Position numbers and translations under genes: made by a program
Shown: piece by piece, positions 1 through 64,000 of the stretch
How the letters are laid out: every line of letters begins with the position of its first letter
How positions within the stretch are numbered: the stretch's first letter is position 1
Origin: Bacilli bacterium
GTDB taxonomy: Bacteria > Bacillota_I > Bacilli_A > ML615J-28 > CAG-698
Direction: 5' to 3'
Assembly (NCBI GenBank): GCA_028691515.1
Contig: JAQUZE010000003.1
Coordinates: 64,399-128,398 of the forward strand
Length of the DNA stretch: 64,000 bases
Notes under the pieces: model-generated
Databases searched by the model: none
The model's input: the letters and a program-made list of their open reading frames with translations, nothing else
Told to the model about the DNA's origin: nothing

Positions 1-90
1 TAATCCTGCAATTGTAAATATACGATAATTAAAGGATTAAATTCTGCTATTAACAATAATATATTATATTATTGACAATATATATTTTAA

Positions 91-120
91 AAAGGTCTCA
101 ATAGATGAGACCTTTTTTTA
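91..120. terminator. Rho-independent terminator hairpin (GGTCTCA/TGAGACC) flanked by an A-run and a T-run, downstream of aroA
   Basis: Seen in sequence: aaaaaggtctcaatagatgagaccttttttt. Confidence 0.6.
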
Positions 121-122
121 TT

Positions 123-1373
123 TTATTCAATTAAAACATTCATTCTTTTTAAATCATAAATAAACTTAGGATATGATTTTTTTATACATTCTTCATTAGT
201 TATTGTTGCACCAAAAGGTAGAATTGTTGCTAAAACAGCTAAAGCCATAAAAATTCGATGATCGTTATGTGAAGAAAAGTTAATTTCTTGATTAACATTT
301 ATCCCACCATTAATAATAACTGAATCAAATGTTGAATAAATATCTACTCCTATTTTTTTTAATTCTACTTCCATCGAAGCAACTCGATCAGATTCTTTAA
401 TTCTTAACCTACTTGCATTAATAAACTCAAACTTATCATTAACAGTAGCAGCAATAACCATCAAAATCGGTCCTAAATCAGGACAGTCTTTTAAATCGAT
501 GATTCCTCCTCTTAAAACAGACGGTTTGACAATAATCTTATTGCCTTTTTCCATAATGTTTCCATTAAGTTTCTTAACAATATCTATCATTTGTTTATCG
601 CCCTGAATTGAATTTTTATTAAAATTACCAATAATAACCTTAGAATTAATTAAACCTAATCCAATAAAAAAAGCTGCTTGAGAATAGTCTCCTTCACAAT
701 TTATATTGAAGGATTGATACTTTTGATTACCATTAATCAAATATAAGTTTTGTTTTTTTTCAACTTTTATCTGTGCTTTTTTAAGAACTGATAAAGTAAG
801 ATTAACATAAGATAACGATTCAATAGGTCTTATTACTTTCAATACCGAATCACTATGTAATAATGGCAAAGCAAAAAGTAATCCAGAGATAAATTGACTA
901 GAAATAAATCCTGGTATTTCATATAATCCTGCTTTTAATGGACCAGTAAATTCAATTATATCTTTTCCAAAAATAAAATTAAGTTTTTGTTTTAAAAAAA
1001 TATCTTGATAAACAGAAAAAGGTCTTTCTAATAACCTTTCACTAGTTCTAATTATTGTTTTATTAGAAAGTGCTCCTAAAACAGGAATTGCAAGCCTTAA
1101 AGTTGTTGCTGAATCTTTCATAATTAGAGAAGCATTTTTTATATTATTATTTTTGTCTTCGTATACAATAATCGTATTTTTATTAACTTTAATTTTTTTC
1201 TTAAATAATTTTAAAAACTCAATACTATCATTTATATCATTACTAAAACTTACATTTTTTATTACAGTTTTTCCCTCTGCAAGTGCCGCAGCAAAAAGAT
1301 ATCTATGAAGTAAACTTTTAGAACTTGGAACAATAACTTTGTTTCTGTTTTTAGATGGATGAATTCTAATCAT
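123..1373 (-). CDS. aroA: 3-phosphoshikimate 1-carboxyvinyltransferase (EPSP synthase)
   Basis: 416 aa. Typical EPSP synthase N-terminus (KSLLHRYLFAAALAEG...) and length. Last gene of the aro operon. Confidence 0.9.
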   Translation of the reverse strand: MIRIHPSKNRNKVIVPSSKSLLHRYLFAAALAEGKTVIKNVSFSNDINDSIEFLKLFKKKIKVNKNTIIVYEDKNNNIKNASLIMKDSATTLRLAIPVLGALSNKTIIRTSERLLERPFSVYQDIFLKQKLNFIFGKDIIEFTGPLKAGLYEIPGFISSQFISGLLFALPLLHSDSVLKVIRPIESLSYVNLTLSVLKKAQIKVEKKQNLYLINGNQKYQSFNINCEGDYSQAAFFIGLGLINSKVIIGNFNKNSIQGDKQMIDIVKKLNGNIMEKGNKIIVKPSVLRGGIIDLKDCPDLGPILMVIAATVNDKFEFINASRLRIKESDRVASMEVELKKIGVDIYSTFDSVIINGGINVNQEINFSSHNDHRIFMALAVLATILPFGATITNEECIKKSYPKFIYDLKRMNVLIE

Positions 1374-2388
1374 GACCTAACTCTTTATCTAAAGCATGTG
1401 CTACTAATTTTCCCTTTTTCATTAATTTCGTAAAATTTTCTAAAGTAAGAGATTGTCCTCCATCACTTAGGGCATGTTCTGGGTCTTGATGAATTTCAAT
1501 TATCAAACCATCTGCTCCACTTGCAATAGCAGCAAGTGACATTGGTTCTACCAAACTCCATTTTCCTGTTCCATGTGAAGGGTCAACAATTATTGGCAGT
1601 GGAGAAATTTCTTTTATTAAAGGAACAGCAGATAAATCAAGTGTATTTCTAGTTGCATTCTCAAAAGTTCTTATTCCTCTTTCACATAAAATTACATTTT
1701 GATTTCCTTCATTCATAATATATTCTGCAGCTAGTAACCATTCTTCAACGGTAGCAGCATACCCTCTTTTTAATAGAATAGGCTTATTAACCTTGCCAAC
1801 AGCTTTTAACAATTCATAATTTTGCATATTCCTTGATCCAATCTGAATTAGATCAACATATTTCGTAAATAAATCAATATTGTCAGCTGTTGTTAGTTCA
1901 GAAACAACCGGCAAGTTATACTTCTTCCCTGCTTCACTTAAAAGTCTTATGCCTTCTTCTTCTAATCCCCTAAAAGCATATGGAGAAGTTCTAGGTTTAT
2001 AGGCACCACCTCTTAACATATCAGCACCAAGCTCTTTAGCCTTTTCTGCAATTAATAAAATTTGCTCTCTGCTTTCAACTGCACAAGGACCAGCAATTAT
2101 AATAACTCTATTTTTCTGGCCAACATCTAAATTACCAATCCTAATAATTACATCCTCAGGTTGCAATACTCTACTAACTTTTCTTAAAGGAGACGTAAGA
2201 GCTGTTACTTTTTCAATAAAAGGATATGCTAACAAACTCTTTTTATCTAATTTAGAAATATTACCAGATAAATACAAATTAAGATTATCTCCTGGCAAAT
2301 TTATAAAAGAAATATTTTCTTTTTCTAAATTTGTTCTTAACAAGATTAAATCTTCTTCTTTAACAATATTTTTTAAAGTAATTATCAT
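1366..2388 (-). CDS. 3-deoxy-7-phosphoheptulonate (DAHP) synthase, type I-beta, with N-terminal regulatory extension
   Basis: 340 aa. DAHP/KDO8P synthase core (GPCAVES...GADMLRGGAYKPRTSPYAFRGL...IGSRNMQN). Confidence 0.85.
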   Translation of the reverse strand: MIITLKNIVKEEDLILLRTNLEKENISFINLPGDNLNLYLSGNISKLDKKSLLAYPFIEKVTALTSPLRKVSRVLQPEDVIIRIGNLDVGQKNRVIIIAGPCAVESREQILLIAEKAKELGADMLRGGAYKPRTSPYAFRGLEEEGIRLLSEAGKKYNLPVVSELTTADNIDLFTKYVDLIQIGSRNMQNYELLKAVGKVNKPILLKRGYAATVEEWLLAAEYIMNEGNQNVILCERGIRTFENATRNTLDLSAVPLIKEISPLPIIVDPSHGTGKWSLVEPMSLAAIASGADGLIIEIHQDPEHALSDGGQSLTLENFTKLMKKGKLVAHALDKELGHD

Positions 2389-2400
2389 TTAAAATCTCCT

Positions 2401-3642
2401 TTATTCATAATTAGATATTTTTTTATAAACAAGACTAATAGAATTTTTCAATTTATAATTATTAGTTATAATAATATCAGCATGTTTTAAATATAAATCA
2501 TATCTTTCATTTTTTATTTTTAATAAATCATCATAATTTTTTATTAATGGTCTTTTCCCCGGTCTTAAAATCATTTTATCATAATCTCTATTTAAAAAAA
2601 CTAATAATCCATTTGCCTTTAAAAGTTCCATAGACTCATCATTTAAAACTACTCCGCCGCCTGTATCAATAATTTGATTTGTTTTTTGAGAATATTCTTT
2701 AATTAAGCTAACTTCTTTCTTGCGAAAATAATCTTCACCCTTTTTAGCAAAAATTTCGCTAACAGACATTTTTTCACTAGCTACTAGAATTTTATCGATT
2801 GAAACTAATTTTTTATTAGTTTTTTTAGCAATATATTTACCAACAGTAGTCTTTCCCGATGCCGGCAAACCTATAAACACTATATTTCTTAGTGTATCTT
2901 GTAAATCTTTGTAAATCTTCAAAGCTTTTGCATTATCTATTTTAATATTTTGAAATAATTCTGACGCTTTTTTAGCTTGAAAAACAAGCATCATCAAGCC
3001 ATTTATATATTTTATTCCTTTTTCTTTTGCATCAAGCAATAACTTCGTCCTTAACGGATTATAAATTACATCAATTACAACTTCAAGATTATTAAATATA
3101 CTAATATCAATAACACTATTTCTATAATCTGGACTTACACCAACAGGAGTAGTATTGATAATAATATTTGGTTGCAATTTTTCTGTTATTTTACTATATG
3201 TAATATCTCCTTTTAAAGAATCTCTAGATGCAATAATAATACTACTTGCATATAAATCTTCCAACACTGCTTTAACAGTTCTAGATGTAGCACCTGATCC
3301 TAATATTAAACAATTTTTATTATATACTACAACCTTATTTTCTTGCAATAAAGTCTTAAAGCCATAATAATCAGTATTATATCCATATAATTTTCCTGAT
3401 TTATTAATAATCGTATTACAAGAATTAGTTTTAATTACTTCTTCCGATAAATTATCAAGATATTTAATTACTATTTCTTTATAAGGAATAGTAACATTGA
3501 TTCCTTTAAAGTCTTTTTCTGTAATAAAAGTTTTAAAATTATCTTCTAAAATATCATAGAACTTATACTCATATCCCCCAAACTTACTATGTACATCTGG
3601 CGAATATGAATAACTAATATTTTTTCCTAATAATCCATACAC
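2401..3642 (-). CDS. Bifunctional shikimate dehydrogenase (AroE, N-terminal) / shikimate kinase (AroK, C-terminal) fusion
   Basis: 413 aa. N-terminal AroE motifs (LLGKNISYSYSPDVH...). C-terminal P-loop kinase (IVFIGLPASGKTTVGK). Confidence 0.85.
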   Translation of the reverse strand: MYGLLGKNISYSYSPDVHSKFGGYEYKFYDILEDNFKTFITEKDFKGINVTIPYKEIVIKYLDNLSEEVIKTNSCNTIINKSGKLYGYNTDYYGFKTLLQENKVVVYNKNCLILGSGATSRTVKAVLEDLYASSIIIASRDSLKGDITYSKITEKLQPNIIINTTPVGVSPDYRNSVIDISIFNNLEVVIDVIYNPLRTKLLLDAKEKGIKYINGLMMLVFQAKKASELFQNIKIDNAKALKIYKDLQDTLRNIVFIGLPASGKTTVGKYIAKKTNKKLVSIDKILVASEKMSVSEIFAKKGEDYFRKKEVSLIKEYSQKTNQIIDTGGGVVLNDESMELLKANGLLVFLNRDYDKMILRPGKRPLIKNYDDLLKIKNERYDLYLKHADIIITNNYKLKNSISLVYKKISNYE

Positions 3643-4730
3643 TATTTATCCATCCAATCTTGACCATAAACATTCATATACAAATCAACTAAACCAAAGG
3701 CCAACATACTATTTATGATTGGAAGTGCACGTGGAACAATACAAGAATCATGTCTACCAGTTAATTGTAATATCTCTTCTTGCAAATTTTTTAGATTAAT
3801 TGTACTTATAGGTTTTCCAATAGATACTGGTGCTTTAATAGCTGTATTAACTAATATTGGCATACCATTAGTTAATCCACCATTAATTCCACCCATATGA
3901 TTATGATTAGTTTTAATTTTTCCATCATAATATAAATTATCTAAAGTATTACTACCAAATTCCTTAGTAATACTAAATCCATCTCCAAAGCTAACACCTT
4001 TTACAGACGGAATTGAAAACAATAAATGACTAAATACTGATTCGATACTATTAAAGAATGGTTCACCAATCCCAACATCAACTCCCAAAATTGCAGTTTC
4101 AACAACACCACCAACAGAATCTTTTGCTTCTTTTGCATCTTCTATAACCTTAATCATAGAATCTTTTACTTCTTTTAAATAAACTGGAAAATCTTTAGTT
4201 ATAAAATTCTTATAATTACTAATTTCTAATTCATTCATAGATATATCATTAACTGTATGAATAGATTTGATGTGACTTATTATTTCAATATTCTTATTAT
4301 TTAATATTTTTTCACAAATCGCTCCCAAAATAACAATTAAAACTGTAATTCTTCCACTAAAATGACCACTTCCACGATAATCTTGATATCCATTATATTT
4401 TACATAAGCAGGATAGTCAGCATGACCACTCCTTGGAAGAAATTTATTTTTTTCATAATCTTTAGAATCAATATCTTCATTATAAACCAAGAATGTAAGT
4501 GGGGCTCCTGTTGTAAAACCATTAAAAAAACCACTTATTATCTCATAAGAATCTTTTTCTTTTCTCTTAGTTCCTAAAATATTCGGTCTTCTTTCTGCTA
4601 ATTTCTGATTAATAAAATCTAAATCTAATTTAATCCCCGCCTTTAATCCATTAATAGTTAATCCCATAATTTTATTATGGGATTCACCAAATATAGATAC
4701 TATTAAATTTTTACCAAATATTGATGCCAT
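3642..4730 (-). CDS. aroC: Chorismate synthase
   Basis: 362 aa. N-terminus MASIFGKNLIVSIFGESHN... and conserved RHDSCIVPRA region. Confidence 0.9.
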   Translation of the reverse strand: MASIFGKNLIVSIFGESHNKIMGLTINGLKAGIKLDLDFINQKLAERRPNILGTKRKEKDSYEIISGFFNGFTTGAPLTFLVYNEDIDSKDYEKNKFLPRSGHADYPAYVKYNGYQDYRGSGHFSGRITVLIVILGAICEKILNNKNIEIISHIKSIHTVNDISMNELEISNYKNFITKDFPVYLKEVKDSMIKVIEDAKEAKDSVGGVVETAILGVDVGIGEPFFNSIESVFSHLLFSIPSVKGVSFGDGFSITKEFGSNTLDNLYYDGKIKTNHNHMGGINGGLTNGMPILVNTAIKAPVSIGKPISTINLKNLQEEILQLTGRHDSCIVPRALPIINSMLAFGLVDLYMNVYGQDWMDK

Positions 4731-4736
4731 ATTAAA

Positions 4737-5750
4737 TCACTTTCCTAAAAGATCTACTAATTCTTCTGCAGTAACTTGTCTAATATGATATTTATTCATA
4801 TTTTCTAAGAAAACAGCTTCAATTTTGCCATTTTTTGCTTTTTTATCATTTTGAAGATATGTTAAAAGCATATTTTTATCAATATTAGCTATAAGAGTAT
4901 CGACATCTAGCCCCATTCTTATAATTATATTCTTAACTTTATTTTGTAATTCTTTATCCTCAATCATATATATTAAACCAATAGCAATAGATTCACCATG
5001 AAGTAGTTTATCAAGGTGATAAGAGCTCTCTATACCATGTCCTAAAGTATGACCAAAATTTAAAATATGACGAATTCCAAAATCTTTTTCATCTTTTTCA
5101 ACAATTTTTTTCTTTGCAAGAATTGATCTTTCTATAACTTCTAAAATATTTTTTGAATATATTCCTTCTTCAAAAAAATTAAATAATTTTTTATCAAGTA
5201 ATAATCCCATCTTTAAAGCTTCAAACATTCCATTAATATAATGTCTTCTTGGAAGACTATCTAAAACTTCTGGGTCAATTAAAACTAAATCTGGAGCATA
5301 AAAAGATCCGACAACATTCTTTATATTGCTGAAATTAAGGGCATTTTTACTCCCTACTGCACTATCCATCATTGACATTGTAGTTGTAGGGATCATAACT
5401 AACTTACATCCTCGTTTAAATACAGACGCTGTAAATCCTGTTAAATCTCCAATAACTCCACCACCCAAAGCAATTATTGTATCGCTTCTACTAAATTTTT
5501 TATTCACAAGGTAATCTAAAATTTGTGTAAATGTTTCTATAGATTTACTGCTTTCTCCGGCCTTAACTTTATACGTAAAAACTTCAGGAAATTGCCTTAC
5601 AATGTTATTTAATTTAACATTATCAATATTTTCATCATAAATTATCAAAGTCTTCTCTAAGACATTTAAATAATCTTTTAAATGCCCCAAAATTGCTTTT
5701 TCAAAGATGATATTATATTTATTATTTTTTGAATTAATTACTATTTCCAT
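4737..5750 (-). CDS. aroB: 3-dehydroquinate synthase
   Basis: 337 aa. GGGVIGDLTGFTA glycine-rich NAD motif and metal-binding His region (HTLGHGIE). Confidence 0.9.
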   Translation of the reverse strand: MEIVINSKNNKYNIIFEKAILGHLKDYLNVLEKTLIIYDENIDNVKLNNIVRQFPEVFTYKVKAGESSKSIETFTQILDYLVNKKFSRSDTIIALGGGVIGDLTGFTASVFKRGCKLVMIPTTTMSMMDSAVGSKNALNFSNIKNVVGSFYAPDLVLIDPEVLDSLPRRHYINGMFEALKMGLLLDKKLFNFFEEGIYSKNILEVIERSILAKKKIVEKDEKDFGIRHILNFGHTLGHGIESSYHLDKLLHGESIAIGLIYMIEDKELQNKVKNIIIRMGLDVDTLIANIDKNMLLTYLQNDKKAKNGKIEAVFLENMNKYHIRQVTAEELVDLLGK

Positions 5751-5882
5751 GCGTTTTCTCCTTATAGTATAATTATTATACTAATATTTACTTAAATTTG
5801 CAATAAAAGTTAATTTCTAATTATTATTATTTAAGCATTATACTATATATTTATGATATAATTTAAGAAAGGAGATTATTTA

Positions 5883-6164
5883 ATGAAAGATTTAGATATG
5901 TTTAGACAAATAATTGATAATATTGATAAACACATTGTTATTTTATTTAACATGAGAATGGAAACTATCAAAGAATTATCTTTTTATAAACAAAATAATA
6001 ATATTCCAATTAATGATAACCAAAGAGAAATAGAATTAATTGAAAAAAATAAAAATCTTATAAATAAAGATTTTTATAAATATTACGAACAATTATATAA
6101 AGAAATTTTAAAAATTTCCAAAGACTACCAAAAAAACATAATTAATCATAAGGAGAAAATATGA
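5883..6164 (+). CDS. Chorismate mutase, AroQ class (small, all-helical)
   Basis: 93 aa. Pattern MDMFRQIIDNIDKHIVILFNMRMETIKELSFYK typical of AroQ chorismate mutase. Divergent from the aro operon. Confidence 0.6.
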   Translation: MKDLDMFRQIIDNIDKHIVILFNMRMETIKELSFYKQNNNIPINDNQREIELIEKNKNLINKDFYKYYEQLYKEILKISKDYQKNIINHKEKI

Positions 6165-6619
6165 TACTTAATAAAAAAATAGACGATTTTACTCTTCCAA
6201 ATGAACTAGGCGAAGAAATATCTTTAAGTAATTTCTTAGGAAAAAAAGTTGTTATTTATTTTTACCCAAAAGATTTTACACCCGGATGTGAACAACAAGC
6301 TTGTTCATTTCGAAATTTAGATAAAGAATATAAAGAACTTGATACAATCGTTATTGGAATTAGCAAAGATACAGTTGCAAGTCATAAAAAATTTAAAGAA
6401 AAATTTAATTTGCCTTTTATTTTATTAAGCGATCCCGAAAGAAAAATATTAAAAAAATTTAATGTTATTGTTGAAAAGAAAATGTTTGGAAAATCTGTTT
6501 TAGGAACTTCTAGAGATACTTATATTTTAAATGAAAAACATGAACTAGTTAAAATATATAAAAAAGTTGATCCCAAAGACAATGCAAATGAAATATTAGA
6601 ATTTTTAAAAACAATTTAA
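6161..6619 (+). CDS. bcp: Thioredoxin-dependent peroxiredoxin Bcp
   Basis: 152 aa. FYPKDFTPGCEQQACSFRN peroxidatic cysteine motif. Confidence 0.85.
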   Translation: MILNKKIDDFTLPNELGEEISLSNFLGKKVVIYFYPKDFTPGCEQQACSFRNLDKEYKELDTIVIGISKDTVASHKKFKEKFNLPFILLSDPERKILKKFNVIVEKKMFGKSVLGTSRDTYILNEKHELVKIYKKVDPKDNANEILEFLKTI

Positions 6620-6650
6620 AAATCATACCCAAAAGGGTATGATTTTTTAT
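6620..6650. terminator. Bidirectional rho-independent terminator between convergent bcp and the TIR-like gene
   Basis: aatcatacccaaaagggtatgattttttat: 9-bp stem, 4-nt loop, T-run. Confidence 0.6.
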
Positions 6651-7189
6651 TCTTCTTCAGAAACTCCATATAAATTTTCATAAATAGTTAAAGGAAATCT
6701 AAAATTACCTTTTTTCTTTTTTTGAACAAATTTTTTATTCATATCTGGCCAATTTTTTACTGCAAGTTCAAAAACTTTTTCTTCCATTGGAATATGTAGA
6801 GATAAATTTCCTCTCTTTAGCTTTGCAGGAATAAGAGAGAAATCAACTGATCTAATCGGAGTTAAATTTAAGCAAATTGTTGGATGGTCACTATTTCTCA
6901 AATACATAACTTGCCAACTAATAAACTTACGCATTGATTTTGTTTTTTTAGAAATAATAATAACTGCCAGATCTGATTCATCAATCAGTTTATAAATTTC
7001 TTCTTTAATATTGTCATCTGGTTCTTTGTCGATTTTTTTCTTTAAATCATAGCAATTATAAAAAATATAGTTATTACCCTCACTATCTTTAAATTGAGAT
7101 AATTTGTTAAATACCTCTAAATCTTCTGCTCCATCAAAAGCTACAAATATTTTTTTATCCATTATGTTCTCCTTTCTAACTTTGATCAC
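6647..7189 (-). CDS. TIR-like (DUF1863 / ThsB-like) domain protein. The true start is probably the internal Met (MDKKIF...) near 7162.
   Basis: KIFVAFDGAEDLE...IKEEIYKLIDESDLAVIIISKKTKSMRKFISWQVMYL matches the TIR-like fold pattern (beta-A FxxF, acidic helix, S..W). Confidence 0.5.
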   Translation of the reverse strand: MIKVRKENIMDKKIFVAFDGAEDLEVFNKLSQFKDSEGNNYIFYNCYDLKKKIDKEPDDNIKEEIYKLIDESDLAVIIISKKTKSMRKFISWQVMYLRNSDHPTICLNLTPIRSVDFSLIPAKLKRGNLSLHIPMEEKVFELAVKNWPDMNKKFVQKKKKGNFRFPLTIYENLYGVSEEE

Positions 7190-7214
7190 AATTTATTATA
7201 TCATATATGTGAAT

Positions 7215-7904
7215 TTATTTAAAGACGTCACGAAGTTTATATCCCGCTTTAATAATGACTTCCTTTACTAAACAATCCATTGAATCTACTAAAATATAAT
7301 TCGCTAAACAATTTTTAAATAAAGATAATTCCGTACATGCTAATAAATATATACTGTCTTTATCTTCTAATAAATCAATAAATTTATCCAAAAGTGTTAA
7401 AGGATTAATTCCGCTTTTAATTTGATAAATAATTTCTTGTAATAGCTTCTGTTTTTTATAATCTAAATAATTTAAATCAAGATTTTTACTATAAATATTA
7501 TTCAAAAATATATTCGTTTTTATTATTCCTCTTGTACCAAGAATTATAATTTTCTTATTTTTATAATTATTAAATAAACATTTAAGAGCAGTATCAACAA
7601 TGCTTATAAAATTCATACCGGAAAAATCTAAATCATCAACATAATAATGAGCAGTATTACAAGCAATGATAATATTTCTAGCTCCAATCTTCCTAATATC
7701 ATTAATAGTTTTATTAATTTCATTAATAGGTGATTTATCTCCATATAAAATATTATCAGTTCTATCAGGAATATTTGAATTGTTTAGAATAATAATTTTC
7801 ATATGTTCACTATCATTAGTTGCCTCTGTCATCGCAATTATTCTATCAAATATTTCAACTGTAGCTTTAGACCCCATTCCCCCAACTATACCTAAATCAT
7901 ACAT
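7215..7904 (-). CDS. Aspartate/glutamate racemase family protein (aspartate racemase-like)
   Basis: 229 aa. Two catalytic-Cys regions (IIACNTAHYY, LLACTELSL). Confidence 0.75.
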   Translation of the reverse strand: MYDLGIVGGMGSKATVEIFDRIIAMTEATNDSEHMKIIILNNSNIPDRTDNILYGDKSPINEINKTINDIRKIGARNIIIACNTAHYYVDDLDFSGMNFISIVDTALKCLFNNYKNKKIIILGTRGIIKTNIFLNNIYSKNLDLNYLDYKKQKLLQEIIYQIKSGINPLTLLDKFIDLLEDKDSIYLLACTELSLFKNCLANYILVDSMDCLVKEVIIKAGYKLRDVFK

Positions 7905-7914
7905 ATATTAACTC

Positions 7915-9333
7915 CTATAAATTTGTTATTAATAAATCATCAATAGCCTCTAAATACTCATTAATTGAATCTTTTATTTTACCTTTATAACTTTTTACTG
8001 AAAAATTAAATAGCAAAGAGTTCAAAACGGCTTCTTCAACAGCTTCAACAACACCTCTAAATACTGTATCAATATATTCATCTTGAAGCGTATTAATATT
8101 ATTAAAAGCTTCCTTTGAATAATGTCTAATTATATTTGCTGTTGAAAAAGCTAAGACAACATCTCCACTTCCATTTCCCATATAAGAGCCGGTATTACCT
8201 ATTCCAATAATAGCACGTTTACATAATCTTTTTAGCTGTCTATTATCTAGAGGAATATCTGTAGCTATAACTACAGCAATAGATCCCCTATCTTGCACCT
8301 CTTCTTGTAAATCATTAATTATATTCCCCACAAATTTTTTATTAAAAACTAAATCATTACTATTGCCTTTAAAATTAGAATTTACTATAACTCCTATATT
8401 ATAATTAGAATCTTCTATTTTCACTATTCTTGAAGAAGAACCAATTCCACCTTTAAAACCATGACAACACATTCCTGAACCAGCGCCATATGAACCTTGT
8501 AAAAAATAAGATTCTGCATTTTTAATTGCTTTATTAACATCTTCATCATTAAGGAAAATATCTCTTATATTATTAATACTACTATCATTACACTCCATTA
8601 CAATAGGATTTACTGTTCCGGTAGACAAACCAATATCCTCGTTATTTTCAATCATATATTTAATTAAACCATTTGTAACTACTCCAATACTTAAAGTATT
8701 AGTAAATAATATTGGTGTTTCTATTGTTCCAAGTTCTTCAACTTGAATAAAACCAACTGGTTTAGAGAAGCCATTACCAACATAACAACTTGCTAAAAGC
8801 TTATTCTTAAAAACATTATCAGCGTGAGGAATAATTGCAGTAATCCCTGTGTGATGAATCGAATCATGATAAGTTGTGTGGCCTACTTTTACTCCTGGAA
8901 CATCTGTAATTGAATTATTTTTCCCAGTATCTAGTATTCCCACCTTAACAAGCCTATTTATATCTTTAGCATTATTTTTTAAAATAATAAAATCATTTTC
9001 TTCTTTATAAGGATAATTAATTTTTGTAAATTGATTTTTAAAAGAAGAAAAAATTTTTTTATTAATTTTAATTTCTTCAAAAATATATCTTTTGATAATT
9101 AAGTATTTTGAAATCAAATAATAAGCGTATTCTGGTTTATCAACTTTTATCAATGTAATCTCATCATTAATAAATTCTAAAAAGCCATATATATTATTAT
9201 TTTCATAAACTATAATCAATTCCTTTTTGTAAAAGTCACATTTATATTTACATGTGACTTTATCTATAAGATGTGACTTTTTATTTCTATTGAAATATTT
9301 AGTATTAATCATATAATAATTTCCTAAAATCAT
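7915..9333 (-). CDS. S58/DmpA-family (P1) aminopeptidase with a ~130-aa N-terminal domain of unknown function
   Basis: C-terminal 340 aa match DmpA/OAT-like peptidases (VGHTT...GSYGAGSGMCCHGFKGGIGSSSR). Confidence 0.65.
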   Translation of the reverse strand: MILGNYYMINTKYFNRNKKSHLIDKVTCKYKCDFYKKELIIVYENNNIYGFLEFINDEITLIKVDKPEYAYYLISKYLIIKRYIFEEIKINKKIFSSFKNQFTKINYPYKEENDFIILKNNAKDINRLVKVGILDTGKNNSITDVPGVKVGHTTYHDSIHHTGITAIIPHADNVFKNKLLASCYVGNGFSKPVGFIQVEELGTIETPILFTNTLSIGVVTNGLIKYMIENNEDIGLSTGTVNPIVMECNDSSINNIRDIFLNDEDVNKAIKNAESYFLQGSYGAGSGMCCHGFKGGIGSSSRIVKIEDSNYNIGVIVNSNFKGNSNDLVFNKKFVGNIINDLQEEVQDRGSIAVVIATDIPLDNRQLKRLCKRAIIGIGNTGSYMGNGSGDVVLAFSTANIIRHYSKEAFNNINTLQDEYIDTVFRGVVEAVEEAVLNSLLFNFSVKSYKGKIKDSINEYLEAIDDLLITNL

Positions 9334-10414
9334 CTACGAACTCATAAACAGCATTAATATTTGTTGCCCACGAAGTTACAAGCCTAATAACAGATCTATC
9401 GTTATCAAGACTTTTCCATATTTCAAAATCATACAGCTTATTTAAATCTTTAATAATTTTATTATCAAGAATAATAAAATGCATATTTATATTTGATTCA
9501 ATAAAAAATTCAATATTGTCTTTTGATAATTCTTCTTTAAGGACGATACTTGCATCCACTGCATGTTTAGCTAATTTTAAATATAAATTATCCGTAAATA
9601 AACATTCATATTGCATAGCTACTAAATACCCTTTTGCTAACATACCACCATTTAATTTTATAGAATTTCTAAAATTATCTTTAAAAAATGAATTAACTAA
9701 AATTAAGGCTTCTCCAATCATTGCTCCATTTTTAGTACCTCCAATATAAAATGCATCAGAAAATTCAGCAAAATCATTTATAGTTAAATCATTTTCATTA
9801 CATGCTAATGCTTGTGCTAATCTTGCACCATCAATAAATAAATATAAATTGTATTTCTTACATACATCACTAATAGCTTTAATTTCTTTTTTTGTATAAA
9901 TAGTTCCTAATTCTGTAGCATTAGAAATATATACCATTTTAGGAACAACCATGTGTTCATCACAATTAACTAAAATTGCTTGAACAATTTCTTCAGGTAA
10001 TAATTTTCCATTCTTTCCTGGATAATATAAAATTTTATGTCCGTTTGCTTCAATTGCTCCCGATTCATGAACATTAATATGACCACTTTCTACAGAGATA
10101 ACTGCTTCATAAGGTCTTAGAACATGAGAAATTAATATTTTATTCGCACTTGTTCCTCCTGCTAAAAAATGGATATCAACATCTTGATCAATAAATTTTT
10201 TTATTAATAATTTTGCTCTTTCTGAATGTTTATCCAAGCCATATCCAATGTTTTGTTCATTTGCGTTATTTAGCATTAACTCCAAAATTTTAGGATGTGC
10301 TAATTCGCTGTAATCATTTCTAAAACTATATTTCATAAAAGCCTCCATCATTACTCTATTATAACAAACATAAGGCGATTTGTTAATATTGAAATAATAA
10401 ATTGAATCATACAA
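9305..10414 (-). CDS. ltaE: Low-specificity L-threonine aldolase (PLP-dependent, beta-eliminating lyase fold)
   Basis: FRNDYSELAHPKILE...HFLAGGTSANKIL...FIDGARLAQAL. Start probably at the internal Met. Confidence 0.7.
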   Translation of the reverse strand: MYDSIYYFNINKSPYVCYNRVMMEAFMKYSFRNDYSELAHPKILELMLNNANEQNIGYGLDKHSERAKLLIKKFIDQDVDIHFLAGGTSANKILISHVLRPYEAVISVESGHINVHESGAIEANGHKILYYPGKNGKLLPEEIVQAILVNCDEHMVVPKMVYISNATELGTIYTKKEIKAISDVCKKYNLYLFIDGARLAQALACNENDLTINDFAEFSDAFYIGGTKNGAMIGEALILVNSFFKDNFRNSIKLNGGMLAKGYLVAMQYECLFTDNLYLKLAKHAVDASIVLKEELSKDNIEFFIESNINMHFIILDNKIIKDLNKLYDFEIWKSLDNDRSVIRLVTSWATNINAVYEFVDDFRKLLYD

Positions 10415-10446
10415 TGTTCTATGTTAAAATAAAATAGATTATTGAG

Positions 10447-11835
10447 GTGAATAAAATGAAAAAAAATATTATTTTAGAGCTTAAAACTATTATTAGATTA
10501 CACCAAGGTGAAAATCTACGAAAAAAATTAACACAATATCATGATTATGATATTGCTAGTGTTTTTAAGGACCTTACACCCCAAGAAAGAAAAAAAATTT
10601 ATAACAGTTTAAGCATTCAAGAATTATCAGATTGTTTTGCTTATTTAGAAAACCCTAAACTATATATAGATGAATTAGACACTGAAAAAACAGCAGATAT
10701 TATTGAATTAATGGACTCAGATGATGCAATTGATATTTTAGAAGAACTAGATACTGAAGATAGAGAAGATATCATGCGTCTAATGGACAAAGAGTCTTTT
10801 GAAGATGTCCAACTTCTATTTTCATATGAAGAAGACACTTTTGGAAGTTTAATGACTACAAATTTTATAACAGTTCATAAAACAGATACAATTAAAACTG
10901 CAATGAAACAGTTAATTACTGAAGCAGCAATAAATGATAATATTTCTATTATTTATGTTTTAGATGAGGAAGATAAGTATTATGGATCTATTGATTTAAG
11001 AGATTTAATTATTGCAAGAGTAACACAAAATATAAGCGAAATAATTAAAACAAATTATCCAGTTTTGAATGTTAACGATAATATTTCTGAAAATATTGCT
11101 AACATAATAGAATATGATTTGGAAATTCTTCCCGTTGTTGATGAAAATCAAAAACTTGTCGGTGTTATAACCAATGATGATATTGTTGAAGCATATGATA
11201 AAGAAATGCAAGACGATTATGCTAAATTTGCCGGTATTAGTTCAGATTCAAGATTAGATGAAAAAGTTTTGACTTCTGTAAAAAAAAGAACACCTTGGTT
11301 ACTTGTTTTACTACTAATAGCTTTTCTTATCTCGTTTGTTACTTCTCAATTTGAAATTGTAATTATTACGTTACCAATTATTGTGTTTTTTCAACCTTTA
11401 GTTCTAGCAATGGCAGGTAATGCTGGAACACAATCATTAGCCGTAACTATTAGAGGAATAACAAGCGAAAACGAAATAAAACCCTTCAAATTAATATGGA
11501 AAGAATTAAAAGTAGGATTACTAAACGGATTAATATTAGGTATAGCTTCTTTTGCAACCATATTTCTTTATTTAATTTTATTAAAAGGTTCTATTCGCGT
11601 AGGTGAAGATTTCTCTTATGTGTTAGCTCTAAAAGCATCATCAGTTGTTAGTATTTCATTGTTTCTAGCAATAACTATTTCTAGTTTTGTTGGTACAACA
11701 ATTCCTTTGTTTTTCAACAAAATTAAAGTTGATCCAGCAGTGGCTAGCGGTCCATTAATTACAACTTTAAATGACTTATCTGCATTAGTATTCTTCTATG
11801 TGCTTGCAATAATACTGTTTAATATTGTTATGTAA
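10447..11835 (+). CDS. mgtE: Magnesium transporter MgtE (N-domain, CBS pair, TM domain)
   Basis: 462 aa. CBS region and C-terminal MgtE membrane motifs (AGNAGTQS...DPAVASGPLITTLNDL). Confidence 0.85.
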   Translation: MNKMKKNIILELKTIIRLHQGENLRKKLTQYHDYDIASVFKDLTPQERKKIYNSLSIQELSDCFAYLENPKLYIDELDTEKTADIIELMDSDDAIDILEELDTEDREDIMRLMDKESFEDVQLLFSYEEDTFGSLMTTNFITVHKTDTIKTAMKQLITEAAINDNISIIYVLDEEDKYYGSIDLRDLIIARVTQNISEIIKTNYPVLNVNDNISENIANIIEYDLEILPVVDENQKLVGVITNDDIVEAYDKEMQDDYAKFAGISSDSRLDEKVLTSVKKRTPWLLVLLLIAFLISFVTSQFEIVIITLPIIVFFQPLVLAMAGNAGTQSLAVTIRGITSENEIKPFKLIWKELKVGLLNGLILGIASFATIFLYLILLKGSIRVGEDFSYVLALKASSVVSISLFLAITISSFVGTTIPLFFNKIKVDPAVASGPLITTLNDLSALVFFYVLAIILFNIVM

Positions 11836-11878
11836 AACACAATAAATTTAGAATTTTAGACAAGAAAAGGATTATTTC

Positions 11879-12388
11879 ATGAATTTAAAATTAGTAAAGT
11901 TAAGCGATAAATATAAAAAACAATTATACGCAATGATGGATGAATGGACAAAACTCGAAAAAAAAATAATTCCTTGGGCCATAAACAAAGTTGATTATCA
12001 TAACTGGGATAACTATTTAAATAGTTTAGAAATAAAAGAATTTACTAATAATTATGTTCCAGATTCTACTTATTTTTGTTTAGATGAAGATAGAAATATT
12101 TTCATTGGTGCAGTAAACATCAGACATTATTTAAATGAAAAGCTACTAAAAAATGGTGGTCATATCGGAGATGGAATAAGACCATCTGAAAGAAATAAAG
12201 GGTTAGGAACTAAAATGATTAAATTGGCACTTGAAAAGTGTAAAGAATTAAAAATCAAGAAAGTATTAATGGTTTGTAATAAAAATAATGTTGCATCAGC
12301 AAAAACCATTATAAAAAATGGTGGCATTTTAGAAAACGAAATTATAGAAAATGATATCATTGAACAAAGATATTGGATTGAAATATAG
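11879..12388 (+). CDS. GNAT family N-acetyltransferase
   Basis: 169 aa. Acetyl-CoA binding motif region RPSERNKGLGTKMIKLALE. Confidence 0.6.
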   Translation: MNLKLVKLSDKYKKQLYAMMDEWTKLEKKIIPWAINKVDYHNWDNYLNSLEIKEFTNNYVPDSTYFCLDEDRNIFIGAVNIRHYLNEKLLKNGGHIGDGIRPSERNKGLGTKMIKLALEKCKELKIKKVLMVCNKNNVASAKTIIKNGGILENEIIENDIIEQRYWIEI

Positions 12389-12415
12389 TAATTCATTTAA
12401 ATATAATATAAATAT

Positions 12416-12448
12416 AAAAAAACACTCGTTTCTGAGTGTTTTTTTTAT
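12416..12448. terminator. Bidirectional rho-independent terminator between convergent GNAT genes
   Basis: aaaaacactcgtttctgagtgttttttttat. Confidence 0.6.
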
Positions 12449-12747
12449 AACTTAACATTATTATATCTATCAGATTCTGTAAATTTTTTTCGTACATAAG
12501 AACAAACAGCTTGAATTTTAAACCCGTTTTTCAAGGCGTAATCAACTAAAACTTCAAGTAAAATTGCAGCAATACCTTGTCCTCTATAATCGGGATTAAC
12601 AAAAGTATGATTAGCAATTAAATAGTTGCTTTTTTTTACAAAAGTAATTTCTCCAACTAGTTTATCACTTTCATTAATAAAAAATCTGTTTTCTTCTTTT
12701 TGAACTTTCATATAATTCTTTTTAGATTGTAAATGTTGGTTCTTCAA
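12445..12747 (-). CDS. Small GNAT-like acetyltransferase (YjdC-like single-domain)
   Basis: 100 aa. NPDYRGQGIAAILLEVLVDYALKNGFKI. It overlaps the ferritin stop by 26 nt, so the real start may be the internal Met. Confidence 0.5.
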   Translation of the reverse strand: MKNQHLQSKKNYMKVQKEENRFFINESDKLVGEITFVKKSNYLIANHTFVNPDYRGQGIAAILLEVLVDYALKNGFKIQAVCSYVRKKFTESDRYNNVKL

Positions 12748-13270
12748 ATACTCTTGCTAATAAATCCTTATTCATCATGTAAATTCCTTTTGAACCAATC
12801 ATATCAAAATGATTAATTAATTCATCAGCATTAGCTTCTTCTTCAATTTGTTCTTTTACAAACCAATCTAAAATCATTTTAGTACGATAATCTTTATCCT
12901 CAATTGCAGCTTCCATTAAATTATGAATTGAAGCAGTTACAAATTGTTCATGTTTTAATGCTTCTACTAATGGATCTTTCAATTCTTTAAATTCAACTTC
13001 AGGTTTAGCAATTGCTTCAAGAACAACCTTAGCTCCTATTTCTTTCATATAATCCATAAAAATATTTGCATGTGATACTTCTTCCTTAGCTTGAACAGTA
13101 AACCAATTTGCAAAACCATCTAAATTTTTATCAGCATAAAAATTTGCCATATCTAAATAAAGATATGCAGAAAACAACTCTTTATTTATTTGTTCATTCA
13201 ATAATTTTTCAACTTTTTTTGTTAACATATTAATATAAACCTCCTTGTTTACAATATTATTATAACTCAA
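12722..13270 (-). CDS. ftnA: Non-heme ferritin
   Basis: Ferritin-like diiron residues (NEQINKELFSAYLYLDMA...EEVSHA...). Start probably at the internal Met MLTKK. Confidence 0.8.
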   Translation of the reverse strand: MSYNNIVNKEVYINMLTKKVEKLLNEQINKELFSAYLYLDMANFYADKNLDGFANWFTVQAKEEVSHANIFMDYMKEIGAKVVLEAIAKPEVEFKELKDPLVEALKHEQFVTASIHNLMEAAIEDKDYRTKMILDWFVKEQIEEEANADELINHFDMIGSKGIYMMNKDLLARVFEEPTFTI

Positions 13271-13298
13271 ATATTTTTTAATTTCAAAAATAATGCTT

Positions 13299-13331
13299 TT
13301 AAAAAAATGATGAATTTAATCATCATTTTTC
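13299..13331 (-). terminator. Hairpin with flanking A/T runs overlapping the speB stop codon
   Basis: aaaaaaatgatgaatttaatcatcattttt. Confidence 0.4.
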
Positions 13332-14242
13332 TGTCTATGTAATAATAAAATCATTTCTCTCAAAATTTTACAAGCCACTGCTGTAGATGCACCGGACGCA
13401 TCATAATGTGGTGCTAATTCAACAATATCTGCCCCAACAATATTTTCTAATTTATCAAAATCTTGTACAGCTTCTAATAATTCCTTAAAGGTAATACCAC
13501 CAGGTTCTGGAGTTCCAGTCCCAGGAAAATATGCCGGATCCAAAACATCCAAATCAATCGTAATATATACAGGAACATCCTTTAATTTACCAATTGTTTC
13601 TTTTAAACCTACTAAATCAAATTTTCGAAGCTGAGTTTTTCCTTTGGACCATTCAAATTCTTCTCTATCTCCTGATCTAATCCCAAATTGAAATATTTTA
13701 TTATTACCAACTAAGTCATAACATCTTCTTAAAACTGTAGCATGAGATAATTTCATTCCAAAAAATTCATCTCTTAAATCAGTATGAGCATCCAGATGAA
13801 TAATATGAAGATTATTATACTTTTTAACTAAAGATCTAACTACTCCCAGACTTACAAGATGTTCTCCACCAATCATCATTGGTTTCTTATCATCATTGAT
13901 TATTTTTGTTGAAACTTGCTCAATAATTTTTAAACTTTTATTTACATCTCCTATTGGAAGATCAAGATCACCAATATCACAAGTATCAACATCTTTTAAA
14001 GACATATCAAAATACGGTGAATACCATTCTACACCAAATGAATCTACTCGAATAGCATTCCCAGCAAACCTAGTTCCTGGTCTAAATGAAGTTGTAGAAT
14101 CCATAGGACTACTAAAAATAACAACACTGCTATTTTTATAATTAGAAACGCAACTTTGAAATGGTATTTCTACTGTTTTATAAGTCATCCTCATCATACT
14201 CCTTACTCCAATTTTCTTGATCCACAACTTTAACTGTGTCAT
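13316..14242 (-). CDS. speB: Agmatinase (arginase/ureohydrolase family)
   Basis: HLDAHTDL and DLDVLDPAYFPGTGTPEPGG Mn-binding motifs. Its start overlaps speA. Confidence 0.85.
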   Translation of the reverse strand: MTQLKLWIKKIGVRSMMRMTYKTVEIPFQSCVSNYKNSSVVIFSSPMDSTTSFRPGTRFAGNAIRVDSFGVEWYSPYFDMSLKDVDTCDIGDLDLPIGDVNKSLKIIEQVSTKIINDDKKPMMIGGEHLVSLGVVRSLVKKYNNLHIIHLDAHTDLRDEFFGMKLSHATVLRRCYDLVGNNKIFQFGIRSGDREEFEWSKGKTQLRKFDLVGLKETIGKLKDVPVYITIDLDVLDPAYFPGTGTPEPGGITFKELLEAVQDFDKLENIVGADIVELAPHYDASGASTAVACKILREMILLLHRQKNDD

Positions 14243-15695
14243 CTTCTTGCTCAGTTAAAATACTAAATCCATTTTCAAAATAAAAATTAATCATATCCAC
14301 TACGTTTATATCAATAATTTCGCCAGGAATAACTATTGGAATTCCTGGAGGATAAATCATAATTGATTCTCCACTAATTTCTCCTATTGCATCATTAATA
14401 GAAACAAATTTCTTTGGTGCATGAAAAGCTACACGTGGCCTAACTTGCATTGTTGGAAAATGATATCTAAATTTTGGAAATGGTAATTTTTTATTTCCAT
14501 CATATAACTCACTTGAAAGAATAGCTAATGCATCAACTAATCTATCAATATCTTTCTTTATAGTTCCTATTGCTAGAATTGCTAATATTACATAAGTTTC
14601 CGCAAGTTCTAATTGAATATCAAATCGATCTCTTAAAACATTATAAAACCAATATCCAGGTTTGCCTAAATCAGCAATACTAATTAATAATTTAGTTTGA
14701 TCATAATCAAATGTGCCTTTTGCCTTAAAATAATTTTTATCAATTAATTTTATACCAGGAATTTTGTTAATTTTTTCTTTAGCATATTCTGACAATTCAA
14801 TAACAGCATCAAGTTCTTTCTTTCCATTAAAATACATTTGTTTTCTAGCAACATCTAAGCTTGCAAGCATTATAGACGAAGGACTAGTTGATTGCAAAAT
14901 ATTTATAACAACTCTAATTCTATTATAATCAACTCTGTTTCCTTTAGCTAGCAAAACAGATGTTTGAGTTAATGAGCCTAATGTTTTATGAAATGATGCA
15001 GAAGACATATCTGCACCTGCCTCCATTGCTCCAATAGGAAGTTTATCATTAAATGATAGATGCGAACCATGTGCTTCATCAACTAAAACTAACATATTAT
15101 TATCATGGGCTATATCTACAACACTCTTTAAATCAGTACAAGCACCAAAATAAGTAGTATTTATAACAAATACTGCTTTAGCATCGGGATTTTCATCTAT
15201 TGTTTTAATTAAGTTATCTATTGTAAAACCATTTGATATTCCTAATTCTTCATCTATAATTGTTGGTAAAAAAATAGGAATAGCTCCACTTAAAATCAAT
15301 CCACTAATAATTGATTTATGAGTATTTCTTGGTAATATTATTTTCTCATGAGCTCTAACCACGGTTAGAATCATTGTAATAATGCCTTGGGTTGTTCCAT
15401 TTAACAAGAAATATGCTTTATCAGCATTAAAGGCATCAGCCATAAGATTTTGTGCTTCTTTAATAACACTTTGAGGCCTGGATAAATTATCTAATCCTTT
15501 GGGAGCATTAACATCATATAAGAATACTGAATCGCCAAGCGCATCAGTTAAATCATTTTTAATCCTTCCTCTTTTATGGCCAGGAACGTCTAAAGGATTA
15601 ATATCTTTTTCTGCATATTCTTTTAAAGCTGTAAAATATGGTGTTTTTTTATGATCCATTTGCAACCTCCAAATTCTTAAATGTAATAAAAACAT
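14178..15695 (-). CDS. speA: Arginine decarboxylase, Orn/Lys/Arg decarboxylase family I (Bacillus SpeA-type)
   Basis: MDHKKTPYFTALKEYAEKDINPLDVPGHKRG... PLP family. Likely start at the internal Met near 15659. Confidence 0.8.
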   Translation of the reverse strand: MFLLHLRIWRLQMDHKKTPYFTALKEYAEKDINPLDVPGHKRGRIKNDLTDALGDSVFLYDVNAPKGLDNLSRPQSVIKEAQNLMADAFNADKAYFLLNGTTQGIITMILTVVRAHEKIILPRNTHKSIISGLILSGAIPIFLPTIIDEELGISNGFTIDNLIKTIDENPDAKAVFVINTTYFGACTDLKSVVDIAHDNNMLVLVDEAHGSHLSFNDKLPIGAMEAGADMSSASFHKTLGSLTQTSVLLAKGNRVDYNRIRVVINILQSTSPSSIMLASLDVARKQMYFNGKKELDAVIELSEYAKEKINKIPGIKLIDKNYFKAKGTFDYDQTKLLISIADLGKPGYWFYNVLRDRFDIQLELAETYVILAILAIGTIKKDIDRLVDALAILSSELYDGNKKLPFPKFRYHFPTMQVRPRVAFHAPKKFVSINDAIGEISGESIMIYPPGIPIVIPGEIIDINVVDMINFYFENGFSILTEQEDDTVKVVDQENWSKEYDEDDL

Positions 15696-15749
15696 TATAT
15701 ACTATTTTAAAAATAATACAACAATTTTAATTGAACAAAATTAACTAAT

Positions 15750-18218
15750 CTATTCAATAGCTTTCATTGAATCACTCATTTTAATACCCACAATTTTATA
15801 AAGCATAACTAAGTCAACCAAGATAACAATTGTTATAGTTGAAGCTATAGTTATCAAATAACTATAAATAGAAATAACTGAAGGAAATATCATTCCTGGA
15901 GAATTAGCAATCGATATTACAAATAGATGTAACAATTTACCAAGAACAAGACCAAAAGCTATACCCATTATTGATTGTATAATCATTTCTCTATAAATAT
16001 ATTTTGAAACTTCCCGGTTATGATAACCCAATACTTTTAATGTAGCAATTTCCTTTGTCCTTTCAGTAATACTAATATTAGTAAGATTATAAACTACTAT
16101 AATTGCTAAAACAATTGCGCCAGCAATTAAAATTACAACAACAAAACTCAATTTATCAATTAAGTTATCAAATAATTCCTTTGACTGATAATTAAAACTT
16201 ATATTATTAACAGAATCATAATCCAACAAATCTTCACTTAGACTATCATTTCCTTTAAATTCTTCTACTAATTTTATAATATAAGAAGAATTATGTAAAT
16301 CCGTTCCAAACACTTCTTTAAATTTCGTTCTCGTAAGGTATATATAATTGTTTAAATAATTATCAACTATTCCTGTTATTTTTAATTCATAATTATCTAT
16401 TCCATATTTAATTTCAACAATATCATTAATTTTTGATGAACTTACATTCGCTAATTGCTTAGTGATAATTACCGAATTATTATCTAATATTATATCTTTT
16501 TTTCCGTGTTTAATCGCAATGAATTCACTTAATAAATCTTTATCTTCATCTTCTATAACTATAAGGCCGAGAGAATACTCTGAGTTTTTAGTTAGAATTA
16601 CATTTGTTTTAAAGACAACTAAATAATTTTCAACAATAGTATTATCATTTAAAAATGCTTCTAATTCTCTATCTGGATTTTTCGTATTTAAACCTATAGT
16701 AAGGTCAAATTTTTCAATCTCTTCATATTGATTTTTAGTAACATTACTTAAAGAGTCTCCAAGCCCAAGCCCTGTTAAAAATAATGCACTACATCCTCCA
16801 ATTCCAATAATAACCATGAATAAAGACTTTTTATATCTAAAAACATTTCTTAGTGACGATTTCATATTAAATTTTAACCGCTTCCAGATAAAAGGTATTT
16901 TTTCTAAAAAAATTCTTTGACCAGGTTTTGGTGCTTTCTGAATGATTAACGTAGCAGTATTTGCTTTTAAAGTTGTTAATCCAGCAAATAATGTTGCTGA
17001 AAGAATTATTATAAACATTATTAAAGAAGAAAAAACAGTATATATCCAATTTAATTCTGTAATTAATTTTGGCAAATGATACATAGTCGCATAAGTATTA
17101 TAAATTAATTGTGGCAACGCTTGAAAACCTGTAAAAACCCCTATAATTGCACCAACTACACAAGCTGCAGATGAATATAAAAGATACTTAAAAATTATAC
17201 TCCCTCTACTATACCCCAAAGATTTCAATGTTCCGATTTGTGTTCTCTCTTCTTCTATCATTCTAGTCATAGTAGATAGAGCAACAAGTGCTGCAATTAA
17301 AAAGAAAAACAACGGAAAAACAGTTGCAATATCTGAAATTTTTCCAGAACTATTTTTCAAACTAACAAAACTAGCATTAGAATATCGATCTAGAATATAC
17401 CACATATTAGTAACTTCATCTATTTCTTGTTGAGATACTCCATAGTCTTTCATTTGATCAGTAACTTGATTTAATCTATCGATAGCCAAATCTTTCCCTA
17501 ATATAGAAAGTTTATCTTTTTCATTATTAATTAACTCTTTATAGTCATCTTTATAAGTATCAAAAGATTTGCCATTATTTATAGTTATATAAACATCAGT
17601 ATAATAACCAAAATCAAAATAACTAATATCAAAATACATAATTAAATTAAGTGTACCACTACCAACATTACTAAATTCTTTTTCATTAACATAATACCAA
17701 GGATTTCCAGCAATACCAACAACTGTATATTCTTTATCTCCATCATAAATTTTATCATTTATTTTAACATCAACGAAATAATTATTACTTCTTTCAACAA
17801 CAACTTCATTTTCAGTAGTTGGTAATTTCCCATCAATTAATTCAAGCTTTCCAATAAAAGAATTTTCTTCAAGAAAAGATAAGGGCAAATACTGAATTCT
17901 ACTAGTAGTTTTCTCAGAATTACAAAAAAGTATTTTATCAAATGAAACAAAAGGCATTATGTTTTCTGAATCAACAGAATTATTAATTTTAATAATATCT
18001 TCTTCAATAAAACCTAAATCGCTTTTCAACAAAATATCAGCAGTATTAGTGTCTTTATAATATTTATTCATAGTTAATCTAATATCCGGTGTTGTTGATA
18101 AAAGCCCGACCAAAAAAGCCACAGCTAATGCCACAATCGCTACAATGGAAAAAAATCTCGATAAATTATTCTTTATATCACGAAAAAGCATTTTAAAATA
18201 TGTCTTTTTCATTACCAC
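15750..18218 (-). CDS. ABC transporter permease, FtsX/MacB-like with two FtsX domains and a large extracytoplasmic loop
   Basis: 822 aa with multiple TM segments. Translationally coupled to the upstream ATPase. Confidence 0.75.
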   Translation of the reverse strand: MVMKKTYFKMLFRDIKNNLSRFFSIVAIVALAVAFLVGLLSTTPDIRLTMNKYYKDTNTADILLKSDLGFIEEDIIKINNSVDSENIMPFVSFDKILFCNSEKTTSRIQYLPLSFLEENSFIGKLELIDGKLPTTENEVVVERSNNYFVDVKINDKIYDGDKEYTVVGIAGNPWYYVNEKEFSNVGSGTLNLIMYFDISYFDFGYYTDVYITINNGKSFDTYKDDYKELINNEKDKLSILGKDLAIDRLNQVTDQMKDYGVSQQEIDEVTNMWYILDRYSNASFVSLKNSSGKISDIATVFPLFFFLIAALVALSTMTRMIEEERTQIGTLKSLGYSRGSIIFKYLLYSSAACVVGAIIGVFTGFQALPQLIYNTYATMYHLPKLITELNWIYTVFSSLIMFIIILSATLFAGLTTLKANTATLIIQKAPKPGQRIFLEKIPFIWKRLKFNMKSSLRNVFRYKKSLFMVIIGIGGCSALFLTGLGLGDSLSNVTKNQYEEIEKFDLTIGLNTKNPDRELEAFLNDNTIVENYLVVFKTNVILTKNSEYSLGLIVIEDEDKDLLSEFIAIKHGKKDIILDNNSVIITKQLANVSSSKINDIVEIKYGIDNYELKITGIVDNYLNNYIYLTRTKFKEVFGTDLHNSSYIIKLVEEFKGNDSLSEDLLDYDSVNNISFNYQSKELFDNLIDKLSFVVVILIAGAIVLAIIVVYNLTNISITERTKEIATLKVLGYHNREVSKYIYREMIIQSIMGIAFGLVLGKLLHLFVISIANSPGMIFPSVISIYSYLITIASTITIVILVDLVMLYKIVGIKMSDSMKAIE

Positions 18219-18919
18219 TCAATCTCCTCAACAGAAACAGGATTTTCCTGCACAGACATAGATGTAATTTTACCATTTTTAACATAAATAACTCTATCAG
18301 CCATTTTAGTAATAGCTTGATTATGTGTAATAATAATAACAGTTTTATTATTTAACCTACTTGCTTCTTTCAAAATTTTTAATATTCTTTTCCCAGTTTC
18401 ATAATCAAGAGCACCTGTAGGTTCATCACACAAAAGAATTTTTGGATTTTTTGCAAGTGCTCTTGCAATTGCAACTCTTTGTTGCTCTCCTCCAGATAAT
18501 TGCGATGGAAAATTCTTAGTTCTTTCACTTAAACCTAAATTTTCCAGTGTATCAAAAGGATTAAGTGGATCCCTACATATTTCAGAGGCAATTTCAACAT
18601 TTTCAATTGCTGTAAGGTTTGACATTAAATTATAAAACTGAAATATAAACCCAACATCATGACGTCGATAATTTGTTAATTCTTTTCTATTCATCCTAGA
18701 AATATTAACACCATCTAAATAAATATCACCAGAAGTACATGTATCCATGCCTCCAAGTAAATTCAAAATTGTAGTTTTGCCAGCACCACTAGGTCCACAA
18801 ATTACTACAAACTCACCCTCGTTAATACCAAAATCTACATCATTAACAGCATTAATAATAATTTCTCCAACTTTGTATTGTTTTTTTACATTCACTAATT
18901 TTACAAAGTCTTGCTTCAT
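18212..18919 (-). CDS. ABC transporter ATP-binding protein (MacB/LolD-like)
   Basis: Walker A GPSGAGKTT, signature LSGGEQQRVAIARAL, Walker B LLCDEPTGALD. Confidence 0.9.
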   Translation of the reverse strand: MKQDFVKLVNVKKQYKVGEIIINAVNDVDFGINEGEFVVICGPSGAGKTTILNLLGGMDTCTSGDIYLDGVNISRMNRKELTNYRRHDVGFIFQFYNLMSNLTAIENVEIASEICRDPLNPFDTLENLGLSERTKNFPSQLSGGEQQRVAIARALAKNPKILLCDEPTGALDYETGKRILKILKEASRLNNKTVIIITHNQAITKMADRVIYVKNGKITSMSVQENPVSVEEIEW

Positions 18920-18937
18920 GATTACCCCTCCAATCCT

Positions 18938-19513
18938 TTATATTTTTTCACAATTGATTTCTTTAATTTCTATTATATCTTCTTCATCTAATGCAATTGA
19001 CAAATAATAATTTTTATATTTATAAGTCCTTATAAAGCCATGATCAATATTCAAGAATTCGCTAAAAGAAATATTATTATTTACTAACTTATAATAACTT
19101 TCAAATTGATTCCATTTTTCTAATACTTGCTCTTTAGAATAACTATGTAAATTATATCTTTTTTTAAATCTACAAGATAAATCTCTTAACATTTCAATAT
19201 CAACTCCAACATTATGTTTAGAAACAGCACAACATGAATAGTTATTACTGTGTGAAAAACTAAATTTGTACTCGCACTTCTCAATAAATGGTTTTTTTTC
19301 ATCTAATGAAATATTTAATCTGTCAATATTGCCAACTTCATTTTCTAAATATTTTATAAGCAACAATTCACAACCGGCCATAAGTTTTTTATCAATATCA
19401 TTATGAAATAACGCTATCTTATCATAATGATATTTTGACAAAACATGAAGATGTTTTTTATAATCTAAATTTGTAATATCACATATTAAAATTGTTGTCA
19501 TAATTTTCCTCAC
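18938..19513 (-). CDS. 4'-phosphopantetheinyl transferase, Sfp/EntD superfamily
   Basis: 191 aa. FSFSHSNNYSCCAVSKHNVGVDIE matches the PPTase motif (FN.SHS...G.DIE). Confidence 0.65.
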   Translation of the reverse strand: MRKIMTTILICDITNLDYKKHLHVLSKYHYDKIALFHNDIDKKLMAGCELLLIKYLENEVGNIDRLNISLDEKKPFIEKCEYKFSFSHSNNYSCCAVSKHNVGVDIEMLRDLSCRFKKRYNLHSYSKEQVLEKWNQFESYYKLVNNNISFSEFLNIDHGFIRTYKYKNYYLSIALDEEDIIEIKEINCEKI

Positions 19514-19582
19514 ACATTTTTATATTTGTTTCTATACCTTATTTTAACAACTTTTAATTAAATTGCAATGAACAAATAATTA

Positions 19583-19608
19583 AAAAAGGATTCTTATAGA
19601 ATCCTTTT
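19583..19608 (-). terminator. Rho-independent terminator downstream of the pit operon
   Basis: aaaaaggattcttatagaatccttt. Confidence 0.55.
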
Positions 19609-20227
19609 ATAAATTATTAAGATAAGCAGTTTCAAAAGCTATAGAAGCTTCCCCGCATGCATCACAACAATTTTCTAATCTATTATATAAATCACTCCAA
19701 ATTAAAAGCTTAGCAGCATCTTGTTCATTAACAAACAAATCTCTTAATGACTCTGAATAAAGAACATCACATTCTCTTTCATATTCTAAAACTTTTTCAA
19801 TCAAAATATGAATATTTTTAGATCTTTTTAAAAGATGAAACTCAACAGCAAGCTCTTTTAATGCTTTACAGCACAATCTAATCAATTCTGTATATTTAGG
19901 CAGACTACTCGGTATAATTTTTACATTATAAGTATATAATCTTAAAACAACATCTTCAATTGCATCTGTCACATCATCAATTTCTCTAATAATATTTAGA
20001 ATATCATCTCTATTAATAGGTGGTAAAAATTCTTTTACTAATCTTTCTAACACATCATGTTTTGCTATATCAGCTTGATGCTCAATTACATGGATTTCAT
20101 CTTTTTGTTCAACTGAAATCCCAGAATTAAAATTATCAACAACATAGTCTAAATAATCTGCAGCTTTTTCTGAATATTCAATTAGCTCAATAAACGCATC
20201 AAAATAATAGTTTTTAGTTTTTTTCAT
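19607..20227 (-). CDS. DUF47 family protein (PhoU-like phosphate transport regulator associated with PiT)
   Basis: 206 aa helical protein immediately downstream of the PiT transporter. Classic pairing. Confidence 0.7.
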   Translation of the reverse strand: MKKTKNYYFDAFIELIEYSEKAADYLDYVVDNFNSGISVEQKDEIHVIEHQADIAKHDVLERLVKEFLPPINRDDILNIIREIDDVTDAIEDVVLRLYTYNVKIIPSSLPKYTELIRLCCKALKELAVEFHLLKRSKNIHILIEKVLEYERECDVLYSESLRDLFVNEQDAAKLLIWSDLYNRLENCCDACGEASIAFETAYLNNL

Positions 20228-20237
20228 ATTATACCCC

Positions 20238-21284
20238 TTAAATTATTGCTATAAATAGTTTAGCCATAAAAAATCCAATAATTCCACAGCCAGGAAATGT
20301 TAATATCCATGTAAGAACCATATCTCTAACAATATCCCATCTTACACCTGACAATTTTCTTGCAGCACCAACTCCCATAATAGCTGTTGACTTTACATGA
20401 GTAGTACTAACAGGAATACCAAATAATGTACTAAATAATATACAAGATGATGCAGCAACATCTGTTGCAAAGCCTTGATATTCTTCTAATTTAACCATAT
20501 CCATACCAACAGTTTTAATAATTCGATACCCGCCTATAGAAGTACCTAAAGCCATAACAGCCGAACACAAAACCATCAACCATAAAGGTATAGAAAATTC
20601 TCCAATATCAGAAACACCTTTTGAAAGAAAAGCTCCTAATAAAAAAACTCCTATAAATTTTTGTCCATCTTGTGCTCCATGCACAAAGGCCATACCAGCA
20701 CCACCAAAAATTTGCCCTTTTCTAAAAAACTTTGTTGTTTTCCGCCTATCAAATTTCTTAAAAATGATTTCAATTAATTTAACCAAACCATATCCAAGAC
20801 CAAATCCAAGAAATGTGGAAATTAATAAACCATAAACTACTTTCATCCATTCAGAGCCATTGATACCACTTAGCCCACCTTGAAGAGCAATTGCTGCACC
20901 ACTAATACCAGCAATTAATGCATGACTCTCACTTGTTGGAATTCCAAAAACCCAAGCTAATGTAGCCCAAAGAACAATGCTAACCATAGCAGCACAAAGT
21001 GCAGCTAAAGCATATGTTGCATCACCCCCAAAATCTACCATATTTGCAATCGTAAATGCAACTTTGTTATTTATAAGAGACATTAATAAAACACCTAAAA
21101 AGTTAAAAACAGCAGCCATTGCAATAGCCTTTTTAGGGCTAATTGCCCTTGTTGAAACACAAGTAGCAATAGCATTAGGTGCATCAGTCCAACCATTAAT
21201 CAACACAACTAATAAAGTCAAAATTGATGTAATCAATAGAAAATAATTACTTGACAACTCACTTAAGTATTCAGTAAAACCCAT
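20238..21284 (-). CDS. pit: Inorganic phosphate transporter, PiT family
   Basis: 348 aa polytopic protein with duplicated GANDV-like PHO4 motifs (NGWTDAPNAIAT; VHGAQDGQK). Confidence 0.8.
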   Translation of the reverse strand: MGFTEYLSELSSNYFLLITSILTLLVVLINGWTDAPNAIATCVSTRAISPKKAIAMAAVFNFLGVLLMSLINNKVAFTIANMVDFGGDATYALAALCAAMVSIVLWATLAWVFGIPTSESHALIAGISGAAIALQGGLSGINGSEWMKVVYGLLISTFLGFGLGYGLVKLIEIIFKKFDRRKTTKFFRKGQIFGGAGMAFVHGAQDGQKFIGVFLLGAFLSKGVSDIGEFSIPLWLMVLCSAVMALGTSIGGYRIIKTVGMDMVKLEEYQGFATDVAASSCILFSTLFGIPVSTTHVKSTAIMGVGAARKLSGVRWDIVRDMVLTWILTFPGCGIIGFFMAKLFIAII

Positions 21285-21380
21285 AATTTCCCCTTTGATT
21301 TTTTTTCACTACCTATTAAGTATATCATTTACTATTTTATTTGTAAACGTTATGTATAAAAGAAAACGTTATATATAATA

Positions 21381-21409
21381 AAAAAATTCTGTCATAAAAC
21401 AGAATTTTT
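21381..21409 (-). terminator. Rho-independent terminator downstream of ppa
   Basis: aaaaaattctgtcataaaacagaattttt. Confidence 0.55.
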
Positions 21410-21432
21410 ATCAAATAAAAATATATAGTATT

Positions 21433-21969
21433 TTATTTTAAATTAGGGAAATTTTTTTTATAATTTTCCTTGGCTTTTTCAATAATTTCTATTGCTCTTT
21501 CTTTTCCATAAACATCAATTCCCGTTGTTGGTTTATGCTCTAAATCTTTATAAATACCAAAAAAATGCATAATTTCACTAGCAATATGTGGCGGCAATTC
21601 ATTAATATCTGAATAAAAATTCCAAGTTGGTTCTTTATGCGGAATTGCAATAATTTTATCATCAGCTTTATTATTGTCTAACATTCTTACTACCCCAATT
21701 GGATAACACCTAACCATACTCATTGGTTCTAAATCTTCAGAACAAAGAACTAAAACATCAAGTGGATCTTCATCTTCTGCATAAGTTTTTGGTATAAAAC
21801 CATAATTTGCAGGATAATGAGTTGATGTATATAAAATCCTATCTAAAATAATTAATCCGGTTTCTTTATCTAATTCATACTTTTTCTTGCTTCCTTTAGA
21901 AATTTCTATTACAGCTACAAAATCATCAGCATTAATTCTATTGGGGTTAATATTATGCCAAATATTCAT
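21433..21969 (-). CDS. ppa: Inorganic pyrophosphatase, family I
   Basis: 178 aa. DEDPLDVLVL and the NYGFIP signature. Confidence 0.9.
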   Translation of the reverse strand: MNIWHNINPNRINADDFVAVIEISKGSKKKYELDKETGLIILDRILYTSTHYPANYGFIPKTYAEDEDPLDVLVLCSEDLEPMSMVRCYPIGVVRMLDNNKADDKIIAIPHKEPTWNFYSDINELPPHIASEIMHFFGIYKDLEHKPTTGIDVYGKERAIEIIEKAKENYKKNFPNLK

Positions 21970-21985
21970 TATTTATCTCCTTATA

Positions 21986-22660
21986 TCATTTACAATTCTT
22001 AACTTCAACGCCATTTTCAGTTCCCACAATTATCAAATCACACATTTTTAAAAACAATCCATGTTCAACAACACCAACAGTATTATTAAACACTTCCACC
22101 AATTTTTTTAAATCTAATGGTCCATTTAAATGCAGATCAATTATATAATTGCCATTATCAGTAATAAAAATTTTATCATTCCGAATTCTTAAAACAGGAT
22201 TATAACCTAATTCCAAAAACTTATTAAATATATGGAGATCACCAAAAGGAACTATTTCCACAGGAACGTAAAACGATCCTAAAGCATTAGATAATTTACT
22301 ATCATCCATAATCCAAATAACTTTTTTTGCCAGAGTTGCAACTATTTTTTCACGCAGTAATGCTCCACCACCACCTTTAATAGCATTAAATTCAAAATCA
22401 ATTTCATCAACTCCATCAATTGCAATATCAATTCCATCTACTTCATTAATATTTTTTAAAGGTAATCCTAACTTTTTAGCAAGTACATAAGATTCTTTTG
22501 ATGTTGAAACACACTCTATTTCTAATAACCCATTATTATATCTTTTTGCTAATTCTTGAATCATATAACTGGCAGTAGAACCCGTTCCAATTCCAACTAC
22601 CATACCACTTTTTACATAATCGCAAGCTTTTATTCCCGCAATTTCCTTCTTGTTAATCAT
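21986..22660 (-). CDS. rpiA: Ribose-5-phosphate isomerase A
   Basis: GIGTGSTA and DGVDEID motifs. Confidence 0.9.
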   Translation of the reverse strand: MINKKEIAGIKACDYVKSGMVVGIGTGSTASYMIQELAKRYNNGLLEIECVSTSKESYVLAKKLGLPLKNINEVDGIDIAIDGVDEIDFEFNAIKGGGGALLREKIVATLAKKVIWIMDDSKLSNALGSFYVPVEIVPFGDLHIFNKFLELGYNPVLRIRNDKIFITDNGNYIIDLHLNGPLDLKKLVEVFNNTVGVVEHGLFLKMCDLIIVGTENGVEVKNCK

Positions 22661-23154
22661 TTTTTTTCACCTTTCTTTGCTAAAGATAAATTAACATGAC
22701 AATAACCTCCAGAATTTTTATCCAAATAATCTTGATGATAATCTTCAGCAAGATAGTATCCATTTTCTTTTAATAATTCAACTCTAATTTTTTGCTTATA
22801 TTTTTTTTGTTGTTCACTAAGAAAATTTTGACAAACTAACAAATCATCGTCACTTCGATAATATATACCTGTTCGATATTGATGACCAAAATCTCCTCCT
22901 TGATGATCCAAATTAGTAGGCTCAATAATTCTAAAGAAATGATCTAATAATTGATCTAAAGAAATAAGTTTTTCATTATATAATATTTCCACTGCTTCTG
23001 AATGGGTTGCTTTACCATCAAGTAAATCATTATATGTAGGATTAGGAAAATTACCATTAGCATAACCTACAGTAGTTTTTTCTACTCCTAATAATTGTTT
23101 AAAATATGCTTCAACACCCCAAAAGCAGCCACCAGCAAAAATAATTCTTTTCAT
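22657..23154 (-). CDS. msrA: Peptide methionine sulfoxide reductase MsrA
   Basis: AGGCFWGVE active-site motif. Confidence 0.9.
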   Translation of the reverse strand: MKRIIFAGGCFWGVEAYFKQLLGVEKTTVGYANGNFPNPTYNDLLDGKATHSEAVEILYNEKLISLDQLLDHFFRIIEPTNLDHQGGDFGHQYRTGIYYRSDDDLLVCQNFLSEQQKKYKQKIRVELLKENGYYLAEDYHQDYLDKNSGGYCHVNLSLAKKGEKK

Positions 23155-23172
23155 ATATTATTTTCCTTTCTT

Positions 23173-23451
23173 TTAGTTAAGTTTATCATCATCCTCATCA
23201 TCTATAACTTCATTATTTTCTGATAATTCTTTTTCACCAATTTCTTTGTATCGTTTATAAGCAAACAACCCTATTATAAATAAAATAACACCAAAACCAA
23301 TAAAAATAAAACCAGTTTCTAAAGCATCGCTATTAAATTCAAATCCAAATATTATTACAAGAGCTAAAAACACCATAACAACAGCAAAGCCAATAATAAC
23401 TTGACTAGCAAAAATTCTATTTTTTGTTTTTTTACTCATTATTTCCTCCAA
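23173..23451 (-). CDS. Small membrane protein (2 TM, acidic C-terminus), unknown function
   Basis: 92 aa hydrophobic ORF in gene-dense context. Confidence 0.4.
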   Translation of the reverse strand: MEEIMSKKTKNRIFASQVIIGFAVVMVFLALVIIFGFEFNSDALETGFIFIGFGVILFIIGLFAYKRYKEIGEKELSENNEVIDDEDDDKLN

Positions 23452-23553
23452 CTATATATAGATTATATCATAATTTTATACAAAAATAAATACTCAGAAT
23501 ATTTTAAACAAGGCAAAGTATAACTTTGCCATGTTTATAATATCATATTAAAC

Positions 23554-24276
23554 TTAAAGTCGCATGCCTCCATTTACACTTAAAACATGGCCCGTAACAT
23601 ATGATGAATCATCGCTTGCTAAGAACAATGCCGCCTTTGCAATTTCTTCAGGTTTTCCTAATCTTTTCAACATTGTCATTTCAGCAAATTTTTGCAATAA
23701 ATCTTCCGGAACAGTTTTTAAAATATCAGTCATTACATATCCAGGAGCAATAACATTACAACGAACATTTGCTCCTTTTCTAGCAAACTCCTTTGCCCAA
23801 GTTTTAGACATACCAATTACTCCTGCTTTAGAAGCAGAATAATTAGCTTGCCCAATATTTCCATACTCCCCAACAACAGATGAAATATTAATAATAGAAC
23901 CATAATTATTTGCTTCCATCAAAGGACCAAATGCTCTAGTCATATTAAATACACCTTTTAAATTTACATCTAAAACAATATCCCACATCTCATCAGTCAT
24001 CTTTCTTGTCATAGCATCCCTTGTAATACCTGCATTATTGACTAATATATCTATTTTTCGATATTTAAAAGTAACATACTCTACTAGTTTATTAATTGCT
24101 TCAACATCTGTAACATTTAGATTATATTTCTCAACTCTTTCATGGTCATATATAAATTCACCCATATCCAGAGCTATTACACGAGCTCCTTCTTCTGCAA
24201 ACAATTTACATATTTCCATTCCTATTCCTTTGGCACCTCCAGTAACCATTGCAACCTTTCCTTCTAATCTTTTCAT
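23554..24276 (-). CDS. SDR family 3-oxoacyl-ACP / acetoacetyl-CoA reductase
   Basis: TGGAKGIG Rossmann motif and YSASKAG catalytic motif. Downstream of a thiolase. Confidence 0.8.
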   Translation of the reverse strand: MKRLEGKVAMVTGGAKGIGMEICKLFAEEGARVIALDMGEFIYDHERVEKYNLNVTDVEAINKLVEYVTFKYRKIDILVNNAGITRDAMTRKMTDEMWDIVLDVNLKGVFNMTRAFGPLMEANNYGSIINISSVVGEYGNIGQANYSASKAGVIGMSKTWAKEFARKGANVRCNVIAPGYVMTDILKTVPEDLLQKFAEMTMLKRLGKPEEIAKAALFLASDDSSYVTGHVLSVNGGMRL

Positions 24277-24299
24277 ATATTGTCCTTTCTATAATATTA

Positions 24300-25520
24300 T
24301 TATACTAACTTTAAAATAACAGCAGTTCCCATTCCGCCACCTATACAAAGGCTAGCTAATCCATATTTTGCATTTTTTCTAATCATTTGGTGAAGTAAAG
24401 TAACTATAATACGATTACCACTAGCTCCAACAGGATGTCCTAAAGCAATTGCACCACCATTCATATTTGTTATAGATAATAATTTTTCTTTTGATAAATT
24501 ATGTTCTTTAGCTAATTCTTGTACTACAGCAAGAGATTGAGCAGAAAATGCCTCATTTAATTCTAAAACATCTATTTCTTCTAGAGTAATTCCAGCAGAT
24601 AGCAAAGCATTACGGATTGCTGGAACTGGTCCCATGCCCATATACTGAGGATCTACTCCACCTTGTCCAATTGCGATTATTTCTGCTTTAGGTACAAATC
24701 CATATTGTTTTACAGCATCTTCGCTAGCAACAATTACAAATGAAGAACCATCATTTATTCCAGAAGAATTAGCTGCAGTAACAAGACCATCTTTTTTAAA
24801 AGCTGGTCTTAAATTTGACATTTTTTCTAAAGTTGTTGTTCTATTAGGGTACTCATCATTTTCAAAAACGAATTCTGATTTTCTTAATTTTATTGTGATA
24901 GGAATAATTTCTTCTTTAAAAATCCCACTATCAACTGCTTTAATTGCTTTTTGTTGTGATTCATATGCGAATTTATCTTGAGCTTCTCTTGAAATTTGAT
25001 ATCTGCTTGCAATATTTTCAGCAGTAATTCCCATATGAGTATTAGAAAAAACATCAGTAAGAGCATCTTTAATCATATGGTCAACTAAATTAAAATCACC
25101 CATTTTTACCCCATCTCTAATTTTAGATGATACCAAAAATGGTGCATTGCTCATTGATTCCACTCCACCTGCAATAACTAAATTATGTAATCCGGCTCTA
25201 ATATTAGCATAAGCACTCATTACAGATTTCATTCCACTTCCACAAACCATATTAATACCATATGCAACCACTTCTTCAGGTACTCCTGCCTTAATTGAAG
25301 CTTGTCTTGCAACACCCTGACCTGCTCCTGCTGGTAAAATATTACCTACAATTACTTCATCAATTTTATCCTTAGGTACATTATTCTTTTCCAATAATTC
25401 CTTTAAGACTACCGCCCCTAAATCACCAGCTTCAACTGTACGAAGTGACCCCATAAAAGACCCAATCGGACTCCTTTTACCATCAACTAAAAACACCTTT
25501 TTCATAAATACCTCTTTCAT
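24300..25520 (-). CDS. Acetyl-CoA C-acetyltransferase (thiolase II)
   Basis: Thiolase signatures NMVCGSGMKS and C-terminal GLASLCIGGGMG. Confidence 0.9.
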   Translation of the reverse strand: MKEVFMKKVFLVDGKRSPIGSFMGSLRTVEAGDLGAVVLKELLEKNNVPKDKIDEVIVGNILPAGAGQGVARQASIKAGVPEEVVAYGINMVCGSGMKSVMSAYANIRAGLHNLVIAGGVESMSNAPFLVSSKIRDGVKMGDFNLVDHMIKDALTDVFSNTHMGITAENIASRYQISREAQDKFAYESQQKAIKAVDSGIFKEEIIPITIKLRKSEFVFENDEYPNRTTTLEKMSNLRPAFKKDGLVTAANSSGINDGSSFVIVASEDAVKQYGFVPKAEIIAIGQGGVDPQYMGMGPVPAIRNALLSAGITLEEIDVLELNEAFSAQSLAVVQELAKEHNLSKEKLLSITNMNGGAIALGHPVGASGNRIIVTLLHQMIRKNAKYGLASLCIGGGMGTAVILKLV

Positions 25521-25533
25521 TAAATTTATATTG

Positions 25534-26628
25534 TTATTTATTTATTATTAATGGAACCATCAATTCTTCCTCTGTTATTCCTGCATGATGAGCAGCAAAC
25601 ATACTACCAACAGAAAGAGAAAACATTTTTGTAGAAAAAGCAATTGCTAAATAATCACCAATAAAATCATCAAACAACTCATGTTTAATACCCCAGCCAA
25701 ACAATCCACTTCTTAACACTTCTTCTTTAGTAAAAAGAAGAAAATATTTCCCAAAAGTTTTATTAAATTCTTTTTCAAAATTTTCATATTCATTATCTAT
25801 TATATAGAAAGCAGTTGCTCTTGGTTCTAATGCTGGTTTCCTTTTAAAATACTTAGTAATATTTTCATATTCAAATAAATTAATCTCTTCAACATCTATC
25901 AAACCATGATCTGCTATCGTAATAACTAATACATCATTAGAAATATTATCAAGTAATCTTTCATATTCATTATTCAATTTTTTCATAACAACACCTGTTT
26001 CAATACTATTTACTCCCTTTTCATGGATAGTTGCATCTGGATCAGTCCAATAGCAATAAGTGAAACTTTTTTTATTCTTTACTATACTTAAAACCCTATC
26101 AACTTCTTCAGTAAAACTTGCACATCCTCCTTCTATAAAATCAGGAAAAATAGATGTAACCATTAAATCAGGTTGTTTATCTTTAATTTGAGCAAAAATA
26201 TCTTTATAATTCAAATACTTTTTTTGGAACTGTTCTTCCAATATCTTACTCTCATCATAATAATCAATATTTTTAAAAACAATTGGATAAGAATCTGTAA
26301 ATTTATTATATTGCATCCAACCTAAATTTCCATGAACAAAAGGAGGAAATCCACTTAACACTGAATTAGTTGCTGCAACCGTTGTAGGTGGGAAAACGCT
26401 ACTAATTTCTTTTTTAATATTCTTCCTTAAAGCATCATTTTCACTTAAATGCTTTTTAATAATATTAATTCCCATTCCATCAAGTAAAATTAAAACTATA
26501 TGATTGTAATTGTTTTTTAACTCTTTATCAAGTATATCTATACCATTATATATTGTTTTTATATTATAAAAATGTAATATTGAATTTGAAACATTTAAAA
26601 TTGAATTACTATAATCTGGTTTTTTCAT
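25534..26628 (-). CDS. Alkaline-phosphatase superfamily protein (type I phosphodiesterase / nucleotide pyrophosphatase-like)
   Basis: LILLDGMG metal-site motif and ADHGLI. Confidence 0.55.
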   Translation of the reverse strand: MKKPDYSNSILNVSNSILHFYNIKTIYNGIDILDKELKNNYNHIVLILLDGMGINIIKKHLSENDALRKNIKKEISSVFPPTTVAATNSVLSGFPPFVHGNLGWMQYNKFTDSYPIVFKNIDYYDESKILEEQFQKKYLNYKDIFAQIKDKQPDLMVTSIFPDFIEGGCASFTEEVDRVLSIVKNKKSFTYCYWTDPDATIHEKGVNSIETGVVMKKLNNEYERLLDNISNDVLVITIADHGLIDVEEINLFEYENITKYFKRKPALEPRATAFYIIDNEYENFEKEFNKTFGKYFLLFTKEEVLRSGLFGWGIKHELFDDFIGDYLAIAFSTKMFSLSVGSMFAAHHAGITEEELMVPLIINK

Positions 26629-26696
26629 ATATTTCCTCTATTAATTTATTATACTATACATATTTTATATTGCCAAAACATTTATAAATAACAAAA

Positions 26697-27371
26697 TTAT
26701 CTTTTCATTTTTCTTAATATTTCTTTATGCTCATCTAAAACTCTAAATGATTCAATCATTTTTTGAATAGCTTTATTATGTGTCCATTTATCTAAAGAAT
26801 TATTTTTTAAATAAACAAAACATTTATCTGGATATTTCGCCATAATTGTTGCAAAAGCCCAAGCAACCCCCATCTTGCAATAATATCCTGGATTTTTTAA
26901 TCTGTCTAGCCAAATAATAACTTCATCAATATATTCATCATTCAAATAGTGTGAAAGCATCATTACTGCTACAAATCTTTGTTCAAATTCTCTTTCTGAT
27001 TTTGCATATTTTATTAAAAAATTCCAGTATTCTTTCTGATGTTTTTTTGCTATTTTAAGCGATTGACATATTGTATCATTAGCACTCCAATCATGAATTA
27101 ATGGTACAAATAAATTTGTATAGTAAATTGATTCATTTATGTCTTTTATCTTTCCAATTACAAATGCTTGAATAATTTCTAATTCAAAAGGTATAAAATC
27201 ATTATTATCTAAAAACTGTTTATAATCTTTTTTAAAAATATAATCAGCAATTTTTCTTAGATATGGAACTCTAATTCCGTAATAATTATCAGTAATTGGC
27301 TCATTTCTATATTTTGAACCTTCAATTTCTGATATTTTTAATAACTCGTTTTTAATTTCATCTAAAATCAT
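26697..27371 (-). CDS. DNA alkylation repair protein, AlkC/AlkD-like HEAT-repeat glycosylase family
   Basis: 224 aa. Family-typical repeat pattern and conserved Trp/Asp positions (HDWSANDTICQ). Confidence 0.55.
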   Translation of the reverse strand: MILDEIKNELLKISEIEGSKYRNEPITDNYYGIRVPYLRKIADYIFKKDYKQFLDNNDFIPFELEIIQAFVIGKIKDINESIYYTNLFVPLIHDWSANDTICQSLKIAKKHQKEYWNFLIKYAKSEREFEQRFVAVMMLSHYLNDEYIDEVIIWLDRLKNPGYYCKMGVAWAFATIMAKYPDKCFVYLKNNSLDKWTHNKAIQKMIESFRVLDEHKEILRKMKR

Positions 27372-27437
27372 ATTTGTCCCCCAAACTATTTATAATCACT
27401 AGTAAATTATAACATATAAAAAATCTATTAACAATTT

Positions 27438-27470
27438 GAAAAAGTCTTAAATCAATGATTTAAGACTTTA
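27438..27470 (-). terminator. Rho-independent terminator downstream of the GH18 lipoprotein gene
   Basis: aaaaagtcttaaatcaatgatttaagactt: perfect 10-bp stem. Confidence 0.6.
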
Positions 27471-27474
27471 CTTA

Positions 27475-30042
27475 TTATATTTTACCAAGCCCTTCTCCCA
27501 TACTAATTAATAAAGTATTAGTTGTGTCAGTTCCACTTTCCCAAAACATCATTCCTCCTAATTTCTCATTAAGAATATAAGAACACTTTGCTTTAATTGA
27601 TCTTGGATTATCATATGAAATAAATTCTGTTCCATCATTTTTTAAAATATATGGAACATTTGCTACATCATCAAAATATTCAGTGTAATTACTATCAGTA
27701 TAATAATTACTTACTATACTATGATAATAAACTGACCCTGCCGATACCCAACCAGACCATGTAGAATTAGCTGAATCGTAAGTTCTAGTTTGTTTCATTC
27801 CATAAAATGCAGCACCAACAATAATTTTTTCATAAGGTATATCAAAAGTAGAATAAATTGCAACACTCTCTTCAATTGAACAACTAACTAAAGTTTTACC
27901 AACACTATTTTCACTATTAGCAAAACTAGAACTAGGATATAAAGCGTTTTGGTAATAGCCATTATTTGAAACCATTCCATAAGTCATCATATTAATAAAA
28001 TCTAAATAATTAACTGAATCTCTTAAATTATATCTTGGAGGTTGCCACATACCTCCACCAACAGCAGCAGTAACTAAATGATTAGAATTATTAGCTTTTA
28101 CTTTCTCGTTAATCGTTTTAGCTAAAGCAACAAAACTTTCTGATTCACCACTTGTTGGAGTTTCCCAATCTATATCAACGCCATCAAAACCATATTGATT
28201 TATCATATTAACTATATTATTAGCAAAAGTATTAACCAAAGTAGGGCTTGCAGCTATTGTTGACCAAGAAGATTCTGGAGCAATAGACATAACTACCCAC
28301 ACACCGTTTTGCTTTGCTTTGGGAATAATATATCTACTTACATTATTTAAATAAGTTGTTCCAGATAAAGTACCACTACTACTTGCTTTAATAAAAGCAC
28401 AATTTATAATATCTAATATTTCAAAATAATCATCAGTTACATTTGCATATTGTCTATAAATATAACTTGAAGCAATGCCTGTTTTTAATTCTTTATAACC
28501 ATCAGCAATAACATCAAAAACAATCGTATAAATAGAGTTTTCATCTTCTAAATTGGCAGTCAAACTAAGATTTGTTTTAATATATGGACGAAAATATTGC
28601 CCAGAAGATGAAACCACTTGACTATTACTACTAGTCCAAACAATATCAATACCTTTATAATTAATAGGTAAAACTATATCATATTCAATATAATTGCTAA
28701 ATTTATCTAACATATAATCTTCAAACTCAAAAATCAATGATTCGTCTGCTTCCCATTTTGCATACAAAATGATATCTTCATCCGTCATTTTAGAAAAACT
28801 ATATACATTAATAAAATCAGCATCAAGATACCAATCAACAAAAATAAATCCTGGTTTTATTGGATTTGTAGGTTTTACAACTACTGTATCATAATTTTGA
28901 ACAATAGAATCAACAGTACTCCCCCCATTTTCAACAAAGAAAATTGTATATTGATTAATACTAAATTCAGCAATCAAAGTAATATCTTCATCAGGCATAT
29001 TACTTGGTAAATCTTGATCCCAACCAATAAATTCATGTCCCTTTTTAATCGGCAAAGGAGAATTTATCAAGCTTAAATCTTGATTATATTCTATGCTTAA
29101 TTGTTCTATTAAATTTAAATCATCATTTAAATATATTAAATTATATTTATTAATTTCCCATTTAGCATATAAAGTTATATCTTTTGAAGGTATTGTTGAA
29201 AAAACATAACTTTGAGTAAAATCAGAATCTAAATACCACCCTATAAATTTATTTCCTTTTTTAATTGGATCTACTGGTTTTACAACTGATGTTTTATAAT
29301 CATCAGTAATAGTATCAACAATACTTCCACCATTTTCAACAAAGAAAATTGAATATTGATTAATATCGTATTCAGCAATTAAAACAATATCTTCATCAAG
29401 CATATTTTCTGGTAATATTTTATTCCAACCAATAAAATCATATCCCTCTCTATTAGCTATTGGTGCAATTTCACTACTTAATTCCTGATTAAATTCAACA
29501 GGAACTTCTTTAAGTAAAGTATTATCATAATCATAATATCTTACAAAATGGCTATTAGTTTCCCATTCTGCTAATACTTCTATATCACTTTTAACATTTG
29601 AGAAAATAGTATCCCATCGTTTAAACGTATATCCTATTTTTTCTTCTAATTCAGGAGCAGTTGCGCTTTCATTATATAAAACAGTTTCTTCTTTTAGAAG
29701 TAAATCTCCATCATAAAATTTTACCTTAAATGAATGTATGTCCCATTTAGCTTTTAAATTAAGACTTAATATTTCTTTATTATCAATAAAATACTTTCTT
29801 ATCAACTCAATATTCATTAATTCATCATCTAAATACCACCCTAAAAAATCAAAATTGTCTTTTTCTGTCACAGGCAAAGTAAAATCATTATCTAAATCTA
29901 TTTCAATTAAATCATTCACACTACTTCCCCCATCAGTATCAAAAATAATCGAAACTTTTTTGTTATTACATCCAGTTAAAAATATAATTACAAAAAACAA
30001 TAGTGTAAATATACTGACACTCTTAATTAATTTCATTCTCAT
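27475..30042 (-). CDS. Secreted lipoprotein: multiple Listeria-Bacteroides (Flg_new / InlB B-type) repeats fused to a C-terminal GH18 (chitinase / endo-beta-N-acetylglucosaminidase-like) catalytic domain
   Basis: Signal peptide plus lipobox LTGC. Repeated DFxGWYLD motifs. GH18 catalytic motif FDGVDIDWE. Confidence 0.75.
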   Translation of the reverse strand: MRMKLIKSVSIFTLLFFVIIFLTGCNNKKVSIIFDTDGGSSVNDLIEIDLDNDFTLPVTEKDNFDFLGWYLDDELMNIELIRKYFIDNKEILSLNLKAKWDIHSFKVKFYDGDLLLKEETVLYNESATAPELEEKIGYTFKRWDTIFSNVKSDIEVLAEWETNSHFVRYYDYDNTLLKEVPVEFNQELSSEIAPIANREGYDFIGWNKILPENMLDEDIVLIAEYDINQYSIFFVENGGSIVDTITDDYKTSVVKPVDPIKKGNKFIGWYLDSDFTQSYVFSTIPSKDITLYAKWEINKYNLIYLNDDLNLIEQLSIEYNQDLSLINSPLPIKKGHEFIGWDQDLPSNMPDEDITLIAEFSINQYTIFFVENGGSTVDSIVQNYDTVVVKPTNPIKPGFIFVDWYLDADFINVYSFSKMTDEDIILYAKWEADESLIFEFEDYMLDKFSNYIEYDIVLPINYKGIDIVWTSSNSQVVSSSGQYFRPYIKTNLSLTANLEDENSIYTIVFDVIADGYKELKTGIASSYIYRQYANVTDDYFEILDIINCAFIKASSSGTLSGTTYLNNVSRYIIPKAKQNGVWVVMSIAPESSWSTIAASPTLVNTFANNIVNMINQYGFDGVDIDWETPTSGESESFVALAKTINEKVKANNSNHLVTAAVGGGMWQPPRYNLRDSVNYLDFINMMTYGMVSNNGYYQNALYPSSSFANSENSVGKTLVSCSIEESVAIYSTFDIPYEKIIVGAAFYGMKQTRTYDSANSTWSGWVSAGSVYYHSIVSNYYTDSNYTEYFDDVANVPYILKNDGTEFISYDNPRSIKAKCSYILNEKLGGMMFWESGTDTTNTLLISMGEGLGKI

Positions 30043-30161
30043 TCTCCTATTTTTACTTGATTATTATACCAAAAAAAAGCCATTTATTCAATGACTCCTT
30101 TTTTTCATTTTATAATAATTATTAACCTTTTTATACCTATTGAATTTCTTAATATAATAGT

Positions 30162-31475
30162 CTATAAAACACCTAAATTTGGTAATCTAATAAATCTTGG
30201 CCCAGAATATCCCAATTTTGAAGTTACTTCTTTACTAATTTTTATATCAGCCAATGCCTCAAATAAGTTTCCACTAAATGAAAACCCTGATACAGGAATC
30301 ACTTTATCTCCATCATGGTAATTTGCTAATCTAACTTCTCCACCGATATAGCTGCTATAAATATCTATTTGTATTCCTGATAAAGAAATTATTTCTAGAT
30401 ATTTCCCAGATAAAATTTCTTCTGTTGAACTTTTACCTGCTTTAACCTTTAAACTTTTTAAATTACCTGTTGGTTTAACACCTAAATATTGAGCAAATCT
30501 ATTATCACCAAAATATGAATTTAAAATTCCATCCTTAATTACTTCAACTGGTTTTAATAAAACTCCATCATTATCAAATCGATCTGCAGAATTTAGTAAA
30601 TCAAGTCCAATTGATAACTTCTCACCAGTTCCCTTTTGTACTTCATCTCCAACTTTTTTATCAGTACTTCCATTATAAACACCAGAATAAGAATAATTAC
30701 CTATTAACGAGCCACACAAACTACGAATATCTTCATCTCTAATAATAACATCTACATTGCCACTAAATGGTAATTTAGTAGCTTCATATCTTGCTTTTAC
30801 ATCATCAAGTGCTTGTATTGCATCTTTTTTAATTAATTCTAAATTGGCATTTTGATATCTAAAATATTTATATAATTCAACTTTTTGATTTACATGATCT
30901 TCAGGTTTAAATCCATCATAAGAAGGAATTGCTTCAACTTCTAAACTATAAGTATTTTTCTTATAATCAATACCTGTAGAAGTAACTACACGAATTATTG
31001 CTTCTTTATAAAAAACTTCTAATGAATTAAATTTTTGATTTGGTTTAGAAACAGAAATAAATGTTTTTGCAACATCATCTAATAATTTATACGGATTATC
31101 AGTAATTTTCTTTTGTTTAAAATTATGTTTCTTTCCATCTCCAACTGGCAATTCATATGTTTTATTTTTAACAAAACTTGCTGAATACAATGCATCTTCA
31201 ATTTTTTTTGATAATTGTTTACTTGTTAGTTTATATGGAACATTAAAACTAGAAGATCCAAGGAAACTAGTAACTCCTTCTTTAAACTCTTTAAAAATAG
31301 TTACTTGATATTCAATTACTTTTGTTTCTCTTGCAGTTTCTAATTTCTGCAAAACATAGTAAGCTTCATTAGTATTATTTTCAATTTCTGTAATTTTAAA
31401 ATTATCAACATCAGAACTAGCTAAAGCTTTAATTAATTGCTTAATCATCCTATTTTCACCTCTGCTTTCAAGCAT
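30162..31475 (-). CDS. pmbA: PmbA/TldE-like metalloprotease partner
   Basis: 437 aa. TldD/PmbA family C-terminal region. Overlaps and follows tldD. Confidence 0.7.
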   Translation of the reverse strand: MLESRGENRMIKQLIKALASSDVDNFKITEIENNTNEAYYVLQKLETARETKVIEYQVTIFKEFKEGVTSFLGSSSFNVPYKLTSKQLSKKIEDALYSASFVKNKTYELPVGDGKKHNFKQKKITDNPYKLLDDVAKTFISVSKPNQKFNSLEVFYKEAIIRVVTSTGIDYKKNTYSLEVEAIPSYDGFKPEDHVNQKVELYKYFRYQNANLELIKKDAIQALDDVKARYEATKLPFSGNVDVIIRDEDIRSLCGSLIGNYSYSGVYNGSTDKKVGDEVQKGTGEKLSIGLDLLNSADRFDNDGVLLKPVEVIKDGILNSYFGDNRFAQYLGVKPTGNLKSLKVKAGKSSTEEILSGKYLEIISLSGIQIDIYSSYIGGEVRLANYHDGDKVIPVSGFSFSGNLFEALADIKISKEVTSKLGYSGPRFIRLPNLGVL

Positions 31476-32848
31476 GGACCGCCATCACTTACACGTACCC
31501 ATTCTTTATAACCTTTTCCACATTGTCCAGAACCACTAATTACCATATCTTTAGATATTCCACTAATAGACATTAATAAATCTATTACATATCCACTCAT
31601 TACTACTGGTGACACAATTTTACCAGTAAACTTACCGTTTTTAATTTCTCTACCAACATGAGCAGAACATTGAATCCCCCAATTCTTCGGATCTTCCATG
31701 CCATTACTAGTTTGACTAATATAATATCCATAATCAACACTTTTAATTAACTCTTTTAAAGTTGATTCTCCAGCTTCAAAGAAAGTATTAGTCATTCTTG
31801 AATAAGACTTATGATTAAATGCTTGTCTTCTTCCATTTCCAGTTGGCTTTGTACCAAGTTGCAAAGCACTAGTAACATCAGAAATACCTCTTTTTAAAAT
31901 ACCATTTTCAATAATTAATGTATCTTGAGCTAATACGCCATCATCATCAAAAAAATAACTTGCTACACTATTAAAAGCTGCAGCTCCGTCATGCATATTA
32001 ACTAATTTTGAAGCAACAGGTTTATTAATATATTCTTGAGCAATAGCTCTATCTTTTACAAATTGGTCCATTTCTACTCCATGACCAAATGCTTCATGAG
32101 CAATTAATCCAGTAATAGATGGATCAGTAACAATTGTATAAACGCCCGGTTTAATAAGTTCAGCATTAAGTAACTCAATTGCAAGCTTTCTTACTTCAAC
32201 GATTTTCTTCGGCATTTTTTTCATAACATAAGCAAGTGAGTTAGTATCAACTCCATCATATGCATATTTCATATTACTTCCTTCACCAACTAAAACCATC
32301 GCACCGCCATTTGAATAATTGTAATACTGCTCTAAATCTTTATTTTTTGATAAAAATAATTTTGAAACTTCTTGAACTGAAACCATAACATTTACATTAA
32401 TTACTTTTTCTGCTCTTAAATTTTCATTTACAAGTTCTTGTAATAAAGAAATTATCTCTTCTGTTTGATATTTCTTACCAACATTTTTACGAACAAATGA
32501 CTTTGTTATTTCTTCTTCATTAATAACTCCAATTTGTATTTGTTTATTTGTTGTTTTATTATTTACTAATTTACCAACTTCTTCAATAATCTTATCAATA
32601 TCTTTACGATCTATTTTATTAGTAGCATATTCAAAATACATTCCTTTATCATATACTTTAATAACAAAACCACATTCTGCAGATCTACCATCACCAACTG
32701 ATGTTGATGAACGATTAACTGTATATAATTTCCCAAAAACATCAGTTGCTAAAATACTGACATATTCATATTGTTCTAAAAGTTTATCTAGCAATTCTTT
32801 TAAAAGCGGTTTTTTCTTTTTTAAATATTTTGAAAATTTATTTTCCAT
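31445..32848 (-). CDS. tldD: TldD family metalloprotease
   Basis: 467 aa. HEAFGHGVE zinc-binding motif. Confidence 0.8.
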   Translation of the reverse strand: MENKFSKYLKKKKPLLKELLDKLLEQYEYVSILATDVFGKLYTVNRSSTSVGDGRSAECGFVIKVYDKGMYFEYATNKIDRKDIDKIIEEVGKLVNNKTTNKQIQIGVINEEEITKSFVRKNVGKKYQTEEIISLLQELVNENLRAEKVINVNVMVSVQEVSKLFLSKNKDLEQYYNYSNGGAMVLVGEGSNMKYAYDGVDTNSLAYVMKKMPKKIVEVRKLAIELLNAELIKPGVYTIVTDPSITGLIAHEAFGHGVEMDQFVKDRAIAQEYINKPVASKLVNMHDGAAAFNSVASYFFDDDGVLAQDTLIIENGILKRGISDVTSALQLGTKPTGNGRRQAFNHKSYSRMTNTFFEAGESTLKELIKSVDYGYYISQTSNGMEDPKNWGIQCSAHVGREIKNGKFTGKIVSPVVMSGYVIDLLMSISGISKDMVISGSGQCGKGYKEWVRVSDGGPCLKAEVKIG

Positions 32849-32938
32849 TATTTATCCTCCAACTCTCTTTATTATAGTCCTAAATGATTAACATTTAAAG
32901 GTTTTTATTTATCTATATAAAAATACATTTTATAAATA

Positions 32939-34255
32939 TTAATTATTTGTTACATAGAATTCATCATAAAGCACTTTAATTGTTTTTTCATAATCCTTAA
33001 CGCCAACACCAATTATAATACTAATTTCTTTTGATGCTTGAGCAATAACTTTAATATTAATATTATTATTTCCTAATGTTGAAAAAATACGACCGGAAAC
33101 TCCGGGAATTGATGACATATTTCTCCCAACAATAGCAACTAAAGCAATATCATCTTCCGATGATATGTCAATAACACCATTAATATTCCTAATATCATTC
33201 ATTAAATCAAAATACACTTTTTTTAACTCATTCGTTTTTGTAAGAATATTAAAAGTATCAATACCAGTTGGTATAAGTTCAACCTTAAGTTTATATTTAA
33301 TATATAAATTTAACACCTCAACTAAGATACTTGCAAAAGGTTTATCACTATCTTTTAAAATAGTAAGTGAAGTAAAATCTTTAGAACCTGATAGTCCAGT
33401 AATTATTCCTCCATTACCTCCTATCTCTTTAGAAATTACAGTCCCATAATCTTCTGGTCTATTTGTATTCTTTATATGAATTGATATATTAGTTTGTTCA
33501 AGTGGAATAATTGATTCTTGTTGAATAATATTTGCTCCTCGATAAGATAATTCCCTCAATTCATTATATGTTATCCTTTCAATCTTTTTGGGATTTATAA
33601 TAATCTTAGGATCAGCAACAAACAATCCACTTACATCAGTCCAGTTTTCATAAAAATCTAAATTTAAACATTTTGAAATAATACTTCCAGTAAAATCTGA
33701 ACCTCCTCTACTAAATACTCTAACTTGTCTTTCGGGAGTTGATGCATAAAATCCCGGTATTACATAAAATAAATCTTCTCTAATCATACTATTAAGTAGT
33801 TTCTTTGTTTTTTCATAATTAACAGAACCATCAAAATTTAAGCGAATAACATCAATTGCATCAACAAATTTAAATCCTAAATACTCACTTAATATAATAG
33901 CATTAAAATACTCACCCCTGCTTGCTATATAATCTTTACTTAAAACTTTTGATATTGATTTTTTAAACAAATTAAATTTTTCATAAAATATACTTTCTAT
34001 ATTTAATTCTTTAATTATAGAATTATATCTTTCATAAATTTCATTAAGTAAATAATCATAATTAATATCATATTCTATATGCGCATTTAAAAGTAATAAT
34101 AAATCTGTAATTCTAGTTTTATTTTCTTCGTCCTTACCCGGTGCACTAGCAACAATAATTTGTCTATCCTTATTACTATATATAATTTTTTTAACTTGCT
34201 TAAATTGTTTAGCAGAAGCTAAACTACTTCCTCCAAATTTAGATAGAATTCTCAT
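32939..34255 (-). CDS. lysC: Aspartate kinase with C-terminal ACT domains
   Basis: ILSKFGGSSLAS N-terminal kinase motif. Confidence 0.9.
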   Translation of the reverse strand: MRILSKFGGSSLASAKQFKQVKKIIYSNKDRQIIVASAPGKDEENKTRITDLLLLLNAHIEYDINYDYLLNEIYERYNSIIKELNIESIFYEKFNLFKKSISKVLSKDYIASRGEYFNAIILSEYLGFKFVDAIDVIRLNFDGSVNYEKTKKLLNSMIREDLFYVIPGFYASTPERQVRVFSRGGSDFTGSIISKCLNLDFYENWTDVSGLFVADPKIIINPKKIERITYNELRELSYRGANIIQQESIIPLEQTNISIHIKNTNRPEDYGTVISKEIGGNGGIITGLSGSKDFTSLTILKDSDKPFASILVEVLNLYIKYKLKVELIPTGIDTFNILTKTNELKKVYFDLMNDIRNINGVIDISSEDDIALVAIVGRNMSSIPGVSGRIFSTLGNNNINIKVIAQASKEISIIIGVGVKDYEKTIKVLYDEFYVTNN

Positions 34256-35291
34256 AATCCATTATTCCTTTCATAATTTGCACTGTATTAGATGCTGCGC
34301 CTTTTCTAATATTATCTGAAACAACGTATAACAAAACTGCTTTTTTATTAACTTTATCTTTTCTTATTCTTCCAACAAATATATTATCATTCCCATTAGC
34401 TTGTATTGAAGTTGGATAAATATTATTCTCTGGTTCATCCAAAACTACTATACCTTTTGTACTTTTCATAATATTTCTAATAGCATCAACAGTAAAATCA
34501 TTTTTTAAAACAACTCTTATACTAACAGCGTGAGAATTAAGTACCGGAACCCTAACACATGTTGCTGATATTAAGATATTATCGTTATGAAGTATTTTCC
34601 TTGTTTCGTTCATCATTTTATGTTCTTCTTTTGTATAACCATCTTCCATAAACATATCAATATGTGGTATACAAGTTTCTTTAATATCATATGGAAAATG
34701 TTTTTCAAATTTACCATTTGAAGAGACAAGATCATTTATACCTTTAATACCAGCTCCACTAACAGCTTGATATGTATTATACTCAATACTTTCAATACCA
34801 AAGTTATTATCTAACACATATAACGGAACAACACATTGAATAGTTGAACAATTAGGATTAGCAATTAAATTTTTTTGATAAGCATCACTCATATTTACTT
34901 CTGGAACGACTAATGGAACATTTTCATCCATTCGAAAAGCACTAGAATTATCGATTACTATAGCTCCTTCTGAAACAGCTTGCTTTGCATATTGTTTACT
35001 AACAGCACCGCCTGCACTAAAAAGCACAAAATCAATATTCTTAAAACAACCATCTTCTAGTATATTTAATGAATATTCTTTATTTTTAAAAGTAATTTTT
35101 TTCCCTTTTGATTTTAGAGAAGCAAAAAGTTTTATATTATTAAAGCTTATATTATATTCATCAATAATTTTTAAAAATGTAGAGCCAACTAATCCTGTTG
35201 CTCCAACAATTGCAATATTATAATTTTTCATATAATCCCTCTTCAATACGCGAAAAGAATATAATGTCTTTCTTTCTTTGTAATTCTCCAT
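34239..35291 (-). CDS. asd: Aspartate-semialdehyde dehydrogenase
   Basis: NIAIVGATGLVG NADP motif and catalytic Cys region (NPNCSTIQ). Real start probably MKNYNIA. Confidence 0.9.
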   Translation of the reverse strand: MENYKERKTLYSFRVLKRDYMKNYNIAIVGATGLVGSTFLKIIDEYNISFNNIKLFASLKSKGKKITFKNKEYSLNILEDGCFKNIDFVLFSAGGAVSKQYAKQAVSEGAIVIDNSSAFRMDENVPLVVPEVNMSDAYQKNLIANPNCSTIQCVVPLYVLDNNFGIESIEYNTYQAVSGAGIKGINDLVSSNGKFEKHFPYDIKETCIPHIDMFMEDGYTKEEHKMMNETRKILHNDNILISATCVRVPVLNSHAVSIRVVLKNDFTVDAIRNIMKSTKGIVVLDEPENNIYPTSIQANGNDNIFVGRIRKDKVNKKAVLLYVVSDNIRKGAASNTVQIMKGIMDYENSI

Positions 35292-36321
35292 ATGTCATAA
35301 GTTTAGATTTATATATTTTATCAAAAGTTTGTATTAAAAAATGATATCTTTCGTCATTATTATTTACTTGATATATTTTATTAAACTCAAAACATTCATT
35401 TGCTATACTTTTTATTGTTAATAAATCATATATAACAGCTGAAGCTGTTGGATATCTTCCTGCACCTTGCCCAACAAATGATTGTTTCAAATGATATTTC
35501 CCAAAAATATTTACAATATTTTCTTCATAATTTATATTTGCAAAAATGGATTGACTACCAATTACTAATGGTTCAACCTTTATTGATAAACGATTATTTC
35601 TCACTTCAGACTGGGCAATATACTTAATAAAACATCCCTTATCTTTTACATAATTAATAAATTTTTCATTAAGTGATAATAGTGAAATTCTTAATATATC
35701 TTCTTCTTTCAAAAATGTTTTATAAGAAAGCATAGAAAGAATATTAACTTTCCTCAAAGAATCTAATCCGTTCATATCATCATCAGACCCTGTTTCTAAA
35801 TACCCAAGTTTATATGCGTTTGATATTGCTTCTTTTAATTCAACACCTTCTAAAAACACCTTACTTAGTATATAGTTTGTTGAACCATTTAAAATTCCCT
35901 CAATTTTATTAATTTGATTAATTTCTCTAATCTTCTTTAATGGATCAATTAAAATCACTGCACCAGCAACACTTGCTTCATATAATAGCTTTACATTGTA
36001 CTTTTTAGCTAGCTCATTTAGTTCCTTAAATCTTTCACTAATTAATGCTTTATTTGCAGTAACTACATTTTTATGGTTTTTTATAGCTTTAACAATAAAA
36101 TCATATGCTACATTCTTACCGCCAATTAATTCAATAACAACTTCCACTTCTCTATCATTAATTATTTGTTCATATGATTCAGCAAGTAAATGTTTCACAT
36201 CCTTTGTTTTATTATCATCTTTATCAAAAATATATTTTACAGTAATATCCTTAAAGTCATTTGCAAGAATATCGTAAACACCTCTACCAACTACACCCAA
36301 TCCTAAAATTGCAACTTTCAC
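35218..36321 (-). CDS. hom: Homoserine dehydrogenase
   Basis: MKVAILGLGVVGRGV Rossmann motif and family length. Confidence 0.85.
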   Translation of the reverse strand: MKVAILGLGVVGRGVYDILANDFKDITVKYIFDKDDNKTKDVKHLLAESYEQIINDREVEVVIELIGGKNVAYDFIVKAIKNHKNVVTANKALISERFKELNELAKKYNVKLLYEASVAGAVILIDPLKKIREINQINKIEGILNGSTNYILSKVFLEGVELKEAISNAYKLGYLETGSDDDMNGLDSLRKVNILSMLSYKTFLKEEDILRISLLSLNEKFINYVKDKGCFIKYIAQSEVRNNRLSIKVEPLVIGSQSIFANINYEENIVNIFGKYHLKQSFVGQGAGRYPTASAVIYDLLTIKSIANECFEFNKIYQVNNNDERYHFLIQTFDKIYKSKLMTYGELQRKKDIIFFSRIEEGLYEKL

Positions 36322-37196
36322 TCTATCACCTCGATTTTAGTCCCCTCACTAATATCAACTTTAATAAGCTTAAAAACATTTCTTAAGATCTCAGGTATTT
36401 CAATTGTTTCTAAATCAGAAATTAATAAAACTGATGTCCCCGAACCACTAATAGATACAATTATATCTTCTCTTGTAGATAATTGTTTTATCTCATTATA
36501 TAAGGGAATATACGGATATCTATACTTTTCATGTAGTTCATCTTTTAAAATATTTTTCAACAATTTAAAATCTCCTTTTTTAAAAGCATCAGGCAAAAAG
36601 ATAATTCTTGATAGATTATATATAGCATCAGTAAAATCTATTTTTTTAGGAAGAATATTTCTAAGCTCTTTTGTTTGACCTTCTTGAGGAGGAATCATTA
36701 AATAAAAATTTAAACTATTGCTTACTTCATATACTTTATGAATATATTTATCTCCACTTTTACATGAAGCATTTAAAAACCCATAAGCGCAAGCAAAAAC
36801 ATTATCACTATGACCTTCTAATTCACAAGCAAAATTAACACATTCATCCAATGATTTATGAAGTTTATTAATTTCATTTGCTGCAAGTATACCAGATAAA
36901 ATACAACTGGCACTACTTCCAAGGCCTCTAGATACTGGTATATTATTTTCCTCCAAAGTAATTTCAACATTTTTAATTTCTTTTTCTTCTAGATACTTTA
37001 AAGCAAAAGCAATATATGCTTTTAAAACAAGATTAGAATTAACCGAAAATGAACTTTTAAATCCCTTAACCACATTTTTCTTATGCTCTTTAAATGAAAA
37101 TACATTATATATATTTAGTGCTATTCCAACAGTATCAAACCCTACACTCAAATTTGAAGTTGTTGCTGGTGTCTTAATCTTGATCATCAATATCAC
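36318..37196 (-). CDS. thrB: Homoserine kinase (GHMP kinase)
   Basis: PVSRGLGSSAS GHMP motif. Confidence 0.85.
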   Translation of the reverse strand: MILMIKIKTPATTSNLSVGFDTVGIALNIYNVFSFKEHKKNVVKGFKSSFSVNSNLVLKAYIAFALKYLEEKEIKNVEITLEENNIPVSRGLGSSASCILSGILAANEINKLHKSLDECVNFACELEGHSDNVFACAYGFLNASCKSGDKYIHKVYEVSNSLNFYLMIPPQEGQTKELRNILPKKIDFTDAIYNLSRIIFLPDAFKKGDFKLLKNILKDELHEKYRYPYIPLYNEIKQLSTREDIIVSISGSGTSVLLISDLETIEIPEILRNVFKLIKVDISEGTKIEVIE

Positions 37197-38625
37197 CTAT
37201 TACTTTCTTAACATATGAAAAAGTTTCACTTGTAGACAAATCACTTGCTTTAACTTTTGCATTTAAAACTTTTTCAATACGACTATCAAAATTTTCTATA
37301 CTTATTGTTTTTAATAAATTAATTTGTTCTTGTAATCCTTTAGTTGTATATAAACCTAACGCATTTAATACAGACTCACTAAATTTATAAGGTGAAGCGG
37401 TTGATAATATTACATTGTATGAATTATCTTTATTTTCCTTTTTATACTGCACATTACAATAATATCCAACAGCAGTATGAGGATCTATCACATAACCAAA
37501 TGTATCATAAAATATTTTTATAAAGTCTTTAGTGTTTTCTTCTGATGCAAAATAAGCATTAAAAGTAACTTCTTGTTCTAATTCACTAATATATATAATT
37601 TGCTTTTCCTTTAAATCATTCATATAATTATTTATCTTTTTTTCATCTTTAATAATACTATATAAATATCTCTCAAAATTACTCGATACTAAAATATCCA
37701 TTGAGGGAGAAATAGTTTTTACTAATTCTCTATTAATATTATATTTATAATCATTAAATATTTCTGTTAATACGTTATTTGAATTTGAAGCTATTATCAA
37801 CTTATTAACTGGTAACCCCATTTGTTTTGCTATATATGAGGCATAAATATTCCCAAAATTTCCACTTGGAACAGTAAAATTAATCTTATCATTAAATTTT
37901 ATCTTGTTACTTCTAACTAGCTTAAAATAGGTATAAAAATAATACACTATTTGAGGAATAATTCGCCCTATATTAATAGAGTTTGCTGAACTTAAAATAG
38001 ACTTTTTAACTTTTACTTTTTGAAATATTTCTTTTACAATACGTTGGCACTCATCAAAATTACCATCAACAGCTATAAGAATACAATTATCTTTTGCATA
38101 ACTATTCATTTGTAATTTTTGAAATTCACTAACACCATTCTTTGGATATAAAACAATAACAAAAGTATTTTCTATTTTACCAAAACCACTCAAAGCTGCA
38201 CTTCCAGTATCACCACTTGTAGCAGTTAGAATAATTGTCTTATTATTTATATTATTTATTTTCTTTGCTTCACTAAATATTTTTGGAAGTATTGACAACG
38301 CCATATCCTTAAAAGCAAAAGTCTCTCCATTAAAAAGTTCAAGCAAAGAAAAATCATCAAAATGTTTAAGATTAACTTGATTAGGTAAAAAACTTTCATC
38401 ATAACAATTTTTGATTATTTCTTTAATTACTTCTTTTGAGTAATCATCTAAAAACTGTTCAAAAATCACTTCAGACAATTCATTGTAAGTATAGTTTAGT
38501 AATTTTTTACTAAAAAATTGTGAATTAATATTTTCACATACATATAATCCGCCATCTAAAGCTAATCCATTTAAAATAGCTTTCGATGCAGATATATTTA
38601 CTTTATTCCTTGTTGAAGTATACAT
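37174..38625 (-). CDS. thrC: Threonine synthase (long form)
   Basis: 483 aa. PLP Lys motif FAFKD and TSGDTGSAA. Confidence 0.85.
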   Translation of the reverse strand: MYTSTRNKVNISASKAILNGLALDGGLYVCENINSQFFSKKLLNYTYNELSEVIFEQFLDDYSKEVIKEIIKNCYDESFLPNQVNLKHFDDFSLLELFNGETFAFKDMALSILPKIFSEAKKINNINNKTIILTATSGDTGSAALSGFGKIENTFVIVLYPKNGVSEFQKLQMNSYAKDNCILIAVDGNFDECQRIVKEIFQKVKVKKSILSSANSINIGRIIPQIVYYFYTYFKLVRSNKIKFNDKINFTVPSGNFGNIYASYIAKQMGLPVNKLIIASNSNNVLTEIFNDYKYNINRELVKTISPSMDILVSSNFERYLYSIIKDEKKINNYMNDLKEKQIIYISELEQEVTFNAYFASEENTKDFIKIFYDTFGYVIDPHTAVGYYCNVQYKKENKDNSYNVILSTASPYKFSESVLNALGLYTTKGLQEQINLLKTISIENFDSRIEKVLNAKVKASDLSTSETFSYVKKVIGDIDDQD

Positions 38626-38834
38626 AAATATTAATTCCTTTCAATAATTTTAAAACTATAATCAATCTATATCTTATAAACTTATAATTTTAACTATAAA
38701 TACATTTTTTATATAAATAAAATTGTTTAAAATCATTATCACTTAATTATTTCTATTTTACATTATATACCTTATATTTACAAGAACAATAGCCTTTCTA
38801 TATAACAATAGATATTTTATAAACAACTCTTTTT

Positions 38835-38872
38835 AAAAAAAAGCTCACCGAAAATTTTACTTTTCAGAGAGC
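38835..38872 (-). terminator. Hairpin plus T-run (minus strand) downstream of the cupin gene
   Basis: aaaaaaaagctcaccgaaaattttacttttcagagagc. Confidence 0.4.
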
Positions 38873-38888
38873 ATTTATATTAATAAAA

Positions 38889-39224
38889 TTATTTATTATT
38901 TAATTTATAATAATCTCCAGGAGCTGGTGTCTTAAATATAATAATTTCTAACATCTCTTGGTTTTCATTTCGTACATTCATTTTAGTATTAAACGGAATA
39001 CTTAAGACCTTCATTGGTGAATAAGTTCTTGTTTCTTCATCATTTAATGAAATTGAAAGAGTCCCTTTTAAAACTGTCATATACACATTTGCATTAGATT
39101 GGTGAAGAGGTAACCCCTCATTTTGCGGAAGAATCGCATGCATATAATGTAAATGTTCATTAACAATAACTTTTTCTATAACTTTATCATCAGTTTGTTT
39201 TAATTCAAATATTTTTTCAATCAT
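38889..39224 (-). CDS. Cupin-domain protein
   Basis: 111 aa. Cupin_2-like His motifs (HLHYMHAI...YMTVLKGTL). Confidence 0.55.
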   Translation of the reverse strand: MIEKIFELKQTDDKVIEKVIVNEHLHYMHAILPQNEGLPLHQSNANVYMTVLKGTLSISLNDEETRTYSPMKVLSIPFNTKMNVRNENQEMLEIIIFKTPAPGDYYKLNNK

Positions 39225-39468
39225 TTTTTTCTCCTTATTATTTAAATTTTTTCTTCATATTCAATTAATAATTGTTTTATAAAAAATAATTAAATATCAA
39301 TATATTTATATTAAAACAATTTATATTATGAGTATTAAAGAAAATATATTATATCACTATTTTGATTACAAATGAAATATTGTGCTTACTAATTATTGTA
39401 TGCTATTTTTATAAATCAATAATACCTAAAAATATTATTTAAACATATTAATTCAATTTTTATAACAT

Positions 39469-40371
39469 TTAAAAATTTAACATAATATTAATATCTGCCT
39501 TTTTAGGCTCAATAAAATTTTCAGCATTTTTTAATCTTTCATTCAAATTTGGAATAAACTCTTTATGTTCATCTAAAATATGATTAATTCTATATTTAAT
39601 ATTCACAATTCTATTTTTTTTCACAGAATAACCAACTGGTACAAAAAATAAATAATCTTTACTAACACCAAATTTACAATCTGTTCCAATGATAAAATAA
39701 AATAAATTCTTACAAATATATGTATTTTCTTCGCTATTTTTTTGCTTTAATTTATTTAAATCACTAAGTTTACTTGTTGAACTAACAAATGTAATAAACT
39801 CATCATTTGCAAACTTTTCTCTCATCTCTAGTAACGACAATGGTTTTTTGTTAATATCAACAAATAATCCATCACTTGTTAGATCTAACATAATCCACTT
39901 GTTTAACTTTTCATCATAAATTTCATTCACTACATGATTGTCAAAATCATAAGGTGAAAAAGGTAAAATTGATACTCTTCTTGCATAAATCCCTAAAGCT
40001 AAACAGCATTCCTCAAAAATTTTTGCTTTATTCAAACAATTAATACCTTGATTATCATTATTTAAACTATATTCTAATAATTTCAAAGAATTACATTCAA
40101 TATGATTATCATACCATGAAGAATGTTTTAATTTTGGAGCTAAATAGTGAAGTAATCTTTTGGCTCTTGTAAAACTAGAACCTTTTCCAGCAATTTTTTC
40201 AAATTCATATTTTTCTAATAATTCTTTATACTCAGGACAATCAAAATGATATTTAATGGGAATATTAATTTCATTGTCAAACTTTTGATTATTAAAAAGT
40301 ATTCCCTTATATAATAAAAATCTTTCTTCAATTGATAATTTTTCAGTTTTTGTCATAAAATAATCCTCCAA
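39469..40371 (-). CDS. Transglutaminase-like cysteine-peptidase superfamily protein
   Basis: Cys-His-Asp triad in conserved context: GINCLNKAKIFEECCLALGIYARRVSI ... DNHVVNEIYD ... KWIMLDLT. Confidence 0.55.
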   Translation of the reverse strand: MEDYFMTKTEKLSIEERFLLYKGILFNNQKFDNEINIPIKYHFDCPEYKELLEKYEFEKIAGKGSSFTRAKRLLHYLAPKLKHSSWYDNHIECNSLKLLEYSLNNDNQGINCLNKAKIFEECCLALGIYARRVSILPFSPYDFDNHVVNEIYDEKLNKWIMLDLTSDGLFVDINKKPLSLLEMREKFANDEFITFVSSTSKLSDLNKLKQKNSEENTYICKNLFYFIIGTDCKFGVSKDYLFFVPVGYSVKKNRIVNIKYRINHILDEHKEFIPNLNERLKNAENFIEPKKADINIMLNF

Positions 40372-40502
40372 AATTATTATTAATATATTATATCATATTA
40401 TAAAAACTCTCTTTAAGTATTATTTCAAAAGATAATTTTTACGTTTATAAGCTATAAATAATTAGTGCTATCATCATTTAACTAACATATATTTAAGCAA
40501 AT

Positions 40503-40531
40503 AAACTTTGATGTATACCAAAGTTTTTTTA
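40503..40531. terminator. Hairpin with T-run downstream of the lipoprotein gene
   Basis: aaactttgatgtataccaaagttttttt. Confidence 0.35.
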
Positions 40532-40566
40532 ATTAATAAAAAAATATAAGTCTGTTTTTCATTTTT

Positions 40567-41178
40567 TTAAAAATTTCTATATTTAAGTGTATCTGATGGC
40601 TCTTTTGAAATAAGATAAAAGTAAACTCCACTTATATATGTTCTTACTTCAACCCATGTTGTACCTTTTACTATTGTAGTGCTATCATTATCATTTGTTT
40701 TTATAAAAAATATATCTGCTATATTAAATTCTTGGTTCTCTATATTTATATTAGAAATTTGTAAAGTAACATATAAGAAGCCTTCAGCTTCTTCTATTTT
40801 ATTAAAATCTTCTCTCTTATAATTTATATCATTAATTGTAATAGAATCAAATGTTCTTCCATTATTTTCTTTTACTTTAAATTCTACTAGACAATTTGCT
40901 GTTTCTTCAACAGTTGTTGTGTAATATAACCACAAAGGTTGTGGAGAGTTAACTTTTTCTAATCCAAGATTAATAGGCCCATAAAAAGCAGAATAACCTT
41001 CAAAATAATTTGGAGAACGAGATTCTTCAATTTCTACATCAAGCTCTACATCGCTTTCAGCGTAATAAATTTTAATATCTTGTAATTGTCCATTAACAAT
41101 TCCATCATTATAATTATAGCAACCACTTAAAAAGAAATTGATAAACAAAAATAAAAATAACATTAATACTTTTTTCAT
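40567..41178 (-). CDS. Lipoprotein of unknown function
   Basis: Signal peptide with lipobox LSGC. 203 aa. Confidence 0.5.
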   Translation of the reverse strand: MKKVLMLFLFLFINFFLSGCYNYNDGIVNGQLQDIKIYYAESDVELDVEIEESRSPNYFEGYSAFYGPINLGLEKVNSPQPLWLYYTTTVEETANCLVEFKVKENNGRTFDSITINDINYKREDFNKIEEAEGFLYVTLQISNINIENQEFNIADIFFIKTNDNDSTTIVKGTTWVEVRTYISGVYFYLISKEPSDTLKYRNF

Positions 41179-41193
41179 ATTAAATCCCCCTTA

Positions 41194-41565
41194 CTATACT
41201 GAATGATAAATTAATGGCATTAATATAAGGCCCAAAACTAAACTTGCTATATTTGCAACAAAGGAAATTAAAAATCCTAAGCGTACATTTTTTAATAAAT
41301 AAGATAAAACTATTCCCTCTATTATAAATACCAATATTTCAAAAAATCCTAAATACAATGTATCTTGTTCATAAGAAACCAGTTCTAAACTTAAATTCAT
41401 GCTTACGTTCGTGATACAGTTAGTGATAAACATCACAAGATAGATTTTATAATCTTTTATCTTAAAAAAAACTAACACAGTTAATTCAATCATTAATGTG
41501 ATAATTAAAGCAATTAAAATAGGTTGTGTAATAAATATAAAATAAATGAATTTCATTATTAACAC
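41194..41565 (-). CDS. Small polytopic membrane protein (3-4 TM), unknown function
   Basis: 123 aa hydrophobic ORF 15 nt upstream of the lipoprotein gene. Confidence 0.4.
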   Translation of the reverse strand: MLIMKFIYFIFITQPILIALIITLMIELTVLVFFKIKDYKIYLVMFITNCITNVSMNLSLELVSYEQDTLYLGFFEILVFIIEGIVLSYLLKNVRLGFLISFVANIASLVLGLILMPLIYHSV

Positions 41566-41576
41566 TCCCTTATAGT

Positions 41577-41606
41577 TAAAAACAACTCGAAAGAGTTGTT
41601 TTTTAA
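41577..41606 (-). terminator. Rho-independent terminator downstream of LemA
   Basis: aaaaacaactcgaaagagttgtttttt. Confidence 0.55.
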
Positions 41607-41692
41607 TAAATAGACCTGCCTTTTTTCATCTCAAAAACATAATCTATCAAAACTCTTAGAATACTAAGATAATCTTTAATAAATATTAATAA

Positions 41693-42358
41693 TTAAAAGA
41701 ATTTTGCTCTTGCTTGTTCTTTTGTCTCTCTAGATGCAGTAAAAGGAATTCTTGTTGTTACGCCAGCTCTTGCTGCAACAATCATTTTAGTTGGCCATCT
41801 AAAAATATCTGTGTTCCATTTTAATACTGTATCATTATATACTTCTCTAGCAGCAGTAATTTCTCTTTGTAAATAAGAATTTTGTTGCATAGCATCTGCA
41901 AGTGTTTCATGAGCCTTTAAATCCGGATAAGCTTCAAAAGCTACATTAATACTACGCATTGCTTGATCAATTTCATTTGCAACTTGATTACGATTAGTAT
42001 CATCAGGATGAACTCCTCCACGATAAGCCGCAACAGTTTTCATTACATCTTTGTCTAAATCGATGCTTTTTTCAACAATACCTACAGCATTTTGTAAAAT
42101 TTGAACTCTTTGTTCAAGATAATTATCGATTTGTGATGCATTATGTTGAACACGTTGTTCTAATTGTCTCAAATAATTTCTCGCGCTAATCTTCATAAAT
42201 AAGAAAATAACACCAGGAATGATTCCTAAAACCCATAACATTACCTCAAATAAAGTTGATCCCCAACCTATTTTTACAGGTAATTGTTTTTCAATAACAT
42301 TAATGTCGCGTCCTTCTTTATTTACTGGACCCTTTAATTCATCTAATTCGTTTCCCAT
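41693..42358 (-). CDS. LemA family protein
   Basis: N-terminal TM segment. LemA motifs (YLRQLEQRVQHNASQID...EAYPDLKAHETL...AREVYNDTVLKWNTDIFRWP). Codon and GC usage noticeably richer than neighbouring genes. Confidence 0.75.
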   Translation of the reverse strand: MGNELDELKGPVNKEGRDINVIEKQLPVKIGWGSTLFEVMLWVLGIIPGVIFLFMKISARNYLRQLEQRVQHNASQIDNYLEQRVQILQNAVGIVEKSIDLDKDVMKTVAAYRGGVHPDDTNRNQVANEIDQAMRSINVAFEAYPDLKAHETLADAMQQNSYLQREITAAREVYNDTVLKWNTDIFRWPTKMIVAARAGVTTRIPFTASRETKEQARAKFF

Positions 42359-42386
42359 TTTTTTCTCCTTTTCTATTTATATTATA

Positions 42387-44216
42387 TTATTTCTTTTGTT
42401 TTTTTGCAAGATAAACAATAAATGGTCCTATTTTAACCATATCATCTTTAGTAATCTGTCTATCTTTAAATTCTTCAAAGATGGCTCTGATTTTATCATT
42501 ATAAGATTCTGCTTTTTTATCTTCAACAACATTTATATCAATATCTGTATCCTGTGAAACAGGAATGTACTCAACCCAATGAACGGGAATTGTATGTAAT
42601 TTCCCATCATTACCCATTTTATTAATATAATCAATTCTATTAATCATATCATAACCATATGCAGTTACTTTGACTGTGTCACAATAATCACCGCTTTTAA
42701 CAGTTGATGTTTTTAAAATATTTCTTGTTTTTGAAAGAGGATGTTTAAACTCTCTTTCATTCATCAAGTTAGCTAATTGTTCATGTTCATAAAATGAAAC
42801 ATAACTATTATATTTATCTTTATAAATATACTCATGTGGTTTTTGATGTTGATAAAGTGGAATTGATAAAATCGGCGCAAACCCAAAATAAATATATTTA
42901 AAAAAATTATTATTATAATCCAAAAACTTCTTTTCTGTTTCATCAATATTATAATCTCTAAAATATTCAGGATTAATATTTAAATCTATATTTTTAAGGT
43001 GTTCTGGTAATACAATATTAATCATATTATGTTTTTTAAAATCAAAATTATCTCCAAAACCAATTACTTTATCTTTCATCAACTGTAAAAGTTGTTTCTG
43101 AGCTAATGCAGTAAATAACAATCTAAATTGAACTTCATTGTTTCTATTACTGCCCCCAAATAAAACTTCAAATTCAGTATTACCCATTAATGTATAATTA
43201 TCACCAAATTTTAACCCTTTTTCTGCCTTTTTTTGTAATTTTTTTGTTGTCTTTTTAACATGACGTTCTATTTGTTTTTCTTCCATATGTTCTGCATCTG
43301 AATCTTCTCTAGAAAATATCAAATCTGGAGCTGCTTCATTAGCATAAACAATATATGGAGATTCATAATAATAAGGACATGGTTTAGTTACTTCAGCAGT
43401 TAATGTTTGCGTATGATGCCTTGTAGTTAATTGGCCCTTTGAATTTGTACCCACAGTTGTCCAATGAATAGTAATAGAACCAGTATATGTTTTAGTCCCT
43501 AATTGATGCACTAAATCCCTAGCAATATAAAAAGGATTACCATTAATATCTCCAGATTGAACATACAAAGCTGATCTATTTAAATCTGGTGTATCATCTA
43601 ATTTAAATTTATTTACCATATAATCTAATCTTTTACTATCAAACATTCTATCAAGCTTAATCAAAGGGATAGTCTTTTTAAAAATAGAAGTACTCATTCC
43701 ATATGTAAACAATTTATTTAATGGCTCCATCTGGCTCCACGCTAAATCTAAGGTTTCTTTATATTCTTGATCTAGTTTTCCTTTTTCATCGCTAAGTCTA
43801 AGTAACTTCGGATTTAACTTTTTTAAAATAATAAATAAGAAAACGGGAAATGAAATAGCACTAATTCCTATTAATATAGCCTGAATATAATGAAATCCTT
43901 TGCTTACCCATAAATAAATTGATACTCCAAACAAAATTACAAAGATTACCATTAAAAATATCAAAAAACCTTTTAAAAATTTATTATTATTAATCTTTTT
44001 CTGAACTGAATTTCTTCTTTTATCCAAAGACACTAATTCTTTATTTGCAAGTCTGTTTGCTTCTTTATCTAATTTTGACTTTTTAACCAATTCTTCAAAA
44101 AAATCAACAACATTTTTGTGATGTTCTTTTTTAAAAATTTTATCATATGCAATCAGTGGCTCATAAATAAACTCACCATCATATAAATTTTCAGGCATAA
44201 TATCCCTCTTTTCCAA
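42387..44216 (-). CDS. Large membrane-anchored hypothetical protein (2 TM near the N-terminus). Possible LemA-associated partner.
   Basis: 609 aa, no confidently recognised domain. Immediately upstream of LemA in the same orientation. Confidence 0.45.
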   Translation of the reverse strand: MEKRDIMPENLYDGEFIYEPLIAYDKIFKKEHHKNVVDFFEELVKKSKLDKEANRLANKELVSLDKRRNSVQKKINNNKFLKGFLIFLMVIFVILFGVSIYLWVSKGFHYIQAILIGISAISFPVFLFIILKKLNPKLLRLSDEKGKLDQEYKETLDLAWSQMEPLNKLFTYGMSTSIFKKTIPLIKLDRMFDSKRLDYMVNKFKLDDTPDLNRSALYVQSGDINGNPFYIARDLVHQLGTKTYTGSITIHWTTVGTNSKGQLTTRHHTQTLTAEVTKPCPYYYESPYIVYANEAAPDLIFSREDSDAEHMEEKQIERHVKKTTKKLQKKAEKGLKFGDNYTLMGNTEFEVLFGGSNRNNEVQFRLLFTALAQKQLLQLMKDKVIGFGDNFDFKKHNMINIVLPEHLKNIDLNINPEYFRDYNIDETEKKFLDYNNNFFKYIYFGFAPILSIPLYQHQKPHEYIYKDKYNSYVSFYEHEQLANLMNEREFKHPLSKTRNILKTSTVKSGDYCDTVKVTAYGYDMINRIDYINKMGNDGKLHTIPVHWVEYIPVSQDTDIDINVVEDKKAESYNDKIRAIFEEFKDRQITKDDMVKIGPFIVYLAKKQKK

Positions 44217-44313
44217 AATAGTAAAATATAAACATTAATAAGAAACATTCTATAATCATTTATATTATACACAATTTTTACTAATAATTATAGTTAATTT
44301 AATAAATTAAAAT

Positions 44314-45013
44314 TTATTTTTTAAATATTATTTGATTTTTACCATTTTGCTTTGCTTTATATAACATACTATCTGCTAAATGAACAAATTCTGTAATTGA
44401 TTCCTTATTAAATTGACTAACTCCACCACTAATTGTAATTTTTAATCCATCAACAAAATTATTTGCTTCAATTGCTTTTCTAATTCGCTCAGATATTTTA
44501 TAAGCAACAGATAATTTAGTATTAGGAAAAATTATCATAAATTCATCGCCACCATATCGACCAACATAATCAGTTTCTCTAATATTTTTTTTCATCAGTA
44601 AAGCAACATCAACAAGAACTTGATCTCCATATATATGACCTTTAAGATCATTTACTTTTATTAAGTGTAAGAATAATCCTAGAAGATAAATTGTAATACC
44701 CAACAAACTTATTATTTATCCATAATTTACATTGTCTATTAAAATTATCAAATGATAATATATATTCGTCTTTATTTTTTACATTTATTTCAAACCAATA
44801 ATAATTAATACATAATTTCCCTGCTGGATTGCGATTAACTATAGCAATATGTTTGTTATAGTCATATTGATAGTTAAAATTTAAATTGAAATCTTTGATT
44901 GGTTTATCAAACATTACAATGTAATCATTTTTATCTATGTAAAGCGGTTCTTTTTTACAAGCTTTTGTTATATATAAGTTTTTTTTCAATATATAATTCA
45001 TATTCTTATTCAC
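44314..45013 (-). pseudogene. GGDEF-domain diguanylate cyclase with a novel ~100-aa N-terminal domain, split by a frameshift into two overlapping ORFs (44648..45013 and 44314..44706)
   Basis: Downstream ORF begins mid-domain (…HLIKVNDLKGHIYGDQVL…RYGGDEFMIIF). Upstream ORF ends in the region expected to carry the TGLxNRR-like motif. The two ORFs overlap by 59 nt in different frames. Confidence 0.55.
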
Positions 45014-45207
45014 CTAAAAACTTTATTTGTATTCTCAACAATACATTTTAAAAAATCGGTCATCTTCTCATAAAGGAAAACCTTAGTTTTTAAAACGACA
45101 TTCAGAGAGATTTAACCGATTACCACACATTATTTTTCAACTACATTAAAATTAATTTGTTTGTATTATGGATTTTTTTCTTCACAAACAAATTATTATA
45201 TTATGTT

Positions 45208-45852
45208 TTACCCACCAGTTTCTTTCTTTTTTTGATTTTGAAGAGCAATCTTTTCTTGTCGATTCATTTCATTCTTATATTTTTTTTCAATATTAAGTGC
45301 TATTCCTAGTGTTATAAAAGCAAACAGTATGATAGTCACTATACTTAAACCTGTTTTTGAATAATCATTTAAATAAAAAATCATTATATAAAAAGGAAAT
45401 AATGTTATATAACAAATTATAGATCCTACATTATTAACTTTTTTCCAGACTTCATCATATTCTAAAGCTAATGGTGTCTTTACCCCGAAAAACGAATTTT
45501 TCTTCATAATTGGCATGGTAATGGCATGGAAGATTTCGAGTAATAGAAATATTGCAGGAAAAATACTTTTCATCGATGTATTACTATTTAAAAAAATAGG
45601 ATTAATCAAATAATATACCATACCATTAACAATAGATAAAACATATAATATAAATAAGATGCGAGATCTGAAACTTGTGAACAAAAGAATACATAAGTAC
45701 ACGATACTCAAGATAACACTTATTAAACCGAGAATATTAAAATAAATTATTTGTAATATGCCGGTTATTATTATATTTGATGTTAATATGTAGTCATGAT
45801 TTTTAAGCTTCATTAATAAATAGCCTCTCTTTCTTACATTATTAATAACCAA
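45208..45852 (-). CDS. SdpI/YhfL-family polytopic membrane protein (immunity/signal-transduction-like)
   Basis: 6 predicted TM segments. Motif FGVKTPLALEYDEVWKKVNNVG resembles the SdpI family GxRTPwTL...W signature. Confidence 0.5.
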   Translation of the reverse strand: MVINNVRKRGYLLMKLKNHDYILTSNIIITGILQIIYFNILGLISVILSIVYLCILLFTSFRSRILFILYVLSIVNGMVYYLINPIFLNSNTSMKSIFPAIFLLLEIFHAITMPIMKKNSFFGVKTPLALEYDEVWKKVNNVGSIICYITLFPFYIMIFYLNDYSKTGLSIVTIILFAFITLGIALNIEKKYKNEMNRQEKIALQNQKKKETGG

Positions 45853-45918
45853 TACTATATATTGATTTTACTTTATTGATACTAAAACTCTCTAAAAGTA
45901 TATTTCCTGCTTAATATA

Positions 45919-47256
45919 TTATATTAGTTTTTTAAATCTTTGACTGTTTGCTTTCATTTTATCATATAATTCTAAATACTTGATTTGAATTGTATCGAAT
46001 CTTTCCTTAATTTTAATCAAATAATTTTCATCATCTTTGAAAATATAACGAGCATATAATAATTTACACAGCTCAATATTTTGTAGAATACAATTAATTA
46101 TTTCTATCAAATCAGATAATTTTAAAAATTCTACTTGCCTTTTTTGTATTAAACAAAAATCATACAAAAATAGAAAAATATCTATACAGTCATAATTTCT
46201 TCTTTCAATTTTAATTTTTTTGCAGATTTCAATAATATTTTTTGATAAATAATTAATAGCCCCTATATTCTTTAATTCATTATTTTGATCAAAAAATTCT
46301 AAAAAGTTAGAATACACGTTTTCTTTTTTTATTTTATTATTAAATGGAATTTTAGTAATATATGAAAATGGAAGACCCCAACTAGAAAATTTTATTTCGG
46401 TTTCTCTTTTTTTAGGTTCTTTTACTATTTTAATTTTTACATTTTTAATAGCTCTTCCTACTGATTCATTGCTTATGTTTTTTATTTCTCGTTGAGACGA
46501 AACCCGCGGACCTGCTTCAGTTAATCCATAGCATAAAAATATATTCACATTGTTCCATATTTTTCTATAATAATTTATAGGTTTAATTATTTTTGAACCA
46601 CTAACATAAACTTTTTTTAAGAATTCCATTTTTATGTCCATTAATAAAATTGATTCAGTAAATTGATCAAACACAATTGGATTTAATCCAATAATGGTCG
46701 CTTTTGAATTAATTAATTGGTTTATATACAACCTAGGAGAATAGGACGATTTTAAAATGATAATTTTCATTTTAGATTTTAATCCAACTAATAATTCTCC
46801 AACAACAGTGGAAGAATGGCAACAAGACTTTATAATAGCAATTTTATCGTCTTTTGTAGGCCTCATATAATCAATAATAAAATCGGCATTTTTATTTATA
46901 GCCTTGTGAGATAATACTATTGCTTTTCTCTTTGCACTAGTTCCTGACGAAAACAAAATAAGCCCTTCTTTTTTTGAATAAGACTCTTCAAAATTGTTTT
47001 GTATACTGTCCGGAAGTAAAGTTTCTTCACTTTCGTCGTATATTATACATTCCCATTTTTTAAAATATGAAGAGAAACTATCAAATATATTTCTTGAAAC
47101 TACTACTTTTCTTACAGAAACATAAACTAATTGTTCTACTATTTCTGTAATAGGTAATCTGCTATCTATTAGAACAGCACAATTACCTTCATTCCAAATA
47201 TCTATTAAATTTTGAACATATTCAACTGAGTTCTTTCCTATTAAGCCAATTCTCAC
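45919..47256 (-). CDS. Atypical adenylate-forming (ANL/AMP-binding superfamily) enzyme with a non-canonical C-terminal region. GTG start with RBS.
   Basis: Degenerate A3 motif LFSSGTSAKRKAIVLSHKAI and A5 motif CYGLTEAGP. The C-terminal 150 aa are not alignable by eye to the canonical A8-A10 subdomain. Start codon is GTG (plus-strand cac at 47254-47256) preceded by taaggatc. Confidence 0.55.
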   Translation of the reverse strand: MRIGLIGKNSVEYVQNLIDIWNEGNCAVLIDSRLPITEIVEQLVYVSVRKVVVSRNIFDSFSSYFKKWECIIYDESEETLLPDSIQNNFEESYSKKEGLILFSSGTSAKRKAIVLSHKAINKNADFIIDYMRPTKDDKIAIIKSCCHSSTVVGELLVGLKSKMKIIILKSSYSPRLYINQLINSKATIIGLNPIVFDQFTESILLMDIKMEFLKKVYVSGSKIIKPINYYRKIWNNVNIFLCYGLTEAGPRVSSQREIKNISNESVGRAIKNVKIKIVKEPKKRETEIKFSSWGLPFSYITKIPFNNKIKKENVYSNFLEFFDQNNELKNIGAINYLSKNIIEICKKIKIERRNYDCIDIFLFLYDFCLIQKRQVEFLKLSDLIEIINCILQNIELCKLLYARYIFKDDENYLIKIKERFDTIQIKYLELYDKMKANSQRFKKLI

Positions 47257-47288
47257 GATCCTTACACCTTACAAACGCTTTCACAATC

Positions 47289-47317
47289 ATTTTATTATTT
47301 TTTCCTTTTTTTGTCAA
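47289..47317 (-). promoter_or_regulatory. Sigma-A-like promoter for the adenylate-forming enzyme gene: TTGACA-N17-TAAAAT
   Basis: Minus-strand sequence tttgacaaaaaaaggaaaaaataataaaatgattgtg, ~45 nt upstream of the GTG start. Confidence 0.4.
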
Positions 47318-47847
47318 ACAACTTTTTATAATTAATTTGATAAATGAAATTTAACAAGCTGAAATATTTCTGCATTTTTCTACTAATACCACTTCACTGT
47401 TATTAAATCGAAAAGACTATTAGTTCCTTAAATTAAACTAATAATCTTTTTAATGTTTTTAAGCTAACTAACTTTTCGAAGTAGTAACCTTAAGTAAACA
47501 CTTTTTAATAAGATTTTCCAAATCAGACATAGTTCTAAGTCTAGCGCTTCGTCACAACCGCAACTATCGATACTATACTATAAATATTTAGACTTGAATC
47601 AGATTATCAAATCTAAATAGATTTGATGAACATAAAATATTATTAATTTATACTTCTTACGAATATAAGTTGTATATTTTTATTGACTTCTAACATTCGT
47701 GGGCAACATATATCTTTTTATTTATATTTAACATAATATTAATTGTACCACATCTTGCATTACTAATAAACATTATCATCTTATTAAATGTCCTCTGGCG
47801 GTGGTAAATGGGGGGGATAAGAGCTCCCTAAATACGATGCTAAAATA

Positions 47848-47877
47848 ATAAATAGGACCGACCTTGGCCCTATTTAT
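47848..47877 (-). terminator. Terminator-like hairpin (9-bp stem ATAAATAGG/CCTATTTAT, GC-rich 12-nt loop) downstream of the ABC exporter pair
   Basis: ataaataggaccgaccttggccctatttat, followed by a T-rich tract on the minus strand. Confidence 0.5.
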
Positions 47878-47923
47878 TATATCTGCTTAAATAACAAGTT
47901 ACTTAAAACAACCCATTAACTGT

Positions 47924-49759
47924 TTACGATTTGTAATACTCTCCTTGAGTTGTAAACATTTTATGATATAAACCACCCTTATTATTCATTAAGTCTTTAT
48001 GAGTTCCTTCTTCCACTATACTTGAACCATCAAGTACAAATATTCGATCAGAGAAAATACAACTAGATAATCGATGTGAAATAAAGATTGTGAGCTTTTC
48101 GCCGACGATATCTTTAAAATTATAATAAATTTCAGCTTCGGCCATTGGATCCAAATTACTTGTGGGTTCATCTAAGACAACAAAGTCAGCATCTTTATAC
48201 AAACATCTAGCCAGAGCAAACTTTTGCATTTCTCCACCACTAAATTCAACCCCAGTCCTATCAAACCATTTATTAATATAAGTATTTTCCTTTTTGGGTA
48301 GACTTAATACTTTTTCTAATACTTGAGCCCTTTTCAAACAATCATATAACTTATCTTGATTTTCATCGAGAATAGCAACATTTGATTTAATACTAAATGA
48401 GATAATTTTGAAATCTTGAAAAACAATAGCCATTAATTTCATATAGTCTTCATATTTGTAATTATTTATATTGATGCCATTTACTAAAATCTCACCTTCA
48501 TCGATCGCATAAAAACGACATATTAGTTTAATTATGGTCGTTTTACCTGACCCATTTAAACCAACTAAAGATACTTTTTCTTTGCTATCAATTTTAAAAT
48601 CTAGATTCTTAATAATAAAATTATCAGTTCTTGGGTATTTAAATGATACATTTTTAAATTCCAAAGTTTTAAACTCAGAAATAGGAAGCGTACCATCAGC
48701 GAAGATCGATTGTTTTTCCATAATGTTGATAAACTCTTCTTGATAAGCACAGTCTTGCACATAGGTTCTTGTTGAATAAACTAAATTTACCATAGAACTG
48801 TCAAAAGTATTTATTGATTGATAAAGCATTGTAAAAACAGCAATCGTCATATTTTTATCATAAACAGCATAAGCCAATAAAATTAATGTAATAAGTCTAG
48901 TCACTAAATGTGTTACAAATGTATCCATTCCGTCCCATAACTTTTTCTTTTTTGCGATTCTATTATACTCACTATATGCTTCCTTTATCTCTTTTTCACC
49001 AGCATCACTAATCATTTTTTTTGCTTGATATAAACGCAAATCTTTTTGTAATCTAAAACTGGTAATTCCGTCATTATAATACCAAAGTCTTCGAGAGTGA
49101 CGAACCCAATTATGATTAAAGTTTTTATCTAGTTTCTGAATTTTACTGTAGTTAAAGGCACTTATCATGACACCGACTAAGGAGACCAAAATAACAAGAT
49201 ATTCTTTTGATAATAAAACAATACCAATTACTCCTAAAAGGGTAATCACTGAAGATATAAGATCTTGAAGCGTATAAATAAACGAATAGATACCATTGCT
49301 ATATCTATTCATCCCTTCTTTTGCTCGTTTTATTTGATCTGCAAATTGGGGATCTTCAATATTAAAATAGTCAACCTTCATAATCTTTTTACTAAACATA
49401 TCTTCAATCGCAAAATCAGCTTTTGAAGCATTAATGTAATTTAGACCTTGAATAAAATTTTGAATAGATCGAGTAAGAAAATTTGATAAGGCTAGTGCTA
49501 AAACTAGCATAGCTAAAACTTTAATATCTTTACTTCCCATTAACTCTTCAATTATAAATTTTGGAATCAATATCCATAGTAATCTACCCACCGAACTTAA
49601 CAATGCACTAAGAATTGTATTTACAACAATCCACGGATTAAGGCGAAATAACATTGGAATAAAGAACTCTAAATTTCTCTTAATTATTTTGAGTTTCTTC
49701 ATTAGTTGCCTCCTTATAATAGTTCGATTGCATCGAAAACATCTTTTTATATTCTCCAT
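47924..49759 (-). CDS. ABC exporter, fused permease/ATP-binding protein (heterodimer subunit 2)
   Basis: 611 aa. 6-TM N-domain plus NBD (Walker A GLNGSGKTT, signature FSGGEMQKFALAR, Walker B VVLDEPTS). Confidence 0.85.
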   Translation of the reverse strand: MENIKRCFRCNRTIIRRQLMKKLKIIKRNLEFFIPMLFRLNPWIVVNTILSALLSSVGRLLWILIPKFIIEELMGSKDIKVLAMLVLALALSNFLTRSIQNFIQGLNYINASKADFAIEDMFSKKIMKVDYFNIEDPQFADQIKRAKEGMNRYSNGIYSFIYTLQDLISSVITLLGVIGIVLLSKEYLVILVSLVGVMISAFNYSKIQKLDKNFNHNWVRHSRRLWYYNDGITSFRLQKDLRLYQAKKMISDAGEKEIKEAYSEYNRIAKKKKLWDGMDTFVTHLVTRLITLILLAYAVYDKNMTIAVFTMLYQSINTFDSSMVNLVYSTRTYVQDCAYQEEFINIMEKQSIFADGTLPISEFKTLEFKNVSFKYPRTDNFIIKNLDFKIDSKEKVSLVGLNGSGKTTIIKLICRFYAIDEGEILVNGININNYKYEDYMKLMAIVFQDFKIISFSIKSNVAILDENQDKLYDCLKRAQVLEKVLSLPKKENTYINKWFDRTGVEFSGGEMQKFALARCLYKDADFVVLDEPTSNLDPMAEAEIYYNFKDIVGEKLTIFISHRLSSCIFSDRIFVLDGSSIVEEGTHKDLMNNKGGLYHKMFTTQGEYYKS

Positions 49760-51488
49760 CTCGTTCCATTAATTCATGGTGGGTTCCTGTTTCGATAATC
49801 TTACCCTCATTTATAAAGATAATACGATCACAAAATTTAGTTGATGATAATCTGTGAGAGATAAAAATAGCCGTGTTACCTCTAATAATATCATTAAAAC
49901 TCCGATACATATGAACTTCATTTAAAGCGTCCATGGCGCTAGTAGGTTCATCTAGAACATACAAAGGAGCATTCTTATACATAGCCCTAGCTAGGGCTAC
50001 TAGTTGGGTTTCACCACCAGATAATTCAATGGCTGTTTCGTCCAATTCTCTTGTAATATGGGTTTTAATCTTATTGGGCAATGATTCAACCTTTTTATTA
50101 AGTTCAATTAGTTTTACAATGTCAGCAACCTTTTCATAGTCAACATTCTCAGTTGTAGCCATAGCTATGTTTTCTGCTATCTCGAGCGCATACATGATAT
50201 TTTCTTGAAAAACAAGCGAGATAAGTTTTTGTAAACTTTCCCTCTCTAAAGTTTCAATATCAATACCGTTTATAAGAATCTGCCCCTTTGTTGGATGATA
50301 TAGCCCGCCTAGTAATTTCACAAGTGTCGTTTTACCAGCGCCATTATATCCAACTAAAGCAATCTTTTCACCCTTTTTTATCTTAAATGAAACATCCTCT
50401 AAAGCATATCCCTCTTGCATGTAATAACTATAATAGACATTCTTAAATTCTACTTCGATATGATCGGCTTCTATTGTTTGATTTTCTTGTTCTCTAACAT
50501 ATTCAATACTCATAAAATTACGATAATCTTTTGTTTCCAAACTATTTCTTAAGACATGGGCATTTTGCCTTATAACAATATGCAAAGCATTAGTTAATGT
50601 ATAAACACTTGATACCATAAAAGTAAAAGTAGCAATTTTCATATCGTTATAGATAACTTCATAAATCATAAATCCATATAAAAGCAATGTGTCAAAGAAA
50701 GTTATAAAATTAATTAAAATACTATTAATAATCGTTTTCTTTCTATTCTTAATAGCAATTTTAAGATATTCTCCGGTCGCATCATTTCTTTCTTGGCTAA
50801 TAAACTCATCCATAGCATAAATTCTTAAATCCTTGCCAATTGTTAAAGTAGATGCTATGTTATTTGTATATCCAATCCTCCGCCACATTGGTGGTGTTTT
50901 GTCATAAAATTCATGTTTTTCTCGTTTTTGATTTTTATTTTCGAATAATACCTTGAAAAGTGCAAGAACAAGAATGGCAATAATTAAGAGCCAATTTACA
51001 CTAATAACGATTGCTGATGCAATAATAAACATTAAAAAATGTTCAATAAGCATAAAGCCATTGTTAACTAACCCCATTACCCCATTCCAAGCATTAATTC
51101 TTCTTGTTGCTTTTTCAGCAGCATCTTGGGTTTCTGGTCTTTCTAATAATTCATAATCCATTTCAAGAGTCCGAATACTCTTTTGTTGTTTAAGAATTGT
51201 TGCTATTCTATCACTCTTATACCAAAACGTTTGATCTAGCATTTTTCTGCCAAATGAGATTAGAAATGCAATACCAGAAACGATTAATACATCCCTAATA
51301 AAAATCTCAATTGGTTTATTCTGCTCAATCGCTGATACGGCTACTCTAATTACATATGCATAAGCAAATGAATTTACTGAACTCAATATTGCATACAAAA
51401 TCTTTTGATAGATAAATAACTTATCAATGCTAGCAACCTCTTTAACAGCATAAATGAACTCTTTTACGATATGCGCCTTTTCTTCCAA
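49680..51488 (-). CDS. ABC exporter, fused permease/ATP-binding protein (heterodimer subunit 1). TTG start with strong GGAGG RBS.
   Basis: 602 aa. Walker A GYNGAGKTT, signature LSGGETQLVALARAM, Walker B YVLDEPTSAMD. Confidence 0.85.
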   Translation of the reverse strand: MEEKAHIVKEFIYAVKEVASIDKLFIYQKILYAILSSVNSFAYAYVIRVAVSAIEQNKPIEIFIRDVLIVSGIAFLISFGRKMLDQTFWYKSDRIATILKQQKSIRTLEMDYELLERPETQDAAEKATRRINAWNGVMGLVNNGFMLIEHFLMFIIASAIVISVNWLLIIAILVLALFKVLFENKNQKREKHEFYDKTPPMWRRIGYTNNIASTLTIGKDLRIYAMDEFISQERNDATGEYLKIAIKNRKKTIINSILINFITFFDTLLLYGFMIYEVIYNDMKIATFTFMVSSVYTLTNALHIVIRQNAHVLRNSLETKDYRNFMSIEYVREQENQTIEADHIEVEFKNVYYSYYMQEGYALEDVSFKIKKGEKIALVGYNGAGKTTLVKLLGGLYHPTKGQILINGIDIETLERESLQKLISLVFQENIMYALEIAENIAMATTENVDYEKVADIVKLIELNKKVESLPNKIKTHITRELDETAIELSGGETQLVALARAMYKNAPLYVLDEPTSAMDALNEVHMYRSFNDIIRGNTAIFISHRLSSTKFCDRIIFINEGKIIETGTHHELMERDGEYKKMFSMQSNYYKEATNEETQNN

Positions 51489-51888
51489 AGTTAATCCTCC
51501 ACATCTTTTTCTTTCTTCAATAATTTCTCATTTCTATCAATTCTATCTTCCAATAGATTGAACGACCAATTAAAAGTTTTTTCTTTCTTAGTTTATAAAA
51601 GTACCTCCTATCATACAATTTCTTTATTTATAAAAAGCTATTTCTCTTTTTTATAAGATAATGGTTTAATTATAATCATCTTATATAGCAATTTATTGTA
51701 AATTCTTCTTTTTGTTAAGTATATCAATTCTGTTTTTTGAAGTCAATATATAAAGGGTATTCGCTTGGCAATGATTGGTTGCATCCGTACTTCTTGAGAC
51801 AACTCCATTACTTATCGCCCTGCGGAGAAGTAGTACTGCTACAAATATAAAAAGAACCAACCATTACCGATCAGTTCCAATCTTTTGA

Positions 51889-52212
51889 TTAATATATATA
51901 CACAATGAAATACACTATACATAGTATTAACAATAAAAAGCCTAGAATTAAGAATATAATCCATGCATACTGCGTAGAATAACTCTTATCATCTCTGTGA
52001 ATAAAAGAATAGTTCTTCTTATTAAAACCCCAAATACCATTAAATAATAACAAAACACTGAAACATAAACCGGTAACAATTGTCTTATTTGAATATATAA
52101 ATAGTAAGGCCAAAGTTGTAATAACAATAAGCAAATTAATTATTATATAGATAACCTTATTCTTTTGTGGCGAGACAAACTTATATCCTTTCATATCAAT
52201 ACCTTCATTCAT
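51889..52212 (-). CDS. Small membrane protein (3 TM), unknown function
   Basis: 107 aa hydrophobic ORF. Confidence 0.35.
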   Translation of the reverse strand: MNEGIDMKGYKFVSPQKNKVIYIIINLLIVITTLALLFIYSNKTIVTGLCFSVLLLFNGIWGFNKKNYSFIHRDDKSYSTQYAWIIFLILGFLLLILCIVYFIVYIY

Positions 52213-52438
52213 TAATAACGTTTTTCATTTTATTTATTGTGAAATTATATATTAAAATAATCTTTTGTTTTATTATTTATTCCATTTTTTAATTATTTTG
52301 ACTTTTGTTTTTCCCACCTTTGTTCCTAAATATGTGGAACGGCGATCATTATAATACAAATCGTACTAATGTCGTATTTATTCATTTCCTTACACTTTTT
52401 TGAATTCATTTATAGTATTTATGTGCTGATTCTTTCTT

Positions 52439-54541
52439 TTACTTCTCATTTACATTTACGGTAAAAGCGACACCTGGTGTTTCACCAACAAAAACAACTT
52501 TTCCGTTTTCGGGAAGTATTACTGGATGATTCCCGTGTATTACTGAAAAATAAACGCATATATCGTCTTCATATAAGGCGAAAGAACTTTTTTCTGGTAT
52601 ATTAACAGTTAATGTTTTACCGATATCCTTAGGGTTTACTGTATACCACCGAGCGTAACCGTCATTTTCAACGGTTATTTCATTATTTTCACTTGTAGGT
52701 AAATCAGTCATGGCTTTTTCGCTTATATATACCATATCCTTTATTCTCAAATATTCTGCACCACCAATTTCAAATATTTCGAGAGTCGAAGTATCTCTGC
52801 CAGCAAGACAAGGTATTTGTATATCTTTTACTCCTTTATTTTTGTCAGCAATTTTATAATATGCTGCATAACCTGGTATTTGTTCACTTGTAGTAATTTC
52901 AAAACAAATGCTCCCAGGAATGTAATACTGCTGGGCATAAGGATTATCATTTACAATATAATACTTTTTACCACTTCGCATATCCCAAGCATGTTGCGTA
53001 TCATTATCTACTTCATTAGATTGTATCAATTCATAATCATATGAACTCATTGAAGCCTGTCCTAAATCAGGAATTAATAACTGCCATTTTACCCATATAT
53101 AGATTCTTCCATTACTTTCTTCAACAAAAGTCAGCTTTTTACTGCCATCTTCATTGACAAACCAACCTTCAGATGTATACAGATATATCTCATCAGGTAC
53201 ATGTCCGCGATAAAGCGTAGATATAGTCATTTTGCCTTCACTTATAATAGTTACTTTTTTTACTGAGTCTTCACCTATATAAATCCCAGAATAATCGACT
53301 TTCTCAGCAGGCATTGAAGACAATTCGGGAACTTTTATCTTTACTGGCGCGATGATTTCATTTATATAACCAACTGATAACAATGTCTCAAGTATGAGTT
53401 CTTGCCCCATTACATGTCCAAAAAAACTAGACCCACCCGATAAGACGGCTGCGAAGACAATGTTATGTTCGGGAATCACTATTAGGCTGCTATGATATAG
53501 CTGTGTATCACCACCTTTTATTAATGGTTGAATGTGATACTCGCTATATGGATAGGCATCTACCGAATCCCAGCCTAGTCCATAACCAAAAAGTCCATCT
53601 TGCTGGTTTGGCCCAAACCCATTTTGATATTCCTTTTGCTTTGTTTTATTTTTTGCGTTCTTTGATAGCATGGATTTTGCTACTTTAATTGATGGGTTTG
53701 ACATGTATACTTGTCCGAATTTACATAGATCTTCTGCAGTTGAAAATATACCACCCGAACCGATTACGTTTATTGTATCTACAGGCGTTTCCTGGTTACC
53801 AACATAAGTTCGGACTAGTCGTTCTTTGTCAAAATCACTTTGAGGAGTATATGTATTAGTCATCTTTAGAGGTTCAGTAATGTTTTGCTTTATATAATCT
53901 GTAAAGCTCATTCCACTTATTCGTTCAACAATAATCTCTGCAAGAGTAAATCCGTCATTACAATAAACAGAAAATTCCCCCGGCGCTGCTTTAAGCCCTT
54001 GAGTTTCAAGATTTGATAATAAATTATCATGAGCAAGAGGAGATGGATAATCGAATAAAAAGGCATTTTGAAACGTACTTCCGTAAATTCCAGAGGAATG
54101 GTTCAAAAGCATTCTCACTGTAATCTGCTTATAACGTTCATCGGCCATTTTAAATTCTGGAATATACGTTAACACCGGTTGGTCAAGGTCAACTTTTCCT
54201 TCGTCTGAAAGCATCATTATGGCTGTGGTGGCAAACATTTTGCTTGTCGAACCTATACCGAACAACGAATTATTATCTAAAGTCTGTGTATTCTCTTTAT
54301 TAAAAACGCCAGCGGTACCCGATACAATCATTTTACCTTGACAGACCAAGGCGTATTGAATTCCTGAAACGCCATATTGGCTTACAAGCACGTCAGCTAA
54401 TCTTGCAGCGTTGCCTCTAACAGCGGAATAATTATCTCTTTTCCTTAATAATACAACTGAAAAGATTATAAGGATTAAAAACATTGTTGCTATAATCACA
54501 ACTATTGATTTTAAATGTTTGGAATAAAATTTCATTTTCAT
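52439..54541 (-). CDS. Membrane-anchored serine hydrolase of the beta-lactamase / PBP4*-like (class C-related) family with a ~300-aa C-terminal extension
   Basis: SxxK motif GSTSKMF and YxN motif YCNDGF. N-terminal TM anchor. Gene GC visibly higher than flanking DNA. Confidence 0.65.
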   Translation of the reverse strand: MKMKFYSKHLKSIVVIIATMFLILIIFSVVLLRKRDNYSAVRGNAARLADVLVSQYGVSGIQYALVCQGKMIVSGTAGVFNKENTQTLDNNSLFGIGSTSKMFATTAIMMLSDEGKVDLDQPVLTYIPEFKMADERYKQITVRMLLNHSSGIYGSTFQNAFLFDYPSPLAHDNLLSNLETQGLKAAPGEFSVYCNDGFTLAEIIVERISGMSFTDYIKQNITEPLKMTNTYTPQSDFDKERLVRTYVGNQETPVDTINVIGSGGIFSTAEDLCKFGQVYMSNPSIKVAKSMLSKNAKNKTKQKEYQNGFGPNQQDGLFGYGLGWDSVDAYPYSEYHIQPLIKGGDTQLYHSSLIVIPEHNIVFAAVLSGGSSFFGHVMGQELILETLLSVGYINEIIAPVKIKVPELSSMPAEKVDYSGIYIGEDSVKKVTIISEGKMTISTLYRGHVPDEIYLYTSEGWFVNEDGSKKLTFVEESNGRIYIWVKWQLLIPDLGQASMSSYDYELIQSNEVDNDTQHAWDMRSGKKYYIVNDNPYAQQYYIPGSICFEITTSEQIPGYAAYYKIADKNKGVKDIQIPCLAGRDTSTLEIFEIGGAEYLRIKDMVYISEKAMTDLPTSENNEITVENDGYARWYTVNPKDIGKTLTVNIPEKSSFALYEDDICVYFSVIHGNHPVILPENGKVVFVGETPGVAFTVNVNEK

Positions 54542-54721
54542 ACTCCCTTTTTTTATAACATACTAAAAAACATTTTATTATTTAAACAGCAATTAATGGT
54601 AATTTGCACAATTTATCAATATTAGTATAAGTAATAATGGTGGATTGACAAAATTGATTACAACGCAGAATATTGTTCGGTATAAAATATGCAAGCCACT
54701 TTTGATTTTAGCCGGGGGTAA

Positions 54722-55849
54722 TTATTGATTATATTTACTAGCTATTATTCTAATAGCTGGTCGGGCGCCAATTGCGGCAGTGTAGACGGGGTTAAATGGT
54801 TGAATACTTCCGTAATCGTCTATGTTCATTGACTGAAATTCATAGAAAAGGTATGGACTGCGAAGCCACCAATTTCCGTTTGCGTAGTATTTTGAGTCGA
54901 TTGCCATGTATACACCAATTGCTCTTACAAGATCGGTTGTGAATGAAGTTCTTGCTGAATTTAGAGTAAAACCATAGGTTGATGATATGGCTTCTTGATA
55001 TGATAGTAAATATACTTTATCATTAGTGTTGTTACATGCATTGGGGTTTGAACTACTAATTGTTGTTGATGCACTATTATCTACAACTGTCGTTAAAATG
55101 CTAGTCTTTTCAAGAGTTGAAAAGGATAAATTATAAAATACATTGTTTAACCATTCTCGCATTATAGAATTTTCATAATTATTACTTGAATTGTCGAATA
55201 TTTGTTTATCAATAATATATTCAGATAATAAAGTATAAGTATCATCTACTTCTTCTAATACTCTCCATTTAATTGGTTCCACTTTAAAGTAGTAGGTTGT
55301 GCCATATTTAATTGTCTCACCATTCATAAATTGATATATGTTCGAATAAGGAGTTGCTTTCGCTTTCATATATTCACAACCTTCATATTCATAGTAACCT
55401 TTGGTATTTGTTGAGGTAAGTGAATTAAGTGAAGAAATTAAGTTACTATCAGCAACAACTGTTTGTGGGAAAGAACCAAAGTACACATACTTTTTAGACG
55501 TCAATTTAGTACTTAAATTAAGGGTTATTATTTTTGTAAATCCCTCATAATTAATTGTAATAATATGCTCTCCTACGGTTGATAACAGTGCTTGATCTTC
55601 GCTAGATAACATTGCTTCAGTAATAGGTATTAATCGAAACTTGCCATCAGAATAAGTAACTTTAATATTTATGCTTGACAATTCAAAAGTATCAATATCA
55701 TAGCTTTCTGCTAGTGTCGCTGCATCTACTTCAATTGAAGTAATCGTCGCTTGTGGTTCGAATAATCCCCACCCCGACAAAATAGAAATTGAAACAATAA
55801 AAATGATTAAAGTTCCAATTTTTTTAAGACTAATATTCATAATTACCAC
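54722..55849 (-). CDS. Secreted DUF6273-type protein (conserved ...WWLRSP... C-terminal domain)
   Basis: Signal/TM anchor. Motifs EPIKWRVL, VYLLSYQEA, GNWWLRSP, GARPAIRI. Confidence 0.5.
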   Translation of the reverse strand: MVIMNISLKKIGTLIIFIVSISILSGWGLFEPQATITSIEVDAATLAESYDIDTFELSSINIKVTYSDGKFRLIPITEAMLSSEDQALLSTVGEHIITINYEGFTKIITLNLSTKLTSKKYVYFGSFPQTVVADSNLISSLNSLTSTNTKGYYEYEGCEYMKAKATPYSNIYQFMNGETIKYGTTYYFKVEPIKWRVLEEVDDTYTLLSEYIIDKQIFDNSSNNYENSIMREWLNNVFYNLSFSTLEKTSILTTVVDNSASTTISSSNPNACNNTNDKVYLLSYQEAISSTYGFTLNSARTSFTTDLVRAIGVYMAIDSKYYANGNWWLRSPYLFYEFQSMNIDDYGSIQPFNPVYTAAIGARPAIRIIASKYNQ

Positions 55850-55930
55850 CTCTATTTAATTTCTAGTTAATTACAACAAATATGCCAAATAATGTCAATT
55901 ATTTCTGTTACTTTTTTCGATTAAAAATGC

Positions 55931-55959
55931 AAAAAAGTTGAGATTGTTTAAATCTCAAC
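55931..55959 (-). terminator. Rho-independent terminator (minus strand)
   Basis: aaaaaagttgagattgtttaaatctcaac. Confidence 0.45.
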
Positions 55960-56134
55960 ATTATCTTTTTTCTAATTCCGGCAAATAATGTATAATAAAA
56001 TCCTTCCCGAAATCTTAAAATTTAACTCTACCATATATTTTGATATCTATTCTTTAAGTTCATATACTCCCTTTTTAATAAAAAATAGTTTTAAATTTAT
56101 TATTCTTTATATTAATTGCCATACAACTTGGAAT

Positions 56135-56323
56135 TTAATCAAAAATTATTAATTCAAAAATAGATCCTTGTTTTAATGAATAACTATTCTTAATCCTAAC
56201 TTTTATATCAAAGCTAGATTTATCAATTTTAAACGGCTCTGAATATTTATAAGTGTTTTTGGGATCTGTAGAAACCGCCCATGCAATATAAAGAATATGC
56301 TCTTCATCATCAATTGAATGCAT
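56135..56323 (-). CDS. Small hypothetical ORF. Would fuse with an upstream 27-codon ORF if the T8 homopolymer at 56346-56353 were one unit longer.
   Basis: ORF translation. An 8-nt homopolymer lies immediately upstream, in a different frame. Confidence 0.25.
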   Translation of the reverse strand: MHSIDDEEHILYIAWAVSTDPKNTYKYSEPFKIDKSSFDIKVRIKNSYSLKQGSIFELIIFD

Positions 56324-56578
56324 GAATTCTTTTCCATTTTTAACTTTTCCTATTTTTTTTCGTCTATAAAAATGAATACTGGCACAATAAATGCATTAAA
56401 CTTTCTATCTCTTTTAAATATAACATTACGCATTATAGTATAATTCTCACTTTCAATATATTTATTTGTGTTAGAAAACAAGTTTTAATTAATGGTGCTA
56501 TCCATTGAATATTTTATTTTCTTTCATTACATTTTAAATGCTTTATTATATTCTTTTAATAGAACGATAACTTACTAT

Positions 56579-57067
56579 TTAACTGTCAATTTCATTAGTA
56601 ACAATATGAATTAGATGACTAGGTAAATCCTTTATGTAGTCTTTTAAAAAAATAGGAAATGCTTTGTATTTATCCAATTTTGAAATTTCAATCCAATGCA
56701 TTTCCTCTCTTACTCCTAATGTATAACTATTACTATTAAGTTCTCGACTTCCTCTTGGTTTCATAAGAAAATAAAAAGCTATCTCATGACAATTTAATCT
56801 TTCTATAGGTCCTTCATAACCTTTAAAGAAATTTTCATGAATAACTGCTAATCTTTCAATCTCATAATGAATCCCAGTTTCTTCAAACACTTCTCTTGTC
56901 ACAGCACTTTCAGCAGTTTCATTCATATGTACTCCACCACCTACAGAATAAAAATAATCGGTATTAGCATTTCCAGCTAATAATACATAACCTTCTTCAA
57001 TAATGATTGCAGCAGCTCTATATCGAAACCAATTATTTTCTTGAATAAATCCGCAATCAAAACCCAT
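56579..57067 (-). CDS. NUDIX hydrolase
   Basis: Nudix box GGGVHMNETAESAVTREVFEETGI. Confidence 0.85.
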   Translation of the reverse strand: MGFDCGFIQENNWFRYRAAAIIIEEGYVLLAGNANTDYFYSVGGGVHMNETAESAVTREVFEETGIHYEIERLAVIHENFFKGYEGPIERLNCHEIAFYFLMKPRGSRELNSNSYTLGVREEMHWIEISKLDKYKAFPIFLKDYIKDLPSHLIHIVTNEIDS

Positions 57068-57263
57068 ATTATCTCCTTATGTAAATAATAGCATATTATA
57101 AATTGTTGAGTTGTTTATTTTTACTTATTTTATAAAACATCGTTTATTGGGCTAAGATCCTATAAATCTTAATCGTTCGTCAAATTGGAATTTTTCTCTC
57201 TATTAAAGTTTTAATAAAACTACCTATACTTTAACAATATGGGATAAAACACCTTCTTGTAAT

Positions 57264-58064
57264 TTATAACTCTGATAAAACCTCATTAATAAAATTATTA
57301 ATATCTACCAATTTATTTTCATATATTCTCCAATTATCGCTTGTCGGAAAAACTATTCCATCTGGTTTAAGATTTGACATATCCCAATAATCATCTGATT
57401 TGTTATTAATTAGCCACGTCTTAACAAAGTTTAAATCCATTTCTGAATTTGCATAAACAGAAATTAATTTAATTGCTATTAAGTAATATATTGTGTTTTT
57501 AGAATCAAATACAGTTGGTACTTCATTAAGATTTTTATTATATATATAATATATCCCATGTTCCATAACATATTGAAAGTATGCCTGTTTAGCACTTGGC
57601 GTTAACTTATTTTTTAATAAACATACCATATAAAAAGAAGATGGACCAATTTCTCTTAACCCTTTTATACCATGCATGAATCGATATTGTTTTTTATATT
57701 CCATAAAGCTAAACTCGTTATTAATAATCGAGTTTTCTATAACGTTTTTCCAAACTTGTTGAATTGAAGCAACTTTTTCATCCTCAACTTGAAACATATT
57801 TAACCAAGCAGAAAACATCAATTCTTCAAAAACGTCCCAATTAATAACTTTTTCTCTTCTATCTGGAACTATAATTTCTTTATACAAACATTTCTTTACA
57901 TATTGTAAACATTTTTCCACAATTTGAAAATCTTTATTCAAACCAAGAAAAAGAAAACGTCTTAATGCCTTTTCTGTAGTTATAGAACTATCACTACTCA
58001 TACTATGAAATCTTCCAAAACCTCCATCGAGATTTTGTCTTAATGCTAAATCTTCAATTTTCAT
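57264..58064 (-). CDS. Hypothetical protein with an N-terminal QxxDGGxG-like motif (RQNLDGGFG), reminiscent of alpha/alpha-toroid prenyltransferase/terpene-cyclase repeats
   Basis: 266 aa. Single motif only, otherwise unrecognised. Confidence 0.3.
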   Translation of the reverse strand: MKIEDLALRQNLDGGFGRFHSMSSDSSITTEKALRRFLFLGLNKDFQIVEKCLQYVKKCLYKEIIVPDRREKVINWDVFEELMFSAWLNMFQVEDEKVASIQQVWKNVIENSIINNEFSFMEYKKQYRFMHGIKGLREIGPSSFYMVCLLKNKLTPSAKQAYFQYVMEHGIYYIYNKNLNEVPTVFDSKNTIYYLIAIKLISVYANSEMDLNFVKTWLINNKSDDYWDMSNLKPDGIVFPTSDNWRIYENKLVDINNFINEVLSEL

Positions 58065-58130
58065 ATGAACCCTTTCTTGAAATGTGTTAGAAAGATATAT
58101 AGGAATTAACAGAGCTATTAATTAAAAATA

Positions 58131-58586
58131 TTAAATTGGCTTAACTAAAATTTGGCAAGGGTTCCACTCGTCCCACAGGGTAGGAAAAACTTCTAATTGA
58201 TAAAAACCTAAAGAACGATAAAACAAGTTAGTCTTATCATAGCTTTCATATTTTCCAAATTGTACAGTTTTAACCTGCAATAGTTTATACCCTTTGCTTT
58301 TAGCATATTGCTCAAACTTTTCAAATAATTGTTTACCAATATTCTTCCTATGATAGTTTTTCATTACTCCCATGCAATATATTTCTGCTGTTTCGGGACT
58401 CGTCTCTTTTAATGAAATAAATCCAATTGGCTCCTCATCTACATATGCTGCAAAGAATGGCATAAGACCGCTTTGAACAATATAGTTATTTGTGTATTCA
58501 GGTAATCCAAACCATTCTGTTAAATCATCTAACACTTTTTTAGAAATAATATTCTTTGTATTTTCATCAAAGATTTGTTTTATCAC
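58131..58586 (-). CDS. GNAT family N-acetyltransferase
   Basis: HRKNIGKQLFEKFEQYAKSKGYKLL acetyl-CoA binding region. Confidence 0.7.
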   Translation of the reverse strand: MIKQIFDENTKNIISKKVLDDLTEWFGLPEYTNNYIVQSGLMPFFAAYVDEEPIGFISLKETSPETAEIYCMGVMKNYHRKNIGKQLFEKFEQYAKSKGYKLLQVKTVQFGKYESYDKTNLFYRSLGFYQLEVFPTLWDEWNPCQILVKPI

Positions 58587-58835
58587 ATTCGCCCTCCATT
58601 ATTTAATACTACTATGTCTTACGAGTAACTCCATTTTGTGTTAGCAATTCAGATTAATATTTATATTAGATCGACAAATTGGAATTTCTAGAGTTATCTG
58701 TTATTAGTCAATTTAAATCAATTAATATTATCAATATATTGTCAAATTGTTTCAATTTTTGTTTTTTTATTGTATAATTAACTTGCCAATTAATTGTCAC
58801 TTTAAGCCGACAATTAAAATACAATAGAAAAGGAA

Positions 58836-58876
58836 AAAGATGAAAACTAAAAGCCTCAGAAGCACCGTTTTCATCT
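58836..58876. repeat. Inverted repeat / hairpin (11-bp stem AAGATGAAAAC ... GTTTTCATCTT, 19-nt loop) immediately upstream of the ISL3-like fragment
   Basis: aagatgaaaactaaaagcctcagaagcaccgttttcatctt. Confidence 0.5.
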
Positions 58877-58889
58877 TCACCACGATAAT

Positions 58890-59492
58890 ATGATATCATA
58901 CATTGATAGAAAAAACAAGAAATACATTTATAATATTAATCCAAGCGAACAAGAATTAATGAAGATGATTTGTCCAAAGTGTAACTCTCAAGGACAGTTT
59001 TATCGTCATGGGTTTTATGTTCGCTTTTTAGTTCTTTTTTCTTGCGTTGCTAACATATTTATAAAAGACAAAATTGAAGTTACTGTATTAAGAGTTAGAT
59101 GTACTAACTGTAATAAAACTCATGCAATTTTGGATTTCAACATAATCCCCTACTGTTCATATTCAGTATCATTTATTTTTGAGGTTCTCTCGTGTTACTT
59201 TATTGATCAAAATAAGATCGAAGACATCTGCATTGAATTCGATATTTCAGAATACACTTTTAATTTATTCGTAGATCATTACAATAAAGAGATGTTAGAT
59301 TTAAAAGCTTATTATAAGAATATCGGTCTTGATGCTCTTTTTGAAGAGTTAGTAAACGATGAAATAGATTCTTTTTTAGTAAACTTTTTTAAATTGACTA
59401 AGAGATATCTTTTTCACTTTGTTTCATCTGGTACTCTATCTATATTCAAGAATCGCTCTTTCCACATAACTTTCAAAATCTACCTTGTGTAA
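58890..59492 (+). mobile_element. Truncated ISL3-family-like transposase (N-terminal zinc-finger plus HTH part only, no DDE domain). The last ~20 codons read antisense through a foreign GC-rich fragment.
   Basis: CPKCNS...RVRCTNCNKTHAILDFNIIPYC resembles the zf-ISL3 pattern (C-x2-C...RYRC-x-NC-GKTFTE). 200 aa, roughly half the length of full ISL3 transposases. Confidence 0.45.
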
Positions 59493-59585
59493 GTCATCAG
59501 AGCCCCATTTATTAAGAGTACCGACAACATCACGGTCGCCACTATCACTTGAGTAATCTGCGCTAATGTAAACCCGTTTGCTCAT
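59436..59585 (-). pseudogene. 5' fragment (49 codons) of a foreign, GC-richer gene whose product begins like a TIR domain (MSKRVYISADYSSDSGDRDVVGTL...). Perfect Shine-Dalgarno, truncated by an in-frame TAG.
   Basis: ttaggaggttgtattATG. Codons AGC/CGG/GGC/GAC/CGT are unlike host usage. The ORF ends at 59436 where the ISL3-like sequence begins. Confidence 0.45.
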
Positions 59586-59698
59586 AATACAACCTCCTAA
59601 ATAATTGACTTTATAATATTTATTAAAATTCTAACATGAAATTTATTTTTTGTCAAATTTTTACAAATATTTATATCTTAAGTTTTCATTTATTTACA

Positions 59699-59774
59699 CT
59701 TTCGTGTTTTTGTTGACCTTTCGTGTTTTAGTTAGGCTTTCGTGTTTTAGTTAGGCTTTCGTGTTTTAGTTGAT
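59699..59774. repeat. Four tandem 19-bp direct repeats (iteron-like): CTTTCGTGTTTTAGTTAGG x2, flanked by slightly divergent copies
   Basis: Units at 59699-59717, 59718-59736, 59737-59755 and 59756-59774. Confidence 0.85.
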
Positions 59775-59914
59775 TTAAGTATAAAGAAAAAGCCTAGTAA
59801 ATGCTCTTGGTAGAACACCCACTAGGCTAAAATACGAAACGAAAAAAGGGAATTTATACCTATTTTCTCAATAAAAAAAGCTTGATAACATTGTATCAAA
59901 CCTATCGTTCTAAT

Positions 59915-59993
59915 ATGGGTTTGTAGAACTATATTGATACAATTACGCACCCCTATCAAAATCTACGCACCCCTGTTTTTTTTACGCACCCCT
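59915..59993. repeat. att-like region, copy A: 40-bp sequence ATGGGTTTGTAGAACTATATTGATACAATTACGCACCCC followed by two more TACGCACCCCT repeats at ~20-bp spacing. Preceded by inverted TTGTATCAA/TTGATACAA half-sites.
   Basis: Near-identical 38-bp copy at 63511-63548. TACGCACCC at 59944, 59964 and 59983. Confidence 0.7.
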
Positions 59994-60107
59994 AAATGGT
60001 GGCTTAACAGAGCATTCTTATTTGATGTATTCTTCTAATATTGATTTTATCACAGAAATATTATTATTTTCAAGTAGATCTATTAATTCTCCCAATAAAC
60101 ATCAACA

Positions 60108-60851
60108 TTTATATTGTTATTTTTTCAACATCAATTCCATATATTAAATTCTCAAACAAATCTATGTAGGGCAACGACTTTCTCTTATCTAGATATATTA
60201 CTTTTCTAAGGTTTCTAATTAAGTTTTCATCATTTGTTTTGCTAAAATCATACTCGATACAAAACCCTCTATTTCCATCAGCATATGCACCTCACATAGA
60301 TGGTATGTCGTAGCTATCACTCATAGAAAAGATTTTCATTTTTTTTCTTAATGTACTATTAAACTTTGCAAGGGGTTCATCCTTTTCTGCAAGTTCAATT
60401 TCTTTCTTTTCCATCAAAGATTTCATTTACTGTAAATTTAAAAAAATTTATTAATATTTTCATTGTTTTCACCGTTACTAATCAAATATTCTTTTATTTC
60501 GTTATCTGACTTTTTAAGAATCTTAATCATTTCTAACAATTTATCATTAGGAACTTTTGATAAGGAATCTTTAATATTTTTATTAGGAACAAAAGAATTT
60601 ACAATACTTTGAACACTCTCAAGTTCATGTTCATCATAATATTGTTTAAATTCCATAAAATCTTGTTCTTTACCATAATAGATGATTGAATCAGATTTAT
60701 CATTTAACGACAGGACATCAGCAAACCATAAATATCCATCTTTTAATGATTCTAAATAATATGGGAAAACTTCACTTTTAATTGATCTATATTTATATAG
60801 TTTCATTCGTTCACCTACTTTATTATAAATTATTTGATTTTCTATGAACAT
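60108..60851 (-). pseudogene. DUF2971-family gene disrupted by a -1 frameshift (near 60430) and an in-frame TGA (60292-60294) at the conserved Trp of the ...MWxxYAD..GFCIEYD motif
   Basis: N-terminal ORF KLYKYRS...YLWFADVLSLNDKSD (DUF2971 N-motif). Downstream frame reads ...DIPSM[TGA]GAYADGNRGFCIEYDF. Confidence 0.55.
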
Positions 60852-61018
60852 AATAACTACGATTTATATTGTATGACTTTCAAGAAGTTATAATATTTAT
60901 ATCAATTTTTTTCATACTCCTTAACCAATCTTCTCCATAGTTAGATAAATCCATTACTCAATAATTATTGTACTTGAATATCCAAATAATGTAAATAACT
61001 TTTAATTTCGAACAAAAA

Positions 61019-61048
61019 AGCGAATCAATATTTCCTAATTGATTCGCT
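61019..61048 (-). terminator. Strong hairpin (11-bp stem) with T-run on the minus strand
   Basis: aaaaagcgaatcaatatttcctaattgattcgct. Confidence 0.5.
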
Positions 61049-61364
61049 TTACTCTATTTTCTACTATTTACTTATATTTTCTAACTAACAATACTAAAAT
61101 ACTATCTTCATATCGCCGGTAACATACATTATCGGGTGTATGAAAAACAAAAATATAGAAATTCATTTCCAATTCTGATTTGTTGGATCATACTATTCTT
61201 TTATTATTATATAAGAAAAAGCTCTTAAGAGTCATGTAGACTGACAAGGGCATTATTTATAAATTTAAAACTTGCGACACGTTCGTTTCTTCTTTTATCG
61301 CACTACCCAATTCAAACTATAAAACATAAACGAACACAGGCCCAGTTACGGGCCTAATTTTTTG

Positions 61365-61739
61365 TTATTTAACTTTCCAAGCTGTATAAACACTTCTGTA
61401 GCTACAATCCCAAGTATCTAGGATAACTCCATCAACTACACAAGTTATGTGTCCTGCCATTTTTAATATAAAGGTACCTCTTGGATGTAGCTCTGTAAAA
61501 TCAGATCCTTTTAGTCGAGGTTCACCTTTTATAGTTTTGGAAATGAGTCTTGGAAAAGCTTCAAAATATTTATATAAAAACTTTGTTTCTTTATAAGTTC
61601 CAAAGCCTAACTCTTTTTTTGCTTGGTTTAGTTTTTTTCTACATTCTAAGTAATCAATATCTAATACTGTTGAAATTGCTCTAACTACACAATCAGTTGT
61701 TTTTAATCATTTTGGATGTCTGTTATATTCTTTAAACAT
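61365..61739 (-). pseudogene. 124-codon ORF of unknown function with an in-frame TGA at codon 11 (MFKEYNRHPK[TGA]LKTTDCVVRAIS...). Start overlaps the upstream stop (TAATG).
   Basis: ATG at 61739, TGA at 61709-61707, TAA at 61367-61365. A GC hairpin plus T-run (ggcccagttacgggcc, 61334-61360) follows. Confidence 0.4.
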
Positions 61740-61741
61740 TA

Positions 61742-62168
61742 TTCAGATCAACCTTCGTTTAACCATACAACTAATTCTTTAACTAAGTTAGTTTCAAATA
61801 ATGGCTTTTCAAAGTTATTCTTTTTTCCAAATACTGTGTACTTCTTTTCGTTCCAACAACAATTTATTTGAATTGTAAATAATACGTCACCAGTAACAAT
61901 ATCAGCAAATCTAAAATCATCATAAAGCGGACCGTTTAATGGACAGTTATTTTTAAACCTAACATAAGTTGTATCTAGGTTTATCTTTCCAACATCTTTT
62001 TATTTGTTTTACTATGTTACCCATTTTTGTAGTTTTGTTTGCAAGACTTGTATCCTTACAAAACCAATCATACCATCCAGCTTCAATTTGTGTTTCTACA
62101 TCCTTAGATGAATACATTTCATTATTAAAGTTTAATATCCAAGATCTCAAATTTGTTTCTTTTGCCAT
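61742..62168 (-). pseudogene. ~140-codon gene of unknown function split by a frameshift (MAKETNLRSWILNF...KQIKR / ...DTTYVRFKNNCPLNGPLYDDF...VVWLNEG), ending in TGA closely followed by TAA
   Basis: RBS agagga 8 nt upstream of the ATG at 62168. Two frames needed. Overlaps the 61959..62237 track ORF. Confidence 0.4.
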
Positions 62169-62685
62169 TATCAATAATCCTCTTTTCTGCACAATATTTT
62201 GCATGTACATATTCGCTCTAAAGAAGACTAATAGCAAGTTATATTTTTACATATGTGAGGTATTTTAATATTAGAAAAAAAAAGGTTTCCCTCTTAAATT
62301 AAAACTATATTCTTGTATTTTCTTTAAATATGTTGGCCCTACAAATCGGAACATATCGCTCTATTCATATTGAAGTTTATCTTTTACTAAATGGATAAGT
62401 ATACCATCAAGATATCTAGTTTTTATTGTTTAACATCATTAGGTAATAACACTACACACTAATCATAATAAAATATTATCCTGAAGAATTATGTACCATT
62501 TTACATATAATCTGCAAGGTAAGATTTCAATGTATCAAACGACAATAAAAGCGCTCATCAGCACTTATATTCAATATTTATAAAGTTTTGATTATTATTA
62601 TTCACAAAAAAATCTCATCAAATAATTAAATAAAAGTTATCCATTTAAATTACAGTATGATTCCTTTATAAAATGTTTTTGAATA

Positions 62686-63015
62686 TTATAATGAGCTTAA
62701 AGCTGCTATAACTATAATTACTAGCCAAAAAGAAAATGATCCTACTGATAACCATAATCCTATTTTAGATCGTCCGATGTACATATTTTTTTTATCATTA
62801 ATTCCTACTATTCCCGTAATTATACCTACTATAGAACCAATAAAAATGAGTGGATAAAATCCCAAAGACCCAAAAACCACCGAAATTGTTGCTAACCCTT
62901 TCCCTCTTGGTTGAATAATCGCTTGAACGTTTTCTTGGTTTACTGCGTGACCACAAGATAAGCAAACTGAAGCCCCCTGATTAATTTCTTTACCGCAATT
63001 CGGACAAAAATTCAT
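62686..63015 (-). CDS. Zinc-ribbon membrane protein (N-terminal CxxC...CxxH ribbon, two C-terminal TM helices; DUF4190-like)
   Basis: MNFCPNCGKEINQGASVCLSCGHAV followed by glycine-rich TM segments. Confidence 0.5.
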   Translation of the reverse strand: MNFCPNCGKEINQGASVCLSCGHAVNQENVQAIIQPRGKGLATISVVFGSLGFYPLIFIGSIVGIITGIVGINDKKNMYIGRSKIGLWLSVGSFSFWLVIIVIAALSSL

Positions 63016-63510
63016 AAAATATCCTCCTAAATATTTACCTATTAATTAAACTATTGTTTTGATAGCTAATTATAAGAGCCATTAATTTCACTATTAAATA
63101 ATAACTAAATTATATCATTTTTATAATGATTTTTTAAACTAAATTTTGAGAATTATCATTTTCATATAGTTTTTTCCATAATTTTAAGCTTTTTTATATT
63201 CCATAAAATTTTATAATTACTGCTTGTTAATCCTGAAATTAATGTATCTATAAATTACTATTTCGTAGATCTATCGCTACTATAAAACATTATATCATAA
63301 TTAATTAATTATAACTACATAATTTCCAAAATATAGTTATATTTTAACAACTCCGGCTTGTGGGTATCTAATGGGGGAAATGAATTTTAAAGCATAAAAT
63401 CAGTTATTTTATACAACTTTTACCAAATTATATTTTTATATTTTGTACTAGAGTAAAATAAAATGCTATCAACGTACATCTAACGTCAATAGCATAGTAA
63501 TATCTAATCA

Positions 63511-63609
63511 ATGGGTTTGTAGAACCATATTGATACAATTACGCACCCTTGTGTTATTTTACGCACCCTAGATGGCAAATCACGCACCCTTGACTAGTTT
63601 TACGCACCC
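63511..63609. repeat. att-like region, copy B: 38-bp near-identical copy of the 59915 sequence followed by four [T]ACGCACCC repeats at 20-22-bp spacing, ~210 bp from the integrase gene end
   Basis: ATGGGTTTGTAGAACCATATTGATACAATTACGCACCC. Repeats at 63540, 63560, 63581 and 63601. Confidence 0.7.
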
Positions 63610-63818
63610 CTAGTTTATTATATTTTCACAGGGTATAGTTTTCCCAGAAACATACGCTATTACTTAATCTTCTTTCTGTAATCCATCATTCATCATTTAT
63701 AGATAGATTGACATGCTTAACTTTGTTAGGACGAATAATTTAATACAATACGTACCCCTTTAAAAAAGTTCGTCCACCTCAAGACATAAACATAATAATT
63801 ACTATATGTAATTTAAAT

Positions 63819-64000
63819 CTAACTTAGAAATTTTCTGTGTGCTAACTTTACATTATTTTGTTCTACCATAGCATATTGCAGAGTAGTATCAACTTTTGTA
63901 TGACCTAACATGTGTTGGACTTGTTCAATTGGCATTCCTTTATCTATTGCTTTAGTTGCCAGTGTTCTTCTAAACTTATGGGGATGAACTTTATCTATAT
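63819..64000 (-). CDS. Tyrosine site-specific integrase/recombinase, C-terminal catalytic end (partial; continues beyond the window)
   Basis: Minus-strand translation ...IDKVHPHKFRRTLATKAIDKGMPIEQVQHMLGHTKVDTTLQYAMVEQNNVKLAHRKFLS*. HxxR, LGH and catalytic Tyr (LQY) motifs of tyrosine recombinases. Confidence 0.8.
   Translation of the reverse strand, partial: IDKVHPHKFRRTLATKAIDKGMPIEQVQHMLGHTKVDTTLQYAMVEQNNVKLAHRKFLS

What the first reader, a model, noticed from the sequence alone, without database searches (positions are those of the whole stretch)
6647..7189. Orphan ThsB-like TIR (DUF1863-type) protein embedded among housekeeping genes
The protein follows the TIR-like pattern of Thoeris ThsB: FVAFDGAED, an acidic helix, IKEEIYKLIDESDLAVIIISKKT and the S..W motif. 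No ThsA (SIR2 or macro-SLOG), STING or other effector gene is adjacent. It lies between bcp and a racemase, and has host-like base composition. It could be a stand-alone NADase or signal generator, or a partner for a distant effector.
Basis: partly seen in the sequence, partly recalled or inferred. Interest (0 to 1): 0.5.

Follow-up and report, generated by a model that had tools for sequence, protein, structure and literature searches.

The report
Orphan Thoeris-type TIR lacking catalytic glutamate

Summary

The interpretation as a NADase or signal generator is not supported.
- The catalytic Glu (EcThsB2 E89) is Gln84 here. It is Gln in 56/56 close relatives, whereas Thoeris-linked relatives carry KFxKWExE.
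- The active-site Tyr8 is Phe6.
- No ThsA-macro, SIR2, SLOG or second TIR gene lies in the 64-kb window or in 27 related loci.
- The gene is syntenic across Acholeplasma-like Bacilli MAGs. It diverges at the same rate as its housekeeping neighbours (46-47% versus 38-61% identity), with dN/dS 0.10.
- It has its own conserved extended -10 promoter and a terminator.

Best reading: a domesticated, non-NADase ThsB derivative that still binds a ligand or a partner protein. Its actual function is unknown.

The parts
6647..7162 (-). CDS of the ThsB-like TIR protein, 171 aa (MDKKIFVAFDG...SEEE, stop TAA at 6647-6649). Key residues: F6 (equivalent to EcThsB2 Y8), D10, D49, K53, R78, W83, Q84 (codon CAA; equivalent to catalytic E89), N99, R104, D107, K116, W138 and Y161 (tail; equivalent to EcThsB2 Y164).
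7163..7189 (-). 5' leader that the longest-ORF reading (GTG at 7189) wrongly counts as coding. It contains the ribosome-binding site AGGAG (7173..7169), 6 nt before the ATG.
   Evidence: homologue lengths and N-termini; gene calls
7195..7223 (-). Promoter-like site: -35 TTTAAA (7223..7218), 17-nt spacer, extended -10 TG-A-TATAAT (7203..7195). The TGTGATATAAT / TATGATATAAT element recurs about 25-35 nt upstream of the ATG in relatives at 84% and 46% protein identity.
   Evidence: Inference only: consensus promoter matches in this AT-rich region are no more frequent than in shuffles. The argument rests on conservation across lineages.
6618..6647 (.). 13-bp-stem hairpin (AAAAATCATACCC-loop-GGGTATGATTTTT) with T-runs on both strands. 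It is a bidirectional intrinsic terminator shared by the convergent bcp and ThsB-like genes. It is conserved in L031.
6161..6619 (+). Flanking gene bcp (AhpC-TSA/Redoxin peroxiredoxin), convergent with the ThsB-like gene. It is context only and is absent at this position in the 46%-identity relatives.
7215..7904 (-). Flanking gene Asp/Glu racemase, upstream on the same strand. It is the last gene of a Beta_elim_lyase - Peptidase_S58 - racemase cluster. It is context only: in relatives an ArsR/P-type ATPase pair separates it from the ThsB-like gene.

Best explanation
[quoted passage not shown] It has left the Thoeris system and become a resident, vertically inherited gene of a lineage of small-genome, uncultured Acholeplasma-like Bacilli. 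Shown: family and fold membership; replacement of the catalytic Glu by an invariant Gln (and of the active-site Tyr by Phe in this subclade); retention of the other pocket residues (D10, N99, R104, D107, tail Y161); gain of a clade-specific Arg78; absence of any ThsA-type effector within 64 kb; conserved synteny; strong purifying selection; and its own promoter-like site and terminator. Inferred: without the Glu it cannot carry out the Glu-dependent cleavage or base exchange of NAD+ that makes His-ADPR or cADPR signals. It therefore most likely works as a non-catalytic module that still binds a nicotinamide- or ADP-ribose-type nucleotide, or a protein partner, in the preserved pocket or surface. 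Its output would then be sequestration, sensing or protein-protein interaction in normal cell physiology, not abortive-infection signalling.
For: Family and fold:
- PF08937 scores above its gathering cut-off and PADLOC ThsB1 gives E 1.8e-32 over the full length.
- phmmer to 8V6T EcThsB2 gives E 8e-7 over residues 4-164.

Active site:
- The EcThsB2 active-site residues are Y8 and E89 (PMC11204291, Fig. 4 legend). They align with F6 and Q84.
- Q84 occurs in 56/56 close relatives and R78 in 54/56. More distant relatives have E in 74/94.
- The profile-profile alignment has probability 100% and E 1.5e-47, pairing consensus 'RKFxkWQvE' with 'kFvxWEiE'.
- Engineered E->Q changes abolish TIR function: S. 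aureus ThsB2 E81Q (PMC12578639) and TLR4 E750Q.

No effector:
- The closest E-type relatives sit next to ThsA_Macro or macro-domain genes in mobile or defence contexts.
- A ThsA-macro HMM finds nothing in the six-frame translation of the window or of 27 related loci; the best E is 0.21.
- PADLOC and Pfam scans of 56 window ORFs find no ThsA, SIR2, SLOG, Macro or TIR.

Domestication:
- The gene sits at the same locus, beside CM_2 and the shikimate operon, in genomes at 84% and 46% protein identity.
- The sister clade (34-38% identity) always lies in IspDF-NAPRTase-Gmk-[x]-PduL. In one genome its start overlaps the gmk stop.
- Its divergence is 46-47% identity, against 38-61% for 10 neighbouring housekeeping genes.
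- dN/dS is 0.10, equal to bcp, DAHP synthase and MgtE.
- Composition matches the host, and the extended -10 element is conserved.
Against: - No biochemical test was possible. A Gln could in principle support different chemistry, or another acidic residue (D10, D107) could take over.
- Most of the clade, though not this protein, keeps a Glu two residues after the Gln (WQxE).
- The model coordinates could not be inspected, so the placement of Q84 rests on sequence and profile alignment plus overall superposition scores.
- The rest of the genome could not be searched for a distant ThsA or a catalytic TIR partner.
- The family was found in only 8 of about 185,000 species genomes, using a strict peptide pattern. 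It is therefore lineage-restricted rather than a universal core gene.
- The proposed binding or adaptor role is inference only.
Confidence: 0.55

Rival explanations
1. It is still an enzyme, but with changed chemistry or substrate. For example, it could be a nucleoside or nucleotide N-glycosidase or transferase acting in nucleotide or NAD salvage, using another residue as nucleophile or base.
For: - ThsB subfamily 9 has an active site resembling nucleoside 2'-deoxyribosyltransferases and DNPH1 (PMC11204291).
- The pocket residues D10, N99, R104 and D107 stay invariant and an Arg78 is gained.
- The sister clade is always next to, and sometimes translationally coupled with, guanylate kinase and lies near NAPRTase.
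- Purifying selection is at housekeeping level.
Against: - In NDT, DNPH1 and TIR enzymes the equivalent Glu is the essential nucleophile or base, and E->Q variants serve as dead or substrate-trapping forms. PDB 8PQQ, an NDT E88Q mutant, appears among the Foldseek hits.
- There is no Pfam or NCBIfam hit to any NDT-type family.
- The window protein is not linked to gmk or NAPRTase.
- Gene-order conservation in reduced genomes need not reflect function.
Confidence: 0.2
2. One reading: it is a working Thoeris ThsB, either a stand-alone NADase or a signal generator, whose ThsA-type effector is encoded elsewhere in the genome.
For: - There is strong full-length similarity to ThsB models and to EcThsB2.
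- The autoinhibitory C-terminal tail and pocket residues are retained.
- The rest of the genome was not searchable.
Against: - The catalytic Glu is Gln in every clade member, and E->Q abolishes ThsB and TIR activity experimentally.
- No effector lies within 64 kb or in any of 27 related loci, whereas E-type relatives have the macro-domain ThsA immediately adjacent, often overlapping.
- The context is housekeeping rather than a defence island or mobile element, and the gene is inherited vertically at the same rate as its neighbours.
- There are no phage homologues.
Confidence: 0.1
3. It is a non-catalytic sensor TIR that recruits or activates a separate catalytic TIR protein encoded elsewhere, as ThsB1 does for ThsB2 in staphylococcal Thoeris.
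For: - In S. aureus Thoeris the putative catalytic residues of ThsB1 are dispensable. It acts with ThsB2, whose E81 is required (PMC12578639).
- Q at the catalytic position recurs in 14/94 more distant ThsB relatives, so non-catalytic ThsB variants may be a regular feature.
Against: - No second TIR gene occurs in the window or in any related locus.
- The context and evolutionary rate are those of housekeeping genes.
- The two distant Q-type relatives examined lie on contigs too short to be informative.
Confidence: 0.1
4. It is a decaying relic of a lost Thoeris system with no function.
For: It has lost the catalytic Glu and lacks a ThsA. A genuinely degraded relative exists on a Lactococcus plasmid, with a stop codon at the Trp preceding the catalytic Glu.
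Against: - The ORF is intact in at least 57 sequence clusters.
- dN/dS is 0.10.
- Twelve residues are invariant across members down to 33% identity.
- Synteny, promoter, RBS and terminator are all conserved.
- The predicted fold is confident.
Confidence: 0.03

Closest known systems
EcThsB2 (E. coli type II Thoeris ThsB, PDB 8V6T; 'ThsB subfamily 9' of Shi et al., Sci Adv 2024, PMC11204291) and the His-ADPR-producing ThsB of Bacillus amyloliquefaciens type II Thoeris
   Different: The catalytic E89 is Gln84. The active-site Y8 is Phe6 in this subclade (Tyr in the sister clade). There is a clade-specific SMRKF motif with Arg78. No TM-macro ThsA is adjacent. The location is chromosomal and housekeeping, not a defence island or plasmid. 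Inheritance is vertical.
Staphylococcal Thoeris ThsB1 (a TIR protein whose catalytic residues are dispensable; PMC12578639)
   Same: It is a precedent for a bacterial Thoeris TIR protein whose role does not depend on catalysis.
   Different: ThsB1 is encoded in the Thoeris operon with a catalytic ThsB2 and a ThsA. It is larger and belongs to another ThsB subfamily. Here no partner is nearby.
Nucleoside 2'-deoxyribosyltransferases, DNPH1 and MilB (N-glycosidase / transferase Rossmann-like fold)
   Different: There is no sequence-profile match. These are much weaker structural matches than ThsB, and the Glu nucleophile that defines their chemistry is absent here.
3HYN (EUBREC_0645, 'putative signal transduction protein', an uncharacterised structural-genomics TIR-like protein)
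   Different: Only 16% identity. It is not detectably the same sequence family, and its active-site state was not examined here.

Membership tests
Pfam PF08937 ThsB_TIR (DUF1863 / MTH538 TIR-like) | Profile score above the curated gathering threshold | tested here: met
   35.1 bits against a cut-off of 21.2, E 1.8e-8, residues 6-98
Pfam PF13676 TIR_2 | Profile score above the gathering threshold | tested here: not met
   18.2 bits against a cut-off of 28
ThsB subfamily 9 (EcThsB2-like, type II Thoeris) | TIR-like fold with a C-terminal tail of about 20 residues packing back on the domain | tested here: met
ThsB subfamily 9 (EcThsB2-like, type II Thoeris) | Active-site tyrosine (EcThsB2 Y8) hydrogen-bonded to the catalytic Glu | tested here: not met
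   Phe6 in the window protein and its subclade (10 of 55 close relatives). The sister clade has Tyr.
Catalytic TIR domains (NADase / cyclase / base-exchange) | Conserved catalytic glutamate on helix alphaC (EcThsB2 E89; BcThsB E85, cited from my own knowledge) | tested here: not met
   Gln84 (codon CAA). Q in 56/56 close relatives, E in 74/94 distant relatives. Three alignments agree.
Catalytic TIR domains (NADase / cyclase / base-exchange) | NAD+ cleavage or signal production | not testable with these tools
   This needs an enzyme assay.
Thoeris defence system (any type) | ThsB gene adjacent to, or in an operon with, a ThsA effector (SIR2-SLOG, TM-macro or another described effector) | tested here: not met
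   No ThsA hit in the PADLOC scan of 56 window ORFs. A ThsA-macro HMM finds nothing in the six-frame window or in 27 related loci. Pfam of neighbours and 40 further ORFs shows only housekeeping families.
Thoeris defence system (any type) | Location in defence islands or mobile elements, with patchy horizontal distribution | tested here: not met
   Synteny is conserved with the shikimate/chorismate mutase genes. Divergence equals that of the neighbours, dN/dS is 0.10 and composition matches the host. There are no phage hits.
Thoeris defence system (any type) | Effector elsewhere in the same genome; protection against phage | not testable with these tools
   The whole genome (GCA_028681715.1) could not be scanned, and no experiment was possible.
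Nucleoside 2'-deoxyribosyltransferase / DNPH1 family | Sequence-profile match and a Glu nucleophile | tested here: not met

The most novel reading that the evidence does not exclude
A bacterial immune TIR (type II Thoeris ThsB) has been domesticated into a chromosomal, vertically inherited pseudoenzyme in a lineage of reduced-genome Bacilli. It keeps the nucleotide pocket but has the catalytic Glu fixed as Gln and a new Arg. It now serves as a receptor or buffer for NAD-derived or related nucleotides, or as a protein adaptor, in normal physiology. This would be a prokaryotic parallel to the non-enzymatic adaptor role ascribed to animal TIR domains. The recurrence of Gln at this position in about 15% of more distant ThsB relatives would make non-catalytic ThsB proteins a regular, overlooked class.
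Probability: 0.35. Interest if true: 0.7.

Novelty: new variant of a known kind. Interest (0 to 1): 0.45.

Why it matters
Systematic surveys of bacterial TIR signalling explicitly discard stand-alone TIR genes (bioRxiv 10.64898/2025.12.03.692087), so such proteins remain uncharacterised. This clade is a clean natural experiment. A Thoeris sensor/synthase has lost its effector and its catalytic carboxylate, yet it is kept under selection as strong as that on neighbouring biosynthetic genes. If it is a ligand-binding or adaptor pseudoenzyme, it would show how immune TIR domains are re-used for non-immune roles in bacteria. A Q84E revertant would give a direct test of what the ancestral pocket binds. 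There is also a practical point. Defence-system finders score this protein as ThsB at E 1e-32, so counting such orphans as partial Thoeris systems would overstate defence content in Acholeplasma-like and other uncultured Bacilli genomes.

Tried and rejected
- NCBIfam gave no hit.
- tblastn against 50,697 phage genomes gave no match, so this is not a phage-borne decoy.
- Rfam and tRNA scans of the window found nothing, so no RNA element is associated with the gene.
- The idea that the adjacent racemase / peptidase S58 / aldolase-like genes are functional partners was rejected. In the 46%-identity relatives an ArsR/P-type ATPase pair separates them, and the ThsB-like gene has its own promoter-like element.
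- bcp as a partner was rejected, because it is absent at this position in those relatives.
- A frameshift or sequencing error as the source of Gln84 was rejected. The identical protein is indexed in 67 blocks of the public contig collection, and Q is invariant across the clade.
- The GTG-7189 start was rejected in favour of ATG-7162.
- Two distant Q-type relatives (P0065, P0110) were looked up to see whether Q-type proteins can sit beside a ThsA. The contigs (0.8-1.4 kb) were too short to decide.
- The PADLOC hits of other window ORFs (mad3, mad8, AriA and others) were not resolved per ORF. They are probably generic ATPase similarity from the ABC transporters seen in Pfam.

Full report
**1. 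The observation**

The window is uniformly AT-rich (GC 0.27) and its genes lie almost entirely on the minus strand. An intact ORF occupies 6647..7189 (-). The first in-frame ATG (7162) is preceded by AGGAG at a 6-nt spacing. All homologues are 169-172 aa and begin M-x-K-K-I-F/Y-V. Gene callers on six public contigs that carry the identical protein aa. The gene is therefore 6647..7162 (-).

Pfam places residues 6-98 in PF08937 (ThsB_TIR), at 35.1 bits against a cut-off of 21.2. PF13676 is sub-threshold. The PADLOC ThsB1 model PDLC00429 matches end to end at E 1.8e-32.

The flanking genes are bcp (convergent, sharing a 13-bp-stem bidirectional terminator at 6618-6647) and an Asp/Glu racemase. 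Composition is host-like: GC 0.258 and GC3 0.157, against 0.271 +/- 0.033 and 0.137 +/- 0.022 for 34 other ORFs.

**2. Which ThsB it resembles**

The only PDB sequence hit is 8V6T (E 8e-7, residues 4-164 against 9-170). This is EcThsB2 of the E. coli type II (TM-macro ThsA) Thoeris system (PMC11204291).

This is a 'subfamily 9' ThsB-type fold and includes the C-terminal tail. Tail residue Y161 aligns with EcThsB2 Y164, which is one of the two tail tyrosines mutated in that paper.

**3. The active site**

The paper names Y8 and E89 as the EcThsB2 active-site residues. PDB chain numbering is native + 3, which I verified through the tail tyrosines Y159 and Y164. In the phmmer alignment Y8 pairs with F6 and E89 pairs with Q84.

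I aligned the hits of at least 140 aa, from the 5.8-billion and 1.84-billion-sequence searches, to the family profile.
- In the tight family (at least 150 bits) position 84 is Q in 56/56 and position 78 is R in 54/56.
- In more distant relatives position 84 is E in 74/94 and Q in 14/94.
- N99, R104, D107 and the tail Tyr are kept in both groups.

A profile-profile comparison of the Q family with 21 E-type ThsBs gives probability 100% and E 1.5e-47 over 167 columns. It pairs consensus 'RKFxkWQvE' with 'kFvxWEiE'. Plasmid-borne relatives read KFVKWEMEVA, KFVKWEIETA and RFVRWELELA. The window protein reads KFISWQVMYL.

The codon is CAA, one transversion from GAA. The identical protein is indexed in 67 blocks of the public contig collection, so this is not a sequencing error.

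Most clade members keep a Glu at +2 (WQxE). The window protein has Met there, so it has no acidic residue on this helix.

Engineered E->Q substitutions abolish function in S. aureus ThsB2 (E81Q; PMC12578639) and in the TLR4 TIR (E750Q; bioRxiv 10.64898/2026.04.20.719644).

**4. Absence of an effector**

The closest E-type representative (P0060) overlaps a PF20016 ThsA_Macro gene. Of nine plasmid relatives (22-30% identity):
- five sit next to an annotated macro-domain protein, amid integrases, TA and RM genes;
- two lie in a multi-TIR/DUF4231 island;
- one is a pseudogene;
- one is unannotated.

I built an HMM from four of these ThsA-macro proteins. It finds nothing in the six-frame translation of the window or of 27 related loci; the best E is 0.21. 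A PADLOC scan of 56 window ORFs of at least 100 aa lists no ThsA.

Pfam annotation of the +/-10 kb neighbourhood and of 40 further ORFs shows only housekeeping families. These include shikimate and threonine biosynthesis, arginase and decarboxylase, ferritin, MgtE, phosphate transport, ABC transporters and thiolase. There is no SIR2, SLOG, Macro, STING or second TIR.

**5. Evolutionary behaviour**

The family is small. There are 53 clusters at 90% identity. Only 7 representatives at 50% identity fall below E 1e-30 among 1.84 billion. Only 8 species genomes of about 185,000 carry it, and all are MAGs labelled Acholeplasma sp., Bacilli or Bacillota, apart from one labelled Bacteroidales. NCBI already names the protein 'TIR domain-containing protein [Bacilli bacterium]'.

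The context of the window protein is conserved across divergence:
- Relatives at 84% identity have the same context.
- Relatives at 46-47% identity (Acholeplasma sp./Acholeplasmataceae MAGs) carry the gene at the same locus, next to the chorismate mutase gene and the shikimate operon. There the racemase is separated from it by an inserted ArsR/P-type ATPase pair, and bcp is absent.
- The ThsB-like protein diverges as much as its ten housekeeping neighbours do: 46-47% against 38-61% identity.
- Against the 84% relative, dN/dS (Nei-Gojobori) is 0.10. This equals bcp, DAHP synthase and MgtE, and is lower than the racemase (0.17) and chorismate mutase (0.39).

A sister clade at 34-38% identity to the window protein (its members 42-79% identical to one another) always lies in IspD/F - (exo/endo-phosphatase) - NAPRTase - guanylate kinase - [GNAT] - ThsB-like - ... 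- PduL. In one genome the start codon overlaps the gmk stop.

An extended -10 element (TGTGATATAAT or TATGATATAAT) lies about 25-35 nt upstream of the ATG in the window and in the relatives at 84% and 46% identity. Together with the terminator, this suggests a monocistronic unit.

This is the signature of a resident, selected gene. It is not that of a mobile defence module or a decaying relic.

**6. Mechanism**

Shown:
- a ThsB-type fold with the tail;
- loss of the catalytic Glu, and in this subclade of the Tyr;
- retention of the other conserved pocket positions, plus a new Arg78;
- no effector in reach;
- housekeeping-like inheritance.

Inferred: the protein cannot perform the Glu-dependent NAD+ glycosidic cleavage or base exchange that generates Thoeris signals. 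It most likely acts as a non-catalytic binder of a nucleotide, or as a protein adaptor (confidence about 0.55).

Rivals:
- an enzyme with altered chemistry linked to nucleotide salvage (0.2). The gmk/NAPRTase linkage of the sister clade and the NDT-like active-site ancestry make this the serious alternative;
- a working Thoeris ThsB with a distant ThsA (0.1);
- a non-catalytic sensor for a distant catalytic TIR, by analogy with staphylococcal ThsB1 (0.1);
- a relic (0.03).

**7. Novelty and verdict**

That the protein is a TIR/ThsB-like protein is already in public annotation. I found three features undescribed in the searchable literature: the invariant natural E->Q change, the orphan status, and the vertical, housekeeping-rate inheritance in two conserved neighbourhoods. 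A recent systematic TIR survey explicitly sets aside stand-alone TIRs.

I rate it a new variant of a known kind, of moderate interest (0.45). The NADase or signal-generator interpretation is not supported.

Noticed in passing
Distant relatives P0065, P0069, P0076, P0085, P0093, P0095, P0110, P0112, P0126, P0156, P0162, P0179, P0190, P0193; loci L033, L041, L042: Gln at the catalytic-Glu position recurs in 14 of 94 more distant ThsB-like representatives outside the Acholeplasma-like clade, including high-GC organisms. Natural E->Q ThsB variants therefore seem to have arisen repeatedly. The two I looked up show no ThsA next to them, but the contigs are only 0.8-1.4 kb.
   Followed up: partly
L011, L025, L026, L027, L032 (sister clade loci), around locus positions 5000-11100: The sister clade of the Q-type protein is always embedded in IspD/IspF - NAPRTase - guanylate kinase - (GNAT) - ThsB-like - PduL (PTAC). 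In L027 the ThsB-like ATG overlaps the gmk stop. This could be a functional link to nucleotide/NAD salvage, or merely conserved gene order in reduced genomes.
   Followed up: partly
L035 (Lactococcus sp. plasmid pLLUC310B, NZ_PP589884.1), about locus 2800-3470: A degraded type II Thoeris lies between the hsdS and hsdR genes of a type I RM system. The ThsB reading frame has a stop codon exactly at the Trp preceding the catalytic Glu (KFVK*EIELA). It is fused in frame to what looks like the N-terminal part of a ThsA. The record does not annotate it.
   Followed up: no
L037 and L039 (Neorhizobium and Agrobacterium plasmids), locus 1-3500: E-type relatives here sit in a conserved island of three TIR-domain genes plus DUF4231, a 7-cyano-7-deazaguanine synthase (QueC-like) and a 'DNA lyase'. 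There is no macro-domain ThsA. This may be a different TIR-based system.
   Followed up: no
window 44314..45013 (-): Two overlapping ORFs (130 aa and 121 aa). The downstream one matches only the C-terminal two-thirds of a GGDEF diguanylate cyclase domain (profile positions 44-161 of 161). This looks like a frameshifted or split GGDEF gene.
   Followed up: no
window about 52400..55900 (-): There is a local GC rise (0.35-0.36 against a window mean of 0.27). It covers a 700-aa beta-lactamase-family protein and a 375-aa DUF6273 protein. This may be a more recently acquired segment.
   Followed up: no
window 38889..44216 (-): A run of ORFs has no Pfam match at E<=1e-5 (111, 203, 123 and 609 aa). 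They are interspersed with a transglutaminase-like protein and a LemA-family protein. These are uncharacterised genes in an otherwise well-annotated housekeeping window.
   Followed up: no
window-wide (PADLOC scan of 56 ORFs): Several window ORFs hit PADLOC models: mad3 (3 ORFs, best E 2e-37), mad8, AriA, an ATPase-Toprim model and others. Given the three ABC-transporter ATPase ORFs seen with Pfam, these are probably generic ATPase similarity. I did not resolve which ORFs hit which model.
   Followed up: no
L001-L006, locus 17135-17281 and 17506-17652 (just beyond the left end of the window): Two adjacent 48-aa ORFs with no Pfam match are called consistently on all six contigs, between the EPSP synthase and a HAD hydrolase gene. 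A TerB_N/TerB_C protein lies a few kb further on.
   Followed up: no

Follow-up and report, generated by a model that had tools for sequence, protein, structure and literature searches.

A probable deletion relic of a natural-product cluster, with an intact SdpI-like gene, in a strain-variable hotspot of a Mollicutes-like Bacilli bacterium

Closthioamide (CTA) of Ruminiclostridium cellulolyticum is made with an adenylase (CtaI), two carrier proteins (CtaH and CtaE), a papain-like ligase (CtaG) and a phosphopantetheinyl transferase (CtaK), by thiotemplated assembly that is independent of NRPS. In Bacillus subtilis, the SdpI/SdpC system combines immunity and signalling, and is represented in Pfam by the SdpI/YfhL domain, PF13630. 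Other relevant systems are radical SAM/RRE-dependent RiPP maturation, which includes Haft's "peptide maturation system acyl carrier-related protein" (TIGR04069), and the heterodimeric type-I (MsbA/BmrCD-like) exporters. Orphan immunity genes and decayed bacteriocin or biosynthetic gene cluster loci occur in strain populations, as in streptococcal blp loci and among T6SS and colicin immunity genes.

The locus analyzed here comes from an uncultured, low-GC, Mollicutes-like "Bacilli bacterium". The window is the whole stretch of 64,000 nucleotides. An earlier sequence-only reading described five co-directional ORFs as a candidate modification, export and immunity system. The five ORFs are present, but two of them are not what they were first taken to be. 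The features are as follows.

49680–51488, minus: ABC exporter half-transporter 1 (ABC1), 602 aa, TMD+NBD; ABC_tran E 6e-34
47924–49759, minus: ABC exporter half-transporter 2 (ABC2), 611 aa as longest ORF; ABC_tran E 2e-26
47845–47880, minus: intrinsic terminator of the ABC operon, 15-bp stem then UUUU
47668–47692, no strand: left boundary of the strain-variable region, a recombination hotspot; higher coordinates are common to all strains
47289–47317, minus: native promoter of the first cluster gene, TTGACA-17-TAAAAT, 11/12 consensus match
46417–47256, minus: adenylase 5' fragment, ~280 codons, motifs A1–A5, stand-alone carrier-protein-loading type
46417–46424, minus: deletion junction 1, 8-nt microhomology TAAAAGAA, in-frame fusion
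45919–46416, minus: transacylase 3' fragment, ~165 codons of a 320-aa CtaG/BtrH-fold gene
45208–45852, minus: SdpI-like membrane protein, 201 aa from ATG 45813 or 214 aa from TTG 45852
44648–45013, minus: esterase-like gene 5' fragment, ~121 codons of a 782-aa cluster gene
44645–44650, minus: deletion junction 2, ambiguous over ~5 nt, GTAAAT/GATCT
44314–44649, minus: GGDEF 3' fragment, 111 codons; parent gene stand-alone, ~180 aa

We propose, with a probability of about 0.85, that positions 44314–47692 are a deletion-scarred relic of a natural-product cluster of approximately 13–15 kb, lying in a strain-variable hotspot. On this reading two deletions left fused gene fragments and only the SdpI-like gene whole, and the ABC pair belongs to the conserved chromosome.

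The ABC exporter pair and the edge of the hotspot

The two ABC genes are full-length half-transporters, as originally described. Both have ABC_tran and full-length MsbA-like matches, although those of ABC1 all fall under every equivalog cut-off, and the ABC_membrane match of ABC2 is weak. ABC1 has a TTG start and a GGAGG RBS, and a promoter (TTGACT-17-TATACT, 51746–51718) lies upstream of it. The two genes overlap, ABC1 being the first of a two-gene operon; gene callers start ABC2 at 49702, giving 592 aa, and its translation has canonical Walker A, signature and Walker B motifs. The terminator reported after the pair is also borne out: it has a 15-bp stem and a U-run, folds at −25.6 kcal/mol over a 91-nt context (z = −5.1; none of 200 shuffles folds equally well), and was also recovered as inverted repeat I18.

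The pair, with the same left flank, is found in all strain variants. Because it has its own terminator and keeps its position in strains whose adjoining island is a restriction-modification system, we assign it to the chromosomal backbone: it is a self-contained promoter-to-terminator operon on the conserved flank of the hotspot. Its identity to the exporters of related clusters is only 28–34%, and it is not an orthologue of the cluster's own exporter.

The lower-coordinate side of the boundary at 47668–47692 differs between strains. The window match ends at 47692 in L097 and L101, which carry restriction-modification cargo, and runs from 47668 onward in L014; L098 and L102 have an insertion of ~40 bp at 47683–47686, and the metagenome contigs L015 and L016 stop at 47657. 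Small ORFs of 20–31 codons are all that the 660-bp gap contains, and homology to the intact locus described below begins at 47336.

Fused reading frames and the intact cluster in relatives

The 445-aa ORF at 45919–47256 had been read as one adenylate-forming enzyme with an odd C-terminus and its own promoter. The promoter is confirmed, and is kept in the relatives L001 and L014. The C-terminus is indeed foreign: the AMP-binding match is restricted to residues 2–285 (profile positions 48–363 of 384). The single enzyme does not survive comparison, in which the ORF resolves into parts of two genes joined in frame. The first part is 96% identical to residues 1–282 of the intact 430-aa P0002; the remainder matches, at 100% identity, the distal half of another gene, one of 320 aa. 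In blastn, window 47336–46401 matches L001 2217–3150 and window 46424–44645 matches L001 8959–10739, so that L001 has 5,832 bp that the window lacks. The junction is supported by blastn, by tblastn of L001 genes against the window and by a three-way alignment, and the microhomology at which it lies encodes codons K-E in both parent genes. The ORF is thus an in-frame deletion chimera of an adenylase N-part and a transacylase C-part; the deletion joined adenylase codon ~280 to transacylase codon ~155.

P0002 aligns with 4-coumarate-CoA ligase through A6, A7 and A8, all three of which are missing in the chimera, which lacks adenylation motifs A6–A10 and with them the C-terminal subdomain. What remains of the transacylase is the last part of its N-domain plus the helical bundle at the C-terminus, without the invariant Cys20. 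Neither parental reaction would therefore be possible. The start codon is GTG, compared to ATG in L001.

The intact locus is carried by L001, which is 96% identical in DNA, and is extended distally by L109. Together they give the order adenylase, PqqD-like protein, carrier protein, HemK-like methyltransferase and 64-aa small ORF; then radical SAM enzyme, PaaK-like ligase, CtaG/BtrH-fold transacylase and SdpI-like protein; and finally a 782-aa esterase-like protein, a 73-aa carrier-like protein, an ABC exporter and an Sfp-type phosphopantetheinyl transferase (ACPS E 9e-15). The 5.8 kb lost at junction 1 holds the PqqD-like, carrier, HemK-like methyltransferase, 64-aa candidate precursor, radical SAM and PaaK-like genes. 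The event was probably a deletion in the window rather than an insertion in its relatives, because some 70 adenylase homologues are 430–450 aa long with the C-terminal domain present, all 13 transacylase-family representatives are 308–326 aa long, and the full gene order is found again in the distant locus L112, where the radical SAM enzyme is 45%, the methyltransferase 33%, the PaaK-like ligase 37% and the adenylase 37% identical.

The ORF at 44648–45013 had been taken for part of a frameshifted GGDEF gene. A single frameshifted gene is ruled out, since the 5' part belongs to the unrelated 782-aa gene and is joined to a truncated GGDEF gene at 44645–44650. The esterase-like fragment matches L001 10372–10739, is 76–99% identical to L001, L005 and L109, and is 99.5% identical to L109 and L110, where the full gene continues. 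The window is identical to L001, L005 and L006 up to AAAAGTAAAT and diverges beyond; the TGA stop of the ORF is a product of the junction. The 111 GGDEF codons lie within a longer ORF (44314–44706) and cover only profile positions 44–161 of 161, without the ~70 N-terminal residues that include the FDIDDFK strand. Their relatives are stand-alone GGDEF proteins of 159–194 aa (best 74% identity), and no high-identity match was found for the right-hand parent of the junction. A second deletion thus joined esterase-like codon ~121 to a point midway in a stand-alone GGDEF gene unrelated to the cluster, removing the distal genes for the second carrier-like protein, the cluster ABC exporter and the phosphopantetheinyl transferase.

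Compared with its ancestor, the window has lost carrier proteins, candidate precursor, radical SAM enzyme, methyltransferase, second ligase, transacylase active-site domain, phosphopantetheinyl transferase and dedicated ABC exporter. The earlier observation that the window contains no carrier protein, NRPS or PKS stands, and a tblastn search with the L001 genes found no precursor or tailoring enzyme in it. The adenylase homologues are not stand-alone fatty-acyl-CoA ligases: in 24 loci of at least 31% identity, a PaaK-like ligase lies within 10 kb in 16 and a full-length ABC exporter also in 16, compared with one and two, respectively, of 55 distant homologues. These clusters, together with the recurrence of the SdpI-like gene in L112, argue against coincidental adjacency in the ancestor. 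The proposed modification, export and immunity system is therefore broadly right for the ancestor, because the intact locus encodes modification, export and a conserved SdpI-like protein, but wrong for the window copy, because the biosynthetic genes are deleted, the GGDEF gene is unrelated and the ABC genes lie on the conserved flank.

The small ORF (63–64 aa, Ala/Val/Ile-rich) is preceded by a strong SD, shows a GC peak and is followed by a hairpin, and its position is conserved in L001 and L112; L029 has the enzymes and no obvious small ORF at the corresponding position. The PqqD match is borderline (23.2 bits against a cut-off of 23.4), and the carrier protein matches TIGR04069 weakly (E 1.4e-3). 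The radical SAM enzyme finds its best matches among peptide maturases and NirJ-like enzymes; with only two Cys in its C-terminal region, it has no evident SPASM or twitch motif. The CtaG architecture and mechanism (PMC12865890, PMC7183216) were used for the transacylase fold. No sequence-level homology to CtaG and no Pfam match were detectable, one family member reaching BtrH_N at E 0.08. In L009, a sister cluster from this adenylase family, a PP-loop ATPase, NifU and a cysteine desulfurase are present as well. The enzymes of L001, though "intact", themselves depart from consensus: the adenylase A3 motif is SSGTSAKRKA rather than the family SSGTTGKAKG, and the transacylase has no histidines, whereas the triad His is present in 9 of 13 relatives. 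In L109 and L110 two in-frame TGA stops interrupt the ABC gene that belongs to the cluster, in an organism that uses code 11; the cluster is decaying elsewhere in the lineage too.

The SdpI-like gene and alternative readings

The prediction of an SdpI-like six-TM protein holds, with PF13630 scoring 35.5 bits against a gathering cut-off of 28.2 and about six hydrophobic segments. The gene is the sole intact survivor of the ancestral cluster in the window. It has no gaps or stops in any of the 18 related contigs that cover the region, which represent two right-hand flanks and two left-hand truncations of independent origin, in all four combinations; one truncation is the chimera, the other a DegV'-'PaaK fusion located at 7510 in L001. 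An SdpI-like homologue in the syntenic L112 (30% identity, E 1e-10, PF13630 28.6 bits) makes the gene a conserved member of this cluster type, and L111 has an alignable 205-aa counterpart. No SdpI-like gene lies within 10 kb of the 24 related adenylase loci from other taxa, so the link to the cluster rests on L001, L112 and the L111 protein. The protein may provide membrane-level self-protection or act as an export accessory. The window strain would be a non-producer, possibly an immune one, that still makes the SdpI-like protein from the native promoter by way of the translated in-frame fusion; continued transcription is suggested by the intact promoter, RBS and ORF.

Whether the gene has been kept by selection is a closer question. 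Selection rather than chance has, in our estimate, somewhat under an even chance, and much the same tentative weight goes to a relic with no retained function, in which the gene has merely been spared so far and the region is neutral debris. Decay in the lineage is visible (two deletions here, two nonsense codons in the L109/L110 ABC gene), and turnover at the hotspot has replaced the region wholly by restriction-modification cargo in L097 and L101. Moreover, dN/dS between the window and L001 is 0.2–0.5 in all four segments, with 11–24 substitutions each, and fails to set the intact gene apart from the dead fragments. Neutral debris fits less easily with an ORF intact in 18 of 18 contigs across all truncation and flank combinations, with two deletions that flank the gene and do not reach inside it, and with a retained promoter and an upstream fusion whose frame avoids polarity.

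Other readings fare much worse. The fusion might have gained a new role, for example in regulation or scaffolding through the transacylase helical domain and the adenylase N-domain, since it is in frame and open, retains the native promoter and RBS, and gives a 100% identical protein in all contigs found. We consider this improbable: an in-frame outcome has a prior of one in three, an open frame says nothing about selection when all copies are nearly identical in DNA, the start codon has been weakened, and both catalytic cores are incomplete. It is slightly less probable still that the five genes work as a unit in which an unusual adenylating enzyme with a novel C-terminal domain modifies a peptide or small molecule, the ABC heterodimer exports it and the SdpI-like protein immunizes. 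All five genes run in one direction and each has promoter-like and RBS signals, many assemblies carry the chimeric ORF open and unchanged, and related clusters do pair this adenylase family with ABC exporters; however, the C-terminus derives from a separate gene joined at a microhomology, A6–A10 are absent, carrier, precursor and tailoring enzyme are missing, a strong terminator closes an ABC operon that also stays beside restriction-modification cargo, and the intact cluster owns a different exporter. The least probable reading is that the junctions are assembly or binning artefacts from mixed strains. In its favour, the locus varies between strains and a number of short contigs end exactly at variable points (47657, 45190 and 46395), but contigs of six JGI metagenomes span junction 1 at 99.8–100% identity, it is also present in separate ENA, NCBI MAG and Logan assemblies, and junction 2 is spanned by L013, L098, L099, L103 and L104. 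We therefore retain the deletion relic as the preferred reading.

Comparison with known systems

The ABC pair resembles heterodimeric type-I exporters in its adjacent, overlapping TMD+NBD genes and its canonical Walker A, signature, Walker B and H-loop, but it reaches no specific family cut-off and has no C39 peptidase domain.

The ancestral pathway may have been of the closthioamide type. Like that system, L001 and L109 have an acetyl-CoA-synthetase-like stand-alone adenylase adjoining a small carrier protein, a second carrier-like protein and an Sfp-type phosphopantetheinyl transferase. In contrast, the ancestral locus has no ATP-grasp ligase or decarboxylase, and adds radical SAM, HemK-like, PqqD-like and PaaK-like proteins and the small ORF, which point to a peptide substrate. 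This lineage's transacylase also lacks the triad His, and the window keeps only non-catalytic fragments. The chemistry of the product is inferred throughout: the adenylase would load an acid onto the carrier protein, the papain-fold transacylase would hand it to an amine, and the radical SAM, methyltransferase and PqqD-like steps would process the small peptide before export. The maturase-like radical SAM enzyme, PqqD-like segment and small ORF are shared with radical SAM/RRE-dependent RiPP systems and the carrier weakly matches the Haft family, but the family matches of the relatives lie far under curated cut-offs and the window has none of these parts.

With SdpI/SdpC the window shares a polytopic protein of ~200 aa above the Pfam cut-off, encoded inside a locus that probably made an exported product. 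It differs in that no SdpR-type repressor or sdpABC-like toxin genes lie near the SdpI-like gene, and in that the gene is partnered by a thiotemplated/radical SAM cluster rather than by a locus for a secreted protein toxin; an immunity role here is putative. As in orphan-immunity loci, producer and non-producer alleles occupy one chromosomal site, the biosynthetic genes have been deleted and a putative protection gene has been kept.

The chimeric adenylase and the gene stubs

The sequence-only reading had proposed a modification, export and immunity module made up of an ABC pair, an adenylating enzyme, an SdpI-like protein and a frameshifted GGDEF gene. All five ORFs were found in the window sequence and the description was largely accurate, apart from the identities of the adenylase and GGDEF genes; the interpretation was right about the ancestry of the segment and wrong about its present function. 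What the segment contains is an unremarkable kind of feature: a decayed gene cluster located in a variable hotspot, seen here in unusual detail. The intact cluster of its relatives, outside the window, is the more interesting object.

Features of the segment (window coordinates)
47924-51488, minus strand: ABC1 and ABC2, a putative heterodimeric ABC exporter pair
45919-47256, minus strand: 445-aa chimeric ORF, best regarded as a pseudogene
46417-46424: junction 1
45208-45852, minus strand: SdpI-like gene
44648-45013, minus strand: stub of an esterase-like gene
44645-44650: junction 2
44314-44706, minus strand: GGDEF fragment

The 445-aa ORF, previously described as a "non-canonical" adenylating enzyme, is an in-frame deletion chimera of two genes that are separate in L001, a 96%-identical relative contig with an intact cluster. 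The Pfam AMP-binding match covers residues 2–285 only (E 1.3e-21), ending at profile position 363 of 384. Residues 1–282 are 96% identical to P0002, the 430-aa adenylase of L001, which continues with normal A6–A10 motifs, running on through GEIVV, NTGD, GRKD and NGKK, all of which are replaced in the window ORF. The C-terminus of the window ORF is 100% identical to the last approximately 165 residues of P0003, a 320-aa protein with no Pfam domain, whose gene in L001 is 5.8 kb from the adenylase with six genes between. Blastn aligned window 47336-46401 with L001 2217-3150, and window 46424-44645 with L001 8959-10739. The crossover lies within an 8-nt microhomology, TAAAAGAA, which codes for K-E in the same frame in both parent genes, and the fusion is therefore in frame. 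The deleted 5,832 bp held the C-terminal third of the adenylase, a 247-aa protein with a weak PqqD-like segment, a 90-aa carrier protein, a 465-aa HemK-like methyltransferase, a 64-aa small ORF, a 341-aa radical SAM enzyme, a 384-aa PaaK/CapK-like ligase, and the first approximately 154 codons of the 320-aa gene.

Adenylation and thioester formation need motifs A6–A8 and the C-terminal subdomain with the A10 lysine, and all of these are missing from the window ORF. The ANL N-terminal motifs are present (A5 is YGLTEAGP), with an atypical A3. The catalytic cysteine of the transacylase, expected where helix 1 begins at its N-terminus, is also missing: it corresponds to Cys20, invariant in the 13-member P0003 family, and the window part begins at approximately residue 155. 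The ORF lacks both the C-terminal half of the adenylase and the Cys domain of the transacylase, and is most reasonably taken as a pseudogene whose frame remains open by chance. As regards motif A3, 12 of 13 aligned relatives have the family sequence SSGTTGKAKG, while this lineage has SSGTSAKRKA (window 46930-46960; L001 2296-3588), in which two conserved glycines are changed to alanine even in the "intact" L001 adenylase.

What had been read as a frameshifted GGDEF gene is a second junction, joining the start of an esterase-like gene to a GGDEF fragment, and both ORFs downstream of the SdpI-like gene are gene stubs. In L001 the SdpI-like gene is followed by a 782-aa esterase-like gene, the beginning of which makes up ORF 44648-45013. 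The window shows no difference from L001, L005 and L006 as far as ...AAAAGTAAAT, beyond which it turns into GGDEF sequence; the TGA terminating the ORF is a product of the junction. The GGDEF ORF, 44314-44706, contains the RYGGDEF signature and matches only profile positions 44–161 of 161. Its relatives are stand-alone proteins of 159–194 aa, and alignment with them shows that approximately 70 N-terminal residues are absent, including the FDIDDFK strand; it is this N-terminal strand (DxDxFK) that holds the metal-binding Asp of GGDEF domains. A search for the full-length parent of the fragment found none at high identity, the best match being 74%.

Two further contigs, L109 and L110, which extend the distal end of the cluster and were recovered by a DNA pattern scan, are 99.5% identical to the window up to junction 2. 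They then continue through the full 782-aa gene, a 73-aa carrier-like protein, the cluster ABC exporter, and an Sfp-type phosphopantetheinyl transferase (ACPS match, E 9e-15), all of which were lost from the window through deletion 2. The cluster ABC gene of L109 (2450-4213) and its equivalent in L110, from two separate metagenome assemblies, each contain two in-frame TGA codons, the first at a position that is Leu (TTA) in L001; these stops are a further sign of cluster decay in the lineage. The N-terminus of the L001 ABC protein, used as a homologue query, gave no match at E ≤ 1e-20.

Two other explanations for the junctions were considered, namely that they are assembly artefacts, or that the longer arrangement arose by insertion in the relatives. 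The junctions are covered at 99.8–100% identity in contigs of six metagenomes from JGI as well as in separate assemblies from ENA and NCBI, and are not assembly artefacts. As for the direction of change, approximately 70 adenylase homologues are 430–450 aa long, and all 13 representatives of the P0003 family are 308–326 aa long. Furthermore, a distant locus, L112, repeats the complete gene order of the cluster: carrier protein, methyltransferase (33%), 63-aa ORF, radical SAM enzyme (45%), PaaK-like ligase (37%), P0003 homologue (29%), ABC exporter, SdpI-like protein (30%) and adenylase (37%). We therefore conclude from the lengths and the gene order that the long arrangement is ancestral, and that the change was a deletion here and not an insertion elsewhere. 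In NCBI and JGI annotation the 445-aa ORF appears as an "acyl-CoA synthetase" and the GGDEF fragment as a "GGDEF domain protein". These are in fact scars of gene fusion, and genome-mining tools would either overlook the locus or mis-score it.

The conserved flank and the variable hotspot

The window has a GC content of approximately 27% and carries nearly all of its genes on the minus strand. Exact protein matches assign it to uncultured "Bacilli bacterium" MAGs. The neighbouring 609-aa gene product, in the region 41693-44216, belongs to the MAG1210 family (NCBIfam NF046000, E 1e-210), indicating that the organism is Mollicutes-like. Genetic code 11 is used, as judged from TGG for Trp and from large genes free of in-frame TGA. 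A LemA-family protein adjoins the 609-aa protein, a pairing typical of Mycoplasma-like genomes. RNA searches of the window found no tRNAs and no Rfam match at gathering thresholds, and a permissive Rfam scan of the 660-bp gap upstream of the chimera gave one chance match only (E 0.8).

ABC1 (602 aa) and ABC2 (611 aa, or 592 aa according to gene callers) are encoded by adjacent, overlapping genes, each protein having a TMD and an NBD with canonical, intact ATP-binding motifs. At the gene level this is the composition of a heterodimeric ABC type-I exporter, the heterodimer and its substrate being putative. Both proteins gave full-length matches to MsbA-, CydCD- and HlyB-type models, with no specific family cut-off attained. 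ABC1 has a TTG start with a GGAGG RBS and a promoter-like site 230 nt upstream, and ABC2 is followed by a terminator (15-bp stem, z = -5.1). The operon leader of approximately 230 nt (51488-51746) contains AGGAGG and then an 8-codon mini-ORF near 51600-51625 (ATG ATA GGA GGT ACT TTT ATA AAC TAA), possibly a leader peptide with a regulatory role or an attenuator. All strains have the left flank in common, with the ABC pair in it, down to approximately 47692, and the cluster has its own exporter, a single ABC gene orthologous across L001, L112 and the related clusters L111 and L113. The ABC pair is therefore part of the backbone and not the cluster exporter.

To the right of approximately 47692 the strains diverge. 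In the window type, the chimera and the SdpI-like gene occupy this region. L014 has the chimera unit flanked by a DUF4365 gene and a GIY-YIG nuclease gene. Five contigs (L003, L004, L005, L007 and L008) show an independent truncation, in which a DegV fragment is fused to the PaaK-like gene at L001 position 7510. L097 and L101 have DNA methylase and HpaII-type restriction genes with other cargo, and no cluster genes. The site behaves like a defence or cargo island. The cargo (L097 12300-20311; L101 13797-14143) comprises the DNA methylase, a split HpaII-type restriction gene and a 769-aa protein, together with DUF2971 and CoiA-like nuclease genes.

The two left-hand truncations and the two right-hand flanks (782-aa gene or GIY-YIG gene) occur in all four combinations, which indicates recombination around a common core consisting of the transacylase 3' half and the SdpI-like gene. 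We also considered the segment 45190-47690 as a repeat-bounded mobile cassette; the search for direct or inverted terminal repeats returned only AT-rich chance matches, and gave this no support. An AT-rich hairpin with an 11-bp stem (AATTTGTTTGT...ACAAACAAATT) lies at 45150-45195, directly past the SdpI-like stop codon, and coincides with 45190, where strains swap between the two right-hand flanks. A single hotspot in an uncultured Mollicutes-like bacterium presents a clean natural series: intact cluster, two independent truncations, and complete replacement.

The SdpI-like gene

The SdpI-like identity of 45208-45852 was confirmed by a PF13630 match of 35.5 bits (cut-off 28.2) and approximately six hydrophobic segments. 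It is the sole intact cluster gene in the window. The gene is embedded in the cluster in both L001 and L112, is kept in all deletion variants, and is still behind its native promoter, with the preceding translated ORF ending 66 nt upstream. No indel or stop occurs in any of the 18 contigs covering it. Some MAGs contain SdpI calls of 99 or 121 aa, which might be taken as decay, but the DNA is 100% identical to the window, and these are gene-caller artefacts. Neither an SdpR-type repressor nor an SdpC-type toxin operon was found close to the gene in the window, L001, L109 or L112.

The gene may be retained as self-protection against producing neighbours, or it may simply have escaped deletion so far. 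A putative protection gene that persists throughout is what one would expect where producers live alongside immune non-producers. Calculation of dN/dS yielded too few substitutions to inform on selection, and we consider retention by selection plausible but somewhat less likely than not.

The intact cluster in relatives

The structure of P0003 was predicted using AlphaFold. A single sequence gave an unusable model (pLDDT 38), and a 13-sequence alignment raised the pLDDT to 88. The model has a predicted N-terminal α/β domain and C-terminal helical bundle, which is the bipartite fold, papain-like and helical, of CtaG/BtrH/CcbD-like transacylases. The His expected for a Cys-His-Asp triad (HNYN) is found in nine of the 13 members; it is Ser in P0003 and L001, which contain no His whatever. 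The family, whose L001 member is encoded at 8502-9464, is seldom met: 1.84 billion protein clusters include 13 representatives of it. A 320-aa protein in the related cluster L029 was considered as a relative, and proved not to be homologous by hhalign.

The small ORFs in the 660-bp gap (20–31 codons) showed nothing supporting a precursor role and were rejected; a better precursor candidate sits in the deleted DNA. This 64-aa ORF of L001 is preceded by a GGAGGG SD and followed by a 19-bp hairpin with a T-run, and it shows a local GC peak (35% vs 25%). The 63-aa ORF at the matching position in L112 resembles it weakly (34% identity over 32 aa, pairwise E 0.003), and there is no obvious small ORF at the corresponding position in L029. 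The 247-aa protein of L001 matches WgkC-type PqqD at E 1.2e-4, far below the cut-off, and its L029 orthologue is borderline against PF05402 (23.2 bits, cut-off 23.4).

A PaaK-like ligase is found near 16 of the 24 close adenylase homologues, compared to one of 55 distant ones; for an ABC exporter the figures are 16 of 24 and two of 55. This company supports a biosynthetic role for the adenylase. GTDB species representatives contain no close relative of the adenylase (best 42% identity), and a literature search found no described cluster of this composition. LytTR-type response regulators flank the related clusters L111 (6577-8619) and L029 (6932-7654), L111 also having a HATPase_c_5 histidine kinase, which suggests Agr-like quorum-sensing control of this cluster type.

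The ancestral cluster probably combined thiotemplated acyl transfer with peptide maturation. In its fullest form, to which we assign a joint probability of about 25%, our reading is that L001 with L109, and L112, represent an undescribed hybrid pathway, in which a ribosomal 63–64-aa Ala/Val/Ile-rich peptide would undergo closthioamide-type acylation or extension and processing by the PqqD-like, radical SAM and HemK-like proteins, with immunity provided by the SdpI-like protein; the window strain would then be a natural immune non-producer ("cheater") beside producers in anaerobic-digester and landfill communities. A rare cluster type joining thiotemplated and radical SAM/peptide logic could merit expression.

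The closest adenylase outgroup, P0004 (41%), occurs in a different cluster, L009 9487-21310 (ENA ERZ28599764 scaffold_25), on a conjugative element adjoining MobL/TraG conjugation genes. The cluster contains a nitroreductase, adenylase, carrier protein, B12-radical SAM enzyme, 60-aa ORF, PP-loop ATPase, methyltransferase, NifU-like protein, AAA ATPase, radical SAM enzyme, CapK-like ligase and cysteine desulfurase, and its sulfur-transfer set recalls thioamide (closthioamide-like) chemistry.

In the closthioamide system, CtaI is the adenylase that attaches an acid to the carrier protein CtaH, from which CtaG moves it to an amine on another carrier protein (PMC7183216). The L001 locus resembles this in having an adenylase, a carrier protein, a CtaG-fold protein with the invariant Cys20, a second carrier-like protein and a phosphopantetheinyl transferase; it goes beyond the closthioamide kit in its radical SAM enzyme, methyltransferase, PqqD-like protein and small ORF.

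Follow-up and report, generated by a model that had tools for sequence, protein, structure and literature searches.

The window, which is the whole stretch of 64,000 nucleotides (64 kb) that was analysed, belongs to an uncultured low-GC 'Bacilli bacterium' that is related to Acholeplasma and Izemoplasma and uses genetic code 11. Near its end, positions 59973-63510 (3.6 kb) are what remains of an integrative element; this islet lacks an integrase and has att-like direct repeats on either side. A newer, integrase-bearing element adjoins it. Three of the four islet genes are pseudogenes, each at its own stage of decay and each with an in-frame TGA codon, and the code-11 coding density of the islet is only 20.5%. 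The features of the region are listed by position.

59915..59972, no strand: direct repeat, left copy, 58 nt (repeat search and junction alignment)
60109..60851, minus strand: DUF2971 pseudogene (Pfam PF11185, 25 bits against a cut-off of 22)
60292..60294, minus strand: TGA codon of the DUF2971 pseudogene, ...DIPSM[TGA]GAYADGNRGFCIEYDF, at the invariant Trp of the SMWGxYADGN motif
61365..61739, minus strand: gene B pseudogene, 124 codons (intact homologues of 124-125 aa, up to 92% identical)
61707..61709, minus strand: TGA at codon 11 of gene B, GGA>TGA change in a Gly column, not a Trp column
61739..62168, minus strand: gene C pseudogene, 142 codons (intact homologues of 142-144 aa)
61748..61750, minus strand: TGA codon of gene C, ...LNEG[TGA]SE*, at the near-invariant Trp of NEGW
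62686..63015, minus strand: intact gene for a 109-aa zinc-ribbon membrane protein, first gene of the islet (Pfam Zn_Ribbon_1, E = 1.4e-7)
63511..63568, no strand: direct repeat, right copy, 58 nt (repeat search, families D2-D4, and junction alignment)
63819..64000, minus strand: 3' end of an intact 329-aa tyrosine integrase of the adjacent element, the gene extending past the window

The islet and its setting

The left repeat copy is accompanied by three TACGCACCCCT motifs reaching position 59994, and the right copy is followed by four TACGCACCC motifs as far as 63612. The right copy is the end of the neighbouring integrase-bearing element, and the left copy would be an att end surviving from the degraded one. 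Between the direct repeats at 59915 and 63511, no recombinase ORF occurred in the ORF list of the window. Sequence L012, which is 100% identical to window positions 64000-60000, extends 2.85 kb beyond the window and carries there the integrase (Phage_integrase, E = 4e-33), a 174-aa ORF, and RhuM, all of them intact. The ORFs of this adjoining element contain no in-frame TGA and encode Trp by TGG only. The zinc-ribbon gene of the islet is syntenic in L001, L012, and L022, and an identical 109-aa protein is annotated in 'Bacilli bacterium' MAGs.

CIME-like remnants and the tandem accretion of integrative elements at tRNA genes are known from the ICESt1/ICESt3 family. The islet resembles them in its att-related direct repeats, in having no recombinase of its own, and in the tyrosine-integrase element just outside. 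In L001 the corresponding end of the islet lies directly against the 3' end of tRNA-Arg(TCG). The islet differs in that the window holds no tRNA gene and the two 58-nt repeat copies are just 86% identical. Its history would be that of a deleted element within a tandem array.

For the host itself, 90.5% of positions 1-58600 lie within table-11 ORFs of at least 100 aa. The long ORFs contain 119 TGG codons, and TGA terminates 5 of 49 of them, including TldD and AroB, whose family profiles were matched to the last position, right up to the TGA stop. The claim of a preliminary description of this DNA that the host has no TGA inside its long ORFs was thus borne out. ARAGORN detected no tRNA gene in the 64-kb window or in L012 with its additional 2.85 kb, and hence no anticodon UCA there.

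Lesions of the three pseudogenes

Gene C is a homologue of the AcrIIA11 anti-CRISPR family (Forsberg et al. 2019, PMC6739867; crystal structure 9utm), and Cas9 inhibition by its subfamily is putative. Its family profile matched AcrIIA11 of PDB 9utm with E = 2e-33 over 138 positions (hmmsearch), and Foldseek aligned gene C to the same structure with E = 7e-14, a TM of 0.83, and 39% identity. Measured against the published AcrIIA11 criterion of at least 35% identity over at least 75% of 182 aa (PMC6739867), this identity extends over about 137 residues, or about 75% of the 182, which is borderline coverage. The gene C family also shares with AcrIIA11 its location on mobile elements and its wide spread in Firmicutes-related lineages. 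In contrast, gene C proteins have 142 instead of 182 aa, without the C-terminal tail of AcrIIA11, and the gene C of the window is a pseudogene. All 64 genomic homologues of gene C fell in lineages named Acholeplasmataceae, Izemoplasmatales, Erysipelotrichaceae, and the like. A scan of the genome collection with gene C returned no near-identical copy, the best match being 73% identical; either the representative of the host species lacks the islet, or it is absent from the collection scanned.

The TGA of gene C sits three codons ahead of the natural TAA stop, which overlaps the start of gene B (TAATG), in a column with Trp in 117 of 119 homologues. The end of the gene reads GGT TGA TCT GAA TAA in the window, L001, L013, L014, L016, and L022, compared with GGT TGG TCT GAA TAA in L002-L007, and the TGA is a TGG>TGA change common to all members of the islet lineage. 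Gene C is also frameshifted, as the preliminary description had noted, by an extra A in the A-run 62001-61997. This insertion occurs only in the window and L012, which may be one and the same assembly, and it is absent from L001 and L013-L016. In strains without the frameshift gene C may still be partly functional, because the TGA removes just the last three residues.

The product of gene B is a small protein with a predicted papain-like fold. C17 and D108 are invariant and H97 is nearly so in the sequence columns, and they make up a putative Cys/His(/Asp) set; a Foldseek search of gene B against PDB returned no significant match. The TGA at codon 11 lies upstream of the invariant Cys17, in a column with Gly in 117 of 120 homologues, Glu in 2, Thr in 1, and Trp in none. 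The codon is GGA in L002-L007, and its context reads CCA AAA TGA TTA in the window versus CCT AAA GGA TTA in this sister lineage, the TGA having come from GGA (Gly) by a G>T transversion.

The DUF2971 pseudogene, which likely starts with MKLYKYRS at 60806, has lost about 80 C-terminal residues by 3' truncation. Its homologues have 303-321 aa, PF11185 was detected in all full-length ones, and the conserved MW-x-x-YA motif aligns. The preliminary description had treated it as a frameshift-free gene with a single TGA and had missed both an in-frame TAA at 60440-60438 (minus strand) and a 1-bp deletion at about 60429/60430. The TAA column contains Glu in 7 of 20 homologues, which are the closest ones, and is mixed in the others; the TAA probably arose from GAA. 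In L013 and L016 an extra C restores the frame. At position 60292 the minus strand carries A in the window and G, giving TGG, in these two relatives, which indicates a recent TGG>TGA transition in a column with Trp in 20 of 20 homologues.

The three in-frame TGAs were confirmed on the minus strand at 60294-60292, 61709-61707, and 61750-61748. The accompanying expectation of Trp at all three held for DUF2971 and gene C but not for gene B.

Variation within the lineage and the share of TGA

The lineage of the window includes L013 and L016, with 99.2-99.4% identity to it, and L002-L007 form an intact sister lineage with 88-92% nucleotide identity. Further lesions were found among the relatives. 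L016 carries TGG>TGA at W110 of gene B, L019 an additional 1-bp deletion, and L022-L025 TGG>TAG at W105 of gene C; in L022, homology to the window stops inside gene B. A further TGA at W105 of gene C, suggested by proteins P0259 and P0264, was rejected, as the DNA of L022 reads TAG.

Between the window lineage and the intact L003, ω was 0.17. Changes within the lineage comprised 3 synonymous, 8 non-synonymous, and 2 nonsense substitutions and 3 frameshift indels, and under ω = 0.17 a count of 10 or more non-synonymous or nonsense changes among 13 substitutions had p = 0.008. Variation within the lineage looks neutral, with an ω of about 1 that is based on just 13 substitutions, and constraint looks relaxed after disruption. 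Replacements within the lineage affected the invariant residues Y114F, W32C, W70R, and F67S, of which W70R in gene C changes a residue that is Trp in 115 of 119 homologues and F67S in gene B one that is Phe in 119 of 120.

TGA accounted for 3 of 4 nonsense codons in the window (p = 0.05-0.09) and for 4 of 6 across the lineage (p = 0.04-0.08), against an expected share of 25-31% of the possible single-step nonsense mutations in these genes. The excess is marginal because the tests were post hoc. The TGA alleles of genes B and C were present in every sampled member of the lineage, from many independent metagenomes (22 contigs for P0246 alone), and have therefore persisted for some time. Both the mild over-representation of TGA and the persistence of these alleles count against a reading of plain decay.

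Interpretation of the in-frame TGA codons

The in-frame TGAs very probably reflect ordinary pseudogenisation of islet genes in an integrase-less remnant whose host uses code 11. Each arose independently within this lineage by a point mutation, G>A or G>T: TGG became TGA in DUF2971 and in the AcrIIA11-like gene C, and GGA became TGA in gene B. They would end translation as other nonsense codons do, background leakiness aside. The sequences show the ancestral codons and the remaining lesions directly. Independent TGG>TGA mutations in a decaying island had been one of two proposals of the preliminary description; its nonsense decay is retained, while one of the three changes started from a Gly codon. 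The islet shares with bacterial pseudogenes of degrading mobile-element remnants nonsense mutations biased to GC>AT, homopolymer-associated indels, 3' truncation, strain-specific lesions, and an ω rising to about 1. It differs from them in nothing essential, the marginal TGA excess being the one oddity. The islet pseudogenes would lack function.

Genetic code 4, in which UGA encodes Trp, is used by Mycoplasmatales and Entomoplasmatales. The other proposal of the preliminary description was that the cargo came from a Mollicutes-like donor or a recoded phage with this code, the TGAs being inherited sense codons. In favour of it, two of the three TGAs occupy columns of invariant Trp, the bacterium is a low-GC relative of Mollicutes, the homologues are concentrated in Mycoplasmatota-related lineages, and TGA-recoded phages infecting standard-code hosts exist (bioRxiv 10.1101/2021.08.26.457843). 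However, the third TGA lies in a Gly column and came from GGA. The nearest relatives carry TGG in place of TGA, in L013 and L016 for DUF2971 and, together with GGA for gene B, in L002-L007 for gene C, and TGA is therefore the derived state, arising from TGG or GGA within the lineage. Reading TGA as Trp cannot restore the genes, because the TAA, the 1-bp deletion, the +1 frameshift, and the 3' truncation persist. TGG also outnumbers TGA by 8 to 3 in the three pseudogenes together. In-frame TGA is missing from the 64 genomic homologues of gene C, which use TGG 470 times, and the window and L012 yielded no suppressor tRNA. The host and the adjoining intact element read TGG as Trp and have TGA as a stop. 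An origin from such a donor is thus extremely unlikely. By the refuting conditions of the preliminary description itself, namely non-Trp residues in homologues and intact copies in close relatives, code 4 is refuted, and the idea of an alternative code can be dropped. Code 25 (TGA=Gly) suits gene B at codon 11 but fits neither of the two Trp columns, and like code 4 it leaves the other lesions unrepaired.

It is likewise extremely unlikely that faulty sequencing or assembly of the MAG produced the stops and frameshifts. Both frameshifts are in or beside homopolymer runs (A5 at 62001-61997 and T7 near 60430), and the extra A of gene C is confined to two sequences of possibly one assembly, but the three TGAs, together with the TAA and the 1-bp deletion, were found again in 8-10 assemblies that are independent of one another (JGI, ENA, and Logan samples), and over the first 58 kb of the window the host genes are intact. 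Two further candidates were set aside. For selenocysteine, Cys occurs in no homologue at any of the three TGA columns, and for programmed frameshifting at the two shifts, close relatives simply lack the indels.

The TGA alleles could also still be functional, with the leaky UGA decoding of Firmicutes, by tRNA-Trp at a few per cent, giving low, possibly selected expression. TGA would then be a tolerated nonsense codon, which would explain both its marginal excess and the persistence of the alleles of genes B and C in all sampled strains. The TGA of gene C costs only three residues, and leakiness of TGA with Trp insertion is on record for catA86-TGA in B. subtilis, with 6% readthrough according to the summary in PMC7918605. 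Readthrough in gene B, however, would insert Trp where Gly is near-invariant, a short way upstream of the putative catalytic Cys. The changes within the lineage look neutral and fall on invariant residues, and frameshifts, TAA, and TAG pile up in the same genes. Retained function is therefore regarded as improbable, and it is more doubtful still that the ordinary tRNA-Trp of this Acholeplasma-/Izemoplasma-like host reads UGA as Trp to an appreciable degree, so that the TGA alleles were kept. Under such decoding TGG>TGA would be nearly neutral and would therefore accumulate preferentially; if true, UGA codon capture would be on view here at its very first step, in a living sister lineage of the code-4 Mollicutes that itself uses code 11.

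With ordinary pseudogenisation as the preferred explanation, the locus represents routine gene decay in a mobile-element remnant. Metagenome gene callers have used a code-4 model on these low-GC pseudogene contigs, which put full-length proteins with a spurious Trp into public catalogues. Since catalogue proteins carry this spurious Trp, homology matches that apparently confirm Trp at such positions can be circular. The islet also shows an AcrIIA11-family gene tightly coupled to a small gene of predicted papain-like fold, and this pair is a widespread, often multi-copy cassette in Acholeplasma-/Izemoplasma-like mobile elements.

TGA codons and ancestral codons in the islet genes

The islet, an integrase-less mobile-element remnant, holds three genes interrupted by in-frame TGA codons, all of which were confirmed on the minus strand.

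Features of the islet
59973-63510, islet of four genes: intact zinc-ribbon membrane protein gene, gene C, gene B and DUF2971 remnant
59915-59972 and 63511-63568, direct repeat (58 nt, 86% identity) bounding the islet
59941-59994 (three copies) and 63537-63612 (four copies), TACGCACCC(C/T) motif arrays at the islet borders
62168-61739, minus, gene C, 142 codons, ends ...LNEG[TGA]SE*, TGA at 61750-61748
61739-61365, minus, gene B (putative small papain-like-fold protein), 124 codons, TGA at codon 11 (61709-61707)
60851 or 60806 down to 60109, minus, DUF2971 gene, ...DIPSM[TGA]GAYADGNRGFCIEYDF, TGA at 60294-60292

Gene C also carries a frameshift within the A-run 62001-61997. In the DUF2971 gene, an in-frame TAA (60440-60438), overlooked in the preliminary description, and then a frame shift lie upstream of the TGA. 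The window copy ends after ~232 residues compared with 303-321 aa in homologues, so the 3' end has been deleted too.

Trp had been expected at all three TGA codons. This held for the DUF2971 gene, with W in 20/20 homologues (SMWGTYADGN), and for gene C, with W in 117/119 (NEGW), whereas the column of gene B codon 11 was occupied by G in 117 of 120 homologues, E in 2, T in 1 and W in none. At the DUF2971 TAA column, Glu occurred in 7 of the 20 homologues; since these are the closest full-length ones, GAA>TAA is the likely source of this stop.

Metagenome contigs of the same islet were recovered via exact-protein look-up. L012 was 100% identical to window positions 64000-60000, while L013-L021 and L001 showed 99.2-100 and 97.7% identity to the window, respectively. 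An intact sister lineage (L002-L007) showed 88-92% nucleotide identity. In this sister lineage, the 3' end of gene C reads GGT TGG TCT GAA TAA and the context of gene B codon 11 reads AAA GGA TTA; the gene C TGA therefore arose by a TGG>TGA transition and the gene B TGA by a GGA>TGA transversion. The DUF2971 codon is TGG in L013 and L016, as opposed to TGA in the window. In both contigs an additional C at ~60429 rejoins the two DUF2971 halves in one frame, and the in-frame TAA is the sole remaining lesion of these.

Host genetic code and the code-4 reading

TGA is a stop codon in the host. In the window (27% G+C), table-11 ORFs of at least 100 aa covered 90.5% of positions 1-58600 compared with 20.5% of the islet. 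The 49 long ORFs ended in TAA (38), TAG (6) and TGA (5) and contained 119 TGG codons, which bears out the earlier statement that the host lacks TGA as a sense codon in its long ORFs. The TGA of TldD lies exactly at the final position of the NCBIfam profile (443/443), and that of AroB follows a complete DHQS_C domain right before a complete AroC; the host therefore reads TGA as stop. Because aroC starts two codons past aroB without a change of frame (3642-5750, minus), the pair appeared as a 364-codon "readthrough" in the stop-codon scan, which was rejected as plain adjacency of two complete enzymes. NCBI MAGs under the name "Bacilli bacterium" carry annotations of the exact TldD and zinc-ribbon proteins, and relatives of islet proteins were named Acholeplasmatales, Izemoplasmatales, Erysipelotrichaceae, Liberiplasma and Peloplasma. 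A MAG1210-family protein (42387-44216, minus; NCBIfam NF046000, E = 1e-210), whose family is named for a Mycoplasma agalactiae protein, is consistent with a Mycoplasmatota-related host.

The preliminary description had proposed either independent TGG>TGA nonsense mutations or cargo from a donor or phage translating TGA as Trp (code 4). The latter was refuted, on grounds which that description had itself set out: the gene B TGA falls in a Gly column (W 0/120), and close relatives carry TGG or GGA at the TGA sites. No tRNA gene was found in the window or L012. In the adjacent element, as present in L012, the integrase (329 aa) is intact; together with a 174-aa ORF and RhuM (330 aa) it holds 7 TGG and no in-frame TGA. 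Likewise, 64 full-length genomic gene C homologues from Acholeplasmataceae, Izemoplasmatales, Erysipelotrichaceae, "Tenericutes bacterium" and similarly named lineages contained 470 TGG and no in-frame stop, and TGG outnumbers TGA 8 to 3 across the three window genes. The islet is decaying, and the TGAs in its pseudogenes arose independently as ordinary nonsense mutations, by TGG>TGA in the DUF2971 gene and gene C, but not in gene B.

Of the nonsense changes that a single step could produce in the repaired genes, 25-31% are to TGA, depending on transition weight. The window holds 3 TGA and 1 TAA nonsense codons (p = 0.05-0.09) and the lineage 4 TGA, 1 TAA and 1 TAG (p = 0.04-0.08), an excess that is unconvincing because the region was picked out for its TGAs. 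A genuine excess would be explained most simply by UGA, the leakiest stop codon (literature summarised in PMC7918605), being the least harmful first hit.

Proposed islet history and continuing decay

The gene C family shows homology to the anti-CRISPR AcrIIA11 (PMC6739867). Its structure model (pLDDT 90.6) matched 9utm in Foldseek with E = 7e-14, TM 0.83 and 39% identity, and its profile matched 9utm in hmmsearch with E = 2e-33. Homologues (L026-L105) are common in Acholeplasmataceae, Izemoplasmatales and Erysipelotrichaceae MAGs, often in several copies per genome, and also occur on a plasmid of "Tenericutes bacterium MO-XQ".

The border motif arrays resemble recombinase binding sites of the arm type, belonging to two related elements; at the same junction (L022:3150-3290), L022 has the variant GGGGTGTAGTAA, which lies on the other strand. 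The islet end CATTGATTAGATATTAC... is preceded in L001 by a tRNA-Arg(TCG) 3' end, in the window by that end of the integrase element which bears the repeat, and in L022 by a variant repeat array. The islet may thus be the older of two integrative elements: it would have sat at a tRNA-Arg site and lost its recombinase along with the DUF2971 3' end, and a newer element would later have integrated beside it. In L022, homology to the window stops inside gene B at 61404 (L022:5364 onward) and other cargo follows. The locus is hypervariable, as seen from this cargo swap in L022-L025, where SHOCT, HTH and AIPR abortive-infection proteins, a 732-aa ORF and HTH plus D12 methyltransferase lie past the cut. 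A 19-nt unit (TTAGTTAGGCTTTCGTGTT-like) forms a tandem array of 4-5 copies (59689-59783) close to the outer side of the left direct repeat. Further left, at 58890-59585, a plus-strand 200-aa DUF6431 ORF overlaps a minus-strand 49-aa ORF (59436-59585, no Pfam match), and both look like more gene fragments.

Two substitutions are present in the entire lineage: F67S in gene B, where 119/120 homologues have F, and W70R in gene C, where 115/119 have W. Other changes are confined to some contigs: the gene C +A frameshift (window and L012 only), W32C in L001 and W105 TGG>TAG in L022-L025; another TGG>TGA at gene B W110 in L016; gene B Y114F in L019 and L020 (Y in 118/120 homologues); and a 1-bp DUF2971 deletion in L019. 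Comparison of the window lineage with intact L003 gave an ω of 0.17 (Nei-Gojobori, genes B and C combined), and most of this divergence therefore arose under constraint. Changes inside the TGA-bearing lineage comprised 3 synonymous, 8 non-synonymous, 2 nonsense and 3 frameshift indels; at least 10 of 13 substitutions being non-synonymous or nonsense has p = 0.008 under ω = 0.17. Although numbers are small, the direction towards relaxed constraint within this lineage is clear.

Code-4 translations in public catalogues

Seeming support for Trp came from a catalogue protein with 98% identity to gene C, P0121, which is apparently intact with NEGW. The contig behind it, L001, carries the same TGAs in its DNA and was flagged as not translating to P0121. 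P0246, present on 22 contigs, equals window gene B with W11. For both entries, the metagenome gene caller applied a code-4 model; pseudogenes translated in this way were observed at L001:1435-2237 and in P0121, P0246, P0247 and P0256. Public catalogues therefore contain full-length versions with spurious Trp at TGA sites, and homology matches to such proteins can falsely "confirm" Trp.
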